The position numbers and the translations under genes were made by a program. From IMG/VR virus record IMGVR_UViG_3300047325_000072, positions 1 to 64,000 of that record: a DNA stretch of 64,000 nucleotides. One strand, given 5' to 3'. Position 1 is the stretch's first letter, and each line of letters begins with the position of its first letter. The DNA is from a virus. Below the pieces are notes generated by a model. The model ran no database searches and had not been told where the DNA came from. It was given only the letters and a program-made list of their open reading frames with translations. This document shows positions 1 through 64,000 of the stretch, piece after piece.

Positions 1-295
1 CGCGGCATCCGCAACCGGCATCAGAGGCGCGGCATCCGCCACCGGCTACGGCGGCGCGGCATCCGCAACCGGCATCAGAGGCGCGGCATCCGCAACCGGC
101 GTCAGCGGCGCGGCATCCGCAACCGGCATCAGAGGCGCGGCATCCGCCACCGGCTACGGCGGCGCGGCATCCGCAACCGGCGTCAGCGGCGCGGCATCCG
201 CAACCGGCGTCAGCGGCGCGGCATCCGCAACCGGCGTCAGCGGCGCGGCATCCGCAACCGGCATCAGAGGCGCGGCATCCGCAACCGGCTACGGC
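1..295 (+). repeat. 27-bp coding tandem repeat, 11 units (first partial)
   Basis: Unit GGCGCGGCATCCGC(A/C)ACCGGC plus a variable hexamer ATCAGA/TACGGC/GTCAGC. Confidence 0.95.
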
Positions 296-487
296 GGGGT
301 GGCTCTGGCCTCTGGCCTCTATGGCCGAGCTTTAGGCGCTGAGGGTTGTGCCCTCTTCCTTGTGTCGCGCAACCGCGACGATATGTCAATTCGCCACGTG
401 TGGGCGGGCGTCGTGGGGCGTGACGGCATTAAGCCAAACACTTGGTATAAGCTAGATGAGACCGGAAAGCCGGTTGAAGCACCATGA
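2..487 (+). CDS. 5'-truncated phage protein with GAASATGxx nonapeptide repeats
   Basis: The frame from nt 2 is open and continuous with track ORF 299..487. The C-terminus (ALFLV..HVWAGVVGRDGIKPNTWYKLDETGKPVE) is typical of this phage repeat-protein family. Confidence 0.75.
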   Translation, partial: AASATGIRGAASATGYGGAASATGIRGAASATGVSGAASATGIRGAASATGYGGAASATGVSGAASATGVSGAASATGVSGAASATGIRGAASATGYGGVALASGLYGRALGAEGCALFLVSRNRDDMSIRHVWAGVVGRDGIKPNTWYKLDETGKPVEAP

Positions 488-556
488 GCCAGCCACGCGG
501 GCTGCGTGATGACGAGGTCGATGCGCTTGGCTTTGGCTTCCACAGGAGATGAATGG

Positions 557-742
557 ATGCGCAGTAATCTGGTTGATCTCGCAGGTGAAATAATGGCGCA
601 GACCGAGAAAGCTATTCAATTCTTCGATGGCGACCGCAAGGTTTGGCTGCCGCGCTCGCAAATTGAAATCAACGATGACGGCACCATTACGATGCCGGAA
701 TGGCTCGCCAAAGATAAGGAACTAACCGATCCTGTGCGTTGA
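557..742 (+). CDS. small conserved phage protein
   Basis: AGGAG upstream of the ATG. The TEKAI..DG..VWLPRSQI..TMPEWLA pattern is seen in small phage proteins. Confidence 0.65.
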   Translation: MRSNLVDLAGEIMAQTEKAIQFFDGDRKVWLPRSQIEINDDGTITMPEWLAKDKELTDPVR

Positions 743-854
743 CTTCGACGGTGTGATCCACAGCTATACGAGCGGGTGGAAAGGTGCGTGCAACATTCCG
801 GACCCGCCGGTGAAAGGCGCACTAACCTGGCTCTACACGGCCGAATGGTGGTAA
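726..854 (+). pseudogene. remnant of a HAD-family phosphatase (N-terminal piece only)
   Basis: Reads PILCVDFDGVIHSYTSGWKGACNIPDPPVKGALTWL (HAD motif I DxDGV). It follows an in-frame TAA at 723 and stops at 852-854. Confidence 0.65.
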
Positions 855-856
855 GG

Positions 857-2038
857 ATGCAAAAAATTGACAGTCTCACGCCCGAGCAATCCGCTCGAAT
901 GGCAGAGTTTAGCGATAAATGGATCAAGATCGGCCTGTCAACGGAGCCGGCGGATCGCCCAAAGGCGGAAGCTGCCATAGCTATAATTTACAAGATTGCT
1001 GGTCTTAAAGCCCCTCGAATCATTTGGTGTTCATCACCTATGGCGATGGCCTTAACGCGGTTTGTTGTTCAAAAGGTTGACAGCGTTGGGGCCAACGTTT
1101 GGCCCAGCGTTGAGGCCAGCGTTCGGGCCAGCGTTGCGGCCAACGTTTGGGACAGCGTTGCGGCCAGCGTCTGGGACAGAGTTGGGGCCAGCATCGGGGT
1201 TAGCGTTGCGGCCAACGTTTGGGAGAGCGTTGGGGCCAGCATCGGGACTAGCATCGGGGCCAGAGTTGGGGTCAGCGTTCGAGACAGCGTTCGAGACAGC
1301 GTTGGCCCCAACGTTTGGAGCAGCGTTCGGGACGGCGTTCGGGACAGAGTTTGGACCAGCGTTTGGACCAGCGTTCGGGACAGCGTTCGGGACAGAGTTT
1401 GGGACAGCGTTCGGGACAGCGTATACGGGCAGCACGAAGCAAATTGGCTTGCTTTTTATGATTTTTTTAGAACTGTTTTGGGTCTTAAAAAGCAAACCGA
1501 GAAATTGGAGGGTTTGGTTAGGCTAGCGACCTCCGCCGGATGGGCGCTTCCACACTCGTCCGTCTGCTGGGTTTCCGAGCGCCATTGTGTAGTTCGTCAG
1601 GATGATCAGAAACGCATACATTGCGAAGACGGTCCCGCGATCCTCTACCCGGATGGCTGGGCAATTTATGCTTGGCACGGCGTGACGGTGCCTTCTGAGT
1701 GGATTACCGATAAATCATCGCTTTCCGCCTCTACCGCTCTCGGCTGGAAAAATATAGAACAGCGGCGCGCCGCTTGCGAGATAGTCGGTTGGGATCGCAT
1801 CCTGGGTGATGAATTAAACGCTAAGACGATCGATAAAGACCCCGACCCGGAGATTGGGGAACTCATCGAAGTTGTTTTACCAGACGCGGGACCTGCGAGA
1901 TTTATCCGCGTCCTCTGTGCGACCGGCAGACGATTTGCAATTCCTGTCCCCGTTACCCTAAGCACGGCGTTAGAGGCCAACGCCTGGACTTACGACATTC
2001 CCGCCCCACTGCTCACAAACAAGGAAAATCGGACATGA
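857..2038 (+). CDS. DUF6745-like phage protein with internal SV(W/R/G)(D/A) repeats
   Basis: C-terminal [24 protein letters not shown] and NIEQRR..EIVGW. The ATG at 857 follows TAAGG. Confidence 0.8.
1082..1421 (+). repeat. 12-bp degenerate coding tandem repeat
   Basis: Repeated AGCGTT(T/C/G)GG(G/A)(A/C)C-like units encoding SVxx tetrapeptides. Confidence 0.9.
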
Positions 2039-2376
2039 AAACAGTCACCTACAGACCGTCATTTCAGGGCGATGTTATGCTTCGTCGTATCGATACGATC
2101 CCGCAAACGGCAAAGCCGGCCGCGCCCGAGAACGGAAACTACGTGGTAGCGCATAGCGAGACCGGGCATCATCACGTCGTAAAAGAAAGGGGTGCCAAAC
2201 TCCTTATCGACGAAACCAACAAATTCATTGCCTACCTTGAAGTGGCCGAACCAACCGTATTGGAGCATCTACGCTCGTTCGATACCCACGAGTCGTACAT
2301 GCTAGAGCCGGGCAAATATGAGATTCGGAGGCAGCGGGAGCATACTCCGGAAGGATGGCGCCGGGCGCAGGATTAG
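2035..2376 (+). CDS. conserved partner of the DUF6745-like gene
   Basis: QGDV, HSETGHHH, THE..LEPG.YEIRRQRE motifs; ATGA overlap with the upstream gene. Confidence 0.75.
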   Translation: MKTVTYRPSFQGDVMLRRIDTIPQTAKPAAPENGNYVVAHSETGHHHVVKERGAKLLIDETNKFIAYLEVAEPTVLEHLRSFDTHESYMLEPGKYEIRRQREHTPEGWRRAQD

Positions 2377-2380
2377 AGCG

Positions 2381-2653
2381 ATGTCACCGCCTCGATATAC
2401 GGTCCACGCTTTGCCGGGGAATATCGGCAGACCGGGCGCGGCCGAATACATAATTTTTGACACTTTCGTCAACGCGCCGGTCACAGAGATGATTGATCCG
2501 CGATGGACCGCGCAGACTGCCGCGGCGCAGGCCAAGCGAATGAACGAAGCTTATGAAGCCGCGATATGTGGAGTGACTGGAGATGATGTTTCGGGTCATA
2601 GTTGCCCTGTGTATAAGTTCGTGGTCCATAGCGGCCCATTCTCAGACTATTGA
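2381..2653 (+). CDS. hypothetical protein
   Basis: ATG just after the upstream stop; part of track ORF 2318..2653. Confidence 0.45.
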   Translation: MSPPRYTVHALPGNIGRPGAAEYIIFDTFVNAPVTEMIDPRWTAQTAAAQAKRMNEAYEAAICGVTGDDVSGHSCPVYKFVVHSGPFSDY

Positions 2654-2936
2654 CGGAACCAAAAATATAATCGTAGGCTGGGATGCTGGAACTACTATAG
2701 CACCCCATGAGTTCGGCAGCGCGGCTGGCGCGTCTAGTCTCTTGAATGCTGCGTATGCTGGCAACGTGGATCGTCCACCGCAGTACTTAAAGATCGTTCT
2801 TATTACCATCTCTCTTAGCGGTTTTCTGATGTCTTGCATATTAGGACTCAAAGGCAACGGCAATGCGTTTTATCTGGTCGGCGGTTGGATCATCGCAGTC
2901 GTGTCCGGGAGTGCTGTCGTTTGGTGGTGGGTCTGA
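2583..2936 (+). CDS. hypothetical membrane protein
   Basis: Signal-like N-terminus and two C-terminal hydrophobic segments. Confidence 0.5.
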   Translation: MMFRVIVALCISSWSIAAHSQTIDGTKNIIVGWDAGTTIAPHEFGSAAGASSLLNAAYAGNVDRPPQYLKIVLITISLSGFLMSCILGLKGNGNAFYLVGGWIIAVVSGSAVVWWWV

Positions 2937-2945
2937 CGTGTTGTC

Positions 2946-3332
2946 ATGACAGGCTCAACGACAATCAAGGCACTGACAGTAGCAACTGCCCTCATCCTTT
3001 CCGCCGGTAGCAGCCTAAGCAATCCAGCCTATAAATGTTGGACAGATAAAGAAATAGAAAATAAGGCGCACGAAGAGGGCGGTATTCTTCATTTTCTTGG
3101 GGCACATTTATACTTGGAGGTAAATAGACAATGGTATGAAGATCGCGGGTGCTGGGTTCGGCTCGATGCGCCGCCAATAGGAGCGACAAGCTGGGCAGCA
3201 ATGGCGGACAGCCACGATTCTGCGCTCGCTAACGCTGAGGCGTCCATTGAGCGCTCCCGTTTTTTGAGCCTGATTACCTTCGGCTTGGTCGCCATATGGC
3301 TATGCCTGCGCGTTTTGAGGCGTCTGGGTTGA
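2946..3332 (+). CDS. hypothetical exported protein with C-terminal TM anchor
   Basis: Hydrophobic N-terminus; C-terminal FLSLITFGLVAIWLCL followed by basic residues. Confidence 0.55.
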   Translation: MTGSTTIKALTVATALILSAGSSLSNPAYKCWTDKEIENKAHEEGGILHFLGAHLYLEVNRQWYEDRGCWVRLDAPPIGATSWAAMADSHDSALANAEASIERSRFLSLITFGLVAIWLCLRVLRRLG

Positions 3333-3370
3333 CGACCGGATGAAACGAGTCTTGCAAAAGGTGCGTAACC

Positions 3371-4603
3371 ATGACTAATTACGATGTAATCGACAGCGCT
3401 GCTGTACCGATTAAGTGCTGGACGCGTGGCGTTCCGGTAGAGGACGTTGCGCTTACACAACTCCGCAATGTTGCAGCGCTTCCTTTCATTTATCGGCATG
3501 TCGCTGTAATGCCCGACGTTCATTGGGGGGTCGGAGCGACCGTAGGCTCTGTTATCGCCACCCGAGGGGCGGTGGTTCCCGCAGCGGTCGGCGTTGATAT
3601 CGGATGCGGCATGGTAGCTGCACGCCTATCGCTAACGGCGAGCGATTTGCCCGACAACCTGTCTGGTATCCGAAGCTCGATCGAGGCTAACATTCCGCAT
3701 GGACGCACCGCTAACGGTGGTGTCAACGATCGGGGTGCGTGGGGCAACGAACTGCCAAAGGCGGTCCTCGGTGCTTGGAGCCCGACTTGTTATCACCGCT
3801 TGCGAAACATTGTCGCCAAACACCCTAAGTTGTTGAGTTCGGCCGAGCGCGCCCCTCATCACCTCGGTACGCTTGGAACTGGAAATCATTTCGTCGAACT
3901 CTGTTTGGACGAGGATCAACGCGTTTGGCTTATGCTTCACTCCGGTTCGCGCGGCATCGGGAATGCGATCGGCCGCTACTTTATTGACCGCGCCAAAGAG
4001 CATATGCGCCGCTGGTTTATAAGCCTACCTGATGCCGACTTGGCATATCTGCCTGAGAACACTTCGGATTTCGATCACTATATGGAAGCGGTTGGCTGGG
4101 CACAGGATTTTGCCGCAGCCAATCGACAAATTATGTTGATGGCCGCTTTTCAAGCGGTAGTTGGCATTTTACAGCGCCCGGACATAATTTTCACCGAGGA
4201 AGCAATAAATTGTCATCATAACTACGTTTCTCGCGAAAACCATTTCAAAGCCAATGTTCTTGTTACGCGCAAAGGCGCAGTGCGAGCGCGCGAAGGAGAC
4301 CTGGGGATAATTCCCGGCTCAATGGGAACACGCAGCTATATCGTAAGGGGCCGGGGCAATCCCGATAGCTTTACCTCCTGCGCCCACGGTGCCGGCCGGG
4401 CGATGGGGCGGCGTGAGGCGGAGCGGCGCTTTACCCTAGATGACCATGCAGCAGCTACCGCGGGCGTAGAATGCCGCAAGGATGCGGGCGTGCTTGACGA
4501 GACTCCGGGCGCCTACAAGGACATTGACGCGGTTATGGCTGCCCAAACCGATTTGGTCGAGATCGTCCACACTTTGAAGCAGGTTGTCTGTGTCAAAGGC
4601 TAG
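3371..4603 (+). CDS. rtcB: RtcB family RNA 2',3'-cyclic phosphate/5'-OH ligase
   Basis: MPDVH.G.GATVG, VGVDIGCGM, GTLGTGNHF, HSGSRG, HHNY, RKGA, IPGSMG, HGAGR and DETPGAYK are all present. Confidence 0.95.
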   Translation: MTNYDVIDSAAVPIKCWTRGVPVEDVALTQLRNVAALPFIYRHVAVMPDVHWGVGATVGSVIATRGAVVPAAVGVDIGCGMVAARLSLTASDLPDNLSGIRSSIEANIPHGRTANGGVNDRGAWGNELPKAVLGAWSPTCYHRLRNIVAKHPKLLSSAERAPHHLGTLGTGNHFVELCLDEDQRVWLMLHSGSRGIGNAIGRYFIDRAKEHMRRWFISLPDADLAYLPENTSDFDHYMEAVGWAQDFAAANRQIMLMAAFQAVVGILQRPDIIFTEEAINCHHNYVSRENHFKANVLVTRKGAVRAREGDLGIIPGSMGTRSYIVRGRGNPDSFTSCAHGAGRAMGRREAERRFTLDDHAAATAGVECRKDAGVLDETPGAYKDIDAVMAAQTDLVEIVHTLKQVVCVKG

Positions 4604-4617
4604 CTGCAAAATAACGC

Positions 4618-4646
4618 TTTACTTTAGCCTGCGATAAGCCTAGAAA
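4618..4646 (+). promoter_or_regulatory. sigma70-like promoter P1
   Basis: TTTACT-N17-TAGAAA, preceded by AAAATAAC; same pattern as five other sites. Confidence 0.6.
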
Positions 4647-4680
4647 TCTCTAACGGATCAGAGAACGCTGGAGACGCCCC

Positions 4681-4842
4681 ATGACCGACCTGAGCCACTT
4701 GGACGCCCTAGCCGGGAAACTGGCCGCCGCAATGAAGCCCGCACCCAAAACGAGCGGGCCTTTCGCGAGCTCGAGATTGCCGCTGACGATGGAAGAAATT
4801 CTTATGAGCGATGATGAATTGCTCGCGGAATTGAAGGAATAG
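4681..4842 (+). CDS. 53-aa hypothetical protein (below the ORF-track cutoff)
   Basis: GGAGA RBS, then ATG to TAG with an acidic C-terminus, directly after P1. Confidence 0.55.
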   Translation: MTDLSHLDALAGKLAAAMKPAPKTSGPFASSRLPLTMEEILMSDDELLAELKE

Positions 4843-4845
4843 GCG

Positions 4846-5478
4846 ATGATTAAGCTCGATCGCACCATAGCGCGGTCCGTCGCTTTTGCTGTCGGCGACA
4901 GGCATCGCCGGGATAATGGCCGCATCAATCGGCCTTGGGATGAGTCAGATTGGAATGCGGCATGTGATGAATACGATCGGTTGATGGACATCATCGAGGC
5001 AGTCGAAACGCAGCAGGCTGGGCCTGAGCTTCCGACGGTTTTAAGCGAAAGACAGAATGAAAAACCAATTCTTGATTATATTTCTAAGTGGCCCGAGGGG
5101 GTGGATGGCTTTACCGCCGGCTATCTCGGCGGAGCCGAATGGGGTGTCCCCGAAGAATATTACCGCAAGGATCGCATAAAGGGCTGGTTTCCTGATGCTA
5201 TCGAGCGGGCAAAACGCGAGTGTCGAGAGTTTCAGGTGGCCAATGTGGCGGACTTGGACCTTTACTACCAAATGGCCGGGCGTTATATCGGCCGAGCTGG
5301 CCGTAATTTCTGGCTCGCTCGCAACACTTGCATCACCGGCTTCTGGGAAGACTTTGATGCAACTAAATATCCCGATGGGCGAGCCATAATCGACAGGCTG
5401 ACCACGGCTGCGCGGGCTACCGGCTCGCGCCATGTTTGCGTCGCTGAGAACGGCTACATGTACCTGCATTCTTTCTGA
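4846..5478 (+). CDS. hypothetical phage protein, possibly chimeric
   Basis: C-terminal AGRNFWLARN..GFWE resembles the phage AGHDFWLTRN..GFWD family. Confidence 0.6.
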   Translation: MIKLDRTIARSVAFAVGDRHRRDNGRINRPWDESDWNAACDEYDRLMDIIEAVETQQAGPELPTVLSERQNEKPILDYISKWPEGVDGFTAGYLGGAEWGVPEEYYRKDRIKGWFPDAIERAKRECREFQVANVADLDLYYQMAGRYIGRAGRNFWLARNTCITGFWEDFDATKYPDGRAIIDRLTTAARATGSRHVCVAENGYMYLHSF

Positions 5479-5670
5479 CAATTTCGAAAGCCGATTGCAT
5501 GCTGTGTGGCCCGCTACCTTGCGTTGGCTGGGGTCTGGGGCTTTCGGCTGGCAGTAAGGAAGGTTGCTGTCCACGGTGTTGGTTTGAGCCAAGCGTGTGG
5601 GTGAGTTGCTCGCCGGCGGCGGCGGTGGGGCTTCAAGCATGCGCGGCCTTTTGTCGAAGGGGGATAACCC

Positions 5671-6036
5671 ATGACGAAGTACAGCAACCCGAGGCTGCGG
5701 GCGACGGTTGAGAACTGGCCGCTTGGCCGCCACAAGCGGGGTACGGCCGTGTTTTGGATCCAGACAGACATACGACGGGGCCAGCGGGCTTGCCGGATTA
5801 CGACGGGGGCGGTGAAGAAGCTCGCTTACGCACGGAAAGTTCGGATCGTCGATGGCGACGACGGGCGCATTTATATCATCATGTTGACTAAACCCGGCTT
5901 CATAGTGGTTGACCGCAGCGACATGAGGTTCAGCGAAGAGGCTATTTTCCCGACGATCGGCTACGGCGACGAGAGATCTAACGATCCGCGGTTTGCGGAG
6001 GTTATGGCGCTGTTCGACGCGGAGGTACCCGCATGA
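5671..6036 (+). CDS. hypothetical phage protein
   Basis: AAGGGGG RBS; overlaps the next gene by ATGA. Confidence 0.65.
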   Translation: MTKYSNPRLRATVENWPLGRHKRGTAVFWIQTDIRRGQRACRITTGAVKKLAYARKVRIVDGDDGRIYIIMLTKPGFIVVDRSDMRFSEEAIFPTIGYGDERSNDPRFAEVMALFDAEVPA

Positions 6037-6437
6037 CGGAACCTCGCCCTCTTACGCTCGTGCAGTTCGCTCACGAGCGCGGATTGGTTACGACCGCTGA
6101 TGTGGATGGCCACATTCACGCTGGGCTGCGCTCTATGCCTACGACCAAGACTTACGCGCGATGGAACGCAGCCGCTCTTGCGAAATTGCAGGCGGATAGG
6201 GACGCGACAACGGCCGCTTACAGGGCGGCCATTGAGGCCGGCGAAATACGTGAGTTTACCCGTGCGGAACGATTGGAATTGCAAGCAAACGGGCACCCGG
6301 ACAACGAATCCACCCGCGCCGCTCAGCGGCTTCTGGCCAAAAGGAAGATGACGGAAGATGTTGATAGGTTTGGACTGTCTGCACAGAGCAATGATACCTC
6401 TCCGCCCCATGCGTTCCCACCAGAAAGCCGCATTTGA
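6033..6437 (+). CDS. hypothetical phage protein
   Basis: GGAGG RBS; ATGA overlap. Confidence 0.55.
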   Translation: MTEPRPLTLVQFAHERGLVTTADVDGHIHAGLRSMPTTKTYARWNAAALAKLQADRDATTAAYRAAIEAGEIREFTRAERLELQANGHPDNESTRAAQRLLAKRKMTEDVDRFGLSAQSNDTSPPHAFPPESRI

Positions 6438-7917
6438 TGCGAGTTGGGATAAACCCTATTGGGGCTATCTGTTTGACCCCAGGGTTGGCAAAACCAAGGT
6501 TGTCCTAGACGTGCTCGCGGCCAATTACCCGGCGCGTGTCAACGCGGCGCTGATCGTTTCCTATCCCAGCGGCGTCAATCGCGTCTGGGGAGAGGACGAA
6601 GTTCCAAAGGATATCCCGTCTGCGCTTAATCCGGCCACCGTGGTTTGGCGCTCGGGAAAGATGGAGTCCAAACTATCAAAACAAAAGCTATCTGAGCTTT
6701 TGATTTGGGACGGTCTCACAATCCTATCGGTAAATTGCGAGGCGATCATAACCGAGGGCTGCTGGAAATACGTCCAACGCTTTCTTGACAAGCGCCGAGT
6801 ATTGGTCTGCGCCGATGAATCTAGTTTTATGGCGTCTCCTGGCGCAGCCCGCACCAAGCGCATGCTTGCGATCGGGCGTCATCCGAACGCTGTCATGCGG
6901 CGCATTACGGACGGCAGCCCGGTAGACGAGTCAGCCCTTGATTTGTGGGCACCCTGCGCCTTTCTGGGCGGCCGCGGCGAGCATCCTCTAGGCTTTCGTA
7001 CCTTTTATGCTTTTAAGGCTCGGTATGCCAAGCTCGATAAGGGCTATGCAAGGGGCCGGCAATTTGAAAAGGTCGTCGGTTATCGCAACCTGGAGGAGTT
7101 GAGCGAGAAACTAGCCAGGTTTACGCATCGCGTGCGTCGCGAGGACGTTTCCGATGCACCCTCTAAGACCTATCAAAAGCGGCTATTTCAGCTTAGCCCG
7201 GTACAACGCAAGGTCTACGATCGGCTCCGCGAAGAGTACGTGGCTGAATTATCCGATCGCCAGCTAACAATTGCTAACGTGCTGGATCGTCTTACCAAAT
7301 TGTCCATGGTCGCGCGGGGTTACTTTCCGCCGACGCGTTACAGTAATCCGTGCCCAGCTTGCAAGGGCGTGCAGCGGGATTGTCCAGATTGCGAAGGGTT
7401 AGGCGTGCAGATAGATCATGTGCCGCTAACCCGGATCGACCCCGAGCGTAACCCGGCACAGGAGGCTTTACGATTAGAGGTTGCATCGTGCCGCGGGCCT
7501 CTGATCGTTTGGTGTCGTTTTCGCCTTGATGTTGAGGATGCTCTTAAGACCGTGCGTGAGAGCGGCCGGCTTACCGGGCAGTACGACGGCACGATTGCAG
7601 CCGCCGAGCGAGAGGCGAGCTATCTGGCCTTTAAGGGAGGCGAGCTTGACGCGATCGTTGCCACTGTCGGGTCCGGGATAAGCCGCGGGCACGATCTTTC
7701 GCGTGCTTTGGACCTGATTTATTTTTCGGACGGATACAGCATGAGAGGCCGGCGTCAAACCGAGGACCGAGCCGAGACGATAAACCGGCAGGTTTCCACC
7801 GGAATAATCGACCTGATCGCTGAAGATACTGTAGACGAGGCTCGCTTAGAGGCTCAACGCAACAAGCGCTCCCTGGCGGAGATGATAATGCGGGATAAGC
7901 CGAGTAAGTGGATTTAA
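6391..7917 (+). CDS. SNF2-like superfamily 2 DNA helicase with a CxxC..CxxC insertion
   Basis: Q motif (HQ), DPRVGKT, DESS, DGSP, GHDL, QTEDRA; CPACKGVQRDCPDCEG insert. Start uncertain. Confidence 0.85.
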   Translation: MIPLRPMRSHQKAAFDASWDKPYWGYLFDPRVGKTKVVLDVLAANYPARVNAALIVSYPSGVNRVWGEDEVPKDIPSALNPATVVWRSGKMESKLSKQKLSELLIWDGLTILSVNCEAIITEGCWKYVQRFLDKRRVLVCADESSFMASPGAARTKRMLAIGRHPNAVMRRITDGSPVDESALDLWAPCAFLGGRGEHPLGFRTFYAFKARYAKLDKGYARGRQFEKVVGYRNLEELSEKLARFTHRVRREDVSDAPSKTYQKRLFQLSPVQRKVYDRLREEYVAELSDRQLTIANVLDRLTKLSMVARGYFPPTRYSNPCPACKGVQRDCPDCEGLGVQIDHVPLTRIDPERNPAQEALRLEVASCRGPLIVWCRFRLDVEDALKTVRESGRLTGQYDGTIAAAEREASYLAFKGGELDAIVATVGSGISRGHDLSRALDLIYFSDGYSMRGRRQTEDRAETINRQVSTGIIDLIAEDTVDEARLEAQRNKRSLAEMIMRDKPSKWI

Positions 7918-8177
7918 AGTTACTGGCGCAGCGCATCCGGGCGACGACGACAATGTGCATCGAACAGATATTGCGTTCGCCGATTCGATTGGGCTTCAAG
8001 CTGGAATGGGCGAATCCTCACAGAGTTTTCTTCCAGGACTGCGGCATCCTAGAAATAGACGCAGATCAGTGCCTCGGGGTTGGGCATATCGCCATAACCC
8101 CAGGGATGTTTCGCGGGTATATCACTCACGATGTGGATGATAGTTTAAAGATACTTAGAAACCAATTGGATTATTGA
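7908..8177 (+). CDS. hypothetical protein
   Basis: GTG start overlapping the helicase end. Confidence 0.45.
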   Translation: MDLKLLAQRIRATTTMCIEQILRSPIRLGFKLEWANPHRVFFQDCGILEIDADQCLGVGHIAITPGMFRGYITHDVDDSLKILRNQLDY

Positions 8178-8283
8178 TCCGATATCTCATCAGGAAAATC
8201 AAATCGTCCGTCAAATCCTACAAGCCGGAGAACGACACATGAATTATGGCCCCAAATGGCTGGTCCGGTGGGGGAGACAATCA

Positions 8284-8976
8284 ATGCCCGATATGATAAC
8301 CGTGTTTCAATTTACCGGCGCGGTTCTTTTTGAACTAGAATGTGCTTCGCTGAAGCTGTGTGTCGAAGCAGCTATTAACAGCGGCGTGGACCTTCGCGGC
8401 GCGAGCCTCGACGGCGCGAGCCTTGAACGCGCGAACCTTCGCGGCGCGATCCTTTGCATCGCGAACCTTCGCGGCGCAAATCTTCGCGGCGCGAACCTAG
8501 ACGGCGCGAACCTAGACGGCGTGTACCTTCAGGGCGCTAACCTCGACGGTGCGTTCCTCCGCAACGCGAATCTCCGCAACGCAAATCTCCGCGGCGCGAA
8601 TCTTGATGGCGCGATCCTCGACGACGCTAACCTCGACGGTGCGTTCCTTCGCGGCGCGAATCTCCGCGGCGCGAATCTCCGCGACGCGAACCTTGATGGC
8701 GCGAACCTTGATGGCGCGAACCTTGATGGCGCGAACCTTGATGGCCACAAAGTTAATGGCACGGTCGGTATCATCTGGGCCGGGCTCGCGTTCGGCTATG
8801 TTGATCGCGTAACACAACAACTCCGCGTGCGCGTCGGTTGCCGGAACAAAGAAATCGGCGAGGGACGCGCGTACTGGTCATCCCCAGATCACCCCGCTTT
8901 GGAAAAGCGGCGCGAGGTCTTGGCCGCGCTCGATTACATCGAAGCAGTCGCACGTCTGCGCGGATGGGGGTCGTAA
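8284..8976 (+). CDS. pentapeptide-repeat protein, paralog 1
   Basis: A(N/S/F/I)LxG repeats between FTGAVLFELEC and ..VRVGCRNKE..ARLRGWGS domains. Confidence 0.9.
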   Translation: MPDMITVFQFTGAVLFELECASLKLCVEAAINSGVDLRGASLDGASLERANLRGAILCIANLRGANLRGANLDGANLDGVYLQGANLDGAFLRNANLRNANLRGANLDGAILDDANLDGAFLRGANLRGANLRDANLDGANLDGANLDGANLDGHKVNGTVGIIWAGLAFGYVDRVTQQLRVRVGCRNKEIGEGRAYWSSPDHPALEKRREVLAALDYIEAVARLRGWGS

Positions 8977-9172
8977 TGACGGACAGCTTGCCCGAACGAG
9001 ATAATGAAACCTATTTGGGAGATGGGGTCTACGCATCGTTTAACGGGTGGGAAGTGAGGTTCCCCGAGAGGACGGCGATCACTGGATCGTGCTCGGCCCG
9101 GACGAATATCAGGAACTGCGTCTATCCCGCGCTTCACAAACATATGGAGGGATAGAGTATGACCGCGAATAA
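8976..9172 (+). pseudogene. frameshifted small phage gene (YLGDGVYAS family)
   Basis: MTDSLPERDNETYLGDGVYASFNGWEVR continues in another frame as PREDGDHWIVLGPDEYQEL; break near 9060. Confidence 0.55.
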
Positions 9173-9178
9173 TAACAC

Positions 9179-9207
9179 TTTACTTACGGCTAAAAACCCC
9201 CTATAAG
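9179..9207 (+). promoter_or_regulatory. sigma70-like promoter P2
   Basis: TTTACT-N17-TATAAG with AATAATAAC upstream. Confidence 0.75.
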
Positions 9208-9243
9208 GGTTTTGCGTTTTAACCGGGGAGCCTCGATAACCGT

Positions 9244-9837
9244 ATGACTGAATTAGATATCGAACCGGCCCCAGAGCCGAGCGATGCCGAGCGGGCGCAC
9301 TGCTCAGAGTTGGCGCGACGGCTACAGGCGGAGGAGCGGGAGGTAATGCGCGCGACGGCTGCTCTCCAGCAGGCGTTGGACGCGTTAAGGATCACCCGTG
9401 AGCGCGACCTTCCGGAGGCGATGCGCGCCGCAGGTCAAAGCGAGTTTAAGCTGCTCGACGGCACTCCGGTTAAGCTGGAGGATCGCTACGATGCTGCGAT
9501 GCTCAAGAGCGAGGAAAACCCCGCTGGACTAGCCTACGTGCTGGAAAACGAGGGCGAAAGCCTGATCAAATGCATCGTAACGGTTGACTTCGACCGGGAT
9601 GACCGCCTAGCGGCTCATGCGCTCGCGGATCGGATCCGCGCGGAGAGCAACTCGGCGAAAGCGGTAAAGGTCGCCGAGTTTATTCACCACTCTACCTTAG
9701 CCGCATGGGTGCGGGAAATGGTCGAGGAAGGGCGAGACCCGCCTTTGGATACGCTAGGGGCGCATCGCACAACCCGCGCACGGGTAGGTGCTCGCGCTCC
9801 GAAAACTGTCGATTTAAAAGGTTTAGTACAACGTTAA
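9244..9837 (+). CDS. conserved replication-module protein of YuA/M6-like phages
   Basis: DLPEAM..G.SEFKL.DG, G.SLIK..V.V.F, IH.STL.AWVRE..E.G pattern; lies upstream of the SSB-like gene. Confidence 0.6.
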   Translation: MTELDIEPAPEPSDAERAHCSELARRLQAEEREVMRATAALQQALDALRITRERDLPEAMRAAGQSEFKLLDGTPVKLEDRYDAAMLKSEENPAGLAYVLENEGESLIKCIVTVDFDRDDRLAAHALADRIRAESNSAKAVKVAEFIHHSTLAAWVREMVEEGRDPPLDTLGAHRTTRARVGARAPKTVDLKGLVQR

Positions 9838-9852
9838 AGAGGGAGAAACTAC

Positions 9853-10683
9853 ATGCCAACACAAAAACATCTAACACCTAAGCCCGATGAAGTTCCGGCG
9901 ATCGACTACGGTGACTATGCGGCGGATGCCGGGGCCGGTCTGGAAGGGGGCCGGGCGGAGGAGTTGCTGCTTCCGTTTATCTACGTGCTGCAACCTCTAT
10001 CGCCGCAATTGGATAAGACCGGCGCCGGGTATGTGCCGGAGGCCGACGAGGGAATGTTTTTTAACACCTTGACGGGCCTAGTTTACGACGGCGCGACGGG
10101 GCTTGAGGGCGTGGCGGTCAACCGTGAGTACCTCTACACGGAGTGGAACCCGCGGGAAAAGGGCGGCGGTTTCAAGGGCACGCGCTCACCGGACGATGAT
10201 CTAGTGCGTCGCCTCAAGCGAGAGCAAGGGGCTTTCCAGGCTCTGCGCACGCCTGACGGTACCGACCTCGTGGAGCAGTTCAACCTCGCTATGATCCTCG
10301 GTCCCGCGCCGCTGTCGCTAGAAACCTGTTTTCAGGGGCTTATTCCGTTCAAATCGACATCGATCGGGGTTTACAAGGCGTTTTATTCGCGGGCCACGTC
10401 TTTCCGCTACAAAACTCCGAAAGGGATGATCACACCACCGATCTGGGCACACCGATGGCGCGTAACCACGGCCGCGATGAAGAACGATTCGGGCAGATGG
10501 TATAACCCCAAGTTTGAGCTTGTCAGCGGCCCCGAGCCGGCGCGATCGCTGCTGCCCGCAAGCGATCCGCTTTACGGCGAGGCCAAGCGGCTTAACGAGA
10601 TGTTTCGCGCCGGCCAGGTCCGCACCGACTATGAGGCGGGTCGCGAGCCAGGCGACGACGTAGACGATATACCACCGCTTTAA
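9853..10683 (+). CDS. probable ssDNA-binding protein
   Basis: DAGAG.E..LPF..LQ.LSPQ, Y.EW.PR..GGGF and an acidic tail DDVDDIPPL. Confidence 0.65.
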   Translation: MPTQKHLTPKPDEVPAIDYGDYAADAGAGLEGGRAEELLLPFIYVLQPLSPQLDKTGAGYVPEADEGMFFNTLTGLVYDGATGLEGVAVNREYLYTEWNPREKGGGFKGTRSPDDDLVRRLKREQGAFQALRTPDGTDLVEQFNLAMILGPAPLSLETCFQGLIPFKSTSIGVYKAFYSRATSFRYKTPKGMITPPIWAHRWRVTTAAMKNDSGRWYNPKFELVSGPEPARSLLPASDPLYGEAKRLNEMFRAGQVRTDYEAGREPGDDVDDIPPL

Positions 10684-10782
10684 CCCAGATCCCAGGGATG
10701 GCGCCGCGGTTTCTCTCCCAGCCGCGGTCCTCTCCCCGGTAGCCGGTCGCGCCCGAGTGCCGGTGGGATATAGTCGGGCAGC

Positions 10783-10823
10783 GCGGACGGCGACCATTTA
10801 TGAAGGTCGCCGTCCGCAGTTTT
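10783..10823 (+). terminator. intrinsic terminator-like hairpin
   Basis: Perfect 13-bp stem GCGGACGGCGACC/GGTCGCCGTCCGC, 9-nt loop, followed by AGTTTT. Confidence 0.6.
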
Positions 10824-10843
10824 CTATCGAAACGAGGGATACG

Positions 10844-11692
10844 ATGAAAATCATCCACCGATTTACCGGCGCGGTTCTTTTTGAACTAGAATGCGATTCG
10901 TTGAGGGTATGCGTCGAGGCAGCCATTAACAATGGCGTGAAACTCGGCGGCGCGAACCTCGGCGGCGCGAACCTCCGTGGCGCGAACCTGGCCGGTGCGA
11001 ACTTGGACATCTCGGACTTACACGGCGCAGACATGCGTGATGCGAACCTAAATGGCGCGAACCTAAATGGCGCGAACCTGCGCGGTGTGGACCTGCGGGG
11101 CGCGAGCCTCGACGGCGCGAACATGCGCTGTGTGGACCTGCGGGGAGCAAATCTCGACGGCGCGGAGATGCGCGGTGCGGACCTCGACGGCGCGAACCTC
11201 GGTGACGCGAACCTCGACGGCGCGAACCTCCGTGTCGCGAACCTCCGTGGCGCGAACCTCCGTGTCGCGAGCCTCCGTGTCGCGAACCTCGGCGGCGCGA
11301 ACCTCGGCGGCGCGAACCTCGGCGGCGCGAACCTCGGCGGCGCGAACCTCGACGGCGCGAACCTCGACGGCGCGAACCTCGGCGGCGCGAACCTCGGCGG
11401 CGCGAACCTCGGCGACGCGAACCTCGGCGACGCGAACCTCGGCGGCCACAAAGTTGACGGGACTGTCGGCATCATCCAGGCCGGCATGCCAAACAACTGG
11501 CACGCGTTCGGCTATGTCGATCGCGTAACGCGACAACTGCACGTGCGCGTCGGTTGCCGGAACAAAGAACTCGGCGAGGGACGCGCGTACTGGGCATCCC
11601 CAGATCACCCCGCTTTGGAAAAGCGACGCGAGGTCTTGGCCGCGCTCGATTATATCGAAGCAGTCGCACGTCTGCGCGGATGGGGGTCGTAA
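10844..11692 (+). CDS. pentapeptide-repeat protein, paralog 2
   Basis: Same flanking domains as paralog 1 with a longer repeat tract; GAGGG RBS. Confidence 0.9.
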   Translation: MKIIHRFTGAVLFELECDSLRVCVEAAINNGVKLGGANLGGANLRGANLAGANLDISDLHGADMRDANLNGANLNGANLRGVDLRGASLDGANMRCVDLRGANLDGAEMRGADLDGANLGDANLDGANLRVANLRGANLRVASLRVANLGGANLGGANLGGANLGGANLDGANLDGANLGGANLGGANLGDANLGDANLGGHKVDGTVGIIQAGMPNNWHAFGYVDRVTRQLHVRVGCRNKELGEGRAYWASPDHPALEKRREVLAALDYIEAVARLRGWGS

Positions 11693-11810
11693 TGACGGGA
11701 TCGGTGGCCGGACAATTATTTGAAAGGGGCAACGGCGTGGAAAACCAGGGCGACGAGACCGGCGATCTGCCGCCGGGCGAGTATGCGACAGCGAGGCAAG
11801 GGGTCGCCCC

Positions 11811-12464
11811 ATGAAAATCACTAACCGATTTACCGGCGCGGTTCTTTTTGAACTAGAATGCGATTCGTTGAGGGTATGCGTCGAGGCAGCCATTAACAAT
11901 GGCGCGAACCTCCGTGGCGCGAACCTTGACGGCGCGAACCTCCGTGGCGCGAACCTTGACGGCGCGAGCCTCTACGGCGCGAGCCTCGACGGCGCGAACC
12001 TCGACGACGCGAGCCTCTACGGCGCGAACCTCGACGGCGCGAACCTCGACGACGCGAGCCTCGGCGGCGCGAACCTCGGCGGCGCGAACCTCGGCGGCGC
12101 GAACCTCTACGGCGCGAACCTCGGCGGCGCGAACCTCGACGGCGCGAACCTCGGCGGCGCGAACCTCGGCGGCGCGATCCTCGGCGACGCGAACCTCGGC
12201 GACGCGAACCTCTACGGCCACAAAGTTGACGGGACTGTCGGCATCATCCAGGCCGGCATGCCAAACAACTGGCTCGCATTCGGCTATGTCGATCGCGTAA
12301 CACAACAACTGCACGTGCGCGTCGGTTGCCGGAACAAAGAAATCGGCGAGGGACGCGCGTACTGGTCATCCCCAGATCACCCCGCTTTGGAAAAGCGGCG
12401 CGAGGTCCTGGCCGCGCTCGATTACATCGAAGCAGTCGCACGTCTGCGCGGATGGGGGTCGTAA
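11811..12464 (+). CDS. pentapeptide-repeat protein, paralog 3
   Basis: Near-identical N- and C-terminal DNA to paralogs 1 and 2. Confidence 0.9.
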   Translation: MKITNRFTGAVLFELECDSLRVCVEAAINNGANLRGANLDGANLRGANLDGASLYGASLDGANLDDASLYGANLDGANLDDASLGGANLGGANLGGANLYGANLGGANLDGANLGGANLGGAILGDANLGDANLYGHKVDGTVGIIQAGMPNNWLAFGYVDRVTQQLHVRVGCRNKEIGEGRAYWSSPDHPALEKRREVLAALDYIEAVARLRGWGS

Positions 12465-12473
12465 TGACGGGAT

Positions 12474-12735
12474 CGGCGGCGCGAACCTGGCCGGTGCGAA
12501 CTTGGACATCTCGGACTTACACGGCGCAGACATGCGTGATGCGAACCTAAATGGCGCGAACCTGCGCGGTGTGGACCTGCGGGGCGCGAACATGCGGGTG
12601 CGGACCTGCGCGGCTCTAGGCGGTACGGCGCGGACATGCGCGGTGCGTACCTGGACGGTCGCGAACTTGAGCGGTACGAACCTGGGCGACTTGATCTCCA
12701 GGAGAGCACTTGAGTGCCGGTATTTCTCAAAATAG
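12474..12735 (+). pseudogene. orphan pentapeptide-repeat fragment
   Basis: Copies the internal paralog-2 tract (GCCGGTGCGAACTTGGACATCTCGGACTTACACGGCGCAGACATGCGTGAT), lacks both flanking domains and then frameshifts. Confidence 0.75.
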
Positions 12736-12738
12736 GAC

Positions 12739-12767
12739 TTTATTTTATCGGTTGGAGTGCTTATAAC
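12739..12767 (+). promoter_or_regulatory. sigma70-like promoter P3
   Basis: TTTATT-N17-TATAAC with AAAATAGGAC upstream; leader CTACCGAAAACGAGGAGA. Confidence 0.7.
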
Positions 12768-12796
12768 TGGTTCTACCGAAAACGAGGAGACGCCGT

Positions 12797-12994
12797 ATGA
12801 AGCTACTCGGATACACCTTCACTGAAATGACTGCCCAGGAATGGGAAATTTACAGGGGCGCCGAGCCGCACACGCTGATTTGTCATCTTGACGATCGCGA
12901 TCTTTTATACAATCCGGCGTCCGGTGTCTTGTCCGAGGTCATGTTCGATCAAAGCGGCAGCATGGTCCAGCGTGACTGGATCCGGCATATCTAA
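12797..12994 (+). CDS. hypothetical protein
   Basis: GAGGAG RBS; first gene after P3. Confidence 0.65.
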   Translation: MKLLGYTFTEMTAQEWEIYRGAEPHTLICHLDDRDLLYNPASGVLSEVMFDQSGSMVQRDWIRHI

Positions 12995-13044
12995 AACCTA
13001 TCGAGGGGTTTACCGACCCTTTCTACTCCAGGAGAAAATCTGTC

Positions 13045-14007
13045 ATGACGACCTATCTTATCGTTTACGGCCTAAATCCCGCCGATCGCTTTGCCGCTTA
13101 TAAGTTCGCCAATCGCCAGGACGCGATAACCGCGCGTCTTACGCCCACTGTCCCTGTTGACGGTTACGGCCGGTACCAGCCGGATCGGCCGGCTGAGGAT
13201 GTAAGGCCGGGGATTGGCGGCTGCGCCTATGTGATCGAAAAGGACGAGGACGTTCCTTTCGCTTTGCCGCGCCTCGCGGAGGTCTTCAACGCGCTTACCG
13301 GGCAGTCGATCGCGCGTTTCCGGGACAAGCCCACGGGGCTGAAGCGCCTGTTTGCCGCGTTGGCGGAGAGGGCCGTAGAGCCGTCCTCTGAACTTCCGGT
13401 GGAAAACCCCTATGTCCCTTCGGAAAACGAGCTTATAAACGTTCCCTCTTCAGACCAAGAGGATGAGGGAATGACGAACTCCGAAGAAGTAGCGGCGCCG
13501 GTCCAGATGGTAGAAACCATCGATTATGTGGATGTGGATCTAGAAGCCGCAGAGGCAGAGGCACCGAAGAAGCGACGCGGCCGGGCAACCCCCGAGGGGC
13601 GCACAACGCTGAAAGAACAGCAGGAGCGCTATAATGCGCTCGCTCGCGAGGCGACCCTCCTGGGCTTGAAGGCCAAGGAGCATACCGCCTTGTTCCAGTA
13701 CGAACGGGGCGAGAAGCAAATCGAAAAGCTCCGTGCCCGCATTGAGGAGGCTAAGGCTAATCCGCCGCGGCATCGTGAAGGGATGTCGAAGAAGCCGCGG
13801 CATCGTGAAGGGATGCCGAAGAAGTTGTCCGAAAACATGCAGGTCCTAGTGATTTCAGAGAGCAACCCCAAGCGTGCCGGCTCAAAGGCTGCGGGCTATT
13901 GGGAACATTATCGGAATGGTACAACCGTAGCCGAACTCATCGCGGCCGGGGTACCGCGCGCGGATATCGATTGGAATGCCAAGAAGGGTTTTATTACTCT
14001 TGGCTAA
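13045..14007 (+). CDS. phage protein with C-terminal NPKRxGS domain (putative DNA binding)
   Basis: NPKRAGSKA..Y..G.TVAE..G..DI.W..KGFI C-terminus; AGGAG RBS; 30-bp duplication at 13765-13824. Confidence 0.7.
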   Translation: MTTYLIVYGLNPADRFAAYKFANRQDAITARLTPTVPVDGYGRYQPDRPAEDVRPGIGGCAYVIEKDEDVPFALPRLAEVFNALTGQSIARFRDKPTGLKRLFAALAERAVEPSSELPVENPYVPSENELINVPSSDQEDEGMTNSEEVAAPVQMVETIDYVDVDLEAAEAEAPKKRRGRATPEGRTTLKEQQERYNALAREATLLGLKAKEHTALFQYERGEKQIEKLRARIEEAKANPPRHREGMSKKPRHREGMPKKLSENMQVLVISESNPKRAGSKAAGYWEHYRNGTTVAELIAAGVPRADIDWNAKKGFITLG

Positions 14008-14233
14008 GCTCCGCGCCAAGGATCTATGCCGGGCTGCGGAGGCGATTAAACTCGCCTCCGCTTCCTATTTCACAGTAGTTCGTTTAATTGGACCTGCGAG
14101 ATACTCCCGGAAAGAGTTTCCAAACCTAGAAACGGCACGCGCGTATCAAGTTCAACTAGGATGTGATGAGTATGGAAGGCAAGGCATGATCTATGCGGTC
14201 ACGTCTAGTGGGGAGAGTATCTTTGTCCAATAG
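14000..14233 (+). CDS. hypothetical protein
   Basis: Short ORF bridging adjacent genes; the TTG start is a guess. Confidence 0.5.
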   Translation: MAKLRAKDLCRAAEAIKLASASYFTVVRLIGPARYSRKEFPNLETARAYQVQLGCDEYGRQGMIYAVTSSGESIFVQ

Positions 14234-15254
14234 CAACAAGCCTTTGTTGTCAAACCACTCCGCTGCCTGGCACCATGAAAAGTTTGCTGAATTTATCGAA
14301 CGCAAACTGGAGATTGGTGAGCCTAGTCCGCATTTAGCTATAATGGGCTATCTCACACGAAATATGTCTGAGATGGATCGGGTTTGGGCATTAGGGTGCT
14401 ATGCGGCGACTTACTGTTTACCAAGTGCTCAAGTTATCTGGACATATTGGACTTACGCCCAGGCGTGCGAAAATAATGTTGAACTTGCCTCTTGGGTGCA
14501 TGAAAACTGGCCTGGTATTGTAACGCGAACTGAGCGTCGCTGTGTGCGCTCTCCGCAAAAAATGTATGAGTGTCTATCTAGTCTGGCTCGTTGGGTAGAG
14601 TCAAACTTCAGCATGCTTAAGTCTTTATCTCCGGAATTAAATCCCGCCAATTACGATAGAGTTTGGGACTCTGTAAGTCAGATTAAATTTTTCGGACGCT
14701 ATATTAACATCCGTTTCGTAGAGGGATTACGTCGTTACTGTGGCATTCCGGCCATGTTGTACGATATCCGCTCGATAGGCGGGTGGTCGCCCAAACGGGC
14801 GTTAGCTCTTCTCTATCCAGAACAAATAGAGAGGTTGCTAGTCGATGACTCAGAGGGAAATCTTCTTACTGAGAAGTTAGCGCGGGAACTTTTAGAAGGA
14901 CTTCAACCCCGTATACCTAAGTTGAATGAATATATCCTCGCCGCAATGCTTTGCGAGTACAAAGCCGGTTATGAGAACTATAAACAGTATCCAGGCTGGA
15001 CGATAGACCAAGAACCCTTGATGTATGATAAGGTCTATGCCTATTGGGGAGATCGGATAAATAAGAATTTACTCTGGGAAGCCCGAAGGGCGTTGTTTCC
15101 TCCTGAAGTTCTTGGTGAGTTGAACAACTGGAACGGCACGCGCTGGGATCTTACTCATGTACTTCGAGACGAAGGTTATATTTGGTCGGATTTAACATAT
15201 GATTACGAACGGAGCCGTGGAAATTTGGCCGATCCCTATCGGAGAGTAAGTTGA
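14223..15254 (+). CDS. aGPT-Pplase2-like (amino acid:DNA transferase family) thymidine-hypermodifying transferase
   Basis: W..TERR, FFGRY..FVE, LCEYK..YPG..D and WEARRALFP..L.E match the HhH-glycosylase-derived AADT family. TTG follows GGGGAGAG. Confidence 0.75.
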   Translation: MSNSNKPLLSNHSAAWHHEKFAEFIERKLEIGEPSPHLAIMGYLTRNMSEMDRVWALGCYAATYCLPSAQVIWTYWTYAQACENNVELASWVHENWPGIVTRTERRCVRSPQKMYECLSSLARWVESNFSMLKSLSPELNPANYDRVWDSVSQIKFFGRYINIRFVEGLRRYCGIPAMLYDIRSIGGWSPKRALALLYPEQIERLLVDDSEGNLLTEKLARELLEGLQPRIPKLNEYILAAMLCEYKAGYENYKQYPGWTIDQEPLMYDKVYAYWGDRINKNLLWEARRALFPPEVLGELNNWNGTRWDLTHVLRDEGYIWSDLTYDYERSRGNLADPYRRVS

Positions 15255-15706
15255 TAGAGCGTCGTCGTGGCGTCTTTAACGTAATTGTGCCTGACAGGCT
15301 CTATCAGCGTGGTCAAATACTCACTTGGACTCTAGAAAGTAAGCGACGCGCGTTTTCTGATGTCGGGATAACAGCTTATGTAAATTTATGGCCTAAGTTG
15401 GACCCAGACCTTGCACTACTCGATTTGGATTGGTATTTCCAGATACCGTGCCCCCGGTCTGAACAGGTATTGGAAGCGCGAGTAATAAGCGCTGCACGTA
15501 GCGTCGCGAACTATCTTTCGGATGATCTTACACGCCGCGCTCTTGTTCTCTGCGAAGCCGGACGTACGCGTTCAGTTTTCTTTTGCATTTTAGTTAAACA
15601 GTGTTTGCATAAACAAACCATGCTGGAATCTCGCGCGAATGTGTTGCGCGCCGTACCTGGGCATGCGCTGAAACGTTTTCACGAAGAGTGGCTTCAAAAG
15701 CAATAG
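15251..15706 (+). CDS. cysteine-based (PTP/dual-specificity fold) phosphatase
   Basis: CX5R loop VLCEAGRTRS; GITAYVNL strand; TTGA overlap with the upstream gene. Confidence 0.8.
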   Translation: MIERRRGVFNVIVPDRLYQRGQILTWTLESKRRAFSDVGITAYVNLWPKLDPDLALLDLDWYFQIPCPRSEQVLEARVISAARSVANYLSDDLTRRALVLCEAGRTRSVFFCILVKQCLHKQTMLESRANVLRAVPGHALKRFHEEWLQKQ

Positions 15707-15717
15707 GGGGAGAACTA

Positions 15718-16776
15718 ATGGGAAAGATACGTGTCGCGCTCGTAGGCGTGGGTAACTGTGCCAACGCTTTGCTCCAGGGTCTTAGCTATTACGACGATCC
15801 GGGGCGTACAGCCGGTCTTATGCACCCTAAAATCGGGCCTTACACTGTCGGCGATATCGAGGTTGTCGCGGCCTTCGACGTTATTCGAGGCAAGGTAGGG
15901 CAAAGTCTGCGAGATGCGGCCTATGCCGAGCCTAACGATACGCTAGATTTCGCGTCCATCGCTGCGAATCGCGATGTTTTGGTTAAGCGCGGCCCCACGC
16001 TTGACGGTCTGGGCGTCTATCTGCGGGAACGCGTAGTAGAATCTACGTTGCCGAGCGTAGATATAGCTGACGCGCTTCGAGAGACTGGAGCGGAAGTAGT
16101 CGTAAATTATCTTCCGGTTGGTTCTGAGTTTGCAGCAAGGCATTATGCCGGCGCAGCGCTTGAAGCACACTGCGCCTTTGTCAACTGCATGCCGACTTTT
16201 ATTGCTTCCGATCGCGAATGGGAAGCCCGCTTCCGTCGCGCGGGTCTTCCGATCGTTGGCGATGATGTTAAATCCCAGGTTGGTGCGACCATCGTACATC
16301 GGGCGTTAGCGCAACTTTTTCGAGATAGAGGAGTCGGTTTAGATCGCACAATGCAATTGAATGTCGGGGGAAATTCCGATTTTCTCAATATGTTACAGCG
16401 GGATCGACTAACATCTAAGAAAATATCCAAAACCCAGGCGGTTACGTCCATCGCGGGAGTCACATTCGCGTCGGGAGATATTCACGTCGGACCAAGCGAC
16501 CATATACCTTGGCTTACAGACCGAAAATGGGCTTACGTTCGATTAGAAGGCCTGGGCTTCGGCGGTGCGCCGCTAAATGCGGAGCTAAAGTTAGAAGTTT
16601 GGGATTCGCCTAACTCGGCCGGTGTGGTGGTTGACGCTATTCGATGCGCCAAGTTGGCACTTGACCGCGGAGAGAGCGGCGCCCTGCGCGCAGTTTCAGC
16701 CTATTTGATGAAATCGCCACCCGAGCAAAGCGACGACGATAAGGCGCGCCATGACCTGGAATGTTGGTTACAATGA
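15718..16776 (+). CDS. ino1: myo-inositol-1-phosphate synthase (bacterial/archaeal Ino1 type)
   Basis: GVGNCA Rossmann motif, YLPVGS, GDDVKSQVGAT, QLNVGGNSDFLNM, SKKISKT, GPSD, DRKWAY, WDSPNSAG, YLMKSPP. Confidence 0.95.
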   Translation: MGKIRVALVGVGNCANALLQGLSYYDDPGRTAGLMHPKIGPYTVGDIEVVAAFDVIRGKVGQSLRDAAYAEPNDTLDFASIAANRDVLVKRGPTLDGLGVYLRERVVESTLPSVDIADALRETGAEVVVNYLPVGSEFAARHYAGAALEAHCAFVNCMPTFIASDREWEARFRRAGLPIVGDDVKSQVGATIVHRALAQLFRDRGVGLDRTMQLNVGGNSDFLNMLQRDRLTSKKISKTQAVTSIAGVTFASGDIHVGPSDHIPWLTDRKWAYVRLEGLGFGGAPLNAELKLEVWDSPNSAGVVVDAIRCAKLALDRGESGALRAVSAYLMKSPPEQSDDDKARHDLECWLQ

Positions 16777-17315
16777 TCATAAACATCCGCGGCACAAACG
16801 GATCCGGTAAATCAACAATTGCCCGAGACTTTCTGGGAGATGCGATCGTCGAATTAGCACCTTATCAGACTCCGAAGGGCGCTCGGAAAAACGTTATGGG
16901 TTATCATAATCGTGGCCTAGACCTTATCGTTGTCGGGCCTTATCGCACTGCTTGTGGAGGCTGTGACGCAATCAAGACCCAGGATTTAGTCAAGGAAAGC
17001 GTGCGCATCGCGGCGAAGAAGGCACAACACGTCCTATTCGAAGGATTTATCGTTTCAGGTATATATAGCGGTTATCGCGCGCTTTCCCAAGAATTAGGCG
17101 GAATTACTTGGGCTTACCTAGATACTCCGATCGAGGTCTGCTTTGCACGTATCCAGGAGCGCAATGGAGGTAAATCAATTAAAGAATACAAGGTTGTTGA
17201 AAAGAACAAGGAGATTGAATCAACCCGATTGAAGGCTAAAAGAGACGGGGAGAAGGTCGTAACGATCCCGTACGAAAGCGCGATTGAGGCTGTAAGAGGG
17301 ATGCTTTCGGCATGA
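16773..17315 (+). CDS. P-loop kinase A, 5-hmdU DNA kinase family
   Basis: IINIRGTNGSGKST, GPY..GGCD, VLFEG, LDTP..C..R..R; ATGA overlap. Confidence 0.75.
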   Translation: MIINIRGTNGSGKSTIARDFLGDAIVELAPYQTPKGARKNVMGYHNRGLDLIVVGPYRTACGGCDAIKTQDLVKESVRIAAKKAQHVLFEGFIVSGIYSGYRALSQELGGITWAYLDTPIEVCFARIQERNGGKSIKEYKVVEKNKEIESTRLKAKRDGEKVVTIPYESAIEAVRGMLSA

Positions 17316-17860
17316 TCATCAACATCCGCGGAACCGGCGGCTCAGGGAAGAGCTACGTTGTACGCACTCTAATGGATCGCTTTAACGCGCAGCCAATCCT
17401 TGACGCAAGAGAAAAGATTCTCGGCTATGAGATGGACATCATAAAGACTTTTGTGTACGGTCCCTATAAGGCTGATTCCGGGGGCGTCGATAATCTTTCA
17501 AAAGAAGTTAGATCACAAGACTGTATAGAAGAAGAAGAAGTAAGATCTAGATCTAGGGACTATCACGTAATTTTTGAAGGACTGCTTGTTTCCGGAATCT
17601 ACGGCCGATGGCGAAATTTCGCGAAAACTGTCCCAGATTTCCGCTGGGTTTTCTTAAATACACCGCTTGAGCAGTGCATAGAGAACACCCGTGTGCGTCG
17701 TGTAAAAGCATCCCCCGATTTTAGTCTGAAAGCTACCGAGGATAAATACCGCAGTGTTCGCGCGCTCTACCATAAAACGCGCTACGATCGCCTAAACTCT
17801 TATGATGTTTCCTCGGACGAAGCGGTTGCGCTTATCGCGGGCTGGCTTACCACGCAATGA
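17312..17860 (+). CDS. P-loop kinase B, paralog of kinase A
   Basis: IINIRGTGGSGKS, GPY..GGVD, VIFEGLLVS, LNTPLEQC..RR; ATGA overlap. Confidence 0.75.
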   Translation: MIINIRGTGGSGKSYVVRTLMDRFNAQPILDAREKILGYEMDIIKTFVYGPYKADSGGVDNLSKEVRSQDCIEEEEVRSRSRDYHVIFEGLLVSGIYGRWRNFAKTVPDFRWVFLNTPLEQCIENTRVRRVKASPDFSLKATEDKYRSVRALYHKTRYDRLNSYDVSSDEAVALIAGWLTTQ

Positions 17861-18708
17861 TCATCGATCCTTTCCTCTATTGGATGCGTGAGCGCGAGGC
17901 GGTCCGACTGCGCCGTAAGAGCGGTCACCCGCCGCCTTGGACGGCGGAGCCGATCCTACAAACCTACCGATTTTGCAACGTTCGTCGCGAGGATGATAGG
18001 GTAACAGTTTGGATTCGTCAGCATATCCGCGAACCCTACGCCGATCATCCGGCGCTATGGTGGATGCTGTGTGCGGCGCGGATGATCAACTGGCCCGACT
18101 CTCTGGCGGAAATTATCGCTGCGGGCGCTTGGCCCGACCGGGCAAACTTCAATCCTGCCCAGATCGGAGAAGTTTTAGAGGCCCGGAAGCTGCGCGGCGA
18201 TAAAGTTGAAACCGGGGCTTATATGATCTCGGCGTCATATAAAACCGTTCCTTCCTGGTCCAGTTGGTCAAAACAACGCTACATCGCAGAGATTGTCTTG
18301 GGGCGGCTTTGGGACAAGCGAGAAGAGGTTTCCGCAACCCTGGAGGCAAAACACGCTTTCCTTACCGAGCATCGCGGCTGGGGGCCGTTTATGGCATGGC
18401 AAGCGGTCGCTGACATGTGTTTTACCTCGATCCTGGCCGCTGCCCCGGATCGACACTCCTGGGCAGCGGCCGGCCCCGGCACGATCCGGGGCCTGAACCG
18501 ACTGCATGAGCGCCCGGTAAAGCAAACACTCTCGCAGAAGAAAGCACTTGCGGAGCTTAGGGATGTCTACCCAATCCTGTTAAAAGAATCAGGTATTGAG
18601 TTTGACTGGATCGACGTGATGAATATCATGTGCGAAACGGATAAATTCCTGCGTGTAAAGAACGGCGAAGGTAGACCTCGCTCGCTTTTTACCCCTTTAC
18701 TTACCTAA
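17857..18708 (+). CDS. aGPT-Pplase1 / 5-hmdU DNA kinase helical domain protein
   Basis: PWT..ILQTYRFCNVRREDDR, R.INWP, GAYMI, G.GPFMA.Q..D, GPG..RGLNR, CETDK..R..G.GRPR. Confidence 0.88.
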   Translation: MIIDPFLYWMREREAVRLRRKSGHPPPWTAEPILQTYRFCNVRREDDRVTVWIRQHIREPYADHPALWWMLCAARMINWPDSLAEIIAAGAWPDRANFNPAQIGEVLEARKLRGDKVETGAYMISASYKTVPSWSSWSKQRYIAEIVLGRLWDKREEVSATLEAKHAFLTEHRGWGPFMAWQAVADMCFTSILAAAPDRHSWAAAGPGTIRGLNRLHERPVKQTLSQKKALAELRDVYPILLKESGIEFDWIDVMNIMCETDKFLRVKNGEGRPRSLFTPLLT

Positions 18709-18724
18709 CCTTTTCGCCTATAAA
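18696..18724 (+). promoter_or_regulatory. sigma70-like promoter P4
   Basis: TTTACT-N17-TATAAA. Confidence 0.7.
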
Positions 18725-18813
18725 ACTGCTTATGGGCATACATAAACGATCGATCGGTCGGAGCACACGCCACCCTATGTTTTCAAAGCCTTGAACTGCG
18801 AGGTTTGATCGCG

Positions 18814-19143
18814 ATGGAATCTATGGAACATGTCTATCTTTGCCACAAATGCGGTGGATTACTTACGCGACACAACGCCGACCCGGCATTATACGGTTGC
18901 GGCTGCATGTCGGGATATATTCGTGACTGGCAGTATCCAACGCCAGTCACCGAACTTCGTTCTATTCAACTCGACGCTTGCCGTGAAACGTTAGCCTTAT
19001 ATCAGCGTCAAGGCCGCGATCCTGACGGCGACCTTATTCGCAAAACACTTGCGCGTATCAAAGCGTTGGAATCGGCTCGGTCCGGCTCAAGGAATTGCAC
19101 TCGGGGCGAAAGGGCGTCTTGCGTTACGGGCGGCTCAAAATAA
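18814..19143 (+). CDS. small putative Zn-binding protein
   Basis: CHKC...CGC; start uncertain (18805/18814/18823). Confidence 0.55.
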   Translation: MESMEHVYLCHKCGGLLTRHNADPALYGCGCMSGYIRDWQYPTPVTELRSIQLDACRETLALYQRQGRDPDGDLIRKTLARIKALESARSGSRNCTRGERASCVTGGSK

Positions 19144-19179
19144 CGACCTAGGGTCTTTGTTTGTACCGGAGAAAAGAAG

Positions 19180-20244
19180 ATGTACGTAATCCGCAAGCGC
19201 AATGCCCACCGCGCATTACCTTATGGCCTGCGCCATCTTAACGAGGTCGGTCAACCGGAGGGAAGCCGCGACGGCGACGTGATCGTTGCGCCGGGGCCGG
19301 TCGCTACGGTCTATGACTGCCCGGTGGAGCGCGTTGTTTTTTGGCCTGAACGTGACGCTAATCCGTTTTTTCATCTTTTTGAGTCGTTGTGGATGCTAGC
19401 GGGGCGTAATGACCTGGCTCTGCCACAGTGCTTCGTTAAGAGCTTCGACCGCTTTTCGGATGACGGTGTGACGCTGCATGGCGCTTACGGACATCGTTGG
19501 AGGAATTGGCCGGGCGATCAGCTTGACCGCATTGTCGATTTGATGAGCGGCCATAGTCGTACTCGGCGCGCGGTCCTAACGATGTGGGATCCTGACCGCG
19601 ACCTGTTCCCGGAGCAGGGCAAGGATGTTCCTTGCAACACGACCATCTATTTTTCCGAGAGTTATGGCCGTGCCAACGAACGCAATCGTCTCGATATGAT
19701 GGTCTGCTGTCGCTCAAACGATATTGTCATGGGCCTTTACGGGGCAAATGCTGTCCATTTTTCTATGCTGATGGAATATATGGCCGCGCGTTTAGACCTT
19801 GAGGTCGGAACGATGACCACGATATCGAATAATTTTCACAGCTATGCACGCGACTACAACCGGATACGCACCGGCGCCCTCGCGCTTTGGGGACCGATTT
19901 GGGATGATTGCCCTTACGCTAGGGAGGAGGTAAAGCCCTTCCCCTTGGTGGACGACCCTAGTAGTTGGGATCAGGAGCTTCTTTTCATGCTATCAGCCGC
20001 TGAGGCCAAATCCGAAGACCGGATACGCACCGGCGCCATATGGAAAAACTCCTTTTTCCCTCGGGTAGTGTTGCCAATGTATTTAGCACACGAGGCTTGG
20101 CGGGCGGGCGACTGGCTGCGTGCCGGTTACTACACGCGGGAGATTGCCGCGAGCGATTGGCAGCTTGCTGTCGCCCAATGGCTACTCCGCCGTGCGGCTA
20201 AAGCTGGCATGACATCGATACCCGAATTAGTTGGGATTTGGTAA
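19180..20244 (+). CDS. thymidylate synthase-fold enzyme, probable dUMP hydroxymethylase
   Basis: RDANPFFH..ESLWMLAGRND, GAYG.RWR, RRAVL.MWD, DVPCN (catalytic Cys), RSND..GLYGAN (Asn at the dUMP-specificity position), NNFH.Y. Confidence 0.85.
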   Translation: MYVIRKRNAHRALPYGLRHLNEVGQPEGSRDGDVIVAPGPVATVYDCPVERVVFWPERDANPFFHLFESLWMLAGRNDLALPQCFVKSFDRFSDDGVTLHGAYGHRWRNWPGDQLDRIVDLMSGHSRTRRAVLTMWDPDRDLFPEQGKDVPCNTTIYFSESYGRANERNRLDMMVCCRSNDIVMGLYGANAVHFSMLMEYMAARLDLEVGTMTTISNNFHSYARDYNRIRTGALALWGPIWDDCPYAREEVKPFPLVDDPSSWDQELLFMLSAAEAKSEDRIRTGAIWKNSFFPRVVLPMYLAHEAWRAGDWLRAGYYTREIAASDWQLAVAQWLLRRAAKAGMTSIPELVGIW

Positions 20245-20753
20245 TGATAACCGACGACCTTCTCCGCGCGAGTCTAGGTACTACAGACCGGCTCGCGCTG
20301 CGCCTGCGCGGCGGCGGGGTGCGCCGTTATCATACTCATCCGGGCGTTTCTCCGCAGTCCGTAGCCGAGCACTCCTGGCGAGCCGCGGTGATCGCGCACT
20401 ATCTGTGGCCCGATCGATCGCACTTGTTGCGCGCCGTTATCCTACACGATGTTGCTGAGGCTTTGATAGGCGACCTTCCGGCGCCGACCAAGCGCATGGA
20501 CGCCGGTGCGGCATTAACCGATTTGGAAACCGAATACGAAAAATATATCGGTATTTCCAGGTTTATGAGCCTTGATTCGGAAGATCAAACAAGATTGAAA
20601 ATCGTTGATTACGCCGAGCTTTGTCTTCATGTGAAAAGCTGTCGAACCGAAGACGAAATCCTCTGTTACAACAATGCTAAGAAGTATGTAGTAGACCTGC
20701 TACAGAAACTCCCATGGGAGGAAGAAAGGATTAGAAAAATACTCGACATATAA
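20244..20753 (+). CDS. YfbR-like HD-domain nucleotide hydrolase
   Basis: RRYH..QSVAEHS, LHD.AE..GDLPAPTK, D..E. Confidence 0.85.
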   Translation: MITDDLLRASLGTTDRLALRLRGGGVRRYHTHPGVSPQSVAEHSWRAAVIAHYLWPDRSHLLRAVILHDVAEALIGDLPAPTKRMDAGAALTDLETEYEKYIGISRFMSLDSEDQTRLKIVDYAELCLHVKSCRTEDEILCYNNAKKYVVDLLQKLPWEEERIRKILDI

Positions 20754-20763
20754 GACCCGTATT

Positions 20764-21342
20764 ATGAAGGGTATAATTCTCTTCGAGGGCGCCGATAGCA
20801 GCGGCAAGACCACCCTTGCACGCTACTTCGTAAAGAAACACGGCGCGCATTATATTCACGGCCGCGTACACAAAGACGCTTGGAAATGGCATAACGCCGC
20901 TATCCGCCGGGCGTTGCGTTTCCGGGAGCGGGGCGAGCTTACCGTTATCGATCGCAACTACATTTCTCATTTAGTTTATGGGCGCGTTTTTAACAATCAG
21001 CAATACGACGCGAAGGCTCGTCTTTTAGACGATATCCTGCGGCGCAACGGCGCACTAACGGTGCTTTGTTCTCCCGACGATCAACTCCGCCAAATAGCCC
21101 GCTGGGAGGAGGAAAAGGCGGCTGGGCGATCCGAGGCATTTGACAGGATCAAAGAGGTTGTCGCGCTTTACGCCGATCTGGCCCGCGGTAATGTCGCCCA
21201 TCCGGGCAACGGTTATCTTGATGAAATGATACGCTTCGGAGATTTCTCCGAGCGGCAGGATGTTTTAATTTACGACGTTCATAAATATTGGGGAAATCCA
21301 GCCCCGGCAGCAAGAGCTATATTGAGAAGGCTGCATGGCTAG
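20764..21342 (+). CDS. dNMP (thymidylate-type) kinase
   Basis: EGADSSGKTT and VIDR..S..VYG. Confidence 0.75.
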   Translation: MKGIILFEGADSSGKTTLARYFVKKHGAHYIHGRVHKDAWKWHNAAIRRALRFRERGELTVIDRNYISHLVYGRVFNNQQYDAKARLLDDILRRNGALTVLCSPDDQLRQIARWEEEKAAGRSEAFDRIKEVVALYADLARGNVAHPGNGYLDEMIRFGDFSERQDVLIYDVHKYWGNPAPAARAILRRLHG

Positions 21343-23359
21343 TCGCATCCAGCTTTCTTTGTTTGCGCCGCCTCTGCCTTCGGTAACGCCCGGAGAGGCT
21401 AAGGCTAAGGACTATTCGGACCCCTTCCTAGCCTACCACAAAGAGGCATTGGATGCGGCAGACAGCGACCGCTTGACCTTCGACAATGCAACTTGGAACC
21501 GCGCCGAGACGAGTGCAGTCGGGGTTGATGTTGAGAGCTACCGTAATTTCTTCCTGGTTTGTTTTACACGCTTTTCGGACAGCAAACGTCTGGCTTTTGA
21601 AGCATCTAATCGTTCGGAATTAAACCTCAAGGCAATTAAATGGTTGCTCAAGAAAAACCAAATCATAACTTTCAACGGTAACTGTTACGATCTACCGATG
21701 CTGTTGGCCGCGCTACAAGGCAGCAACCCACAGGAGTTAAAGCGCCTGTCGGATCGCTTGATTTCCGGGGAAGGCCAGCGTTGGTGGCAGGCCGAGCAGG
21801 ACTTCGATCGGTTTGGTATAAAATTAGACCATATTGACCTGATCGATACAAATCCCTCCGTCCGCCAAGGTCTCAAGATGCTCGGCGGTCGATTGCACAC
21901 CCGTTTTATGGTTGACCTTCCCTATGACCCCGACGCGGTATTAACCCCGCGACAAATGAACGTCGTTACTCTCTATTGCTTTAACGATATTGCTATGCTT
22001 GGTGATTTGTTCGCTGCATTGCGCGAGCCTCTTGAACTGCGTATTGCGCTCGGCGAGCTATACGGATTGCAACTGCGCTCGCGCAGCGACGCCCAGGTGG
22101 GCGAGGCGATCGTTAAGAAACGCGTCGAGATCGCTACAGGGCGCCGTCTAGGCCGCGCTGAGCCGCCGAAAGGATCTTTCTTTTTGTACGAGCCGCCTGC
22201 ATTTCTTTCTTTCCAAGACGAAAGATTATCGGGCCTGGTTGATAAGTTGAAGACAACTTCATTTACCCTAAGTGGTCTCGGAAAGCCTGAGATGCCCGAG
22301 TTGCTGAAAAAATTCAGCTATACCCGCGGCATGACAACCTACAAGTTTGGCATCGGCGGTATTCATTCCCAGGAAGCCCACCGGGCGCTGCGCGCCGACG
22401 ATGAATGGGCTATCGAGGACGTGGACGTTGCTTCACAATATCCTAATATTATCGTTAAGCTCGGGCTTTACCCTCCGGCCATCGGACCGATCTTCCTGGA
22501 CGTTTATGGCGAGTCGATTACCCAGCGGCTTGCTGCAAAGGATCGTTTGCTGCGCGATGCAACAGTAAGCGAGGCCGAATGCCAAACGTTGAAAGTCCTC
22601 GTTGACGGATACCGAATCCAGCTAAACGGGGTTTATGGAAAGCTCGGCTCGCCGGGATTGCTTCATGCGCCCAACCTTCTTATCGCGGTTACGGTTACGG
22701 GTCAGCTTTCCATTTTGATGCTTGCCGATATGGCGGAGCGGCGCGGATTGCCGGTTGTCTCCGCCAACACGGATGGCTTGGTGTTTCGCTATCGGCGCGC
22801 GCATCGTTCTATTCTAAACGAGGTACTAGCCGAATGGGAATCGGCCACGGGTTTTCAGACTGAGCGGACGCCTTACGAGGAGATCTATAATTCTTCGGTC
22901 AACACTTATATCGCGCTCAAACCTGGCGGAAAAGCAAAGGTCAAAGGGCCGATCGCGGACCCTTGGACCGAGGGCGATCTGCGCGGGCAGATGATGAAAA
23001 ATCCGCAAATGACAGTTCTGACGCAAGCCGTTTTGGCGCTTCTAACCAAGGGCGTGCCCCTCGGGGAAACGATACAGACGACAAACGATCCGCGCGCTTT
23101 CGTAACAGTGGTAAAGGTTGCGGCCGGCGCCCGTTGGCGCAACCATTATCTAGGCCGCGCAGTGCGCTATTATTGGGCGCTTGACGGCGACCCGATTATG
23201 ACGGCCGACGGCGCCCGGAGAATAGGGAAGACAGAAGGCGCGCGACCCATCCAGGAACTGGAGGATCGTGTACCTTCAGATCTTGATCGGCTCCGCTACT
23301 ACGAGGAAAGCGTTCGATTAGCCCACGATCTCGGGGTTAGCGAGGGGCAGATACGATGA
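21335..23359 (+). CDS. family B-like phage DNA polymerase with 3'-5' exonuclease
   Basis: Exo DVE, FNG..YD, YC.ND; pol DVASQYP, RIQLNGVYGK, ANTDG, VN.Y..K.KG. Confidence 0.88.
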   Translation: MASRIQLSLFAPPLPSVTPGEAKAKDYSDPFLAYHKEALDAADSDRLTFDNATWNRAETSAVGVDVESYRNFFLVCFTRFSDSKRLAFEASNRSELNLKAIKWLLKKNQIITFNGNCYDLPMLLAALQGSNPQELKRLSDRLISGEGQRWWQAEQDFDRFGIKLDHIDLIDTNPSVRQGLKMLGGRLHTRFMVDLPYDPDAVLTPRQMNVVTLYCFNDIAMLGDLFAALREPLELRIALGELYGLQLRSRSDAQVGEAIVKKRVEIATGRRLGRAEPPKGSFFLYEPPAFLSFQDERLSGLVDKLKTTSFTLSGLGKPEMPELLKKFSYTRGMTTYKFGIGGIHSQEAHRALRADDEWAIEDVDVASQYPNIIVKLGLYPPAIGPIFLDVYGESITQRLAAKDRLLRDATVSEAECQTLKVLVDGYRIQLNGVYGKLGSPGLLHAPNLLIAVTVTGQLSILMLADMAERRGLPVVSANTDGLVFRYRRAHRSILNEVLAEWESATGFQTERTPYEEIYNSSVNTYIALKPGGKAKVKGPIADPWTEGDLRGQMMKNPQMTVLTQAVLALLTKGVPLGETIQTTNDPRAFVTVVKVAAGARWRNHYLGRAVRYYWALDGDPIMTADGARRIGKTEGARPIQELEDRVPSDLDRLRYYEESVRLAHDLGVSEGQIR

Positions 23360-23613
23360 TAATCAATCAGGCTGTATTAGACGCCAATTGGGGGCCAGAG
23401 TATCTTGCCTCTATGGTTTTACTTCGTCGAGGTTCGGAACTTACTCTCTACTATTACAGAGATTTAGTTAAAATGTCCCGCGGTGAGATTTTGCCGTCTA
23501 GCGCGGCCGACAGCAAATCAATCCGCTCAATCCATATCGGCCGCGCTGCGGCAGCTTTGGTTCGGTTGCGCGAATTGCTAACCGTTGAGCAATGGGAGGC
23601 CTTAACAAAATGA
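23356..23613 (+). CDS. hypothetical protein
   Basis: ATGA overlaps on both sides. Confidence 0.6.
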   Translation: MIINQAVLDANWGPEYLASMVLLRRGSELTLYYYRDLVKMSRGEILPSSAADSKSIRSIHIGRAAAALVRLRELLTVEQWEALTK

Positions 23614-24083
23614 TCTTATCAGCGCAAAGCATACGCAAACTGTGCGTACCTGACCCTCTACCTCTAATTACACCCTTCTCTGAGCGCGGCGTCATCCGTG
23701 GCCGATCCTACGGACTATCGGCTTGCACCTACGACTGCCGCATTGCCCATCCCCTTGTTGTTCCGGTGGGGAAATTCCGGCTGGCTGTGACGATGGAAAA
23801 ATTCAACTTCCCGGCTTGGCTATGCGGATCGGTGCTGGATAAATCCTCTTGGGCGCGGGTCGGGATATCAGCTTTTAATACACATTTTGACCCCGGTTTC
23901 TGCGGCTATGCGACGCTTGAACTAGTAAATCTTGGCCCTGATCCGGTAGAGTATTTAGAAGGTGATCCGGTTTGTCAGTTCATGTTTCACTTATTGGATG
24001 AACCGACCGAGATGCCTTACGCTGGGAAATATAACCAACAACCTAAAGAGCCAGTCCCGGCTCGTTACGAAGAGGAAATATGA
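23610..24083 (+). CDS. dcd: dCTP deaminase
   Basis: SYGLS..YD.R, KSSWAR.G, DPGF.G..TLE..N, Q..F, Y.GKY..Q. Confidence 0.9.
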   Translation: MILSAQSIRKLCVPDPLPLITPFSERGVIRGRSYGLSACTYDCRIAHPLVVPVGKFRLAVTMEKFNFPAWLCGSVLDKSSWARVGISAFNTHFDPGFCGYATLELVNLGPDPVEYLEGDPVCQFMFHLLDEPTEMPYAGKYNQQPKEPVPARYEEEI

Positions 24084-24667
24084 TCCTGATTTTCGACACG
24101 GAAACAACAGGACTTCCGCGTCGCGGAGAATCTGTAACTTCGCCCAACTATCCGCGTCTGGTAGAGATTGCAGGCATTTTGATCGAGGAAAGCGATAGCC
24201 GAGAAATAGCTAGCTTTGCGCTCCTCATTCGGCCGGACGGGTACGAAATCCCGGACGGGATGGTCCACGGTATAACCCAGGCGCAGGCACTTGCTGCCGG
24301 TGTGCCGGTGCGTGTCGCGCTCGCGGTCTACTCGAATCTGCGTCGAGTTTCCTCCGCTGTGGCAGGGCATAACGTTGAATTTGATAACGGCATCATCGCG
24401 AGCGAGTTTTATAAGGCTGGAGTCCATATTCCCGCTGACATTGTAGACCGTGAAACCCTCTGCACAGCCGAACTCGGGCGCCCGATCTGTGCATTACCGC
24501 CCACCGAGCGGATGACCGCGGCCGGCTATGGAGGCCAGTTTAAGATGCCTAATTTGACTGAGTTGCATACGCATTTATTCGGTGAGCCTTTCGACGGCGC
24601 GCATGGCGCACTCGCAGACGTTAGAGCCGCGGCACGCTGTTTGTTGGAGCTTAGGCGGCAAAGCTGA
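24080..24667 (+). CDS. DnaQ-like DEDDh 3'-5' exonuclease
   Basis: FDTETTG, GHN..FD, AH.ALAD. Confidence 0.9.
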   Translation: MILIFDTETTGLPRRGESVTSPNYPRLVEIAGILIEESDSREIASFALLIRPDGYEIPDGMVHGITQAQALAAGVPVRVALAVYSNLRRVSSAVAGHNVEFDNGIIASEFYKAGVHIPADIVDRETLCTAELGRPICALPPTERMTAAGYGGQFKMPNLTELHTHLFGEPFDGAHGALADVRAAARCLLELRRQS

Positions 24668-24832
24668 ACCACGGCATTGAGGGCGAAGGAGCACGCGCAT
24701 GGCGAACATGGCATCTCAGGCATCGTCGAGTGTCCGAAGTGCCGCGGCGTGCTTCACTACACCGTAGCCGCGTCAAACGGGCACCTGTGGGGCAAGTGCG
24801 AGACGAGCGGCTGCCTGGCCTGGATGATGTGA
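24668..24832 (+). pseudogene. Zn-ribbon gene fragment in frame after the exonuclease stop
   Basis: Reads ..IVECPKCRGVLHYTVAASNGHLWGKCETSGCLAWMM; no ATG start, only TTG at 24677. Confidence 0.5.
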
Positions 24833-24890
24833 GGGAGCGGCCGGGGAGATCATGATGAGCCTATCGGCCAGCAAACAAAGGGGGGCACGT

Positions 24891-25646
24891 ATGATCAAAC
24901 TCCGGATAATGTCCGACCTGCATTTGGAGTTTGGTAAACTGGTCCTGAAACCTATCGGAGAGGACGTTTTGATCCTGGCCGGCGACATCGGAGTCTATAC
25001 GGACGGCGCGCGCTGGGCTGCGCGGTATGCCCGGACTTATGGGGTGCCTGTCGTCATGATCGCTGGAAACCATGAGTTTTACCGCGACGATTGGCATTAT
25101 CATCATACAATCGCAACAACTTTGCATGACATTCGGCGCATATCTCCTCTAACTTTTCTTGAGGACGAGATTGCTAATATTTGCGGAATTACCTTTGCCG
25201 GAAGCACTCTTTGGACAGATTTCGCCTTAAACGGCGATCCCGTTCTAGGAATGCGCGATGCTCGCGAAGCAATGAATGATTATCGTGAAATATTCTGGAA
25301 TGAGACTTTACGTCTTACGCCGGAGCTTACAGTACAAAAGCATCAAGGGTCCTTGAAGTTTTTGAAGGAAATCCAAGACTCGGGAAAGCTAGTTATTATA
25401 ACGCATCATTTGCCGTCGTCCCGGTCTATCGCGGGGCGCTACGCGGATAATGCCTACAACGCCGCGTATGCGTCCAACTTGGACACGCTTGTCGAAACGA
25501 GCGGTGCAGCGCTTTGGATACACGGCCATACACACGTCAGCCAGGATTATTGCATCGGTAACACGCGTGTTATCTGTAACCCGCGGGGCTATGCGGGCTA
25601 TGAAGTTAATCCAAATTTCAATCCAGATTTGATCATCGAAGTCTGA
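24891..25646 (+). CDS. calcineurin-like metallophosphoesterase
   Basis: SDLH, AGDI, GNHE, THH, HGHTH. Confidence 0.9.
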   Translation: MIKLRIMSDLHLEFGKLVLKPIGEDVLILAGDIGVYTDGARWAARYARTYGVPVVMIAGNHEFYRDDWHYHHTIATTLHDIRRISPLTFLEDEIANICGITFAGSTLWTDFALNGDPVLGMRDAREAMNDYREIFWNETLRLTPELTVQKHQGSLKFLKEIQDSGKLVIITHHLPSSRSIAGRYADNAYNAAYASNLDTLVETSGAALWIHGHTHVSQDYCIGNTRVICNPRGYAGYEVNPNFNPDLIIEV

Positions 25647-25659
25647 GGAGAAAACCCCA

Positions 25660-25905
25660 ATGAGTAGCAAGACGCCCATCGCTGACGAGTTCGATTACAT
25701 TGGCGTTCGTATGCGCGAAATTCAGCAGGAGCGCAGGAGCATCGCCGACATCGAGATTCGCAGTAGCCGTCAAATTCTGATTAAGGCTCTCTCAGAGGCT
25801 CGCTGGGAACCTTTGAAAGACTTACGGCCCCGAGACCGTCATTGGATATCTGATGGCGCAACCGCGGCGCTTTATTTCTTTTCGTCCGTAGCCGACGATC
25901 GATGA
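25660..25905 (+). CDS. hypothetical protein
   Basis: GAGGAG RBS. Confidence 0.55.
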   Translation: MSSKTPIADEFDYIGVRMREIQQERRSIADIEIRSSRQILIKALSEARWEPLKDLRPRDRHWISDGATAALYFFSSVADDR

Positions 25906-26090
25906 AGCTCGTCATTTGTAACGGCGAAAAATACGAGGTCTGGCAGACGGGCGCCTTGCTCGTTCGGCTGCAAATGCGTCCGGGCGGCGCGCCGATCCGT
26001 GCCCACGGTACGCGGCTCGTCCAGGACGACGAAGCGCGCGCGGAGTTACGTGCGCTGCTAGATTCCGGGGCTTACGACCGAGAGTTTTAA
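25902..26090 (+). CDS. hypothetical protein
   Basis: ATGA overlap. Confidence 0.5.
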   Translation: MKLVICNGEKYEVWQTGALLVRLQMRPGGAPIRAHGTRLVQDDEARAELRALLDSGAYDREF

Positions 26091-26093
26091 GGA

Positions 26094-26122
26094 TTTACTT
26101 ATCGGGCGTAATCGCTTATAGT
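26094..26122 (+). promoter_or_regulatory. sigma70-like promoter P5
   Basis: TTTACT-N17-TATAGT upstream of the RNR gene. Confidence 0.7.
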
Positions 26123-26153
26123 TAATCTTTGATTATCCAGGATTTGTAAAGGA

Positions 26154-28166
26154 ATGTCTGACGTTCTTATAAATCTTAGCGATTATGCCCACATAACGCT
26201 GCCAACCCTCTACCGGCAACAGACTCATCTAACGAAATACTCTCGATGGCGGGATGATCTAGGACGCCGTGAAACTTGGCCGGAGACTGTTTATCGGTAT
26301 TTCGATTTTATGGTACCGCACGCATCCCGAAATTTCGGCTACCAAATAACCCAAGCAGAACAGCAAACTTTATACGAGGCCATCTTAAATTGCGAAGTGA
26401 TGCCCTCGATGCGAGCGCTGATGACCGCCGGCAAAGCGCTGGAACAAGATCATGCTGCTGCCTACAACTGTGCGTATATTCCCGTTGATACGCCGCTTGC
26501 TCATGACGAGGCGTTCTATCTGTCTATGTGTTCGGTAGGCGTGGGTTTTTCAGTTGAGCGCCAATTCATCAACCAAATGCCGGAGCTTCCCAGAGAGCTA
26601 CATGCAGTAGAGACAACAATTGTAGTACCAGATTCTAGGATTGGTTGGACCTCAAGCTATCGCCAACTCCTGGGCATGCTTTTCAACGGCTTCGTACCGC
26701 GTTGGGACGTAAGTCGAGTGCGACCGGCCGGAGCACGCTTGATAACTTTCGGCGGCCGCGCCAGCGGACCAGCCCCCTTGGTTGATTTATTCAAACACGC
26801 AATTACTCTGTTCAAGGAAGCTATCGATGCGGGTCAGAGGCGCCTGACCTCGATTCAAAATCACGATCTTATGACAAAAATGGCCGACGTGGCAGTTTCA
26901 GGCGGCGTACGTCGTGCCGCAATGATTTCACTTTCTAATCCCTCAGACCAAAGGATGCGCGATGCCAAGGCGGGAGAATGGTGGAAAAAATCTCCCCACT
27001 ATCGGCTCGCTAACAATTCCGCAGTATGGACCGATGTTCCTACGGCCGAATTATTTATGGAAGAATGGTTATCCCTTGTGCGCTCAAAGTCTGGCGAGCG
27101 CGGCGTTATAAACCGGCGAGCGCTTGTTTCCCAATGTGAGCGCTTTCGGCGTGTGGATGTTGAAAAGTACGCAGACCTATATGGACTTAATCCTTGTGCG
27201 GAGGTCATTTTACGCCCGCGTCAATTTTGTAATCTGACAACGAATATTATTCGCCATGACGATGGAATGAGAGATATCCTACGCAAGGTAGAGCTTTCTA
27301 CAATTCTAGGCACCCTTCAATCTACCCTTACAGATTTTCGTTATCTTGGTCCGGAATGGAGAGCCAACTGCGAAGAAGAGCGCCTGCTAGGCGTTAGTCT
27401 GAACGGCATATTCGATAATCGCTACATGGCCGGTCTCGATTACATTCGAGACGGTACCTTTCTGTCCGAAAGCTTCAAGATAGATGGTGTAAAAGTTGAG
27501 CTTCCCGAGGCCCTTGCCCAGATGCGAGATGTCGCCGTGGAAACAAATCGCATTTGGGCGGATAAGCTGGGCATAAGACCTTCAGCCGCTATTACATCGA
27601 TCAAGCCCGAGGGGAATAACTCAAATCTTGTAGATTGTCGCCCCGGACTTCACGGCGCGCATGCCAAAAGTTATTACATTCGGACAAATCGGGCAAATAA
27701 GGTGGACCGAATGGCGTCTTTTCTTATTTCCCAAGGGGTCTATGCGGAAGACGACGTTACATCACCCGACACTGCCTGGGTACTTTACTTCCCTATCCGC
27801 GTGCCCGAGGGGGCTATCAGCCGGTACGATTACACGGCTGTTGAACATATTAAAATTTGGTCGCTATACGCTGAGAACTATTGCGAGCACAAACCCTCTA
27901 TAACGATATCGGTAAAGGACCATGAATGGTTTTCAGTTGGCGCCCTTGTCTACGAAAACTTCGATAGCATGAGCGGTGTAGCTTTCCTGCCGTTTGACGG
28001 GGGTAGTTACCGACAGGCCCCCTACATGGACTGCACGCTTGAGGAATTGGAAGCATTGGAAGCAAAGACACCATCCAAGATCGATTGGTCTCTATTCCAC
28101 GAGGACACTGATCTAACTGAACATGCTAAAGAACTAGCCTGCGTTGGGGACGCGTGTTCGATATGA
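26154..28166 (+). CDS. nrdJ: class II (adenosylcobalamin-dependent, monomeric RTPR-type) ribonucleotide reductase
   Basis: YSRW..RRETW.ET, NCAY, GVGFSVE, GGRASGP, NPCAE..FCNL, IKPEG, C-terminal C..C; no beta subunit adjacent. Confidence 0.9.
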   Translation: MSDVLINLSDYAHITLPTLYRQQTHLTKYSRWRDDLGRRETWPETVYRYFDFMVPHASRNFGYQITQAEQQTLYEAILNCEVMPSMRALMTAGKALEQDHAAAYNCAYIPVDTPLAHDEAFYLSMCSVGVGFSVERQFINQMPELPRELHAVETTIVVPDSRIGWTSSYRQLLGMLFNGFVPRWDVSRVRPAGARLITFGGRASGPAPLVDLFKHAITLFKEAIDAGQRRLTSIQNHDLMTKMADVAVSGGVRRAAMISLSNPSDQRMRDAKAGEWWKKSPHYRLANNSAVWTDVPTAELFMEEWLSLVRSKSGERGVINRRALVSQCERFRRVDVEKYADLYGLNPCAEVILRPRQFCNLTTNIIRHDDGMRDILRKVELSTILGTLQSTLTDFRYLGPEWRANCEEERLLGVSLNGIFDNRYMAGLDYIRDGTFLSESFKIDGVKVELPEALAQMRDVAVETNRIWADKLGIRPSAAITSIKPEGNNSNLVDCRPGLHGAHAKSYYIRTNRANKVDRMASFLISQGVYAEDDVTSPDTAWVLYFPIRVPEGAISRYDYTAVEHIKIWSLYAENYCEHKPSITISVKDHEWFSVGALVYENFDSMSGVAFLPFDGGSYRQAPYMDCTLEELEALEAKTPSKIDWSLFHEDTDLTEHAKELACVGDACSI

Positions 28167-28293
28167 CCCTCGCAAGAGCTTACCGCCCTCGTCATCCTTT
28201 ATCGGGCATGCCCGAGCGCGCAAAAGCGGGATACGGTTCTGCGGCTTATCCCGGAGTTGGCCGAATTTGTACCGATCAGGAAGGTGCCACGGT

Positions 28294-28692
28294 TTGACGG
28301 AAGCCACCCAGATAAATAACGCAGTGCGACGCTATCTCGGGCCACTAGGCCGCTGGGTAAGGTTTGAATCTCCCGTAACGCCCGGAGCGCCCGACTGGTA
28401 TTACCGCTTGCGCGGCGTTGCGGGCTGGTTAGAGGCTAAGCTGATCCCGGAAAGCCGGCGCTGCCCTCCGACGTTCACCCGCGAGCAACTCCTTTGGGGG
28501 GAGGATGAGGTAAAATGGGGTGGCCGCTGGTACCTGCTCGGTCTGACCCCGAGCCGAACTTGGCTCCTGCTCAACGCTATTGCGGCGCGGGCTTGGTTCG
28601 AGGGTTCGGCGGGTTGGACGCCGACGATTACGGCGCGGGGAGCTTTCCCGGTTGAAGCATTATATGAGGTGTTGTCGGATGTCCGGCGCTAA
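28294..28692 (+). CDS. PD-(D/E)xK nuclease (VRR-NUC/Holliday junction resolvase-like)
   Basis: R.E..PG.PD..WLEAK..EQ..W; TTG start inferred. Confidence 0.7.
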   Translation: MTEATQINNAVRRYLGPLGRWVRFESPVTPGAPDWYYRLRGVAGWLEAKLIPESRRCPPTFTREQLLWGEDEVKWGGRWYLLGLTPSRTWLLLNAIAARAWFEGSAGWTPTITARGAFPVEALYEVLSDVRR

Positions 28693-29128
28693 GATACGAC
28701 CTTTTAAGATAACCTCGCCGGAGTATGACTTAACCCGCGTGACTGAAGGTGAACGTCTGCTGCTTTGGCGTTATCGCCAGCGGCGCAAAGCCGAGGGCAC
28801 TATGGGGCGCAACGGGAATGCACCGGGGCAAGCCGAGGCGGCCGCGGCGCTAGGGGTATCTCCGGGCGCTTACGTTAATTTGGAAAGCGATCGGGATGCG
28901 GTGCTCTCTGCCGGAGAGGCCGCGCGCATAAGCGCGGCGATTGCAACAGTGCGCCCAACCGTAGCGGAGTTGTGTCTGCTAGCTCGACGGCGCTCCGGCC
29001 GCCCCCTGGCCGAGTTAGAGGACGAGGTAGGCATAAGCCGCCCGACCTGGCACGCCCGAGAGCGTTGCGGCGATCTGGTCTCCTATTGGGAAGAGAGCGG
29101 TTTTAAATTTCCTGCTTTAGACCAATGA
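28679..29128 (+). CDS. tandem Xre-type HTH protein
   Basis: QAEAAAALGVS..Y..LE and ARRRSG..LAEL..VGISR.T..E. Confidence 0.65.
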   Translation: MSGAKIRPFKITSPEYDLTRVTEGERLLLWRYRQRRKAEGTMGRNGNAPGQAEAAAALGVSPGAYVNLESDRDAVLSAGEAARISAAIATVRPTVAELCLLARRRSGRPLAELEDEVGISRPTWHARERCGDLVSYWEESGFKFPALDQ

Positions 29129-29276
29129 CAATCCTATACGAAGATGGCGACTAATTACGTAGTCGTGTTGGCTGAAATTGATCGTCGTAAGAGAAATGAG
29201 ATTTAATAACACCGACATCCCCGGAATAAGCGGTATCAGTTGAAGATCACAGGTTGTTGCTGCGGGCACACGCGGG

Positions 29277-29525
29277 GTGAACCGTTACATGGTCGCTTAT
29301 AAAAAGCATCAAGATGCGGCGCATGAAGCGATGCAGCAATTTAAGGTGCTTTGTGATTATCCGGTTGCGCGGGTACCCGGCATGGATACCGTAATCCGGC
29401 TCGCGTGGCGCATTGAGTGCGGACGATCCATCCAAGATGCTGCCTTGCTGGAATACCTCTATCGCATGAACCTCGCCATCGATCGGTGGCGCACCTTCGG
29501 TTCGCCATCGCTGCTAGGACAATGA
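29277..29525 (+). CDS. hypothetical protein
   Basis: ORF track only. Confidence 0.45.
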   Translation: MNRYMVAYKKHQDAAHEAMQQFKVLCDYPVARVPGMDTVIRLAWRIECGRSIQDAALLEYLYRMNLAIDRWRTFGSPSLLGQ

Positions 29526-29538
29526 GCTAAAATAGGGC

Positions 29539-29567
29539 TTTACTTTGGCCGCTAAAGCATCTATAAC
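29539..29567 (+). promoter_or_regulatory. sigma70-like promoter P6
   Basis: TTTACT-N17-TATAAC with AAAATAGGGC upstream; leader CTACCGAAACGAGGAGA. Confidence 0.75.
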
Positions 29568-29595
29568 GCTTCCTACCGAAACGAGGAGAGCGCAG

Positions 29596-31221
29596 ATGCT
29601 AACAAACAAGTTTGCGGGGACTTGCCTGTCGGCAGGACCGGCAATCGCCGAATATACGCTATTAAGCGGCCATCCAGCCTCGCCATATCAAGCCGCGATT
29701 TTCGACCACTTTCGCAATGGCCGCGGGTCGGTCATCGTCGAGGCGGTCGCCGGCTCCGGTAAGACGACAACCATAAAGAACGCGCTACGTTATCTGCCAG
29801 AGCGGCTATCGGTCCAAATGTTCGCGTTCAACACCGAGGCCGCGAAGCAGCTTAGGGATGCGGTCGCGGAGCTTATCGCGTTCAACGAGAAAAGCTACCG
29901 CGGCGTGCGGGCCGGCACCTTTCACTCCGTAGGCTTCGGCGCGATTGCGCGTCATCTGAATCTTACCTCCCAGCAACTTATGGAGCGCTCGGACCGCGAC
30001 GGCAAGTGTCGGAAGCTTTTACGGCTCGTCCTCGGAGAGGACGAGTACAAAATGTACGGCTCCTTCGTGCTCAAGCTCGTCGGGCATGCCAAGCAAAACG
30101 GCTTGGGCGCGCTTGTGCCGGACCTGGAGGAGCGTTGGTGGGAGATCGTTGAGCATCACGGCATGTACTTGGACGCGGAGGATGCGGACCCAGGCGAGGC
30201 GATCGCGATCGCGCGCGATTTGCTGCGCCGCAGCAACGAGGCCGCGAAAACAGGTGTGATCGACGGCGACGATATGGTCTATCTGCCTCTGCTTTGGAAG
30301 CTGCGGCTTTGGCAAAACGACGTTGTAATCATGGATGAGGCTCAGGACGCAGCACCGGGCTTTATTGCTTTCGCGCGGTTGGCGCTGCGCCCCGGTGGGC
30401 GGCTTTACGCGGTAGGGGATCGCAAGCAATCGATCAACGCTTTTGCCGGGGCATTGCCGGACGCGATGGACGTTATTAAGCGAGAGTTCCGTGCTCGCGA
30501 ACTCGCGTTATCGGTGTGTTACCGCTGCGCCAGTTCTATCGTCGAACGTGCCCAGACCTGGGTTCCGCACATCCGCCCGACGCCCGGCGCGGCTGAGGGT
30601 GTTGTTGAGGACGATATCCCGCTACACGCCGCGATTTCATCTCTTACGGGCGACGACGCTATCCTGTGCCGCAATACCGCGCCGCTGGTCGAGATCGCTT
30701 ATGGGCTGATCGCCCGCGGGCGCCCCTGCCGCATTCTAGGTCGGGAAATCGGCGAGGGACTCGTCAGCCTTATAGAGCAGATGAAGGCCCGCGGTGTAGA
30801 CCGCCTTGTCGAAAAACTTGAGGCGTTCCGGGAGCGCGAAAGTGCTCGTTTCACGGCGAAGGGTGAAGAGCAGCGAGCCGAGGCTGTTGCGGACCGAGTC
30901 AACTGCGTTTTGACAATCGCGGCCCGGCTGCCGGAAACTGCCCGCACGGTACCCGTGCTTATCGAGCGTATCCGGGCGATGTTTTCGGACCGGCAGGAGG
31001 CCGGCCTTTTGACGCTTGCAACCGCGCACAAATCCAAGGGCCGGGAGTGGCCGCAAGTCGCGATCCTGCGGCCCGAGCTCATGCCCAGCCGGGCGGCGCG
31101 TCAGGAGTGGGCTGAGGCTCAAGAGTATAATTTGATGTACGTCGCCGCCACCCGCGCCAAACAGCGGCTAGTTTACTGCGCCGCTGAGGATATGCAGATT
31201 GATAAGGAGGTAAGCCGATGA
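29596..31221 (+). CDS. UvrD/Rep-like superfamily 1 helicase
   Basis: AVAGSGKTT, TFHS, DEAQD, VGDRKQSI..F.GA, YRC, H.SKG.EW, YVA.TRA. Confidence 0.9.
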   Translation: MLTNKFAGTCLSAGPAIAEYTLLSGHPASPYQAAIFDHFRNGRGSVIVEAVAGSGKTTTIKNALRYLPERLSVQMFAFNTEAAKQLRDAVAELIAFNEKSYRGVRAGTFHSVGFGAIARHLNLTSQQLMERSDRDGKCRKLLRLVLGEDEYKMYGSFVLKLVGHAKQNGLGALVPDLEERWWEIVEHHGMYLDAEDADPGEAIAIARDLLRRSNEAAKTGVIDGDDMVYLPLLWKLRLWQNDVVIMDEAQDAAPGFIAFARLALRPGGRLYAVGDRKQSINAFAGALPDAMDVIKREFRARELALSVCYRCASSIVERAQTWVPHIRPTPGAAEGVVEDDIPLHAAISSLTGDDAILCRNTAPLVEIAYGLIARGRPCRILGREIGEGLVSLIEQMKARGVDRLVEKLEAFRERESARFTAKGEEQRAEAVADRVNCVLTIAARLPETARTVPVLIERIRAMFSDRQEAGLLTLATAHKSKGREWPQVAILRPELMPSRAARQEWAEAQEYNLMYVAATRAKQRLVYCAAEDMQIDKEVSR

Positions 31222-31421
31222 AAATGCACAAATCGATCACGCTTGAGCGTGTTGTAGAGGCGATCGGACGCCGTGACACAAGTCTGGATGATCCCGGCTT
31301 TTGTATCGCTTGCGGCGAGGAAGCGTCCGGATGCGAACCGGACGCTTGCGGTTATATCTGCAAAATCTGCGATGAACCCAAGGTTTACGGAGCCGAGGAA
31401 CTTTTCATAAGGATGATTTAG
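31218..31421 (+). CDS. small Zn-ribbon phage protein
   Basis: GFCIACG..EPDA..C..C..VYGAEEL; AGGAGG RBS. Confidence 0.75.
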   Translation: MKMHKSITLERVVEAIGRRDTSLDDPGFCIACGEEASGCEPDACGYICKICDEPKVYGAEELFIRMI

Positions 31422-31610
31422 GTGATCTTCGACGCCAAAAGAAATGACGATGTTTACTCCCAGATAGACAGCCTCGCGGAGCAACCGCCGCCGGTGCGAG
31501 AGGAGTTAATTGGTCCTGAGTTTTCGTTTGGGATCGCCTTTTTAACTACGATCGGTCTTTGGGCCGCGGCGCTGGCGACTGTGCTCTGGCTGCAATGGCT
31601 TTTGGATTGA
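31422..31610 (+). CDS. small protein with C-terminal TM
   Basis: Hydrophobic C-terminus. Confidence 0.45.
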   Translation: MIFDAKRNDDVYSQIDSLAEQPPPVREELIGPEFSFGIAFLTTIGLWAAALATVLWLQWLLD

Positions 31611-31621
31611 GGAGAAACCCC

Positions 31622-31871
31622 ATGAGGAAACGTAAGCTTCTATTTGCTGCTGCATTTTTAGCAGGGATAACCCTATGTGCAATCGCCAACCATTCAAACG
31701 GGGCCGGCGACCGATCCTCTGACAAAATTGCCTGCCGATCAATGGGTTACGCTTGCTAAGCATCTTGTTAATGGAAATTCGGTAATCGGAAAATCCTGGG
31801 TTTTTATGGTTAATGCAACCGGGGAGGAGCTTATTGCGGTAAACTGTGAGGGGGAGGTTGCCGTCCTATGA
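31622..31871 (+). pseudogene. probable frameshifted exported protein
   Basis: Signal-peptide-like MRKRKLLFAAAFLAGIT after GAGGAG. A protein-like continuation (QSPTIQTGPATDP..) lies in another frame from ~31677. Confidence 0.4.
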
Positions 31872-31997
31872 GGAAACCATGGGGTTAGCCGCGAAATTTC
31901 TCCGGTCAGGAGACGAAGCCGATTTCTATTTCAGCACGGACGCGGGTGCGCCGGAATTCTGGGAGCACGTATCTGTCGTGACCGGAGCAAGTAAGCG

Positions 31998-32471
31998 ATG
32001 TGGCAAACCCACGCTACCCACCCCGCACCCCGTGACAGGCTTATCGAAGTCACTAACGGTTATGCGTGGCACGCTATGGATGGTGTTCTAAAATATGATT
32101 GCGAACACGTTCGTAGCTGGCATCTACGCGGGATGATCATACTCGCTATCTTCAATCCAGACCCTGGGCCAGGCTGGAAACCTTGCTTTGTCGCTGCTGA
32201 AGATCGCAGACCAATTCCACCTTTTCAATTCTGGCGCGAAGCCGTCAACCCATTACTGTCACTGCCGCCCGACCCAACACTCTCCGTTGAGATGCTTCAA
32301 AACCAACCTCCCGGCGGGGCGCTCCACACATCGACCCCGTTTACCCCGGACGAAATACTCGCTCGACTTTCAGTAGTAAAGTCTCTCGGCGGCTTGGCTG
32401 CGCGCACCGAAGCGCGCCGTTTGGAAGCCAGGCTCGCCGAACTAATCGCGTCTGCGAAAGGCGGCGCGTGA
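31998..32471 (+). CDS. hypothetical protein
   Basis: ORF track; GGAG upstream. Confidence 0.5.
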   Translation: MWQTHATHPAPRDRLIEVTNGYAWHAMDGVLKYDCEHVRSWHLRGMIILAIFNPDPGPGWKPCFVAAEDRRPIPPFQFWREAVNPLLSLPPDPTLSVEMLQNQPPGGALHTSTPFTPDEILARLSVVKSLGGLAARTEARRLEARLAELIASAKGGA

Positions 32472-32686
32472 TGGCTGACGGTACAAACCTCGAATGGGCG
32501 GATGCGCTCTTTGACGATGTCTCGGATATCGACGCGACGATCGCGACCTGGAAGGGCGGCGGTCTCGACCCCGGCGAGGCATGGCTGGCGGTGGCCCGCC
32601 AATACCGCCGCGATGTCGGTTGGCCCGAAGTTCGCGGCTTCATACTCGGCTGGCTCGGCAACCAGCCGCCGCGTAAAAGGAGATAA
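32468..32686 (+). CDS. hypothetical protein
   Basis: GTGA overlap. Confidence 0.5.
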   Translation: MMADGTNLEWADALFDDVSDIDATIATWKGGGLDPGEAWLAVARQYRRDVGWPEVRGFILGWLGNQPPRKRR

Positions 32687-32778
32687 AACACGATGAACTA
32701 TCATGAAGCTTTCGCCCTCCAAAGCGCCATGAATAACGTGGCGACATTGGCCTATAATCTCGACTCGCGGAAATTGGC

Positions 32779-33126
32779 ATGAAAACCGTTGTTGATTGGG
32801 GCAGCAAGCCGGAGCCGTGGCGCTCGATCGGCCCCGAGTTCAAGGCCGAGGTCGAGGCGATCGCATCGACGGAAGAGTGGGTTCCTGCACTGCGTCGGAG
32901 GATTGCAGCCGCTGGTCTAACCCTGAGCCAAGCTGCGGAAATTGCCGGCATAAGCCAGCCCAGCCTATCTCAGCTGCCCGAGCGAAAGGTGCCCCCGCGC
33001 TGGGACATGCGCCGCGCCGGCACTGCCAATGACGGCCGCCACACGGTCTATGTTATTACCGAAGCCGGCAAACTCGCTCTTTCAAAGGTGCACGAGTATT
33101 TCGAGGAACAAGGGAAAATCCGATGA
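32779..33126 (+). CDS. HTH protein, apparently an Xre/winged-helix chimera
   Basis: LTLSQAAEIAGISQPSLSQL followed by DGRHTVYVITEAGK. Confidence 0.5.
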   Translation: MKTVVDWGSKPEPWRSIGPEFKAEVEAIASTEEWVPALRRRIAAAGLTLSQAAEIAGISQPSLSQLPERKVPPRWDMRRAGTANDGRHTVYVITEAGKLALSKVHEYFEEQGKIR

Positions 33127-34025
33127 AAAACTACCTGCTTACCACTGTTGGCGTGCTTGCGCTTCTGATGCCTCTTGAAATGAAAGCTGAATCAAGAGGC
33201 GGCGGTCCGGAGGTCTCTAAACCGATCATCCGGCTTTGCACCGGCCCTGACGGAGGCAACTACCAGCTTGCCGCCCAGGAAGTGACGAAATGGCTGCGGG
33301 ACCGACTCGACGTACGCCTTGTCGAGACGAAAGGCTCCGTCGAAAACCTGGATCGGCTAGGCGCCAAAGAGTGCGATGTGGCCCCGGTGCAGGATGACGC
33401 TTTCCGGGTTTACAAGGTCAAGTATGCGCGCAGCGCGGGCGATCTGGAGCGGGCCGGGCCGTTATATCGCGAGTATGCCCACCTTGTTTGCAACCGCGCA
33501 TCGGGGGTTAGCCGCGTTACCGACCTAATGAGCAAGAGCCACGGCGTCGCTATCGGCCCCAACGGCTCCGGCTCCTCGGTCACTTGGGATAGCTGGGTTT
33601 TGGCGGACAAAAGATATGCGGAGGCGCCCACCTTTCCGCTTGCAGGGCAGCGGGCTTTGGAAAAGGTCCGGCTGGGCACCGAGGTACAGTGCATGATCTT
33701 TACCGCTGCCCTGAACTCTTCCTTTGTGCGGGGCTTCGTCAACGCGGCTGGCGCAGAGGTCCACCTAGTGCGGGCTAACGACGGCGATTTCGATAATGCC
33801 AAGGACGAAAAGGGCAAGCCGATCTATCAATATGTCGATATTCCCGGCGGCACCTATCCCAAGATACAAGACGGCGCATTCAGTTCGTCGGTCCGCACCG
33901 TTGCCGTGCAAGCCGTTTGGGTTGCGCGCACCGAGTGGATCGAGGCCAATGAGCGCCCCTACAACTGGTTTCTGGAGGCGAAAACGCGGGCCGAGCCAGC
34001 CATTCGCAAGATTGTTGATCAATGA
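33123..34025 (+). CDS. TAXI-family TRAP transporter solute-binding protein
   Basis: Signal peptide; TG..GGNY, T.GSVENL, Q.DA, LY.E..HLV, VAIG..GSGS. Confidence 0.8.
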   Translation: MKNYLLTTVGVLALLMPLEMKAESRGGGPEVSKPIIRLCTGPDGGNYQLAAQEVTKWLRDRLDVRLVETKGSVENLDRLGAKECDVAPVQDDAFRVYKVKYARSAGDLERAGPLYREYAHLVCNRASGVSRVTDLMSKSHGVAIGPNGSGSSVTWDSWVLADKRYAEAPTFPLAGQRALEKVRLGTEVQCMIFTAALNSSFVRGFVNAAGAEVHLVRANDGDFDNAKDEKGKPIYQYVDIPGGTYPKIQDGAFSSSVRTVAVQAVWVARTEWIEANERPYNWFLEAKTRAEPAIRKIVDQ

Positions 34026-34300
34026 GCCGTCTTTACGCTTACCTGGGAAGGTGGCGGCGAGGCTCAACCTTCCTGCTGCTGGTATCGTTAGTGGGCTTCG
34101 CGGTGCTTATGCACCCGAGCCTTACCGGATTTTTGCTTATCGTGGCAAATGGAGGGTTTTTATTCGTCATCCGAGAGGTTGCGCGGGCGGAGGGCGCGGC
34201 CGGCTTTACGGGTCCGTGGACGTTGCTCATCGCGCTCGGGGTTATCGTCGCATGCGGCTTTGCAGTTATGTCTATCCCTTGGGTCGGGGTTTACCGATGA
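34022..34300 (+). CDS. small multi-TM membrane protein
   Basis: Three hydrophobic segments; ATGA overlap. Confidence 0.55.
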   Translation: MSRLYAYLGRWRRGSTFLLLVSLVGFAVLMHPSLTGFLLIVANGGFLFVIREVARAEGAAGFTGPWTLLIALGVIVACGFAVMSIPWVGVYR

Positions 34301-34714
34301 TTCGACGATATTTGTTTGCGCTGTACCGGCTGCAAATTGGTTAAGACGCCGCGGATCGGGCAGCTGGCCCCCGGTCGCGAAACGCACCGCGAGGGGATCG
34401 CCCGCAACGGGCAATCTTTGCGCGTTGCCCAACATGAACGAAGCTGGCAGTTGACGCTCAAAGGCGTATCGGGCGTGATCCATGCTTCCCGGAGTGATTG
34501 TACCCGGAGAACGGGACGATGATGGTTGGCTTCACGCCGACGTGATGTTTCGTGACGGCATGGCCGGATCGTCGCACAAGAGGCGAGGCTGATCCAAAAT
34601 GAGGTTGCGCCACGCCCAGACCCGGTAGCACTCGCGAAATCGAATCAATGACTTAACACCGCATAGCCCTTTGATCTCAACACCCGGCTCGCCGGGACAA
34701 AAGCGAGAGGCTGC

Positions 34715-35479
34715 TCAAAAACCAATAACCCAAAAGTCAGAGGCTAGATCGGCGCGCAACACGTACTCAAAGGGCATTAGAAAATATCCCTTCAAACCCC
34801 AACCGGCTCCCCAGGAGTTCCGTATCAGAAAATTGCGCTCAGCAAGGTCATATCCGACGATAAGGACCGCGTGGCCGCCCAGAGGGGCATCGCCGGGCGC
34901 CGGTAGCGGAACGCGGCCTGTGCGCGCGACTTCCGGAGAGTCGAAAGCAGGGTAGACTGTAAAGCCAAAAATCACCGGGTCGCCAGCAGCAAGCGCGCCG
35001 CATATTTGTTGGGTTGCTTGCTGAACCGCGGAGTAGGTTATAACTCGGTCGCGCACCGCTGCCGTGTAGCAAGCCGGCGCGGGCTTCACGCTCCAGCTTT
35101 TGGGGTCGTAGGGCCAGCCGTCGGGGCCGTCCTCGTAGCAAGCGCCCACTGAGGCCGCAAACTTTATGCCGTCCCGGAGATAGCCGCCTGCGTCGCTTGA
35201 AACGGTGCCCTCCATCTCGCGCTCGCCATAATAGATCATGAGCCGAGAGGGCACGCGATCAGAGTCCGACAAATTGTGCCGCATCCTCTCATATTGCAGC
35301 GCCCCGGCAATCGCATTGCCGGTGCAAGAGCCGATGTAGCCTTGATCGTAGATCGGCGGCATTACTTTTCGCAGATCTACTAACGAGGGCAGCGCGGCCT
35401 GCATAGCGCGAGGCGCGGCATAAGCCTGGTCGCGATGATCCGGGAGTTGCGGGCGCCAGCCCAGGCCGCGTGTTGTCAC
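34715..35479 (-). CDS. papain-like C1A cysteine peptidase
   Basis: DQG.IGSCTGNA (Gln/Cys), GGHAV (His), RNSWG (Asn). Confidence 0.92.
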   Translation of the reverse strand: MTTRGLGWRPQLPDHRDQAYAAPRAMQAALPSLVDLRKVMPPIYDQGYIGSCTGNAIAGALQYERMRHNLSDSDRVPSRLMIYYGEREMEGTVSSDAGGYLRDGIKFAASVGACYEDGPDGWPYDPKSWSVKPAPACYTAAVRDRVITYSAVQQATQQICGALAAGDPVIFGFTVYPAFDSPEVARTGRVPLPAPGDAPLGGHAVLIVGYDLAERNFLIRNSWGAGWGLKGYFLMPFEYVLRADLASDFWVIGF

Positions 35480-35971
35480 CTAAATCTTTCCCGCGATAAC
35501 ATCGAGCAGGATGACCCGAGCTACGTCCGGGGGCATCCCCGACGCGGCGGCAGGGATAAGGATGCCGACCGCCGCCTCGATAACCGGCAACAGAGCCGAC
35601 GCGGCCTCTAGTGCTAGAGAGACGCCCGAGGGGAGAATCCCGGTAGAGGAGGCTAATGCCCCGACCGCGGCATTCACAACCCCCTCTAGGAGCTTGACGG
35701 TCGGCTGCGCCGCATTAGCCGACGCGGCCGACACGATTTGCGCTGCCAGCGTAGCCGCCTGCGCCGCATAGTTGCTGTACCTTTCGATAGTTGCTGCCGA
35801 TAGGCCGGCGAATGAGCCGAGCGTTCCGACGAGGGAAGTCAACGCTTGGGCTAAGAGTTGCGAATCCTGTGCATACTGCGGCAATACTTGCGGAAGCGGT
35901 GTTGAGCAAGCCGCAAGAGCGCCTGCAATAGCTGATGACATCAACAATTGACGCCGCGAAAGGACATTCAT
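35480..35971 (-). CDS. Ala-rich lipoprotein with twin-arginine signal
   Basis: SRRQLL...LAAC lipobox. Confidence 0.65.
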   Translation of the reverse strand: MNVLSRRQLLMSSAIAGALAACSTPLPQVLPQYAQDSQLLAQALTSLVGTLGSFAGLSAATIERYSNYAAQAATLAAQIVSAASANAAQPTVKLLEGVVNAAVGALASSTGILPSGVSLALEAASALLPVIEAAVGILIPAAASGMPPDVARVILLDVIAGKI

Positions 35972-35975
35972 GGCT

Positions 35976-36245
35976 TCAAGCTACCTTCAAGGGGCGCCCG
36001 GCATTGGCCGAAGCGACGGAGTTGGCGTGATCAGCATGGGCGGCCTGAAACTTTTGGTAAAAGGATAGGATCACGGAGCCTAAGACCGAAAGTCCTCCGG
36101 CCACACCCCAAAGGACGCTAGCATCGGAAAGCGCCGAAACCGAAACGCCAAAAGTCCCGAGGATGGTTAGAAGGGCGCGTAGAGCCGTGTAAACAAGGGT
36201 TTGGATTGAAACGTCCGGCGTGGACGGCACGGGTAGATCGGGCAT
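35976..36245 (-). CDS. putative holin (2 TM)
   Basis: R..LT..G first TM, second TM and a charged tail; lies next to the lipoprotein. Confidence 0.55.
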   Translation of the reverse strand: MPDLPVPSTPDVSIQTLVYTALRALLTILGTFGVSVSALSDASVLWGVAGGLSVLGSVILSFYQKFQAAHADHANSVASANAGRPLKVA

Positions 36246-36548
36246 TTATGGTTTCTCCTCCGGCGCCGGCAGGAAACATCCCGGCTTGTCCCCGCATTTC
36301 ACGGCGTAGTCCTCCAGGTCCTTCACGCGCTTTTCACGCTCGGCGAGGCGGGCGTTCTTCATCTGCACGTCCTGCAACAGCGCTGACAGCTTTGCCATCA
36401 ACGTATCGCGCGTGCTCGAATGCGCCTCCCAGGCGGCCCCCACGTCGTCGGCCGGGCTGCGCTGCGGGGGCTGCTGTGCGTGCGCAGCACTTGCCGCGCC
36501 GAACAACGCCAGCCCTGCAAAGATGTATCTCCAACGCGTCTCGTTCAT
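36246..36548 (-). CDS. small exported coiled-coil protein
   Basis: Signal peptide ending AHA; heptad region; AGGG RBS. Confidence 0.55.
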   Translation of the reverse strand: MNETRWRYIFAGLALFGAASAAHAQQPPQRSPADDVGAAWEAHSSTRDTLMAKLSALLQDVQMKNARLAEREKRVKDLEDYAVKCGDKPGCFLPAPEEKP

Positions 36549-36559
36549 CTTCCCCTCTC

Positions 36560-39500
36560 TCAGCAGCTAGTGACTATTCCAAGAAAAGTAGTAAAGCCTG
36601 ATGTGGGAGACCCCGAGCATGATACCCCAGCTATGCCGTTTATAGTAAGGGGCTGCGCCCCTCCGGAGTCAATTTGAAACGCAAGCGGCCCGGTGGAAAC
36701 ATCTATTTCCAATCCAGCGGTAATGCCCGATGAGCTGGTAATGTGATTTTTTAGGCTGAGATCATCAACATACAGTTTAAGATACCTAGTCGATCCTCCC
36801 GACGTTCCAAGTGTAAGCTGAGAGAAGACCCCGGATCCACCACCACTATTTATGATTGATACCTGTTCATTCCCGCCGCTTTGCGTGAAATTGAACTGCG
36901 ACGCACTGCCCCCCGAAGATACAAAGTTCAGTGGACCAGCGACCGCGCCTATGTTAAGCGACGTATTTGCCGATCCCGAATTTAGGTATACTCCGGCCGC
37001 ATCAAGCACCGCTAGATCGAAATAAGAATTAGCGGTTCCTGTAACGCCGAGAATGTCAACTTTTGAAGACGTGGTTGCATTAGAAACCTCCAATCGAGTT
37101 TGGGTGTTGGTGCTGGAGGGCTGAGCGAAGACGAATTGCGGGTACATTTGCTGCACCCCGAACGTTGCCGCTGGCGAACCCCCGGAGGTAAGCGTAGGCG
37201 AGTTGCCGAAACTTATCAGCGATGAGGCCGTCACTCCCGATGCAAGCGTTGAGCCGGTAAGAGTACCAGCCGCAGCGGGCGGGGTGCAACTCCCGCCTAG
37301 AGAGCAAGAAGTTCCGTTTATCGTGATCGAGCCGCTTGCCGCAGACGCACTACCTGCGTAGCACGTCCAGGGACCAGTCGAGGACACGCCATTCGACCAC
37401 TGAGCCTGTATCCCGTTACCGGGCGTCAGCGTAGACGGGCACGACACGAAGGGCCATGGAGGATCGCCCGAGGCCGGCGTCAGTGTTAGCGAGCTAATGG
37501 TAACATCGGACTGGATTATCGCGTTTTGCCCCTCGCTAGCCTGCGGCATGGCAATCGAACAAGATGCGATCGTACCGGAGCCGTGAATAAATAAATAGGA
37601 GGTCGGGCCAAACTTTTGCATCGTCAGGCCGCCGCTGCACCCTGTCGTGCCGTTTACCGAAATTAGATACCCGCCGGGATAGTTTAGGGTAGAAGCTTTA
37701 AAGTTACCTGCGTCCCAATTTGTGATCGCTCCGGTGTTGTTTGATCCGAACGTCTCGATCGGAGACGCAAGGGTCAACACGTTTCCAGTACCAACGTAAA
37801 CCGCGGGGGATGCGGATACAATGCTGTCCTGACTATAATTCACAATCTGTGTTGTACCAACAAACAAACTCGCCCCTGCATTGTCGGCTAGATAAAGGGC
37901 CGATCCACCCGTCGCCAGCGTACGCAGGTTGCTGATCATAATCGACGCGACACCGTCCGTGCGGACGGCCTGCGAACCAAGTATTTGTTCGCCGGCAAGA
38001 TAGGCGTTACCGATTTGGATAAAACTCCCTCCTGCATTCGATCGAGAGTGAATACCGTAAAGGCACTCGTCGCAACCATAATTCGCGAACGATAATCCTG
38101 TTGCGCTTCCGTTCACGGAAGATGTGAGATCAATACCGGCATAATACCCGAAATTGTAGAACGTAGTTGCCCCGAGTCCATCCATGCGCTCCGCGGTAAA
38201 CGGCGTCCCGTTGCTAACCTGCCAACTTTGCACCGCTGAATTACTTGACCAAACCGGCCAAAAGATCATGCTTCCGTCGAGGCGTGTAGAATCCTCTTGA
38301 TTATCAATAGTAACGAAATTCTTGAAAGGCTGACCGAATATCTGCCCGGTAAAGGATAACCTGCCGCCGAAACCTACAGCTTCCATGAACTGATAAGAAT
38401 TATAAACATAAACGTCGCCGAAGATAATGCGACCGGTAGTGTTATTGACGCTGAAGGTCGGCTGATAAACAGTCGGCGCCCAAAATGAAAGATAGAGCGT
38501 CCCGGAGCCTAGAGAATTGCAACTTGACGGAGAGCCGAGCGTCGGGCCGGGGCACTGAATATGAATCTGTGTCCCGCTATCGATCGACGCGATTGTCGCT
38601 CCCGTCTGCACTTGGGTGTAGCTCGGCACCTGCGCAGACATCGCAGTTGAACCTATCGTGCCAAGATTAGCAGAAAGGGTGAATACCGTAGGACCGCCGC
38701 CCGTAATGGACACGCCGGCCGACACACCGGGGATAACGAGAAATTGGCGCTCTAGGATTGTTCCGGTAACGCCGCTGACCGTGAGAGTGGTTGTTGAAAT
38801 AGACCCCGTAAACGTTGCCGTCGTCGCGCCGCTTGTTGACATCGACTCGGACGAGATCGTACCGAGATTCGCGTTAAGGGTCCAAGTCGATCCGCTCCCG
38901 GAAAGAATATAGGTGTTGCCGACACCCGCGCCGACGAGTTGTTGCCCGACCAGGATCGTGCCCGCAACGCCGCTGACCGTAAGCGTCGTTCCAGATACGG
39001 AACCCGTGAAACTGGCCGCAGTAGTGCCCCCGACGCCCATCCCGACGGCAAGGTTGGCGGTTGAGGAAAGTCCCGAAATGATTGCCGAGCCGGCTGTCGT
39101 AGTCCCGAACTGATCGTTTGCGGTCGGCGAAGAATGATCTTCACACATGCTAAAATTAAAGAAACCGCCCGTACCCTCCAAAGAGCTACCAGTTATGGTT
39201 ATAGGTTTGAAACCTGTGCTCGCCGACTTGCGATGATACCAAGTACCGTGCACCTGGGAAGCAGGACTAGGGCAAGCAGCACCTTGATTATATTCATTGC
39301 CGCCAGTACCTACAAACTTCGGGAGATAAGTGTTCAGCGTATTAGCCGATGCCAGCAGATAAACACCATCGGGTTGAGAAACGAGCGGCACACCGGAGGT
39401 CGCGGCAGCAAGAATATACGGCACATAATCGGTAGTGTCGTCCGGCGTATAGCCGAATTCCCGAATATCGAAGCCTCCCGGAGCATAAACTGCATTAAAG

Positions 39501-40213
39501 CAGCCGCCCCCGGACCCCGGTATTTGCGTCGCGCCGTCACCCGGTGCGTTTATCGCGCCCGATGAAACGTTTTGAGAAATATTAACGGTCCAAGTGTTCC
39601 CGCTACCCGAAAGAATAACAGTGCCCGGTGTTACGCCTGCACTGGAGATTACAAGACCGGGACGCACAACCCCAGATGCAAGCGTGCCGATAGTTAGAGT
39701 TGTGCCGGCAATAGAACTCCCGGTCGAGGTAAAAGTGGTTAAAGAGCATGTTGTGCCCGAAGCATTGTATTGCTGACAAGGGGCATCGCCACCGTTGGCC
39801 GCGAGGTAGCCGCAACGCTCTACTACGGTGCGTGCTGCCACAGTAGCAAGAGCCATCGCCTGATTATTTACAAACGGACCCGCCGCGGCCGTACCGCCAA
39901 GATTGGCAAGAGCGATCGCAGGGTTGTCAACGTCACTTAGGTTTCGGGCCGGGTTAAGCGGAATATAGCCTAGCGCTGCGACAATCTGATTAAAAGTCAG
40001 ATTAAGTAAACCGACAATAGTCGGATTGCACAACGTGCCGTTGTTAGCGTCAACCTTAACGGCAAAATATTGTTTCCAAACGCTGGCGATCGATCCGAAA
40101 ACGCTCCCAGAGGGGTTTGGGAAAGCGGGAGACGATTGAGTGGCGCATTGTGCAAATGCCGGGCTTGCACCCGCAAGCAGCCATATTGCCAGAGCGAAGA
40201 ATGTCTTTCTCAT
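36560..40213 (-). CDS. large tailspike/fibre-like adhesin with beta-helix-like region
   Basis: NLSDV..A..NLG head-binding-like motif, DIREFG..D.TD..I..A beta-helix entry, Ser/Thr/Gly-rich. ATG 40213 overlaps the lysin stop (ATGA). Confidence 0.75.
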   Translation of the reverse strand: MRKTFFALAIWLLAGASPAFAQCATQSSPAFPNPSGSVFGSIASVWKQYFAVKVDANNGTLCNPTIVGLLNLTFNQIVAALGYIPLNPARNLSDVDNPAIALANLGGTAAAGPFVNNQAMALATVAARTVVERCGYLAANGGDAPCQQYNASGTTCSLTTFTSTGSSIAGTTLTIGTLASGVVRPGLVISSAGVTPGTVILSGSGNTWTVNISQNVSSGAINAPGDGATQIPGSGGGCFNAVYAPGGFDIREFGYTPDDTTDYVPYILAAATSGVPLVSQPDGVYLLASANTLNTYLPKFVGTGGNEYNQGAACPSPASQVHGTWYHRKSASTGFKPITITGSSLEGTGGFFNFSMCEDHSSPTANDQFGTTTAGSAIISGLSSTANLAVGMGVGGTTAASFTGSVSGTTLTVSGVAGTILVGQQLVGAGVGNTYILSGSGSTWTLNANLGTISSESMSTSGATTATFTGSISTTTLTVSGVTGTILERQFLVIPGVSAGVSITGGGPTVFTLSANLGTIGSTAMSAQVPSYTQVQTGATIASIDSGTQIHIQCPGPTLGSPSSCNSLGSGTLYLSFWAPTVYQPTFSVNNTTGRIIFGDVYVYNSYQFMEAVGFGGRLSFTGQIFGQPFKNFVTIDNQEDSTRLDGSMIFWPVWSSNSAVQSWQVSNGTPFTAERMDGLGATTFYNFGYYAGIDLTSSVNGSATGLSFANYGCDECLYGIHSRSNAGGSFIQIGNAYLAGEQILGSQAVRTDGVASIMISNLRTLATGGSALYLADNAGASLFVGTTQIVNYSQDSIVSASPAVYVGTGNVLTLASPIETFGSNNTGAITNWDAGNFKASTLNYPGGYLISVNGTTGCSGGLTMQKFGPTSYLFIHGSGTIASCSIAMPQASEGQNAIIQSDVTISSLTLTPASGDPPWPFVSCPSTLTPGNGIQAQWSNGVSSTGPWTCYAGSASAASGSITINGTSCSLGGSCTPPAAAGTLTGSTLASGVTASSLISFGNSPTLTSGGSPAATFGVQQMYPQFVFAQPSSTNTQTRLEVSNATTSSKVDILGVTGTANSYFDLAVLDAAGVYLNSGSANTSLNIGAVAGPLNFVSSGGSASQFNFTQSGGNEQVSIINSGGGSGVFSQLTLGTSGGSTRYLKLYVDDLSLKNHITSSSGITAGLEIDVSTGPLAFQIDSGGAQPLTINGIAGVSCSGSPTSGFTTFLGIVTSC

Positions 40214-40806
40214 GCCGTAGTAGCTCTCTTTTGATAGGCCGCTTCTAGCTTGCCGTCGTAATCGTTGTCCCGGTAGCCTGCGCCATTGTAGCGGAGCGCG
40301 AAACGCGCCCACTGATGCGTGCGGAGATAAGTGTCGAGAGCGTTGGCCCGGCAAAACGCGACGAAAGCGGCAAGGTGCGCTTCTTCACTCTTGACGAAAG
40401 CTGAAACCATATCTTGCGGAGTAGCAAAGCCACAGACAGCGTGGTTCAGCCCCAATACTTGGAACATCCCCCAGCTTGCCGCTTCTAGCGCGGCCGTCTC
40501 GTCGAGCTTCATTGCCTCCGAGAGACGATCGTACTGATGCGCGCCCGGCGCGCCGTAGAGAGATCGGTTCCAAATCGGAGATGAAATATTGGGATTAGAT
40601 TTGTCCCATTTATGGGCCGTAAGCCGTCCGAAAACCTGTGCCTCGTAAAGGATCTTGGGGCGCTTGTCCGGTAGAAATCCGCCCCCCGCAGCCTCAACGT
40701 CGCATACAGCCCAAACAGCGGCCGGCTCGCATCGCAGCGCATGGGCCGCGGCGCTCACAGCGGCAGGAGTTAATCGAATTGCATCGCCAACGAAATTGAT
40801 TGTCAA
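40210..40806 (-). CDS. N-acetylmuramidase endolysin (DUF3380 family)
   Basis: VE..G.GF..PKILYE, ASWG.FQV.G.N, FA..YNG..Y..N.YD.KL..AY. Confidence 0.9.
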   Translation of the reverse strand: MTINFVGDAIRLTPAAVSAAAHALRCEPAAVWAVCDVEAAGGGFLPDKRPKILYEAQVFGRLTAHKWDKSNPNISSPIWNRSLYGAPGAHQYDRLSEAMKLDETAALEAASWGMFQVLGLNHAVCGFATPQDMVSAFVKSEEAHLAAFVAFCRANALDTYLRTHQWARFALRYNGAGYRDNDYDGKLEAAYQKRATTA

Positions 40807-41825
40807 GGTCCGATCCTGAAAGCTATGAATATGCCGCCGGAAGCGCCCGCTGTTCCGGGCGCTATCGCGCAGTTAGCGCCGCCGCCGCCGCCCGGCCAGA
40901 TAGCTACCGGAGTCCCGGCGGCATTAGGCGGACTACCACCTTGCCCCCCGCGGGGTGCGCTTCCGCCCGCGGCAGCCTCGATACTCCCGTTAGAGTAAGC
41001 GCCGGTGCCGTTGCTGACATCCGTGCCGTTACCGCCCGCGATGCAAAGGCCGCCCATAGGTCCGCTGCCGGCGGCGCCCCCTTGCCCCGGCCCGGCGGCG
41101 CCCCCGAAGGCCCCTCCGGCCTGTAGAATGTTGCCCGTAACGCTCCCCGTAACGTTTACCTCGCCGCCGTTACCGCCCGCGGCGGGGTAATATGCGCCCA
41201 CACCGCCGCCGCCGTTTGTAAGAGTGAGAGTTTCGCCCGGAGCGACCGTTGCCCACCCACCCTGATAGCCGCCGGCGCCGCCAGCGCCGCCAGCGCCGCC
41301 CCCGGAGATACCGCCGCTGCCGCCGCCGCCGCCGCCCCAACCCTCCATCCATGCCTGATTACAAAAATCCGGAACGATTGCGGTCGATGTGCCAGGAGCC
41401 GAAACAACAACATATTGGAAACTACCCCATTGCAGCCAGTTCGCGCCGCCTGCGTCCGGGTTAGACAAATTGTTGTCTATGGTTGAAATCCAAAATAGAC
41501 CAGAGCGCGTCGCGGACGGTACCATAGCGCCGCGCGGATAGCCCCCTATTGCGGTCGAAAAAGTCCCGTCGTAAGGGTAAATGCCGCCTGCCTGGAGCCA
41601 GCGTACCGCCAAAGTCACCATAAAAAGAATGCCGTTAGCGTCACTTCCCCAAGGGGGTATACCCCCCGAGGCCACCGGCACAGAGTTTATAGGGCCGAAG
41701 CCCTCGGTAAAAGAGGCGTGCCCCTGGGGCTGCGGCGTGTCCGGGATCGGATTAGTTATATTCCCGAACGGAGCACTATTCCCCCACGGGATCGAAAATT
41801 TCTGAGGAATACTAGAGTCTTGCAT
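40803..41825 (-). CDS. tail fibre protein with Gly-rich C-terminal domain
   Basis: GF.P.N..P..GGIPP.G.D.NGIL, AIGGYP.GA, DNN..NPD baseplate-anchor N-terminus. Confidence 0.85.
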   Translation of the reverse strand: MQDSSIPQKFSIPWGNSAPFGNITNPIPDTPQPQGHASFTEGFGPINSVPVASGGIPPWGSDANGILFMVTLAVRWLQAGGIYPYDGTFSTAIGGYPRGAMVPSATRSGLFWISTIDNNLSNPDAGGANWLQWGSFQYVVVSAPGTSTAIVPDFCNQAWMEGWGGGGGGSGGISGGGAGGAGGAGGYQGGWATVAPGETLTLTNGGGGVGAYYPAAGGNGGEVNVTGSVTGNILQAGGAFGGAAGPGQGGAAGSGPMGGLCIAGGNGTDVSNGTGAYSNGSIEAAAGGSAPRGGQGGSPPNAAGTPVAIWPGGGGGANCAIAPGTAGASGGIFIAFRIGP

Positions 41826-41826
41826 A

Positions 41827-42402
41827 TCACGTCACATATTGGACGGAGACTGAAACGCCAACCGGGCGCGGCAGCACGCCACTAGTCGCTACGATGGCAA
41901 CCTCAAAAGGCGCTAATTGGTAATCGAATTTATAGATCATCGTCATGTCTAAATTGTCGATAACGTAAGCGTGACCGCGATCCGGGAAAAGAATATTAGT
42001 AAGGATGTAATTTATCGCCTGTATGGAGCCGTTGGTTATATTGGCGGCTGCCTTCGCATAGATTAGCTGACGAAAGGCATCGTCCGTAAGCGAATAGTTC
42101 GAGGTTGTCGGCTCGCCCTCGTACCAAGGCGCGACCGTGAAAGAATCACCCGAGGCCGAGCCGGGAGATCCCTCAAAGCCGAGATATTCGTCGGCAGCCA
42201 CCGTTAAGACACGGACGACACCAACAATCCGGCCCCAGACATCGAGGCCGTAACCTACCGCGGTAGCAATGTTCCATATTGAATCGTAAAATACTTCAAA
42301 ATTGGCATCTTGCTCTAACCAATCGTTAATAAAGCCAAGCAGCGCGGTCAAGTGCGCACTGTCGGAATATTGTGAGATGACGGTTTGAGGAAAATTTTTC
42401 AA
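41827..42402 (-). CDS. baseplate wedge protein (DUF2612-like)
   Basis: TVISQY..S, TA.GYGLDVWGRIVG, L.DD..R.LI..KA..NI, LPRP.GV. Confidence 0.85.
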   Translation of the reverse strand: MKNFPQTVISQYSDSAHLTALLGFINDWLEQDANFEVFYDSIWNIATAVGYGLDVWGRIVGVVRVLTVAADEYLGFEGSPGSASGDSFTVAPWYEGEPTTSNYSLTDDAFRQLIYAKAAANITNGSIQAINYILTNILFPDRGHAYVIDNLDMTMIYKFDYQLAPFEVAIVATSGVLPRPVGVSVSVQYVT

Positions 42403-43823
42403 TCTAGCGCCAAAAAGATTGTACCGTCCGAGACGGTTGGTAGTTGATCCAGGTTCATTTGCACGTCGTCGAACATATTGACAGCGCTAAGCGTGCCCGG
42501 TGCTAATGTCTGAGAGCCGGAAACCAAGTATGTGCCTGTTAGACCCGTCCCGGAGATCAGCCCGGTTATCGTGGTGGGCGAGGCTAACCCCGACCCTCCG
42601 AGTAAAAGATCCCCGCGTCGAAGATTACCCGACGCAACGGATGTTACCGTCATCGTTGACCCCGAGATATAGCCTACGATAGACGCCGTTATCGTCGTAC
42701 CAACTTTAATTGAAATTATGTTGTGCGCCCATGCGCCGAGCGCCATGACCGGCCCGTAATAGCGCGAGGCGTAGACAAGTGAACCGATCCGCGCGCGCGG
42801 GCCGCCGTCCGTCCCGGCAAAGGCGTTGATGACAACCGCCTGGACTTGAGTTAGCGCAGTTGACGGCACAGTGGGCGCATTGGTTATCGACACTAGCACA
42901 TAGAAAGGAACCGAGGTTGGGCGATCAAAAGTTACCGGGTAGCTCGGGCCTAGCGTACCGTAGCTCGGAGAGGGATCGTAAACTACGACGGTAGTATTGC
43001 CGGTGTAACCGCAGCCCGGTGCCTTACGAGTCCAAATTGCAAACGCCACCGAGGTGTCCGAGCCGCCCGCAACGCAGACGTAAAGTGAGCGCGGCTGAAT
43101 TAAGACGCCCCCTACTATCAAAGGGCCTCCAGTGTAATTATCGTAAACAAAGGCGTCCAGCACGCCCGAAACGGTCAATACTGCGCCGAGCACAGACGGC
43201 AATGAGCCGATAGAGTTGACCGCGGTAGCGGCCGCGCGGCGTTGCTCAAAATCGGCCCGCGACTCTACATCGTTTCCCAAAGCGCCGTCGTCGGGGTTAG
43301 TTATCGTGTCCCAACCGAAGATCGCCTGAGTGATCTTGATAAGAGTGCCCGCGGAGCAAGGGATCGGGCCGGTTGCAATGTTTTCAAATTGACCCGTGCC
43401 GGTGCCGCTAGGCCCGATCGTTATGTCACCGTTAGCGAGGTAACTATTGCCCTCTGTGTCCGCTGCCAGCGTGCCGTTAGGAATCACTACATTAGGCAAG
43501 CCGGTTACAGTGACAGTGACAGCGGTTGGAAGCGCCGGGTTGCGTTCGATGAAGTAGATGCGCCCGATAGCATCCTGCATGCGGCCGGACGAGGTAGCCG
43601 GATCAACGCCCGAAATAAACCAAAGGAAAGTGGCGTTGCTATCGCCGATTATGGCAGCCTCGGTAGAGGCTAGCTGCCCTTGAGGTGTGCTTAAACCAGG
43701 GTTGAGGTTCCCGCCAAAAGCATTATTTATGTCGGCAAAGACACCCGCTAAAATCGCGCTTTCCGGCGGCGCAACAAAGCCGTTATCCCCGAACTGCGGC
43801 GGCGGTACGCTAGTATCGGCCAT
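42399..43823 (-). CDS. baseplate J-like protein
   Basis: TPQGQLA, GRMQDAIGRIYF, G.DVESR.DFE.RR, YASRYY. Confidence 0.88.
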   Translation of the reverse strand: MADTSVPPPQFGDNGFVAPPESAILAGVFADINNAFGGNLNPGLSTPQGQLASTEAAIIGDSNATFLWFISGVDPATSSGRMQDAIGRIYFIERNPALPTAVTVTVTGLPNVVIPNGTLAADTEGNSYLANGDITIGPSGTGTGQFENIATGPIPCSAGTLIKITQAIFGWDTITNPDDGALGNDVESRADFEQRRAAATAVNSIGSLPSVLGAVLTVSGVLDAFVYDNYTGGPLIVGGVLIQPRSLYVCVAGGSDTSVAFAIWTRKAPGCGYTGNTTVVVYDPSPSYGTLGPSYPVTFDRPTSVPFYVLVSITNAPTVPSTALTQVQAVVINAFAGTDGGPRARIGSLVYASRYYGPVMALGAWAHNIISIKVGTTITASIVGYISGSTMTVTSVASGNLRRGDLLLGGSGLASPTTITGLISGTGLTGTYLVSGSQTLAPGTLSAVNMFDDVQMNLDQLPTVSDGTIFLALD

Positions 43824-44267
43824 TTAGGGGCTAAAGGCTCCGTCCGTAGCGCCCATAACGTACCAAGGCGCGCCCCCGAAGAAGACATCAGATTGTACAG
43901 CCCCGACAAAATTGCCTAGATCATCAAATATTTGAAGTTGACCCCCAAGCTGGCGCGTGGCTTTATCCGGCCCCGTCAAATAGCAAGTTATTGACGTGAC
44001 ATCGGGCACTGTCTCGCCGGTCGTCACAAGCTGATATTTTATGTATTGAACCGGCGGGTTTTGGCCTAATATCTCGGCTCCCGATACGTTTGTACCGCGC
44101 AGCAAATAAGGAATCCCTTGAGACAGGTCATACCAAACTTCATCGCGGAAGGTACGACAGGCTGAGGCTACGTCCTGTGCGATGGCATACTTCCCGGTTG
44201 CTAAGGCGATATTTCCGTTGACGACAGTCAAATCCCAGCTATCCAAGTCTAAAAGAAGGGTATTCAT
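43824..44267 (-). CDS. baseplate W/gp25-like (sheath initiator) protein
   Basis: TLLLD..WDL..GNIA..YA.AQDVASA.R.F..E.WYD..GIPY. Confidence 0.75.
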   Translation of the reverse strand: MNTLLLDLDSWDLTVVNGNIALATGKYAIAQDVASACRTFRDEVWYDLSQGIPYLLRGTNVSGAEILGQNPPVQYIKYQLVTTGETVPDVTSITCYLTGPDKATRQLGGQLQIFDDLGNFVGAVQSDVFFGGAPWYVMGATDGAFSP

Positions 44268-44668
44268 CGAATAACCGTAGCCGTGTAAACGATGCAATAG
44301 GCCATAGCTGCCGAAAAGATAGCCCTAAGACCTAATTCCCAACCGATACGCACGATAAGGTAGCTTTGCGAAAGGAACAAGCAAGGAACCAAGTGAAGGT
44401 AGGCCCCGGCCATCAACAAGAATAAACCAAAATAAGAGGTATCGATCTGGCTTGCGGAAAAGAGCACGTTTACCACAGCGTTGATAAAAATTATCGAGAT
44501 ACCTAATCCAGCGATGGTTATTCCTAATACTAGATATCCCATATTGTAGTCGTTTTGACGCAAGATACGGGGAGACCAAATGGCATAACGAACCGTAACC
44601 TCTAGTATGACTAGAATTATCATGATCCTGATTATCGTGGGATAGAATTCACCCGCGAACATCTTCAC
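44264..44668 (-). CDS. multi-TM membrane protein
   Basis: About four hydrophobic segments; overlaps both neighbours. Confidence 0.6.
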   Translation of the reverse strand: MKMFAGEFYPTIIRIMIILVILEVTVRYAIWSPRILRQNDYNMGYLVLGITIAGLGISIIFINAVVNVLFSASQIDTSYFGLFLLMAGAYLHLVPCLFLSQSYLIVRIGWELGLRAIFSAAMAYCIVYTATVIR

Positions 44669-44829
44669 CGGAGGTTAGCCCCCAAACGGTTAAAGGCTTC
44701 AACCAACTTTTTTGCTTCTTTCTCTAATCGTCGCGCTGAAACGACAGTCCTAACTACATCCTCGATAGGGGGTTGAGCGGATAAATTTCCGATACCGAAA
44801 GCCCCGCATAGTATCTTCATCATTTTCAT
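44665..44829 (-). CDS. 54-aa protein (below the ORF-track cutoff)
   Basis: MKMMKILCGAFG..RLGANLR with ATGA and GTGA overlaps at both ends. Confidence 0.55.
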   Translation of the reverse strand: MKMMKILCGAFGIGNLSAQPPIEDVVRTVVSARRLEKEAKKLVEAFNRLGANLR

Positions 44830-45074
44830 AATTCCCGTCTCGCCGCGAGAGCACTCAAGAAGCCCCGCATCTCGGATAGCGAGAGCGCCAACGATTCAAA
44901 CGCTTGTATCCGCGCATGGGCATCCGCAGAAAACTCGGCACGTTCCTTTTCACGCGCTTCGTTTATACGATAATTAACCCAAACCAAATAAAAAGCGATC
45001 ATCCAGCCTATGATCGTAAGGCCGCCGCATTGGGAAAAAACCGCATCTGCGATCCTGTTTACAACTTCTAGCAT
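44826..45074 (-). CDS. single-TM plus coiled-coil protein (holin/antiholin-like)
   Basis: GGLTIIGWMIAFYLVWV followed by a charged helix. Confidence 0.5.
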   Translation of the reverse strand: MLEVVNRIADAVFSQCGGLTIIGWMIAFYLVWVNYRINEAREKERAEFSADAHARIQAFESLALSLSEMRGFLSALAARREL

Positions 45075-45736
45075 TACGGGTTTTGGGGTTGCCCTACAAC
45101 GCCGCCCTGTGGGTCCTCGTGAATATGCCGCGCGATATCGACATTATTGTAATTCAAAATCTTGTCGGTAAAAGACGCCTGCGCGGTGGTAAACTTTATC
45201 CCATTGGAATTCATATCGATCTTGTTACCGTTCTTATCAGCAATTGAAATACCACCTTCGGTAAAAGTAATATACTGTGAAGGGTTAGCCCCTCCATTGA
45301 CGACGCCCAGGAAGATACCGTCCTCGTATGCACCCCGACGGCGTGAACCGGGATTAGCCTGCCCCCCGGTCGATTTTACCGAGGAAATATCCTCATGGGC
45401 AATAAAGATCATCCCAATGTCACCGATAACGGGATCATTGATCACTGCATTCGCGCCGCCCTGATAGCGGGTATAGGGAAGCTGAAAAACATTGCCGTGC
45501 GGCACAGCGTTTCCCGAGCCGTCGAGTTGATTTACTAGCGGCAACACGTCCACATAGCCCACAGCGCCGGTAGCGCCGGTCGCTATATTTTGATCCTGTG
45601 CGTCATACGGCGCACGCACTATCTTGGCAAGCGTCATCACGCCGCGTCGATTCATCACGCGTTCAGTAACGAATTCTAAAGCGGAGGGATCGCTGGTTTC
45701 CGAAAAAGAGTCGGCGGCGCCGGTTTGATCAGCCAT
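45074..45736 (-). CDS. baseplate central spike (Gp138/gpV-like)
   Basis: VDV.PLVNQ.D, LPY.R.QGG..A.I.DP..GDIG, DIS.VK, PGS.R; C-terminal HxH. Confidence 0.85.
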   Translation of the reverse strand: MADQTGAADSFSETSDPSALEFVTERVMNRRGVMTLAKIVRAPYDAQDQNIATGATGAVGYVDVLPLVNQLDGSGNAVPHGNVFQLPYTRYQGGANAVINDPVIGDIGMIFIAHEDISSVKSTGGQANPGSRRRGAYEDGIFLGVVNGGANPSQYITFTEGGISIADKNGNKIDMNSNGIKFTTAQASFTDKILNYNNVDIARHIHEDPQGGVVGQPQNP

Positions 45737-45741
45737 GTTCT

Positions 45742-46341
45742 TTAAGGGAGAAACGCCCAATATTGCAGCAAGAAACGCGTGCCCAGCCCTGGGATTATAC
45801 CGGCGATAGCTGTGGGAGAACGTCCCTCCAGGTAAAGCGGATAAGCCCGCTGCTCGTCGTTACGCAGGTCTAGCGGCGGTAAGACGGTCGGCACGCCCTG
45901 CGCGTCCTCGCTAAGCTGAGTGTCGGTGAGTATAAGGTCGCCGATGAAAGCGCTGTACGGGGCGCGGATAATCGGAACGTTGTTCAGGCAAATACAACCG
46001 CCCGCCACCAAAGCGGTGCCCAGGTAGAGATCCAGAAACACCGGGTTTATGTTGCGATATGTCGGGGGCGCTGTAGGGATCGATCCCGGAGGGGTTATCG
46101 GTACGTTTATCGATTTGGTATAAATTCGGATCGTACAAACCTGCCCTCCGAGCGTAACATTGATTGTTTGACGCGGTGCGGTTGTCAGCGGAATGATGAA
46201 GGGAGCCGGGACAAAGAAGCTGCCGTCCGGGTTGAAAACGAATATTACCGGCAGCCCCGGCATAGGCGCACTGGTCGCAAGTTGAATGCTGCCGTCCCGC
46301 GCGACTTCTATAGTCCGGAAAGTTGGCGAGGTAGAGGTCAT
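45742..46341 (-). CDS. baseplate plug-like protein
   Basis: IPL..P.Q..V.LGGQ.C, F.GDL..DTQ..D, GLG.RF.L.Y. Confidence 0.7.
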   Translation of the reverse strand: MTSTSPTFRTIEVARDGSIQLATSAPMPGLPVIFVFNPDGSFFVPAPFIIPLTTAPRQTINVTLGGQVCTIRIYTKSINVPITPPGSIPTAPPTYRNINPVFLDLYLGTALVAGGCICLNNVPIIRAPYSAFIGDLILTDTQLSEDAQGVPTVLPPLDLRNDEQRAYPLYLEGRSPTAIAGIIPGLGTRFLLQYWAFLP

Positions 46342-47171
46342 ATGGGCGGCGGAGTCAACGGAGACTCGGGATAAGTCACTGTGACATTACCGCTGGTCGG
46401 ATCGGGTGGGCTTACATTGGCAGCGGGAGGATCGTCCGGGAAGGCGGCTTGATGATCGATGATGATCTGTTGCTGTTCGGGGGTTAGAGCGTTCAGCGGA
46501 TTTCCGTTATCGATCGGATTTCCTTTATCGTCAAAGATGGTTAAATTTTCAAAACCAACATCATTATTAACTGTGGTCGGGCTTGGTGATCCGGTTGCGT
46601 AGTTATTACCCCCGTTATTAGTGCCCCCGTTGCTGTCTCCCTGACCGCTAGCCGGCGCGGCCTGTACGTTACCGGATTGTGTCGAGTCTGCCCCGTTGGG
46701 GCTAGCGGTATCCTGCCCGGTTGGATTAGACGCGGTTGCCTGCGCGGTATTCGCAACAACGCGAACTTCCTGGCACCACACATTAACGATTATGAGGGTC
46801 TTACCCTGGCTTGCCGTCCGACGATAATCGTAGTGGACAAGATTAGCTGAGGGATAGCGTATCTCCGGCGTTACTACCGTAACAAGATTGAGCGACGCAA
46901 TCGCCTGCTCAATACTATTGAGAAACGCCTCGCGCGAAGCCGCAATAATGAAGCTGAGTTTCGCGATGAAAGGAACCTGAACCTTGTTATAGGACTGAAA
47001 GGCACCTTGCTCCTGGGGATAATCCGAAATCTGATAGTCGCGCGCGTAATCGACCGTGCTTACCGAGTCTGATTGTAAAATCGTATTTCCATTTTCGTCG
47101 TAGATTCCCCACTGCGGCGCCCCGAAGGCCCGCGTGACCGAGAGCGCATCGGCAAGTAGCAGGGCCGCCAC
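46338..47171 (-). CDS. Dit-like tail tube initiator/baseplate protein
   Basis: QWGIYD, DS..DY..ISDYP.EQG.F.SYNKV.P, VTPE..Y. Confidence 0.75.
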   Translation of the reverse strand: MAALLLADALSVTRAFGAPQWGIYDENGNTILQSDSVSTVDYARDYQISDYPQEQGAFQSYNKVQVPFIAKLSFIIAASREAFLNSIEQAIASLNLVTVVTPEIRYPSANLVHYDYRRTASQGKTLIIVNVWCQEVRVVANTAQATASNPTGQDTASPNGADSTQSGNVQAAPASGQGDSNGGTNNGGNNYATGSPSPTTVNNDVGFENLTIFDDKGNPIDNGNPLNALTPEQQQIIIDHQAAFPDDPPAANVSPPDPTSGNVTVTYPESPLTPPPI

Positions 47172-49214
47172 CTACTCGACGCCTGTGTTCGTGCTATAGA
47201 CATTGGCACGGATGGCGTTAGCTACTGCACCCCCGATCGCCAGGCCATCCGATCCAGGGGGAACTGTGACATTAATTCCGCCATGAAAATCAAGATCATT
47301 GTGAGTATTGCCAATTGTTGAGCCAGGAACAATAGGGTTACTATAAGATTCGTTAATACTCATTTTAGAATCATTATAGGTTTGAAGTGCTGGCCCATTT
47401 GGACCGATTGATCCTTCAGGGCCTTCAGCGCCGCGCGTTTTTCCGCTGTCGCCTCTCTCCCTTGCTAGCGCAGCGCTATAACCCGCGGAACGAGCGGTAT
47501 CCCATTGTCGAGTGGCTCGCATTGCGGCCATCGCGGCATCAATATTTCCACCTTTTAGATCTGTTAGAAGGTCTCGGCCCGTCTGCCTTTTATAGGCAAC
47601 TACAGCATTATTCCAACCAACCCGGTCCTGATTTTCAGGGGTAAAAGGCGTATCTAGTGGCAATCCCATTGCTCGGAGATTGGATCTCCAAGTAGAGGAA
47701 AGCATTTGATAGCGTCCAGCCGCATCACTAGGCCCTTCTGGCCCCGATTCGTGTATATTTGGATGCCGGCTAAAATCCGAAAAGGTTTTTCCAGGCCAAC
47801 GGGCGTTATAGGAACCATGCGACTCCGGTCCCGCGATCGTATCTAAAAACGCGCGTGCCTCCAGCGGTAAAGATCTATTAGCTGTTGTATTAGAGCTTAC
47901 AGGCCCCGAGCCTGTAGCATTTTCGGGAATTGGGGCCACCACTCTACCATTCCACCTATCCTTAATGCGCCGCCAAAAGCTACGGTTATCGGGGATAGCG
48001 AATGCTGGCCCCTCTGGACCGATTGATCCTTCAGGGTCTTCAGCGCCGCGCGTTCCTGGATCCATTCCAGTCATCCATTGGATAAGTCTAATAAGCCAAC
48101 CAAAGGATTTTCCCATCGGCGGCGGCCCGGTCCTGGGTGGTGGTTTTCCGGGAGTAATTCCAGAGAGCAATTGAGCAATCGCCATCCAGCGGTCATAGTA
48201 GTTTGTGATTGATGATATGATTTCAGTAAGCGCGTCTACAAATTGAATTATCCAAGGGTTTCCCGCAATCAATGTTTCAGTAAGACCCTTTATAGCTTCT
48301 TCAAATCGATTGATGGACTGTTGAAGAAGCTCTAACTGCTTTAGATCCGTGTCTTTCGCCGCATATGATCCCGCCCGCTGCATTTCGCTTGCGATCGCAG
48401 TACCACCTTTAGAAAGACCCGGCGCTAGCTCTCCAAAACCAATCAATCCAGCTAATTTGTAGGCTGCCGCGCCGTCCGCTCCCTCCTTTTGCATGGCGTT
48501 AGGAAGAGTTTCGGTTAAAAATTTCTCGATAGAGAAATTTTTATCCAGGAAATTAACATGAAGCTGCTGCGCTGCCAGACTGATCTCATCGGGAACTTGG
48601 CCGGTAAGCCGGTATTCCGCGATATTACCCGCCGCCTGCATAAGGGCGCCTTGCGTGGCAGCGGGATCGACATTTCCAAGAACTTTCATCGCAGCTTGGA
48701 AACGGTTTAACCATCCCGCGTTGACGTTCGCGGCATAGGCTGCGCGATTAGTCTGAGCGCCCGCAGCGGATTCGGCGCCGAGTGCCTTTAGACCGCCTTG
48801 CAAAGCCTTGATCGCGCCGAACGCCAAAAGAGCTTTGGCCCCGAGTTCGGTTATAGCCGAAACAGCCGGATCGAAATTCCGCGCCATTGAGAAGCCTGTG
48901 CGGCGCGTTTCGTCGGCGAGGTTACGATGGACCTGGCTTAATTTCGGCTGTAGCCGGGCGTAGGAGGCCGCTAGATCGTCGTTAGCTTGGGTAAGGCTTA
49001 CCCGGCGCGTAGTTGCGTATTGCTGCGCCTCGCGGCGCGCCTGCGCGATAAAGGCCGCCTCTGCCGCTGCGGCCTGTTGTAAGCGCCCGTAGTTGTCGGC
49101 TCCCTGCTCCGCAAGCTTTTGGAGAGATGCGCGCGACTGATCAAGCGCGTCCTTGACTTGGCTCGCGCCCTGAATCTGTAATTCAATGATCAGGGAGTCG
49201 ATAAGAGTGGGCAG
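47172..49214 (-). CDS. tape measure protein with lambda-type lysozyme domain; probable CTG start
   Basis: The frame is open 109 codons upstream of track ATG 48887, reading (M)PTLIDSLIIEL from a CTG 1 nt after the hub stop. Lysozyme motifs AFLD.IA..ES, AAGRYQ..TW, F.PENQD. Confidence 0.8.
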   Translation of the reverse strand: MPTLIDSLIIELQIQGASQVKDALDQSRASLQKLAEQGADNYGRLQQAAAAEAAFIAQARREAQQYATTRRVSLTQANDDLAASYARLQPKLSQVHRNLADETRRTGFSMARNFDPAVSAITELGAKALLAFGAIKALQGGLKALGAESAAGAQTNRAAYAANVNAGWLNRFQAAMKVLGNVDPAATQGALMQAAGNIAEYRLTGQVPDEISLAAQQLHVNFLDKNFSIEKFLTETLPNAMQKEGADGAAAYKLAGLIGFGELAPGLSKGGTAIASEMQRAGSYAAKDTDLKQLELLQQSINRFEEAIKGLTETLIAGNPWIIQFVDALTEIISSITNYYDRWMAIAQLLSGITPGKPPPRTGPPPMGKSFGWLIRLIQWMTGMDPGTRGAEDPEGSIGPEGPAFAIPDNRSFWRRIKDRWNGRVVAPIPENATGSGPVSSNTTANRSLPLEARAFLDTIAGPESHGSYNARWPGKTFSDFSRHPNIHESGPEGPSDAAGRYQMLSSTWRSNLRAMGLPLDTPFTPENQDRVGWNNAVVAYKRQTGRDLLTDLKGGNIDAAMAAMRATRQWDTARSAGYSAALARERGDSGKTRGAEGPEGSIGPNGPALQTYNDSKMSINESYSNPIVPGSTIGNTHNDLDFHGGINVTVPPGSDGLAIGGAVANAIRANVYSTNTGVE

Positions 49215-49215
49215 A

Positions 49216-50160
49216 CTAACCCCCCTGACCCGACCCGATGGCAGCGGCAGTTAGTGCCAGTTCCCAAGGTCCGCCAGGGGTTTCGCTCGAAAGCGAAAGA
49301 TCGATGCGGCTCGGGGTCCACTTGCCGTTAGCCGCGGCAAGTGGGATCGTCGGCGTCAAGTTAGCCTTGACCGTGACATTCGTGCCCACAGAGACAGCCG
49401 CGAGTCCCGGATCAAAGCGCGTCCTTACTCGCATCTGGTTCTTGGAAAAGGTTGGATAAGCGATCATACCAGTCGCGGCAGAAATCTCCAAATTAGCAGT
49501 AGAAGTGCGCGCTCCCGGCTTAGGCCAGACAGCCAGGACGCCCTTGGTCGTGTCAAGATAGCCATAAATGTTGGCTGCTTTCAAAAGACGAATAACCTGT
49601 GACCAGGGCGAGCCTTGGAGGTAAGGATTAGAAAGCTGAACCTTTACGCCATTATTCTCCAAAGTTAATCCGAAGGGTTTTATAACTTGTTGCAACGCGG
49701 TCGCCGCATCCGTACCACCCTTAAAAGATAAGGGAGCAACTGAGGCCATTTGAATGTTATAACCGTCCACTGAATACACGTGAAACGAAACATTTGGCTG
49801 CTGGGAAAAATTCGGCTCGGCCGCTAAGATGATACCCTTATGAACGATTACCATCCCGGTCTGATCATCTCCGGCATGGATTTCAATCGTGTTTTGCGGT
49901 CTCGTATCCCACAATAGCCCGGCATAAGAGAGTTGATTGATGTGGCTCGGCGTAAGCCCATAGATGACTGTATTCGCCGTGCCACCGGCAACCGGAGACG
50001 GAATCTTGGATATCTGCGTTGCGACGCGCAGACCGGCCAGACCGAGTTGGGAATTACCGCCCGAGTTCACGCTGGCCGTATCGAAAGAGCCATTAGCCAG
50101 CGTGAATATAACGTCTATCTTGCGCCGAGCATAAGGTGCTGTGGCAGAATTAGTTTGCAT
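49216..50160 (-). CDS. baseplate hub (gp27-like) protein
   Basis: R.IDV.F.L, GLR..I, IYGL..N.LS, AGD, G...ENNGV..L.N.Y..G, S..TGM..YP.F. Confidence 0.8.
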   Translation of the reverse strand: MQTNSATAPYARRKIDVIFTLANGSFDTASVNSGGNSQLGLAGLRVATQISKIPSPVAGGTANTVIYGLTPSHINQLSYAGLLWDTRPQNTIEIHAGDDQTGMVIVHKGIILAAEPNFSQQPNVSFHVYSVDGYNIQMASVAPLSFKGGTDAATALQQVIKPFGLTLENNGVKVQLSNPYLQGSPWSQVIRLLKAANIYGYLDTTKGVLAVWPKPGARTSTANLEISAATGMIAYPTFSKNQMRVRTRFDPGLAAVSVGTNVTVKANLTPTIPLAAANGKWTPSRIDLSLSSETPGGPWELALTAAAIGSGQGG

Positions 50161-50380
50161 TTTCCAAGGCTAATCGCTCGTTGGTGCCATCCACCGCTGC
50201 AATTTCCAACAGAGTGTAAAGATCCTCTAAACCATAGACCGTTTGAAGATCATTCAGGCTGGCGAGCCGTCTGCCGATAACGGCGCCAATGGCTCCGGTG
50301 GTGTTGGGGTAATCAATGAACTGTATTGTTGCATAACGCCGGACACCAAGGTTGAGAGGGCGCCGGCTAGAGAAAAACCC
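50150..50380 (-). other. programmed -1 frameshift and G-T type chaperone extension
   Basis: Slippery G_GGT_TTT at 50380-50374. The -1 frame is open to TAA 50152-50150 and reads ..DYPN..IGAVI..LASLNDLQTVYGLEDLY.LLE..VD..N. Confidence 0.8.
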
Positions 50381-50760
50381 GTGTGTAAACGAAATACCTC
50401 GCTGCGTAGAAAGGATATCGTAGATGCTTCCTCGATATCGTCATGTGCCTTGTCTAAAGCGCGCTCAGTGTCCGGCTTTGCCGGGTCCGGGAGGTAATGC
50501 ACGCACCCTAACATTTCCTCTAAGAGCGGGCGCGCCTGATCGTAAGGAAGATTGAAGATAGAGCGCAGACCAAGCTCTAAAAGGCCCGCTATGCCCGAGT
50601 TGGGCGGCGGCGAGGGCACTTGTACGTTGCCCGCGCCCACCGCGAGCAATGCTCGCATAGCCCAGGACTCAGCTTGAAAAGCCGACATTTCATGGAGCAC
50701 GAAGGTCTTGCCGTGATCCCGGCCGGGCTGATCTATGACGACGGTTTCAGTTTTACGCAT
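50254..50760 (-). CDS. tail assembly chaperone
   Basis: GRD.GK.F..EMSA.QAE.WA.RA, DIEE..T..LR.EV..LH.GF; follows the tube gene. Confidence 0.85.
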   Translation of the reverse strand: MRKTETVVIDQPGRDHGKTFVLHEMSAFQAESWAMRALLAVGAGNVQVPSPPPNSGIAGLLELGLRSIFNLPYDQARPLLEEMLGCVHYLPDPAKPDTERALDKAHDDIEEASTISFLRSEVFRLHTGFSLAGALSTLVSGVMQQYSSLITPTPPEPLAPLSADGSPA

Positions 50761-51219
50761 TTAGGCTAGCGGGGTATAGGTGATTGCGGGAATCGTGCCG
50801 CTCGGGAGCCATTGGATATGGAACTCTCGATTTTGGAGTACTTTCCGTGCGTCCGCGAGAGAGGAAACGCCCATCAGGGAGCCTTTGTAGCAGGTGTAGG
50901 AGCGGCTAACCGACGGCAGCCGAATATTGGCATTCGCGTAAAGAACCTCTTGCAACTGGTCCATCTGCGCAACCCAATTTTCAAAAACGATCAGGCTGGC
51001 CGAACTAGCCAGCAACCGGATCGTCATCTCCGGCGCACGAGGAATATAGCCGGCGACGCCATAGCCATCGACGCCGACCTGCGTCTCAGTCGCCGGAACC
51101 TGGCTTGTGGTAAACGCATCGTCAACCCCGAACTCTTGTATCTGCACAGGGGTCGGGTAGATAGAGTCAATACCGAGAAGCAGTACCGCGTTAGCTGAGG
51201 TTATCGTGAGTGCCATCAT
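50761..51219 (-). CDS. tail tube protein
   Basis: TITSANA, F..DD.F, GVDG..AG, L.A.S.S..F; position after the sheath. Confidence 0.8.
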   Translation of the reverse strand: MMALTITSANAVLLLGIDSIYPTPVQIQEFGVDDAFTTSQVPATETQVGVDGYGVAGYIPRAPEMTIRLLASSASLIVFENWVAQMDQLQEVLYANANIRLPSVSRSYTCYKGSLMGVSSLADARKVLQNREFHIQWLPSGTIPAITYTPLA

Positions 51220-51228
51220 AGCCTCCCT

Positions 51229-52971
51229 TTATTGAATTTCAATCGAGGCTATATTGATTTCTTGTATGGAACCTCCGTCGCAATATAGTAAAGTACAGGG
51301 AGGTGAACCACGCGCTGCTCGGACCTGTGCAGTGGCAGGCACAACTTGAAAAAGCCAACCGCGTTGAAACAAGATATCCGAGGCGTTAGGTATGTTAGTT
51401 AGGTTGCCTATTTCAGCAATCTGCGCCTGGCTTAGTTCCACTCCGGCCCGGATCGCGCCGAAGTTCACAGCAGCGTTGATCGGATCAAGAGCCGCCGCCT
51501 CGATCAGAGCATAACCGGCCTGGTTATACGGGATTGAGCCGACGTTATCGAGGAGAACCATCATTGCAAGCTGAAGTTGATTATTCAGCCATATTTGATT
51601 GACATAGCTATCTTTCCAAAGGAAAGGACCAGAGATCGCGCCGGGATACCACCAATTGAATGCCTCGTTGGCAGTGGTATAATCACCGTAAAAATTCATC
51701 CCATAGGAGATCAGGTAATTGGCGATCGTCCCGGAGAAAACCTGTGGTTGGAGTCCGGTCTGACGCTTGAATGCCTGGGTTTGGCGCCCGTTCAAGCGTG
51801 TAAAGTCTAGCGAGGCGGTCCACCCCATGCCGAAGGCTGCTAGCTGTCCGGTGGTGTCCACGCTCGGATTGACATGAATCATGTCAATGCCCGAAAGCTG
51901 GCCGCTGTTGATAAATGCGACCGGCGCTGACGGACCTCCCGAGGAAATATTGGCCGCGGAAGTGTCCCACATTTCATAAACGTAGCGATTGTTTTGGGAA
52001 TTGTTCCAGGTAGCGAACGCCTCCTTTTCGGCGTCAGTGCCCTCCCAAAGGGTCATGAACGACGCCCAATCCTGGGTAATCGCCGTTATAGAGGTCATAA
52101 ATGACCCCGGAGAGTAGGCCGCGGCGCCCGGAGAGATAACAGCGCCTAGTGCCTGCGTCATCAGCAATTGATTGGCCAGGGTACCGGAGGCATAAGTCAC
52201 CATGGAGTTATTGCCAGTTGTCGCCGAGACAATGACAAAGCCGCCCGAAATAGAGTCATAGCTGACGGCCGGCGCGTAAAGCGTCATCGCTTCGCTAGCC
52301 GCCATTTGCGACGTGCTAAGCTGATAGACACCCGTCGAGCCGGTTGTGCCGGAAATCTGCTGCACAACATAGGGCATCCCTGAGACGCCCGTTCCAGTGA
52401 CCACTGCCGCGGACGTAACCGTTCCCGATGTGACACCCGTAACCGTCATCAAGGTGCCGGAAATCGAGGCCGTAATCGTCGCAGTCGGCGTACCGGACCG
52501 AATGCCCAGCCCGGCCCCGATGATCTCCGCTGCGTTCGAAAACGACGTAGCCGCAGCCAGAGAGATCGTCGCCGTGGTAGGCGTAGGCGAGCCGTCAAAA
52601 GAAATTGAAAAAGAACCCGAATAGGTTTGAAGAGTCGCAAGGGGTACACCCGCCAGCGATGCGCCGCGCAGATAGGCCGAAACAGCCGTTTCAGCGTACT
52701 GCGCAAAAAGCAAAGACGCGGGTTTTACCGTGCTGTTGTCCGGGCCTAAGAAGTAAATGGATGCGAGTGCCGCCTCTTGGCTCATTGTGCCGAAATAACT
52801 GCCCACGTCGGTGGCGTCGGCAAAACTTAGAACCTGCCCAATCGGAGGACGCGTGTTTTGTGTCACCATCAGGCCGATCAGATCTAGGGCGTTCCCCCCG
52901 GCTGAGAGGACGGAAGGGTTGACCTGAACGATTTGTGAAGCCGGAATCGCCGGGCGAACTGAGATGCTCAA
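51229..52971 (-). CDS. tail sheath protein (DUF3383-like)
   Basis: IPAS.IV.V.P.VL.AGG, YFG..S.EA, W..F.T, NFYG.Y, W.D.Y.NQ, SIPYN..G, Y.DGGS.Q. Confidence 0.9.
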   Translation of the reverse strand: MSISVRPAIPASQIVQVNPSVLSAGGNALDLIGLMVTQNTRPPIGQVLSFADATDVGSYFGTMSQEAALASIYFLGPDNSTVKPASLLFAQYAETAVSAYLRGASLAGVPLATLQTYSGSFSISFDGSPTPTTATISLAAATSFSNAAEIIGAGLGIRSGTPTATITASISGTLMTVTGVTSGTVTSAAVVTGTGVSGMPYVVQQISGTTGSTGVYQLSTSQMAASEAMTLYAPAVSYDSISGGFVIVSATTGNNSMVTYASGTLANQLLMTQALGAVISPGAAAYSPGSFMTSITAITQDWASFMTLWEGTDAEKEAFATWNNSQNNRYVYEMWDTSAANISSGGPSAPVAFINSGQLSGIDMIHVNPSVDTTGQLAAFGMGWTASLDFTRLNGRQTQAFKRQTGLQPQVFSGTIANYLISYGMNFYGDYTTANEAFNWWYPGAISGPFLWKDSYVNQIWLNNQLQLAMMVLLDNVGSIPYNQAGYALIEAAALDPINAAVNFGAIRAGVELSQAQIAEIGNLTNIPNASDILFQRGWLFQVVPATAQVRAARGSPPCTLLYCDGGSIQEINIASIEIQ

Positions 52972-52977
52972 AGCTCT

Positions 52978-53715
52978 TTACTCCAATAACGCGTCCGCCT
53001 CGACCAGATCGATTATTACTTGATCAGCGAACTGTTGCCCGGTGCGGACAATCGGGTTGACCTGCAACACGAGGTCCATTCCCCATCGGTATTCAAATTG
53101 TTGCTCAGCGTTTATGAAGGGACGCTGCTGAGCGTCGTCGCACCATAAAGGTGCAATCGCATAGCCACTTTCCCCTAAATCATCCACTGCAATCTCAGTT
53201 CGGAAAAGTCCGACGATCGTCTGCGCTGTCCCGGCCGAGTTGGGTCCGTGAATGTCTAATTGCACTGTCCACTTCGTTTGTGTTTCATCGTTGCGCGTTC
53301 CTGCATAAAGCGTCCCGCTCGCAAGTACCTGGCTCCCGGTAACGGCATAAGCGCCAGTGCCGCCAACAACCGACCCCGATAGCTGCGTGATAACTCCGGT
53401 ATTGGCCGCTATAACCCCGACAGTGCCATCCGTAAGCGGCGCGCCGGGCTGAACCGTGCCGCGCGCCAATACAGTCACATTCATTATCGATCCGGCAATC
53501 GACGCTGTGACGATCGCATCATTGGTCGTGTAAAAATTTGTCCCGAGTCGCTCGATACGCAACGGCGTCATAACAATGAAGTCCGCGCCTTGCGGCTCCG
53601 GCACGCGATTTATCTCAGCGCGGATTACGTCCGTAGTAGACGGCACAAGGCCGATCAGCCAAGCGCGCAGCGCCGTAAATTGCTGGACCTCGGTCTCAGT
53701 TAGGTATGGAACCAA
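52978..53715 (-). CDS. neck/tail terminator protein with inserted domain
   Basis: NRVPEP, F..MTP..RL.TN, VQ.D..G, PL..DD, P..N.E.Q.E.R, LQ.NP. Confidence 0.75.
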   Translation of the reverse strand: MVPYLTETEVQQFTALRAWLIGLVPSTTDVIRAEINRVPEPQGADFIVMTPLRIERLGTNFYTTNDAIVTASIAGSIMNVTVLARGTVQPGAPLTDGTVGVIAANTGVITQLSGSVVGGTGAYAVTGSQVLASGTLYAGTRNDETQTKWTVQLDIHGPNSAGTAQTIVGLFRTEIAVDDLGESGYAIAPLWCDDAQQRPFINAEQQFEYRWGMDLVLQVNPIVRTGQQFADQVIIDLVEADALLE

Positions 53716-53716
53716 A

Positions 53717-54106
53717 TTACCCGTTATTCTGTAGCGTGCAAACTAGACGGCACCAATCGGGCCATTGTTCAGTGACCATAGCCACAAGCCATATAGTACC
53801 GAACGGGTAAACCGTGCCGTCCGCAAACACAACTAGATCCCCACCTTCGGAAGTGGGCCGATTTACACTGTTAAACTCGCCGTTGACATAAATCGCGCGG
53901 CGCTCGCCGTTTATTACCAACCCCTCGATTAGCTGCATATCCTGGTAGCTGAGCGCCTGCACCTGCGCCGTCACCGGCGTCGAGATATAAGTTGGAACCC
54001 GAGTACCATCCGAAGCCGTCACAGAACCCGATGAAACCATAATCGTCGCGGGCAGGAAAGGGTTTACTGTATTTATTGCACCCGAAACAATCTGATGAAG
54101 ATTCAT
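53717..54106 (-). CDS. head closure/adaptor protein
   Basis: MNLH.IV.GAI..VNP, QVQAL, R..GGD, WLV..V.E.WPDW. Confidence 0.75.
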   Translation of the reverse strand: MNLHQIVSGAINTVNPFLPATIMVSSGSVTASDGTRVPTYISTPVTAQVQALSYQDMQLIEGLVINGERRAIYVNGEFNSVNRPTSEGGDLVVFADGTVYPFGTIWLVAMVTEQWPDWCRLVCTLQNNG

Positions 54107-55093
54107 CTAGGCCGCCCGACGCAGAGCCGGCGCCACCCGGCCGACAGTCGCGTCAAGCACGGTGCCCAAACAAGCCTCTGGCGAAAATTTCTTTCGAAAA
54201 GCTGCGAATTGTCGCTCCCAAGCTTCCCGCCAGCGGGCGCGTGTCAGCAACGCCACGCCAATAAAATCGCTCTCCGAAGAGGTAAACTTTACCACGTCTT
54301 CCCAACCTTGGGAAAGATCGTGCGGCTCGGCGACAACGGGTCGCCCTAAGCAAAGCGCGGTGTTGCACCGTGAGGAGGAGACTAAACCCATTTCGTCAAA
54401 CTTACGAACCTGTAAAATAACCTTGGCCCGGCGCATCTGAATGTCGCGATCTATTTGCGACTTGAAGTCCATGACAACCTTTACAGCATTGCGCGTGCCG
54501 GTCGCCTTGGCGAGCTTTCGTAGCAACGCCTCGCGCCGGGGCGACATCGAGCCGTAAAAACCAAACTCGAAATCCGGAACGACTCGCGGATCGGGCCGAT
54601 AAAGGGAGGGCGCGTACCCAAGCTCCAGGTAGGCGGTCGGCGCGTATTGCGAATACCAGTCACTAACGCGCTGCCCAGGAACAAGGTGCCAAATAGCGTC
54701 CAAATATGGCGCAACCTCGCAGAACTTTTCCTGCCGTCTAACCATCTCGGGGTCTAGCCCGTGATTGAAACCCGCCTGAGTAGGTTCCTCGGTAGCCAGG
54801 CAAATAAACCGCGCTCCCCGCTCATGGGCACGACGTAGAACTTCCACGGACCAATCCGTAAAACCCTCGACAACAACATTGTAGCCCTTGTCCGCCGCCC
54901 AATAGGTAATATCCGTCTCCGGCGCAACGCCGTCTTTCCAAAGGATATCGTTTTTCGGGTCCCAAACAGCGTCATGCCCTAGCGCACGAAGTTGATGACC
55001 AATAATCCCGATTACATCCTCCAGGGAGCGTTTGCCGATAGCGTTGTGGTTAAAGAGATGGAATAAAAAATCCAAGGTCAGTTTTCTCCCCAC
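54107..55093 (-). CDS. GT-B glycosyltransferase-like protein (CgeB/GT1-like C-terminal domain)
   Basis: FGFYGSMSPRRE.LL, RD..M.RAKV.L, SSSR..AL..G..VVAE. Confidence 0.6.
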   Translation of the reverse strand: MGRKLTLDFLFHLFNHNAIGKRSLEDVIGIIGHQLRALGHDAVWDPKNDILWKDGVAPETDITYWAADKGYNVVVEGFTDWSVEVLRRAHERGARFICLATEEPTQAGFNHGLDPEMVRRQEKFCEVAPYLDAIWHLVPGQRVSDWYSQYAPTAYLELGYAPSLYRPDPRVVPDFEFGFYGSMSPRREALLRKLAKATGTRNAVKVVMDFKSQIDRDIQMRRAKVILQVRKFDEMGLVSSSRCNTALCLGRPVVAEPHDLSQGWEDVVKFTSSESDFIGVALLTRARWREAWERQFAAFRKKFSPEACLGTVLDATVGRVAPALRRAA

Positions 55094-56097
55094 TTAGCAA
55101 CGTAGGCGGCGCGCAACCGAACGACAACAGCGGCTTGAAGAGCCTCTGCCGCGGTCTTCTCTATTGAGTTGCCCGCAACACTCTCTGTCCAAAACGTAGT
55201 TTCCAACCAGTGACGATTCCACTCGTCGCCGTAATCGTGCATTGCACGGACCATTCTTTCCTCGTCCGTCTCCTCACGATCCGGGTCGCGCCAAGGGTTT
55301 TCCGATGTATTGCTGGTTTCGATACCCGACATCATAAGCTCGGCTGATGATGTGACGAGCTTTACTTGCTCTAAGGAGCTAAGCGCGCGACGCGCGAGAT
55401 CCTGGTCTGCGCCTCCCTCGCACCGCACGGGACCGTCGGGCACGTCGGGATAAACGAACAAAGTCCGTAGGTGAAAGCCTTGCGACCCGTAAGCGTCCAG
55501 GCTCGCCGTTGAGCGTGATAATGTCCATCCCTCGCCGTCCGGCGGCGGCATCGCGCCGCGCATAAGCCCCAGGTGCCAGCGCGAAAGCTCAACGGGCGAA
55601 ACGTCGATGATACCGCCCGCAAGGTAGTAATTAGCGACGCGCGCACGCAACTCCGGCTGTAGCCGATAGCCTAAGTGCAGCACTGCGCGGTAGCCCGCGG
55701 CGCAGGCCGCAACAATAGTTGTGCCGACCGTGTTTCCGGCAACCTCGTCGGCGCAAAGCGGCACAAAACCCGCGTCCATTTCGTAGGCAAGTGCAAGCCC
55801 GAAATTGTGGCACTCCTTCATCGCCGTGCCGCCGCCGCGCTCGCCGAAGTTTGCCTCCATCCGCGACCCCATGTCGATGATATGTATTTCCGCATAGCGG
55901 GCAGCGGCTTGTAAGGCGGGCGCACGGCGTAGCGTCTTAGCGTCGCCGGAAACCGTGTAGAGCACTAAACGCACCGGGCCTAGGGTAGCCAGGGTCGGCA
56001 AATTATTATGCGCCAGCAGCGACGGCAGAAGGCAGGATAGAGCGTGCGCAACATAAGTCTGCCCCCAGACGGGGAGGGCTAGGACCAAGCCGTTCAC
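55078..56097 (-). CDS. glycosyltransferase-like hypothetical protein (GT-A-like N-terminus)
   Basis: LALPVWG..YV..LPSLLA..NLP, LVLYT..D, FVPLCAD; assignment tentative. Confidence 0.45.
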   Translation of the reverse strand: MNGLVLALPVWGQTYVAHALSCLLPSLLAHNNLPTLATLGPVRLVLYTVSGDAKTLRRAPALQAAARYAEIHIIDMGSRMEANFGERGGGTAMKECHNFGLALAYEMDAGFVPLCADEVAGNTVGTTIVAACAAGYRAVLHLGYRLQPELRARVANYYLAGGIIDVSPVELSRWHLGLMRGAMPPPDGEGWTLSRSTASLDAYGSQGFHLRTLFVYPDVPDGPVRCEGGADQDLARRALSSLEQVKLVTSSAELMMSGIETSNTSENPWRDPDREETDEERMVRAMHDYGDEWNRHWLETTFWTESVAGNSIEKTAAEALQAAVVVRLRAAYVAKWGEN

Positions 56098-56543
56098 GAA
56101 ACCTCGTGCGAAACGGATTGCAACATTATTCCGTGGTCGATCAAAGGTTTAGAAAAGCCCTTCCGTTTAATTGTACTCGGCTTCAGCGGCGGCGATTGAA
56201 GGTCTACGATGCTCTGTCGCAGTTGTCCCGCAATTGCTGCGCCGATCTGGTCGAGCGACTTCGGTACGTCGTAATTGTTCGCTTTCAGATTCGCGGCGAT
56301 CGATGCAGGCCAGCGGGGGCTTTCCTTAGCAACCATATTGCGAAAAAAGGGGCGCGGCGGCTGGCCGCGGCTCGGGGCGCCGAATTCATTAACAGCGGCA
56401 ACAAGGGCCACCGAAGTTCCGTCCGGATAGGTCGCGCCGGAAAGAAAGCCAACTTTGACCGTGCCGCCGCGCCCTAGCTGATCGCCTATTTGGGCGAGCG
56501 CTGCGGTTAGCTTTTGGCCGCCAGAAATTTTCACAGAAGGCAT
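56094..56543 (-). CDS. tail completion/neck protein (HK97 gp10-like)
   Basis: VGFL..ATYPDG, A..NEFG, PPRPFFR, P..PST..RKG..KPLID.G. Confidence 0.8.
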   Translation of the reverse strand: MPSVKISGGQKLTAALAQIGDQLGRGGTVKVGFLSGATYPDGTSVALVAAVNEFGAPSRGQPPRPFFRNMVAKESPRWPASIAANLKANNYDVPKSLDQIGAAIAGQLRQSIVDLQSPPLKPSTIKRKGFSKPLIDHGIMLQSVSHEVS

Positions 56544-56998
56544 TATCGAACCCAAACCCGATTAAGTCCCAGGTAAGGCGGGAAAGATCGGGCCGAGCCG
56601 GGGCCGGGCACGTAGGTTGCTCGGCGCCAAGCCGAAGTTGCCTGCCAAAAAGCCGCGCCATAGCTGGTTTGCAAAAACCAAGCATTTTCCGGGTTCATCG
56701 GGAACTCGGCCGCGACCGAAACGGTTCCTTCGCTGGCGCTGCTGATCCTCCCAACCAAGCCGCTCGGGATGCCGCCCGTAGCCGGCGGCGCAAACAGCTT
56801 AGCTAAATGCGCCGTCAACATATTCAACAACGTAAGCTGCACTGTCGGGTCAAGCACAGGCCCCGTGCCGTCATTCCGCAAATACAACGTCGCCATGTCG
56901 AAATAGGATTGAGCGAGCGGCGCGGCAATGTAGGCAAACTCCGGATAGGTCGCTATCCAAAGATCGTAGTTGAATGTTACTTCAGCGCAAGGCGTCAT
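56543..56998 (-). CDS. head-tail connector (DUF4054-like)
   Basis: YPEF, LL..L.AH.A.L, VGRISSA.EG.VSV, QT.YG..FWQ. Confidence 0.85.
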   Translation of the reverse strand: MTPCAEVTFNYDLWIATYPEFAYIAAPLAQSYFDMATLYLRNDGTGPVLDPTVQLTLLNMLTAHLAKLFAPPATGGIPSGLVGRISSASEGTVSVAAEFPMNPENAWFLQTSYGAAFWQATSAWRRATYVPGPGSARSFPPYLGLNRVWVR

Positions 56999-57537
56999 GC
57001 TGCCTCGCGCTCACCCTTTTCGATTTTCTTCATAGACGGATCGTGTAGCTCCGGGCGACCTGGGTCGATCGGTTCTAAACCAGATCGGGTTGCCCCTTGC
57101 GCCGCGACCCAGGCGCGAGCACGCGCACTATCTCCTGCATCAACCGGCGGCGGCCCGATTAGTCGGTTACGGATCAGCATAGAGGACGGCTGGTTTGCTT
57201 CCCACCACGAGCGATAGAGGTCCAACGGCACGCCCTCCGTAATGGCATAGCCGTAAGCGCCGCCAACGATGAGATGCTCCGGCATGCGGCCGGCCACGAT
57301 ATCTTGTACAGAGACCGAATTACCGCGCAACCGGAAAGGCTCTCCAACCGCTTGGGCAACCTTGACCACCTTGTAGCCGTGCGCTGTTGCCTCGCCGGAA
57401 TCCACCATGGAGTAACCCTGCATAATGATTCCGTGAGGATGCTTCAACGCGACGGCAACTGTTGCTGTGCCCGTTGAGGGGGGCGTAGGTGTCGAGATCG
57501 TGGTTGGATTAGGATTAGGTTTTGATTCGTTGGGCAT
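56995..57537 (-). CDS. virion-associated hypothetical protein
   Basis: V.VA.K.PHG, G...TE.V..W, SGLEP.DP; typical position after the major capsid gene. Confidence 0.65.
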   Translation of the reverse strand: MPNESKPNPNPTTISTPTPPSTGTATVAVALKHPHGIIMQGYSMVDSGEATAHGYKVVKVAQAVGEPFRLRGNSVSVQDIVAGRMPEHLIVGGAYGYAITEGVPLDLYRSWWEANQPSSMLIRNRLIGPPPVDAGDSARARAWVAAQGATRSGLEPIDPGRPELHDPSMKKIEKGEREAA

Positions 57538-57541
57538 GTTT

Positions 57542-58684
57542 TCAAATACCCACCATCGCTGTAAGGCCGGCAGGATAGCGAATCACACATCCCCAACTGC
57601 CGCTCATACACTTTTGTTGAAAAGCGCTCAGCAACCGAATGATCGGAAACGCTCGCATCTTTTCGGAATACGCGCAAAAGCCGGTCTTCTGGCCTTCGAC
57701 CTCGTCAACGATCAACTGCATCGAGTTGCCCGCGGGATTACCCTGGGGGTTGGTCGAGCTTTGTCCGTTATATTGGACTGCTGTCTTGATCTTCAAATTT
57801 TTGAAGTTCTTGGTCAGCAAGTCCCGGACATTCACGTTGAACGTGTTTGTGGCGCCAAGCGCGACTTCGGAGGAAGGCCCGAGCGCGAGCGTCAGCGGCG
57901 ACTCCATGTTGACGAGACCAGAATTTTGAGTAACAAGCTGCTGGTAAGTCGCCAGAATGTCGTTGTAGATCTCGTTTGCCGTCGCGATGATCTGGCCCGT
58001 CGAGTAGTTCAGCCAAGCGGTGCCGCCCGCGGCCTTGGTCGCGGGAGTCAACGCCGCAGACAGGAACGGGTTATTGATCAATCCATAGTTCTGCAACGCC
58101 GACACACCATAGAAGTATGTCAGGTTGAGGAACTTGTTAAGGTTGATGGCCGCGGCCTTGTCGATCGACGAAACCCAATTGATCCGAGCCAGCCCTGCGC
58201 GTTCAAGCTCCCGCTCACCATACTGCTTGATAAGCTGGAACAAATACGCCTGGACTTGGGGCCAGTTCGTGTTAACACCGGCCCGGCCATTGTTGGAAAA
58301 GTCTCCGTAGCTGGAGACCTCGCCCGTGGCTTCGGCGACCGGGAACATGGTCGTATCGTTTAGCCACGTGCCCTTTTTGACCTCGCCCATGATCTCCGCG
58401 GCCATGTTCGGAGCGAACAAGACCTCATAGACCTGCGGATCAATAAGAGTTGTGAGCATCGCCGGCACGGCCGAGTTCGGATCGGTCGTAAGGGTCGGGA
58501 TGTTGGAAACCGCATCGAGGGCAAGCCGGTAATCGCGGCGCGAGCCGTCATCCGGAATGTAGCCCACAGGGGCCGCGCCGGGGGCATACGAAATGCCGTA
58601 CTCCTCCAGCATTGCCTGGTCCATCGCGAAGGCTGCAACAGCCTCCGCCATCGTCCCGAAGCGGAGCGGATTGGTAGTTATCAT
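57542..58684 (-). CDS. major capsid protein (DUF2184-like)
   Basis: LTT..DP, GEVKKG.W, G.V..YGD, YGE.E.E, YFYGV..L.NYG..N.P, F.QK..G.WG. Confidence 0.9.
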   Translation of the reverse strand: MITTNPLRFGTMAEAVAAFAMDQAMLEEYGISYAPGAAPVGYIPDDGSRRDYRLALDAVSNIPTLTTDPNSAVPAMLTTLIDPQVYEVLFAPNMAAEIMGEVKKGTWLNDTTMFPVAEATGEVSSYGDFSNNGRAGVNTNWPQVQAYLFQLIKQYGERELERAGLARINWVSSIDKAAAINLNKFLNLTYFYGVSALQNYGLINNPFLSAALTPATKAAGGTAWLNYSTGQIIATANEIYNDILATYQQLVTQNSGLVNMESPLTLALGPSSEVALGATNTFNVNVRDLLTKNFKNLKIKTAVQYNGQSSTNPQGNPAGNSMQLIVDEVEGQKTGFCAYSEKMRAFPIIRLLSAFQQKCMSGSWGCVIRYPAGLTAMVGI

Positions 58685-58712
58685 ATCGAGCTATTCCTTT
58701 TTCCGCTCGGGG

Positions 58713-59693
58713 TTATGGACCGACGTTGACGCGATCAGACATCTTGACTACTTCCCCCGCCTGCCCAGAGGACAAGGCATAAAAACGAGTCTCGATGGTA
58801 TTACCGAGCGTCAATGCCGAGGATGACATCGCCTGAGTAACGTCCAGGTAATACGTGCCGGTGCCGCCGGTTCCAAGCTGAGTGATGTGCGAAAACGGCG
58901 GGCTTGCAGCTACGCCGGTACCGGAAACCAGAGCACCATTTTCGATCGTGCCCGAAGATACAGCCGAAACCGTCAGAATACCGTAGCTGAGCGATAGTGT
59001 ACCGGACAAAACCAATTGCTCGGGGATAGACAAAGCGTATGTGCCAGTGCTGCCCGCAGTGCCGGAAAGCTGCGAGACGATCCGAGTATTGGCAATAACG
59101 CCAGACCCCGCGACAGTGCCGTAAAGCAATGCGCCATTGACAACCGTGCCCGATGCCACATTCGTGACCGTAAGCACATTGCCCGCCACCGAGCCAGTCA
59201 GTGATCCGGTGCCCGCGGCGATCGAGCCAGTCACTGAGGCCGATCCCGGAGAACCGGTCGGGGCAAACGAAACCTTGCCGGTGGCAAGATCGGCGTAAGC
59301 CTTCATGCCCACCAACGCGGCAGTTGTGCCGTCATTTTTGACCCAAAAGCCGCCCGAAGTGAACAGCGTCACCCCGAAACCTTTAGGCACAACCATACTG
59401 GCATCTGCCAGATAAGTCGTGATCAGCCCCTGCTGTTCGCGGGCGATAAAGCCGGACGGGGCCGCGCCCTGATTGCTGAAACAATTGACAACTGTCGGCG
59501 CGTTGTCCGGGTCGATCCCTTGATACGAGGTCCAACCGAAATAACCAACCGTAACGCCCGCGCTGCCCGCTACGAGGCCGCCCGGACCTGCGTCGAGGGT
59601 AGAGCGCGGATTGAAGTCAGAAAAGTCACCGGGAATGCCCGGCGTGGGCAAGGTGCCGACCGAGGTCTGCCACCCGCTGTTACCCGTAGCCAT
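58713..59693 (-). CDS. head decoration/cement protein with inserted domains
   Basis: Q..V..P..G..GDF..NPR, AG.G.LVAG..G..VG.F, GF..REQQ.LI..YL, G.FW. Confidence 0.75.
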
Positions 59694-59718
59694 GAATAGC
59701 CTCCTATCTCACGGGTGG

Positions 59719-60771
59719 TTAGGCAAGGTCGAACTGAGTGCGCGAGGCGCCCGGAAAGCGCGTAGCGAAGGTCGAGCGCGCGCCTTGCGCAGCGTCGGCT
59801 GCTAGCCGCTCCGGCGACGCCGCGTGCCGTGCACCGGGGCGCGGGGTACGCTCGATCAGCAAACGCAACGCGCTCGGATCCTTGATCGTTGCCGCCCCGG
59901 TAATGCCGAGCGCGCGGCAACCGGCGCGAAGCACGTCCTCCGCCGAGTCGGCTGCAAGGCCCGGTAAGCCGCCTACCCAGGGGCGCACAAACTCGCGGGC
60001 ATCGTCGATCGCGCGCTGCTCGCGGCGAAAATCAGCTTTCGCCTCTGCAATCGCCGCGTCCATCGCCTTTTTGTCCATTGTGCCTCCGGGCTTGGGCTGG
60101 CCCTTGAACGGAGGCGGCTCGTCAATCCCGCCGCCCTTAAATTCCTTGTTCGGGTCTTCCTCCTCGTCGTGAGCTTCCTCAGCCGGCGCCTCGCGGTGCA
60201 TAGAAGCACCGATGGCCTCGTCAAGCCGGGCAAGCTCCTCCGGGGGCAATTTTCCCTTAAGCATCTCTTTGATGCGCGCCACGATCGCGGCCGGATCCTC
60301 AGCATCCTCGTCCTCACCCTCGCCGCCCATCGTAGCGGCATTCATGTCGGGATCGTCTTCCATGGTGTCCATTTCCGGCTCGTCGTCGCCGACGCGGGCG
60401 ATAGCCTCCAGCATCTCAGTCACGTCGCTGATGTCGGCATCCTGGGCCAACCGGCCGCGCGTCTCGCGCTGTAGCGCGGCAACAAGATCGGGGATCTTGG
60501 AGGCGAAATTTTTCTGCGTAATCCCTTTCAAAAGGGGTGTAACGCGAATCTGCGCATCGGCAGCGAGCCGGGGCGCAAGGTAGGTACGCAGCGCGCCCGT
60601 AGCCAAAATGGCGGTGGGCGAGACGGTAGACTTAAACATCGTCTTCCTCTCACTATTTCCGCCGTTGGCGGGGGTTGCAAGCAACTTTGAATCCAGACCG
60701 AGCTTTTGAAGCGCCTCAGCAGGAGTCTTAAATCTTTTCTTTAATGCGGCCACGAGACGGTCGCTCACCAT
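59719..60771 (-). CDS. capsid scaffold protein (C-terminal part of DUF2213-type proteins)
   Basis: Acidic region, AMDAA, AR..VRP.VG, DSAE.V.R, A.D..F..RFP; AGGAGG RBS. Confidence 0.7.
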   Translation of the reverse strand: MVSDRLVAALKKRFKTPAEALQKLGLDSKLLATPANGGNSERKTMFKSTVSPTAILATGALRTYLAPRLAADAQIRVTPLLKGITQKNFASKIPDLVAALQRETRGRLAQDADISDVTEMLEAIARVGDDEPEMDTMEDDPDMNAATMGGEGEDEDAEDPAAIVARIKEMLKGKLPPEELARLDEAIGASMHREAPAEEAHDEEEDPNKEFKGGGIDEPPPFKGQPKPGGTMDKKAMDAAIAEAKADFRREQRAIDDAREFVRPWVGGLPGLAADSAEDVLRAGCRALGITGAATIKDPSALRLLIERTPRPGARHAASPERLAADAAQGARSTFATRFPGASRTQFDLA

Positions 60772-60821
60772 AGCCTCCTCCGAGAGAAACCGCCTGCTTT
60801 AGCTGGCGGAGGGATCTCCTT

Positions 60822-61016
60822 TTATTTAATCTTTCCGTGTTCACGGCCGATAAAAGCGGCTAAAGCCGCGGGATCGTGGACGCCTTTCTTGTGGGCCAGC
60901 GAGTTTTCTAGCTTACCGAAAGATTCGTCCTTAGCTCGCTTCATCTCTTTTGCCCAAGCATCAAAAGCGCGAGCTAGCTTGTCCCAACCTTGGGTGTTTT
61001 CCTTCATTCTAACCAA
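60822..61016 (-). CDS. small head-module protein
   Basis: F.KL..L..KKGV.DP.ALAA.IGR motif after an AKD site. Confidence 0.55.
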   Translation of the reverse strand: MVRMKENTQGWDKLARAFDAWAKEMKRAKDESFGKLENSLAHKKGVHDPAALAAFIGREHGKIK

Positions 61017-62599
61017 CTACTCCTGAGCGCCGCGGCAACGTCGTCCCAGCCGTAAGCGCGCGACATGGTGTCAGCGACTGTAACGTCTTTTCCTTGGCGC
61101 CCTTCTTCGACCTGGGCGAGATGCTGGAAACGAATACTGCACATTAAACCATCATAATGCTCGCCGTCCGGCGACGTGCCCGGTTCCATTTTGGCAATAT
61201 ATCTGTAGCCTGGACTCAACTCTCTTTTAGAATTGGCCTCTACTTCATCGATAGCCTCTTGGGGCCAAAACACAAGTGAATTAGAAATAAAGGGTGCATC
61301 CCACCGGGCGTCAGTGCCGGTTGATCCAACAACAAGTTGTGCGTTCTTTGCATGTGTCTTTGCATCAACCCCTGCATGCTGCCCTAAAATCGGGATATTG
61401 TTCGCTGAGCGAACCGTCTCCGGCTTAGACAACTCTTCTGCCGATCGATAAAGCATGTATTTCTTGTCAGGGTCTAGGCCCAGTTCTTCACTATTGGGGA
61501 TTTCGTGACCGAAATACGGATCGACCCTCTCCATTGCGAGGTTGCTTCGTTCAACATGCAACCTTCCCTCAGCATCCTTAGAACGAACAGTGTCCTTATC
61601 CTGCCCGATATCCGCTCCGAACTCCCTCTCTCGGATACTATCCGCACGACGGGCAAGATCTCCACGACCCTGGAGGCGCGCACGGCGCGCCGCGGCTAAG
61701 AGCAGGTTGCGGGTATATTTCCATTCGCCGTCACGTTTTTCCTTAACCGGATATTTTCGCTGACTTGGAATGAGAAACGCGCTTTCCGGCATATCCTCGC
61801 GGTGCGCCGTACTGTCAACCTCCTCGCGGGTTGTTTTCGAGAGTTTGCCTGTAGGATCGGAAGCGTCCTCTGCCTCCACATTTACCGTCGGCTGCCGGCT
61901 CTGCTCGCGCATTTGAGCAGCCGTGACATTGGTCAATCCACCTTCTTTATCGACCAGGTTCGAACGACTTAGATCGACGAAAGGCTGCAAGACCTTACCG
62001 GGACCAGTGCGAAACTCTACGTCAGCCGCATACCGCTTCGCCGTTCCGGCTAACGTTTCGCGTACCCCCGGATGGAGAGGGTCCGGCAAATCATCCAACC
62101 CGCGCCAGCAATAAGCGCTATGCTCGGCATTCAATTTCGGCTCAAACTCGTCGTCTACCGGACACAAAAAGCTCGTATGATCCCAACCGTGCGGAGTGCG
62201 CGTTGTGCCTAGATTGATCCACTGCCCGTCGTCCTCCGGTACGTGTCCGATTTCCTCTTGGCTCTCACGGCGCACTGCGTCGTAAGCACCTTCTTCGCCG
62301 TCGCATTGGCCGCCCGGCCATGACCAGGTATCGGGCCAGTTCTTTTCATCCGAAGCGCGTTTTACGAAAAGAACACGTTTCGTTTTAGGCGAAAAATAAC
62401 CCACCGAGGCAGCTCGGCCTAACGGCGGGACGCCACTATTAGGCGAAAGGTCATCTTGAGCATGTTCACCTTCGCCTTCTTCCTCGGAAATAAAGGTGAT
62501 AAAACCTTGAAAGAAACGCTTTAGGTCGCCCAGCCAAGACATGCTGGCGGGGCTATCCTTAGCCCTGGCGGGTATCATCAACCAATAAATCCCTTGCAA
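61004..62599 (-). CDS. Nudix hydrolase + DUF6582-like + DUF2213 (prohead protease-like) fusion
   Basis: Nudix box GGQCDGEEGAYDAVRRESQEEIG; R..MP.SAF..P..RKYPV; R..D..GRL.V..V.PY.G.EIP, ELS.GY.Y, HLA.V..GR.G..V.V.D. Confidence 0.8.
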   Translation of the reverse strand: MQGIYWLMIPARAKDSPASMSWLGDLKRFFQGFITFISEEEGEGEHAQDDLSPNSGVPPLGRAASVGYFSPKTKRVLFVKRASDEKNWPDTWSWPGGQCDGEEGAYDAVRRESQEEIGHVPEDDGQWINLGTTRTPHGWDHTSFLCPVDDEFEPKLNAEHSAYCWRGLDDLPDPLHPGVRETLAGTAKRYAADVEFRTGPGKVLQPFVDLSRSNLVDKEGGLTNVTAAQMREQSRQPTVNVEAEDASDPTGKLSKTTREEVDSTAHREDMPESAFLIPSQRKYPVKEKRDGEWKYTRNLLLAAARRARLQGRGDLARRADSIREREFGADIGQDKDTVRSKDAEGRLHVERSNLAMERVDPYFGHEIPNSEELGLDPDKKYMLYRSAEELSKPETVRSANNIPILGQHAGVDAKTHAKNAQLVVGSTGTDARWDAPFISNSLVFWPQEAIDEVEANSKRELSPGYRYIAKMEPGTSPDGEHYDGLMCSIRFQHLAQVEEGRQGKDVTVADTMSRAYGWDDVAAALRSSWLE

Positions 62600-62769
62600 G
62601 GCAAGTAATCGTATACTCCGGAATCAGGTTTACGACAGGCTTCCTTACGCTTGCCGCAACGTTTGCACGCCTCAAAACTCTCGCCTTCTTTTGTCACTGC
62701 GCCAAAGTCATGGTTTACGCGTGTTGCTAATTCCCGCACAAAATTGTCAATTTCCGACGATTTAGGCAT
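62578..62769 (-). CDS. small putative Zn-binding protein
   Basis: H..CKRC..C..C. Confidence 0.45.
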   Translation of the reverse strand: MPKSSEIDNFVRELATRVNHDFGAVTKEGESFEACKRCGKRKEACRKPDSGVYDYLPCKGFIG

Positions 62770-63831
62770 TTACGCTGGTACCAACAAACCGGCCGGCGGC
62801 CACGCGAATGCCGTACCCAGCGGATTGGGTGCTGAGACGGTGCGGATGTCGGTCGAATGCCGGCAATCGACCATTACTAAACCAATGGGATCGACCAAAC
62901 CGGCAATGGCAGGAGCGCGGCCAGCAGCAAGCATAGCGGCGTTGCGCTGCTCAGCGGTATAGCCGGCGACTACGCTGCCCGGCAATTCCCAAGCTGACCA
63001 CTGGACCTCACCGAGGTCACGGGCAAATATCATCCGCTCGCAATCACCGCGGATGTCTGTCGGCGCAATGTTGTAGTGCATCGACACAATGCAATCGAGA
63101 TTAGGCGTCTGTGCCACGCCGTTGACCGAGCACGGCACCGGCAGGGTCAAGCGCTGATAGGTGGTATATGCCGTTCCAGTCTGCGGTGTAGTTGGACATA
63201 CAATCGCCATGCCGCCCTGCTGTGATCCTCCGATCGGCGTCGCGTTCCGCAAGGTACCATCGACATCGTTGAGCCAGTTGAGCCAGGAAGGTTTCTGACA
63301 ATCCGGGCTGAAAAACCAGACGCCATTGACATCGGCAGCCGAACCGTCGTGGGTGTAGAAATCACCGACACCGTGCGCGACCGATCCACTCGCGAGTTGA
63401 ATGTCGCTGACCCGGAAACAATCACCGCCATCGTCCGGCGCGTCGTAGGTGAACCATGAACCCTGCGGATAGCTAGGGCCACCGTAATCGAAGGTGCGGA
63501 TTGCGAATTGCACACCGTTGCGAGTGACAAGGTAACAGTCGCAGCGCTGCACATCCAAACCGGCATCGAGCTTGTACCAGTAGATTGGGTCGGCTTCGGT
63601 TTGCGGACGGGTGTAAAGGTATCCCGGATCAAGTGGTGTCAGTGTCGGATCAGCCCCGACCCCATGCACGAGGTAGCGCAGCATGTCGGCATCGGCCATA
63701 CCGATCGGAACCGGAGCCGGAGCCGGCGGCGATGGTGTAGGAATGGGAGCCGGCGTCGGGGTCGGAGCCGATGACCCGCCGCACCCGGCGACCGCCAATG
63801 TGGACAACAGAAGCCCACGTCGCGATATCAC
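62770..63831 (-). CDS. lipoprotein with twin-arginine-like signal and Pro-rich linker
   Basis: GTG after GGAGA; ISRRGLLLSTLAVAG-C followed by PTPTPAPIPTPSPP. Confidence 0.65.
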   Translation of the reverse strand: MISRRGLLLSTLAVAGCGGSSAPTPTPAPIPTPSPPAPAPVPIGMADADMLRYLVHGVGADPTLTPLDPGYLYTRPQTEADPIYWYKLDAGLDVQRCDCYLVTRNGVQFAIRTFDYGGPSYPQGSWFTYDAPDDGGDCFRVSDIQLASGSVAHGVGDFYTHDGSAADVNGVWFFSPDCQKPSWLNWLNDVDGTLRNATPIGGSQQGGMAIVCPTTPQTGTAYTTYQRLTLPVPCSVNGVAQTPNLDCIVSMHYNIAPTDIRGDCERMIFARDLGEVQWSAWELPGSVVAGYTAEQRNAAMLAAGRAPAIAGLVDPIGLVMVDCRHSTDIRTVSAPNPLGTAFAWPPAGLLVPA

Positions 63832-64000
63832 CTTATTTTCTCCCGCGTTGCGGCGGCCGCCGTGGCAAGAGATTGGATGGCGAGATCGCTCATAGGCATC
63901 GACTATTGGCAATTGTGATTAAACGCCTGGACCGCTTTATCAAGCATAGACGGGATGATCTTCCGCTGCGCCCAGATATCTGGGTCGTTTTTCTCCATCC

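Follow-up and report, generated by a model that had tools for sequence, protein, structure and literature searches.

Described pathways of thymidine hypermodification

Pseudomonas phage M6 forms 5-NedU. Its cluster comprises an amino-acid:DNA transferase (ADDT, gp51), a PLP decarboxylase (gp52), a radical-SAM isomerase (gp53), a 5-HMUDK (gp54), gp55, a dUMP hydroxymethylase (gp58) and an HD protein (gp59). gp55 proved dispensable for group transfer in vitro. Contigs with a 5-HMUDK amount to about 5 per 10,000 of IMG/VR2 (PMC8989533). In M6, 5-hmdU is made before replication, phosphorylated on the DNA and then substituted.

Salmonella phage ViI carries 5-NeOmdU and has two paralogous DNA kinases (gp67/gp243). 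The ADDT gp247 uses the hydroxyl group of serine as nucleophile. The product, O-serinyl-T, bears an ether at the C5 methylene and undergoes a PLP decarboxylation (PMC8989533).

The 5-PmdU glycinyltransferase of phage PaMx11 (gp46, PUGT; 8Z2M, 8Z2N) has a nucleophilic cysteine and an Arg-rich DNA loop. Trp146 of its FGPW motif holds the glycine carboxylate (PMC11472151). Glycine or serine is the substrate of every ADDT characterised so far (PMC8989533, PMC11472151).

Base J, the beta-D-glucosyl-hydroxymethyluracil of kinetoplastids, has a C6 polyol on the oxygen of 5-hmU. It is formed by a glycosyltransferase with UDP-glucose, yielding an acetal (glycosidic) bond.

Organization of the locus

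The stretch analysed here (the window, 64,000 nucleotides) originates from the 96-kb genome of an uncultured phage; the M6 genome has 59 kb. Six translationally coupled genes occupy positions 14223-18708. They encode an ADDT, a small dual-specificity phosphatase (DSP), an inositol phosphate synthase (Ino1), kinase A, kinase B and a helical protein of the M6 gp55 type. A dUMP hydroxymethylase homologue, an HD hydrolase, a dNMP kinase, a DNA polymerase and a dCTP deaminase follow. All genes are located on the plus strand. The operon is compact, with four start/stop overlaps of 4 nt and one gap of 11 nt. ADDT and DSP share a TTGA overlap, the latter gene starting with TTG on the ADDT stop codon. 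The gap precedes Ino1 and contains GGGGGAG ahead of the ATG at 15718. The remaining junctions are ATGA overlaps, that of Ino1 and kinase A provided the kinase starts at 16773. The order and the junctions agree with the initial annotation; all six genes were confirmed, five by Pfam family matches and the DSP by motif, profile and model.

From the ADDT to the HD hydrolase, the genes are arranged as in M6. DSP and Ino1 fill the slot of gp52 and gp53 between ADDT and kinase. By homology and gene order, the locus is probably an operon for thymidine hypermodification like those of M6, PaMx11 and ViI, in which a cyclitol supply would replace the amino-acid tailoring genes.

The predicted group transferase, the ADDT (14223..15254; alternative ATG at 14193), was formerly named aGPT-Pplase2 (clade 2). 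The family assignment proposed earlier was corroborated by PF18724 (49.6 bits, Pfam cut-off 26.2), and among solved structures the PaMx11 glycinyltransferase (8Z2N) matched the AlphaFold model (pLDDT 94) best. The match has a TM of 0.51-0.61 and a probability of 1.0, with a weak E-value (6e-3) and an identity of just 16%. The identity to M6 gp51 is only 17%. The DSP (15251..15706, 151 aa) has no Pfam match of its own. Ino1 (15718..16776, 352 aa; also readable from 15688) is a homologue of myo-inositol-3-phosphate (L-myo-inositol-1-phosphate) synthase and matches PF01658 (Inos-1-P_synth, Pfam, E 5e-33).

Two P-loop kinases are present, while M6 has one; in this respect the locus resembles the published pathway of ViI. 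Kinase A (16773..17315) and kinase B (17312..17860) match the 5-hmdU DNA kinase family HMUDK_HMUD1 (PF18748, cut-off 27) with 54.4 and 39.4 bits, respectively. They are paralogues with 28% identity. The kinase A reading frame spans 16761-17315; the start at 16773 gives MIINIRG, an N-terminus identical to that of kinase B.

The helical protein (17857..18708), formerly aGPT-Pplase clade 1, was annotated initially as aGPT-Pplase1. It belongs to this family (PF18723, E 7e-44), now named kinase helical domain (HMUDK_hel) in Pfam, and is the orthologue of M6 gp55 (44% identity, E 2e-85). The naming and the dispensability of gp55 in vitro leave only one transferase to be assumed in the operon. The protein might bind DNA in partnership with the kinases.

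A 112-aa reading frame (18805..19143) separates the modification genes from the hydroxymethylase. It had zero matches in Pfam, PHROG and NCBIfam, and it is doubtful as a real gene. The putative dUMP hydroxymethylase (19180..20244), a source of 5-hmdUMP, has the thymidylate-synthase fold (PF00303, 69 bits; phrog_5131, E 2e-98) and 44% identity to M6 gp58. The cysteine of the PCN motif and the asparagine of the GANA motif are present. The YfbR 5'-deoxynucleotidase-like HD hydrolase (20238..20753; PF13023, E 1e-10; PF12917, E 3e-9) takes the position of M6 gp59 and probably clears the thymidine nucleotide pool. The dNMP kinase (20764..21342) is of the thymidylate type (PF13521, 31.1 bits, cut-off 27; phrog_761, E 5e-10), with 25.0 bits against PF02223, under the cut-off of 27. 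The DNA polymerase (21335..23359; phrog_1252, E 5e-146) is unrelated to that of M6, without detectable similarity to gp62. A dCTP deaminase-like enzyme (23592..24083; PF22769, E 7.5e-18; phrog_1663, E 4e-41) is the predicted supplier of dUTP/dUMP.

Ino1 beside modification genes in other phages

A profile scan of IMG/VR yielded 243 contigs with an Ino1 relative. The census covers the best 80 of these, those most similar to the query, with 64 non-identical Ino1 genes; many may belong to related phages. An ADDT was located within 4 kb of Ino1 at 45 of the 64 loci from these 80 contigs, in accordance with the proposal that ino1 accompanies aGPT-Pplase genes elsewhere. Both ADDT and DSP were found within this distance at 27 of the 64; at 18, Ino1 neighbors an ADDT of another clade and a small HAD phosphatase. 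In five cases Ino1 lies inside a 7-deazaguanine cluster, and at three of the remaining loci an HMUDK_hel-like gene directly follows Ino1 or its small HAD. Chance does not account for the grouping, as the set was found again in dozens of independent viral contigs. The Ino1 kit of the deazaguanine clusters occurs without any ADDT, so the use of Ino1 is not confined to ADDT chemistry.

The tree separates the Ino1-linked ADDTs into two deep clades by a long, well-supported branch; thus, the link to Ino1 holds across a deep divergence. The DSP pairs with the clade of the window ADDT. The small HAD phosphatase pairs with the other, which includes the cultured Caulobacter phage Cr30. Cr30 harbors Tet_JBP, ADDT (E 1e-52), Ino1, a small HAD and a P-loop kinase in about 9 kb. 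Its 5-hmU probably results from a T-dioxygenase acting on DNA. A weak TAGT-like gene is present as well. The cultured Ralstonia phage RP13 encodes HMUDK_hel, Ino1, a small HAD and an HMUD2 kinase. Its DNA reportedly carries extensive modification by a group of unidentified nature (PMC13697223, PMC12686479). Both phages differ from the window in the clade of the ADDT and in a HAD in place of the DSP. Among 14 control genomes, those of Caulobacter (the host genus of Cr30), E. coli, Synechococcus and further ones lack the Ino1 domain, so Cr30 at least cannot depend on its host for inositol.

Predicted product and pathway

The pairing of Ino1 with a phosphatase in dozens of other phages points to a candidate DNA base bearing inositol. 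No description of such a base was found in the literature open to search. The case is one of guilt by association and homology. We somewhat favor a reaction in which the ADDT joins inositol or inositol-3-phosphate via oxygen to phosphorylated 5-hmdU. The initial annotation had the transferase install a substituent supplied by Ino1 on this base; the homology of the ADDT and the adjacency of both genes are consistent with this core of the proposal, which as a whole is supported in part, with corrections for the last gene of the operon and for the phosphatase. The conserved core contains no ligase or glycosyltransferase, which makes direct transfer the simplest chemistry.

By homology to M6, 5-hmdUTP would take the place of dTTP through the joint action of dCTP deaminase, hydroxymethylase, HD hydrolase and dNMP kinase, and the polymerase would introduce 5-hmdU into DNA. 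Kinases A and B are predicted to phosphorylate 5-hmdU on the DNA, perhaps assisted by the gp55-like helical protein. Ino1, with about 60% identity to Ino1 of M. tuberculosis, would convert glucose-6-phosphate into myo-inositol-3-phosphate. Gene linkage suggests the next step. The conserved cysteine of the ADDT would attack C6 and the phosphate would be expelled; then a hydroxyl group of inositol-3-phosphate or free inositol would add to the exocyclic methylene, as serine does in ViI. Finally, the basic DSP might act on DNA and strip phosphate from the attached inositol phosphate, from unreacted 5-phosphomethyl groups, or from both. The pathway would yield 5-(inosityl-oxymethyl)-2'-deoxyuridine (C16H24N2O11, 420.138 Da). 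By computed formula this nucleoside is isobaric with the base J nucleoside, which has a glycosidic bond, whereas an ether to a carbocycle is expected here. The window cluster contains no glycosyltransferase and the window genome no TAGT-family gene.

The ADDT is predicted to act on 5-phosphomethyl-dU in DNA; its substrate is not readable from sequence. The alignment shows an invariant Cys244 and a retained Arg-rich loop. The FGPW motif of the glycine transferases is changed to FGRY, with Tyr at the position of Trp146 and Arg at that of the adjoining Pro. Both Ino1-linked clades are altered, to GRY (window type) and GRM (Cr30 type), with retention of the catalytic cysteine. The metal ligands Glu243 and Thr244 of PUGT are not conserved, and an extension of about 50 C-terminal residues is confined to the clade of the window. 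The ADDT could instead move an ordinary host metabolite (amino acid or phosphorylated alcohol), with inositol added later by an unrecognised step or modifying a non-thymine target. The substrates of the characterised ADDTs agree with this. Two complete genomes without Ino1 contain ADDTs of the window clade beside radical SAM-SPASM or TAGT glycosyltransferase genes, and one of these ADDTs falls into a well-supported clade with Ino1-linked ones. Hence, the clade does not depend on phage-made inositol. Two loci (L024 and L038) carry both Ino1 and a radical-SAM gene. However, the four-gene core (Ino1, phosphatase, ADDT, kinase) lacks an enzyme for joining inositol to an amino-acid adduct, the glycine-binding Trp is substituted in both clades, and TAGT is absent from the window genome. 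A host metabolite as transferred group is considered unlikely.

The DSP motif VLCEAGRTRS (C-x5-R-S) includes Cys101 and Arg107, both invariant across 28 homologues. The model (pLDDT 94.4) adopts the DUSP fold (TM 0.75 to DUSPs), and the family profile matches DUSP10 (E 6e-19). The enzyme is thus assigned by model and profile to the generic atypical DUSPs, and not specifically to the phytases or inositol phosphatases hinted at earlier. The proposed release of inositol by the DSP is doubtful because its presence follows the ADDT clade and not Ino1, it persists in genomes without Ino1, and it co-occurs with a HAD hydrolase in some genomes. Since both complete genomes without Ino1 retain ADDT, DSP and kinase, the DSP probably acts on DNA. 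Inositol phosphate may stay there if inositol-3-phosphate is the group moved by the ADDT and the sole task of the DSP is to remove 5-phosphomethyl-dU left unreacted; the phospho-cyclitol nucleoside would have 500.104 Da. Consistent with this, one subclade has a HAD_2 hydrolase between Ino1 and ADDT besides the DSP. DSPs are basic (median pI 9.0; window DSP, 9.6) like the DNA kinases, in contrast to the acidic HAD enzymes and Ino1. Neither an IMPase nor a HAD_2 is encoded in the window genome, and thymine side chains with phosphate are known in SP-15 and Carin-5 (PMC12686479). Yet, a DSP reaching DNA-bound phosphate would probably take off the inositol phosphate too, and in the other architecture Ino1 is never without the small HAD, even where an ADDT is missing, which suggests that the kit normally yields free inositol. 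A retained phosphate is given a low probability.

It is improbable that Ino1 and phosphatase have nothing to do with DNA and form an auxiliary metabolic module (osmolyte, signal or counter-defence) riding in early nucleotide-metabolism operons. Unrelated metabolic genes do accumulate in phage early regions, and for 10 of the 64 Ino1 loci in the best 80 of 243 contigs the query set used revealed no modification partner. However, several of these loci are short contigs and others were found to hold HMUDK_hel-like genes. Ino1 is translationally coupled within the operon, and the adjacency is retained over two deeply split ADDT clades and the deazaguanine clusters.

A different carbocycle as adduct, from an Ino1-like enzyme yielding another cyclitol phosphate, e.g. 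from another sugar phosphate as Ari2, is very improbable. One family member, 6K96 (E 6e-58), does synthesise a five-membered cyclitol phosphate, and the 489 bits against TIGR03450 stay under the NCBIfam equivalog cut-off of 638, but the match to M. tuberculosis Ino1 (1GR0) is far stronger (E 1e-133, full length, all conserved blocks shared), and 104 columns are invariant in the alignment of eight viral Ino1 sequences.

Operon organization and relation to phage M6

Six genes lie head to tail on the plus strand of the window, whose source record (95,558 bases) is complete according to CheckV. The first codes for an amino-acid:DNA transferase (ADDT, 14223-15254). It had been read initially as an aGPT-Pplase homologue, and Pfam bears this out with a match to PF18724 (formerly aGPT-Pplase2) of 49.6 bits against a curated cut-off of 26.2, spanning profile positions 56-213 of 232. 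A small CX5R dual-specificity phosphatase of 151 residues follows (DSP, 15251-15706), recognized by motif, family profile and structural model, with no Pfam match of its own. Then comes Ino1 (15718-16776; Inos-1-P_synth, PF01658, 113.8 bits). Two 5-hmdU DNA kinases of the family PF18748 (cut-off 27), kinase A (16773-17315, 54.4 bits) and kinase B (17312-17860, 39.4 bits), precede the helical protein HMUDK_hel (17857-18708; PF18723, formerly aGPT-Pplase1, 150.7 bits against a cut-off of 25). The tight junctions reported in the initial annotation were found again, as three ATGA overlaps, one TTGA overlap and one gap of 11 nt. This gap contains a strong ribosome-binding site for the ATG of Ino1. 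The ATGA overlap with Ino1 sets the start of kinase A at 16773, and with this start both kinases begin with MIINIRG.

Downstream, genes for a TS-fold enzyme, an HD hydrolase, a dNMP kinase, a DNA polymerase and a dCTP deaminase are located. The TS-fold enzyme shares 44% identity with gp58, the hydroxymethylase of Pseudomonas phage M6. In the alignment, VPCN and GANAVHF of the window protein stand opposite LPCN and GANAVHF of gp58, covering the catalytic Cys and Asn. In thymidylate synthases, the Asn of this site specifies dUMP (uracil).

M6, which bears a 5-NedU cluster, is among the closest known systems. Its record lists gp51 (ADDT), gp52 (PLP enzyme), gp53 (radical SAM enzyme), gp54 (kinase), gp55, gp58 (hydroxymethylase), gp59 (HD), gp62 (polymerase) and gp65 (deaminase). 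The window keeps this gene frame, and its helical protein shares 44% identity with gp55. DSP and Ino1 fill the slot between transferase and kinase that holds two tailoring enzymes in M6. The window polymerase shows no similarity to gp62, so the resemblance stops short of the replicase. Among 50,697 phage records, megablast found no match to the region.

The transferase

Cys244 of the window ADDT is present without exception in 32 clade members and stands opposite the cysteine of M6 gp51. This nucleophilic cysteine is essential in M6 gp51 and ViI gp247. The AlphaFold model (pLDDT 94.2) predicts a helix-hairpin-helix, glycosylase-like fold resembling PUGT, the gp46 glycinyltransferase of phage PaMx11. 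PUGT structures 8Z2N and 8Z2M were the top PDB matches of the model (TM 0.51-0.61). HhH glycosylases and DUF2419 ranked next, and the E-values were weak throughout. PUGT surfaced in the fold search only, as the ADDT profile found no match in the PDB by sequence. Cysteine nucleophile and arginine-rich DNA loop of the PUGT active site are both present in the window protein. The predicted reaction is the transfer of a nucleophile onto 5-phosphomethyl-dU in DNA.

To our knowledge, the thymidine hypermodifications made by kinase and ADDT all start from amino acids or polyamines. In a rival reading, the window ADDT may likewise use an amino acid, or some other metabolite of the host. In PUGT, where Cys247 is the nucleophile, the tryptophan of an FGPW helix holds the glycine carboxylate, and Glu and Thr, four and three residues ahead of the cysteine, are metal ligands (PMC11472151). 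FGPW was not found in the window ADDT, which aligns with FGRY at this site, and the Glu-Thr pair is replaced by Ala-Ala. ADDT enzymes may accept nucleophiles other than amino acids.

The helical protein had been read initially as aGPT-Pplase1. It is a relative of gp55, and gp55 is dispensable for placing glycine on 5-hmdU DNA, for which gp54 and gp51 are enough (PMC8989533, Lee et al.). The window is therefore credited with one transferase, not two. Searching phages by tblastn with the window ADDT yielded only weak matches to three Microbacterium phage records, and the window-type enzyme appears to be carried by no cultured phage.

The phosphatase

The P-loop of DSP, C-x5-R(S/T), reads CEAGRTRS within VLCEAGRTRS. 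Neither Cys nor Arg varies among 28 homologues, and the C-x5-R motif was present in 45 of the 45 sequences extracted. Homologues from other contigs pass PF00782 (DSPc) with 42.2, 40.9 and 37.7 bits against 33.5, a profile of 28 family proteins matches DUSP10 (E 6e-19), and superposition of the window model (pLDDT 94.4) with DUSP5/7/9 gives TM 0.75. An inositol/phytate phosphatase was considered and found no specific support; the fold matches generic DUSPs, and PTPMT1 ranked 36.

Release of inositol by the CX5R phosphatase, as first proposed, does not agree with its distribution. Scanning in the reverse direction, with a profile of the window-type ADDT, gave 45 loci. DSP follows ADDT in almost all of them, while Ino1 is absent from a good number. 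Among the Ino1-less loci, a TET-associated glycosyltransferase adjoins ADDT in L104 (7001-10166) and L106 (7001-9775), and a radical SAM-SPASM enzyme in L135 (6060-8876) and L132 (6321-9436); all four keep DSP and kinase. They probably represent further undescribed thymidine modifications. The neighbour gene in a fifth, L117, has no assignment. A location of Ino1 elsewhere on the contig applied to one of ten records (L120, 9 kb from the ADDT locus) and was rejected for L135 and L117, whose genomes are complete, have terminal repeats and contain no Ino1. One subclade carries a HAD_2 hydrolase between Ino1 and ADDT, with DSP still present. DSPs, with a median pI of 9.0, share a basic character with DNA kinases and helical protein, in contrast to the acidic HAD enzymes and Ino1. 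Persistence without Ino1, coexistence with HAD_2 and basic pI assign DSP to the ADDT and kinase chemistry instead of inositol production, and it most likely acts on DNA. The analysis brings to light a cysteine phosphatase that is probably DNA-linked.

In a rival reading, the adduct may retain its phosphate. About 30 residues ahead of the Cys, at the site of the general-acid Asp, most homologues show P-x-x-D-G; in the window DSP and the four proteins closest to it, PCPRSE or a similar sequence without Asp is found there. A small HAD accompanies Ino1 even in loci without ADDT, which makes it a better candidate for the inositol-phosphate phosphatase than DSP. Genes for IMPase, HAD_2 and TAGT were searched for in the window genome and none was found. 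All 14 control genomes encode an IMPase-family protein, so free inositol could be supplied by the host enzyme. Another possibility is direct transfer of inositol-3-phosphate, which DSP would then trim on the DNA.

Recurrence of Ino1 with modification genes

A viral Ino1 profile matched 243 contigs in IMG/VR. The best 80 of the 243 were fetched, and removal of identical copies left 64 Ino1 genes. This census extends to the 80 contigs with the greatest similarity to the query, and related phages may have been counted more than once. A window-type ADDT within 4 kb, then DSP and kinase, was found at 27 of the 64 loci. At another 18, Ino1 adjoins an ADDT from a different clade, and a HAD phosphatase (about 125 residues) and a kinase come next. 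Co-occurrence of ino1 with aGPT-Pplase genes in other phages, the decisive computational test of the initial annotation, is hence observed at 27 plus 18 of 64 loci. In a quick maximum-likelihood tree, a long branch (97% support) divides the two ADDT clades.

Five loci lie within FolE/QueC/DpdA/QueE clusters, four have the small HAD only, and ten showed no partner with the query set used. A further rival reading is that the inositol genes have a task unrelated to DNA modification; most of the loci examined stand in modification clusters, and the gene set is widespread, judging from the number of matching contigs. Three loci of the small-HAD-only and no-partner groups, on examination with Pfam, have an HMUDK_hel-like gene directly after Ino1 or the small HAD. 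L089 (6797-12890) and L077 (5089-11132) contain Ino1 and small HAD ahead of it, L097 (8001-10447) Ino1. The HMUDK_hel-like proteins are long (363-519 aa), and TS-like genes are nearby in two of the three loci. In L089, the neighbourhood comprises a TS-like enzyme, a dCMP deaminase and a C5 cytosine methylase-like gene. Ino1 before an HMUDK_hel-like protein is a fourth context of the inositol kit.

Cultured phages

Caulobacter phage Cr30 (KF301602) is a widely used transducing phage. A region of about 9 kb (2709-11602) encodes Tet_JBP, ADDT (E 1e-52), a weakly matching TAGT-like protein, Ino1, small HAD and a P-loop kinase. The Tet_JBP dioxygenase domain (E 9e-23) resides in a protein annotated as 'SNF2 DNA repair protein', 2 kb upstream of the ADDT set. 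Its position beside ADDT and Ino1 indicates that Cr30 DNA probably carries thymine hypermodified post-replicatively.

Ralstonia phage RP13 possesses HMUDK_hel, Ino1, small HAD and an HMUD2 kinase. Its DNA is reported to be heavily modified, with an unidentified group (PMC13697223, PMC12686479); a 2026 paper reported only a clade-1 gene. ORF118 of RP13 (590 aa, 1826-3598), not called by Pfam, is a tblastn match of the Cr30 ADDT and groups on a long branch with the Cr30-type clade. From match and grouping, RP13 may have a divergent ADDT.

Stenotrophomonas phage Moby (MN095772) and relatives carry Ino1 and small HAD between FolE and QueC. The order at 8234-13648 is FolE, Ino1, HAD (123 aa), QueC, a DpdA-like TGT and QueE, a 7-deazaguanine DNA-modification cluster. 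The same arrangement of Ino1 and HAD occurs in the deazaguanine clusters of L073, L079, L081 and L083. A search of Moby for ADDT, HMUDK_hel and TS-fold genes found none. The Moby-type cluster hints at an inositol-linked deazaguanine derivative. Cr30, RP13 and the Stenotrophomonas Menderavirus group are cultured phages that have laboratory hosts and carry the gene set, and existing material could be used to test the prediction.

Ino1 and the predicted nucleoside

The window Ino1 matches Ino1 of M. tuberculosis (1GR0) with E 1e-133 along its entire length, catalytic C-terminal domain included, residues 3-349 aligning with 15-363. Both share the blocks GDD-KSQ-GAT, NVGGN-DFLNM, SKKISKTQ and DSPNSAG. 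With 488.8 bits against a cut-off of 638, the equivalog threshold of TIGR03450 is not reached, and the protein is termed a close relative, not a certified equivalog. By homology, its product is most likely myo-inositol-3-phosphate. The cyclitol may be another than myo-inositol; Ari2, a synthase of a five-membered cyclitol phosphate, is a weaker match (E 6e-58).

Family assignments and gene linkage, both observed, suggest a pathway of inferred chemical steps. 5-hmdU would be written into the DNA and phosphorylated by the kinases. The ADDT cysteine would add to C6 and the phosphate depart, whereupon a hydroxyl group of inositol or inositol-3-phosphate would add to the methylene. DSP would dephosphorylate the adduct, unreacted sites, or both. 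The expected nucleoside is C16H24N2O11 (420.138 Da). As foreseen in the initial annotation, it is isobaric with the base J nucleoside, which has the same formula, and the predicted base could already hide in mass-spectrometric surveys.

The route via kinase and ADDT is known; new would be the substituent, since cyclitols would form a chemical class not yet seen on DNA. As far as the literature search showed, no nucleic acid has been described before as carrying inositol. The open full-text literature yielded no DNA base with linked inositol, subscription journals being mostly outside the search, and the key papers make no mention of one. More speculatively, and in our view somewhat improbably, Ino1 and a phosphatase would form a portable phage cyclitol kit, combined with several unrelated systems that activate DNA bases. 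These would be ADDT with kinase for thymine, DpdA/QueC for 7-deazaguanine, and the aGPT-Pplase1-like proteins. If true, a whole family of inositol-bearing DNA bases would exist on more than one nucleobase, and the window phage would make an ether-linked inosityl-thymidine, mistakable for base J by mass spectrometry alone.

Flanking genes

Two ORFs at 54107-56097 on the minus strand, read earlier as glycosyltransferase-like, had no Pfam match at E 0.05. The stretch directly upstream of the operon (9853-12464) encodes a Pam3_Gp34-like protein and, after it, two proteins with pentapeptide repeats (E 2e-49 and 3e-33). Proteins of this type can act as DNA mimics, and an anti-defence role is therefore possible for this array. 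A few genes past the polymerase, at 24852-25646, a calcineurin-like metallophosphoesterase is encoded (phrog_1649, E 3e-51). This second phage phosphoesterase could be involved in the handling of nucleotides or of phosphate on DNA.
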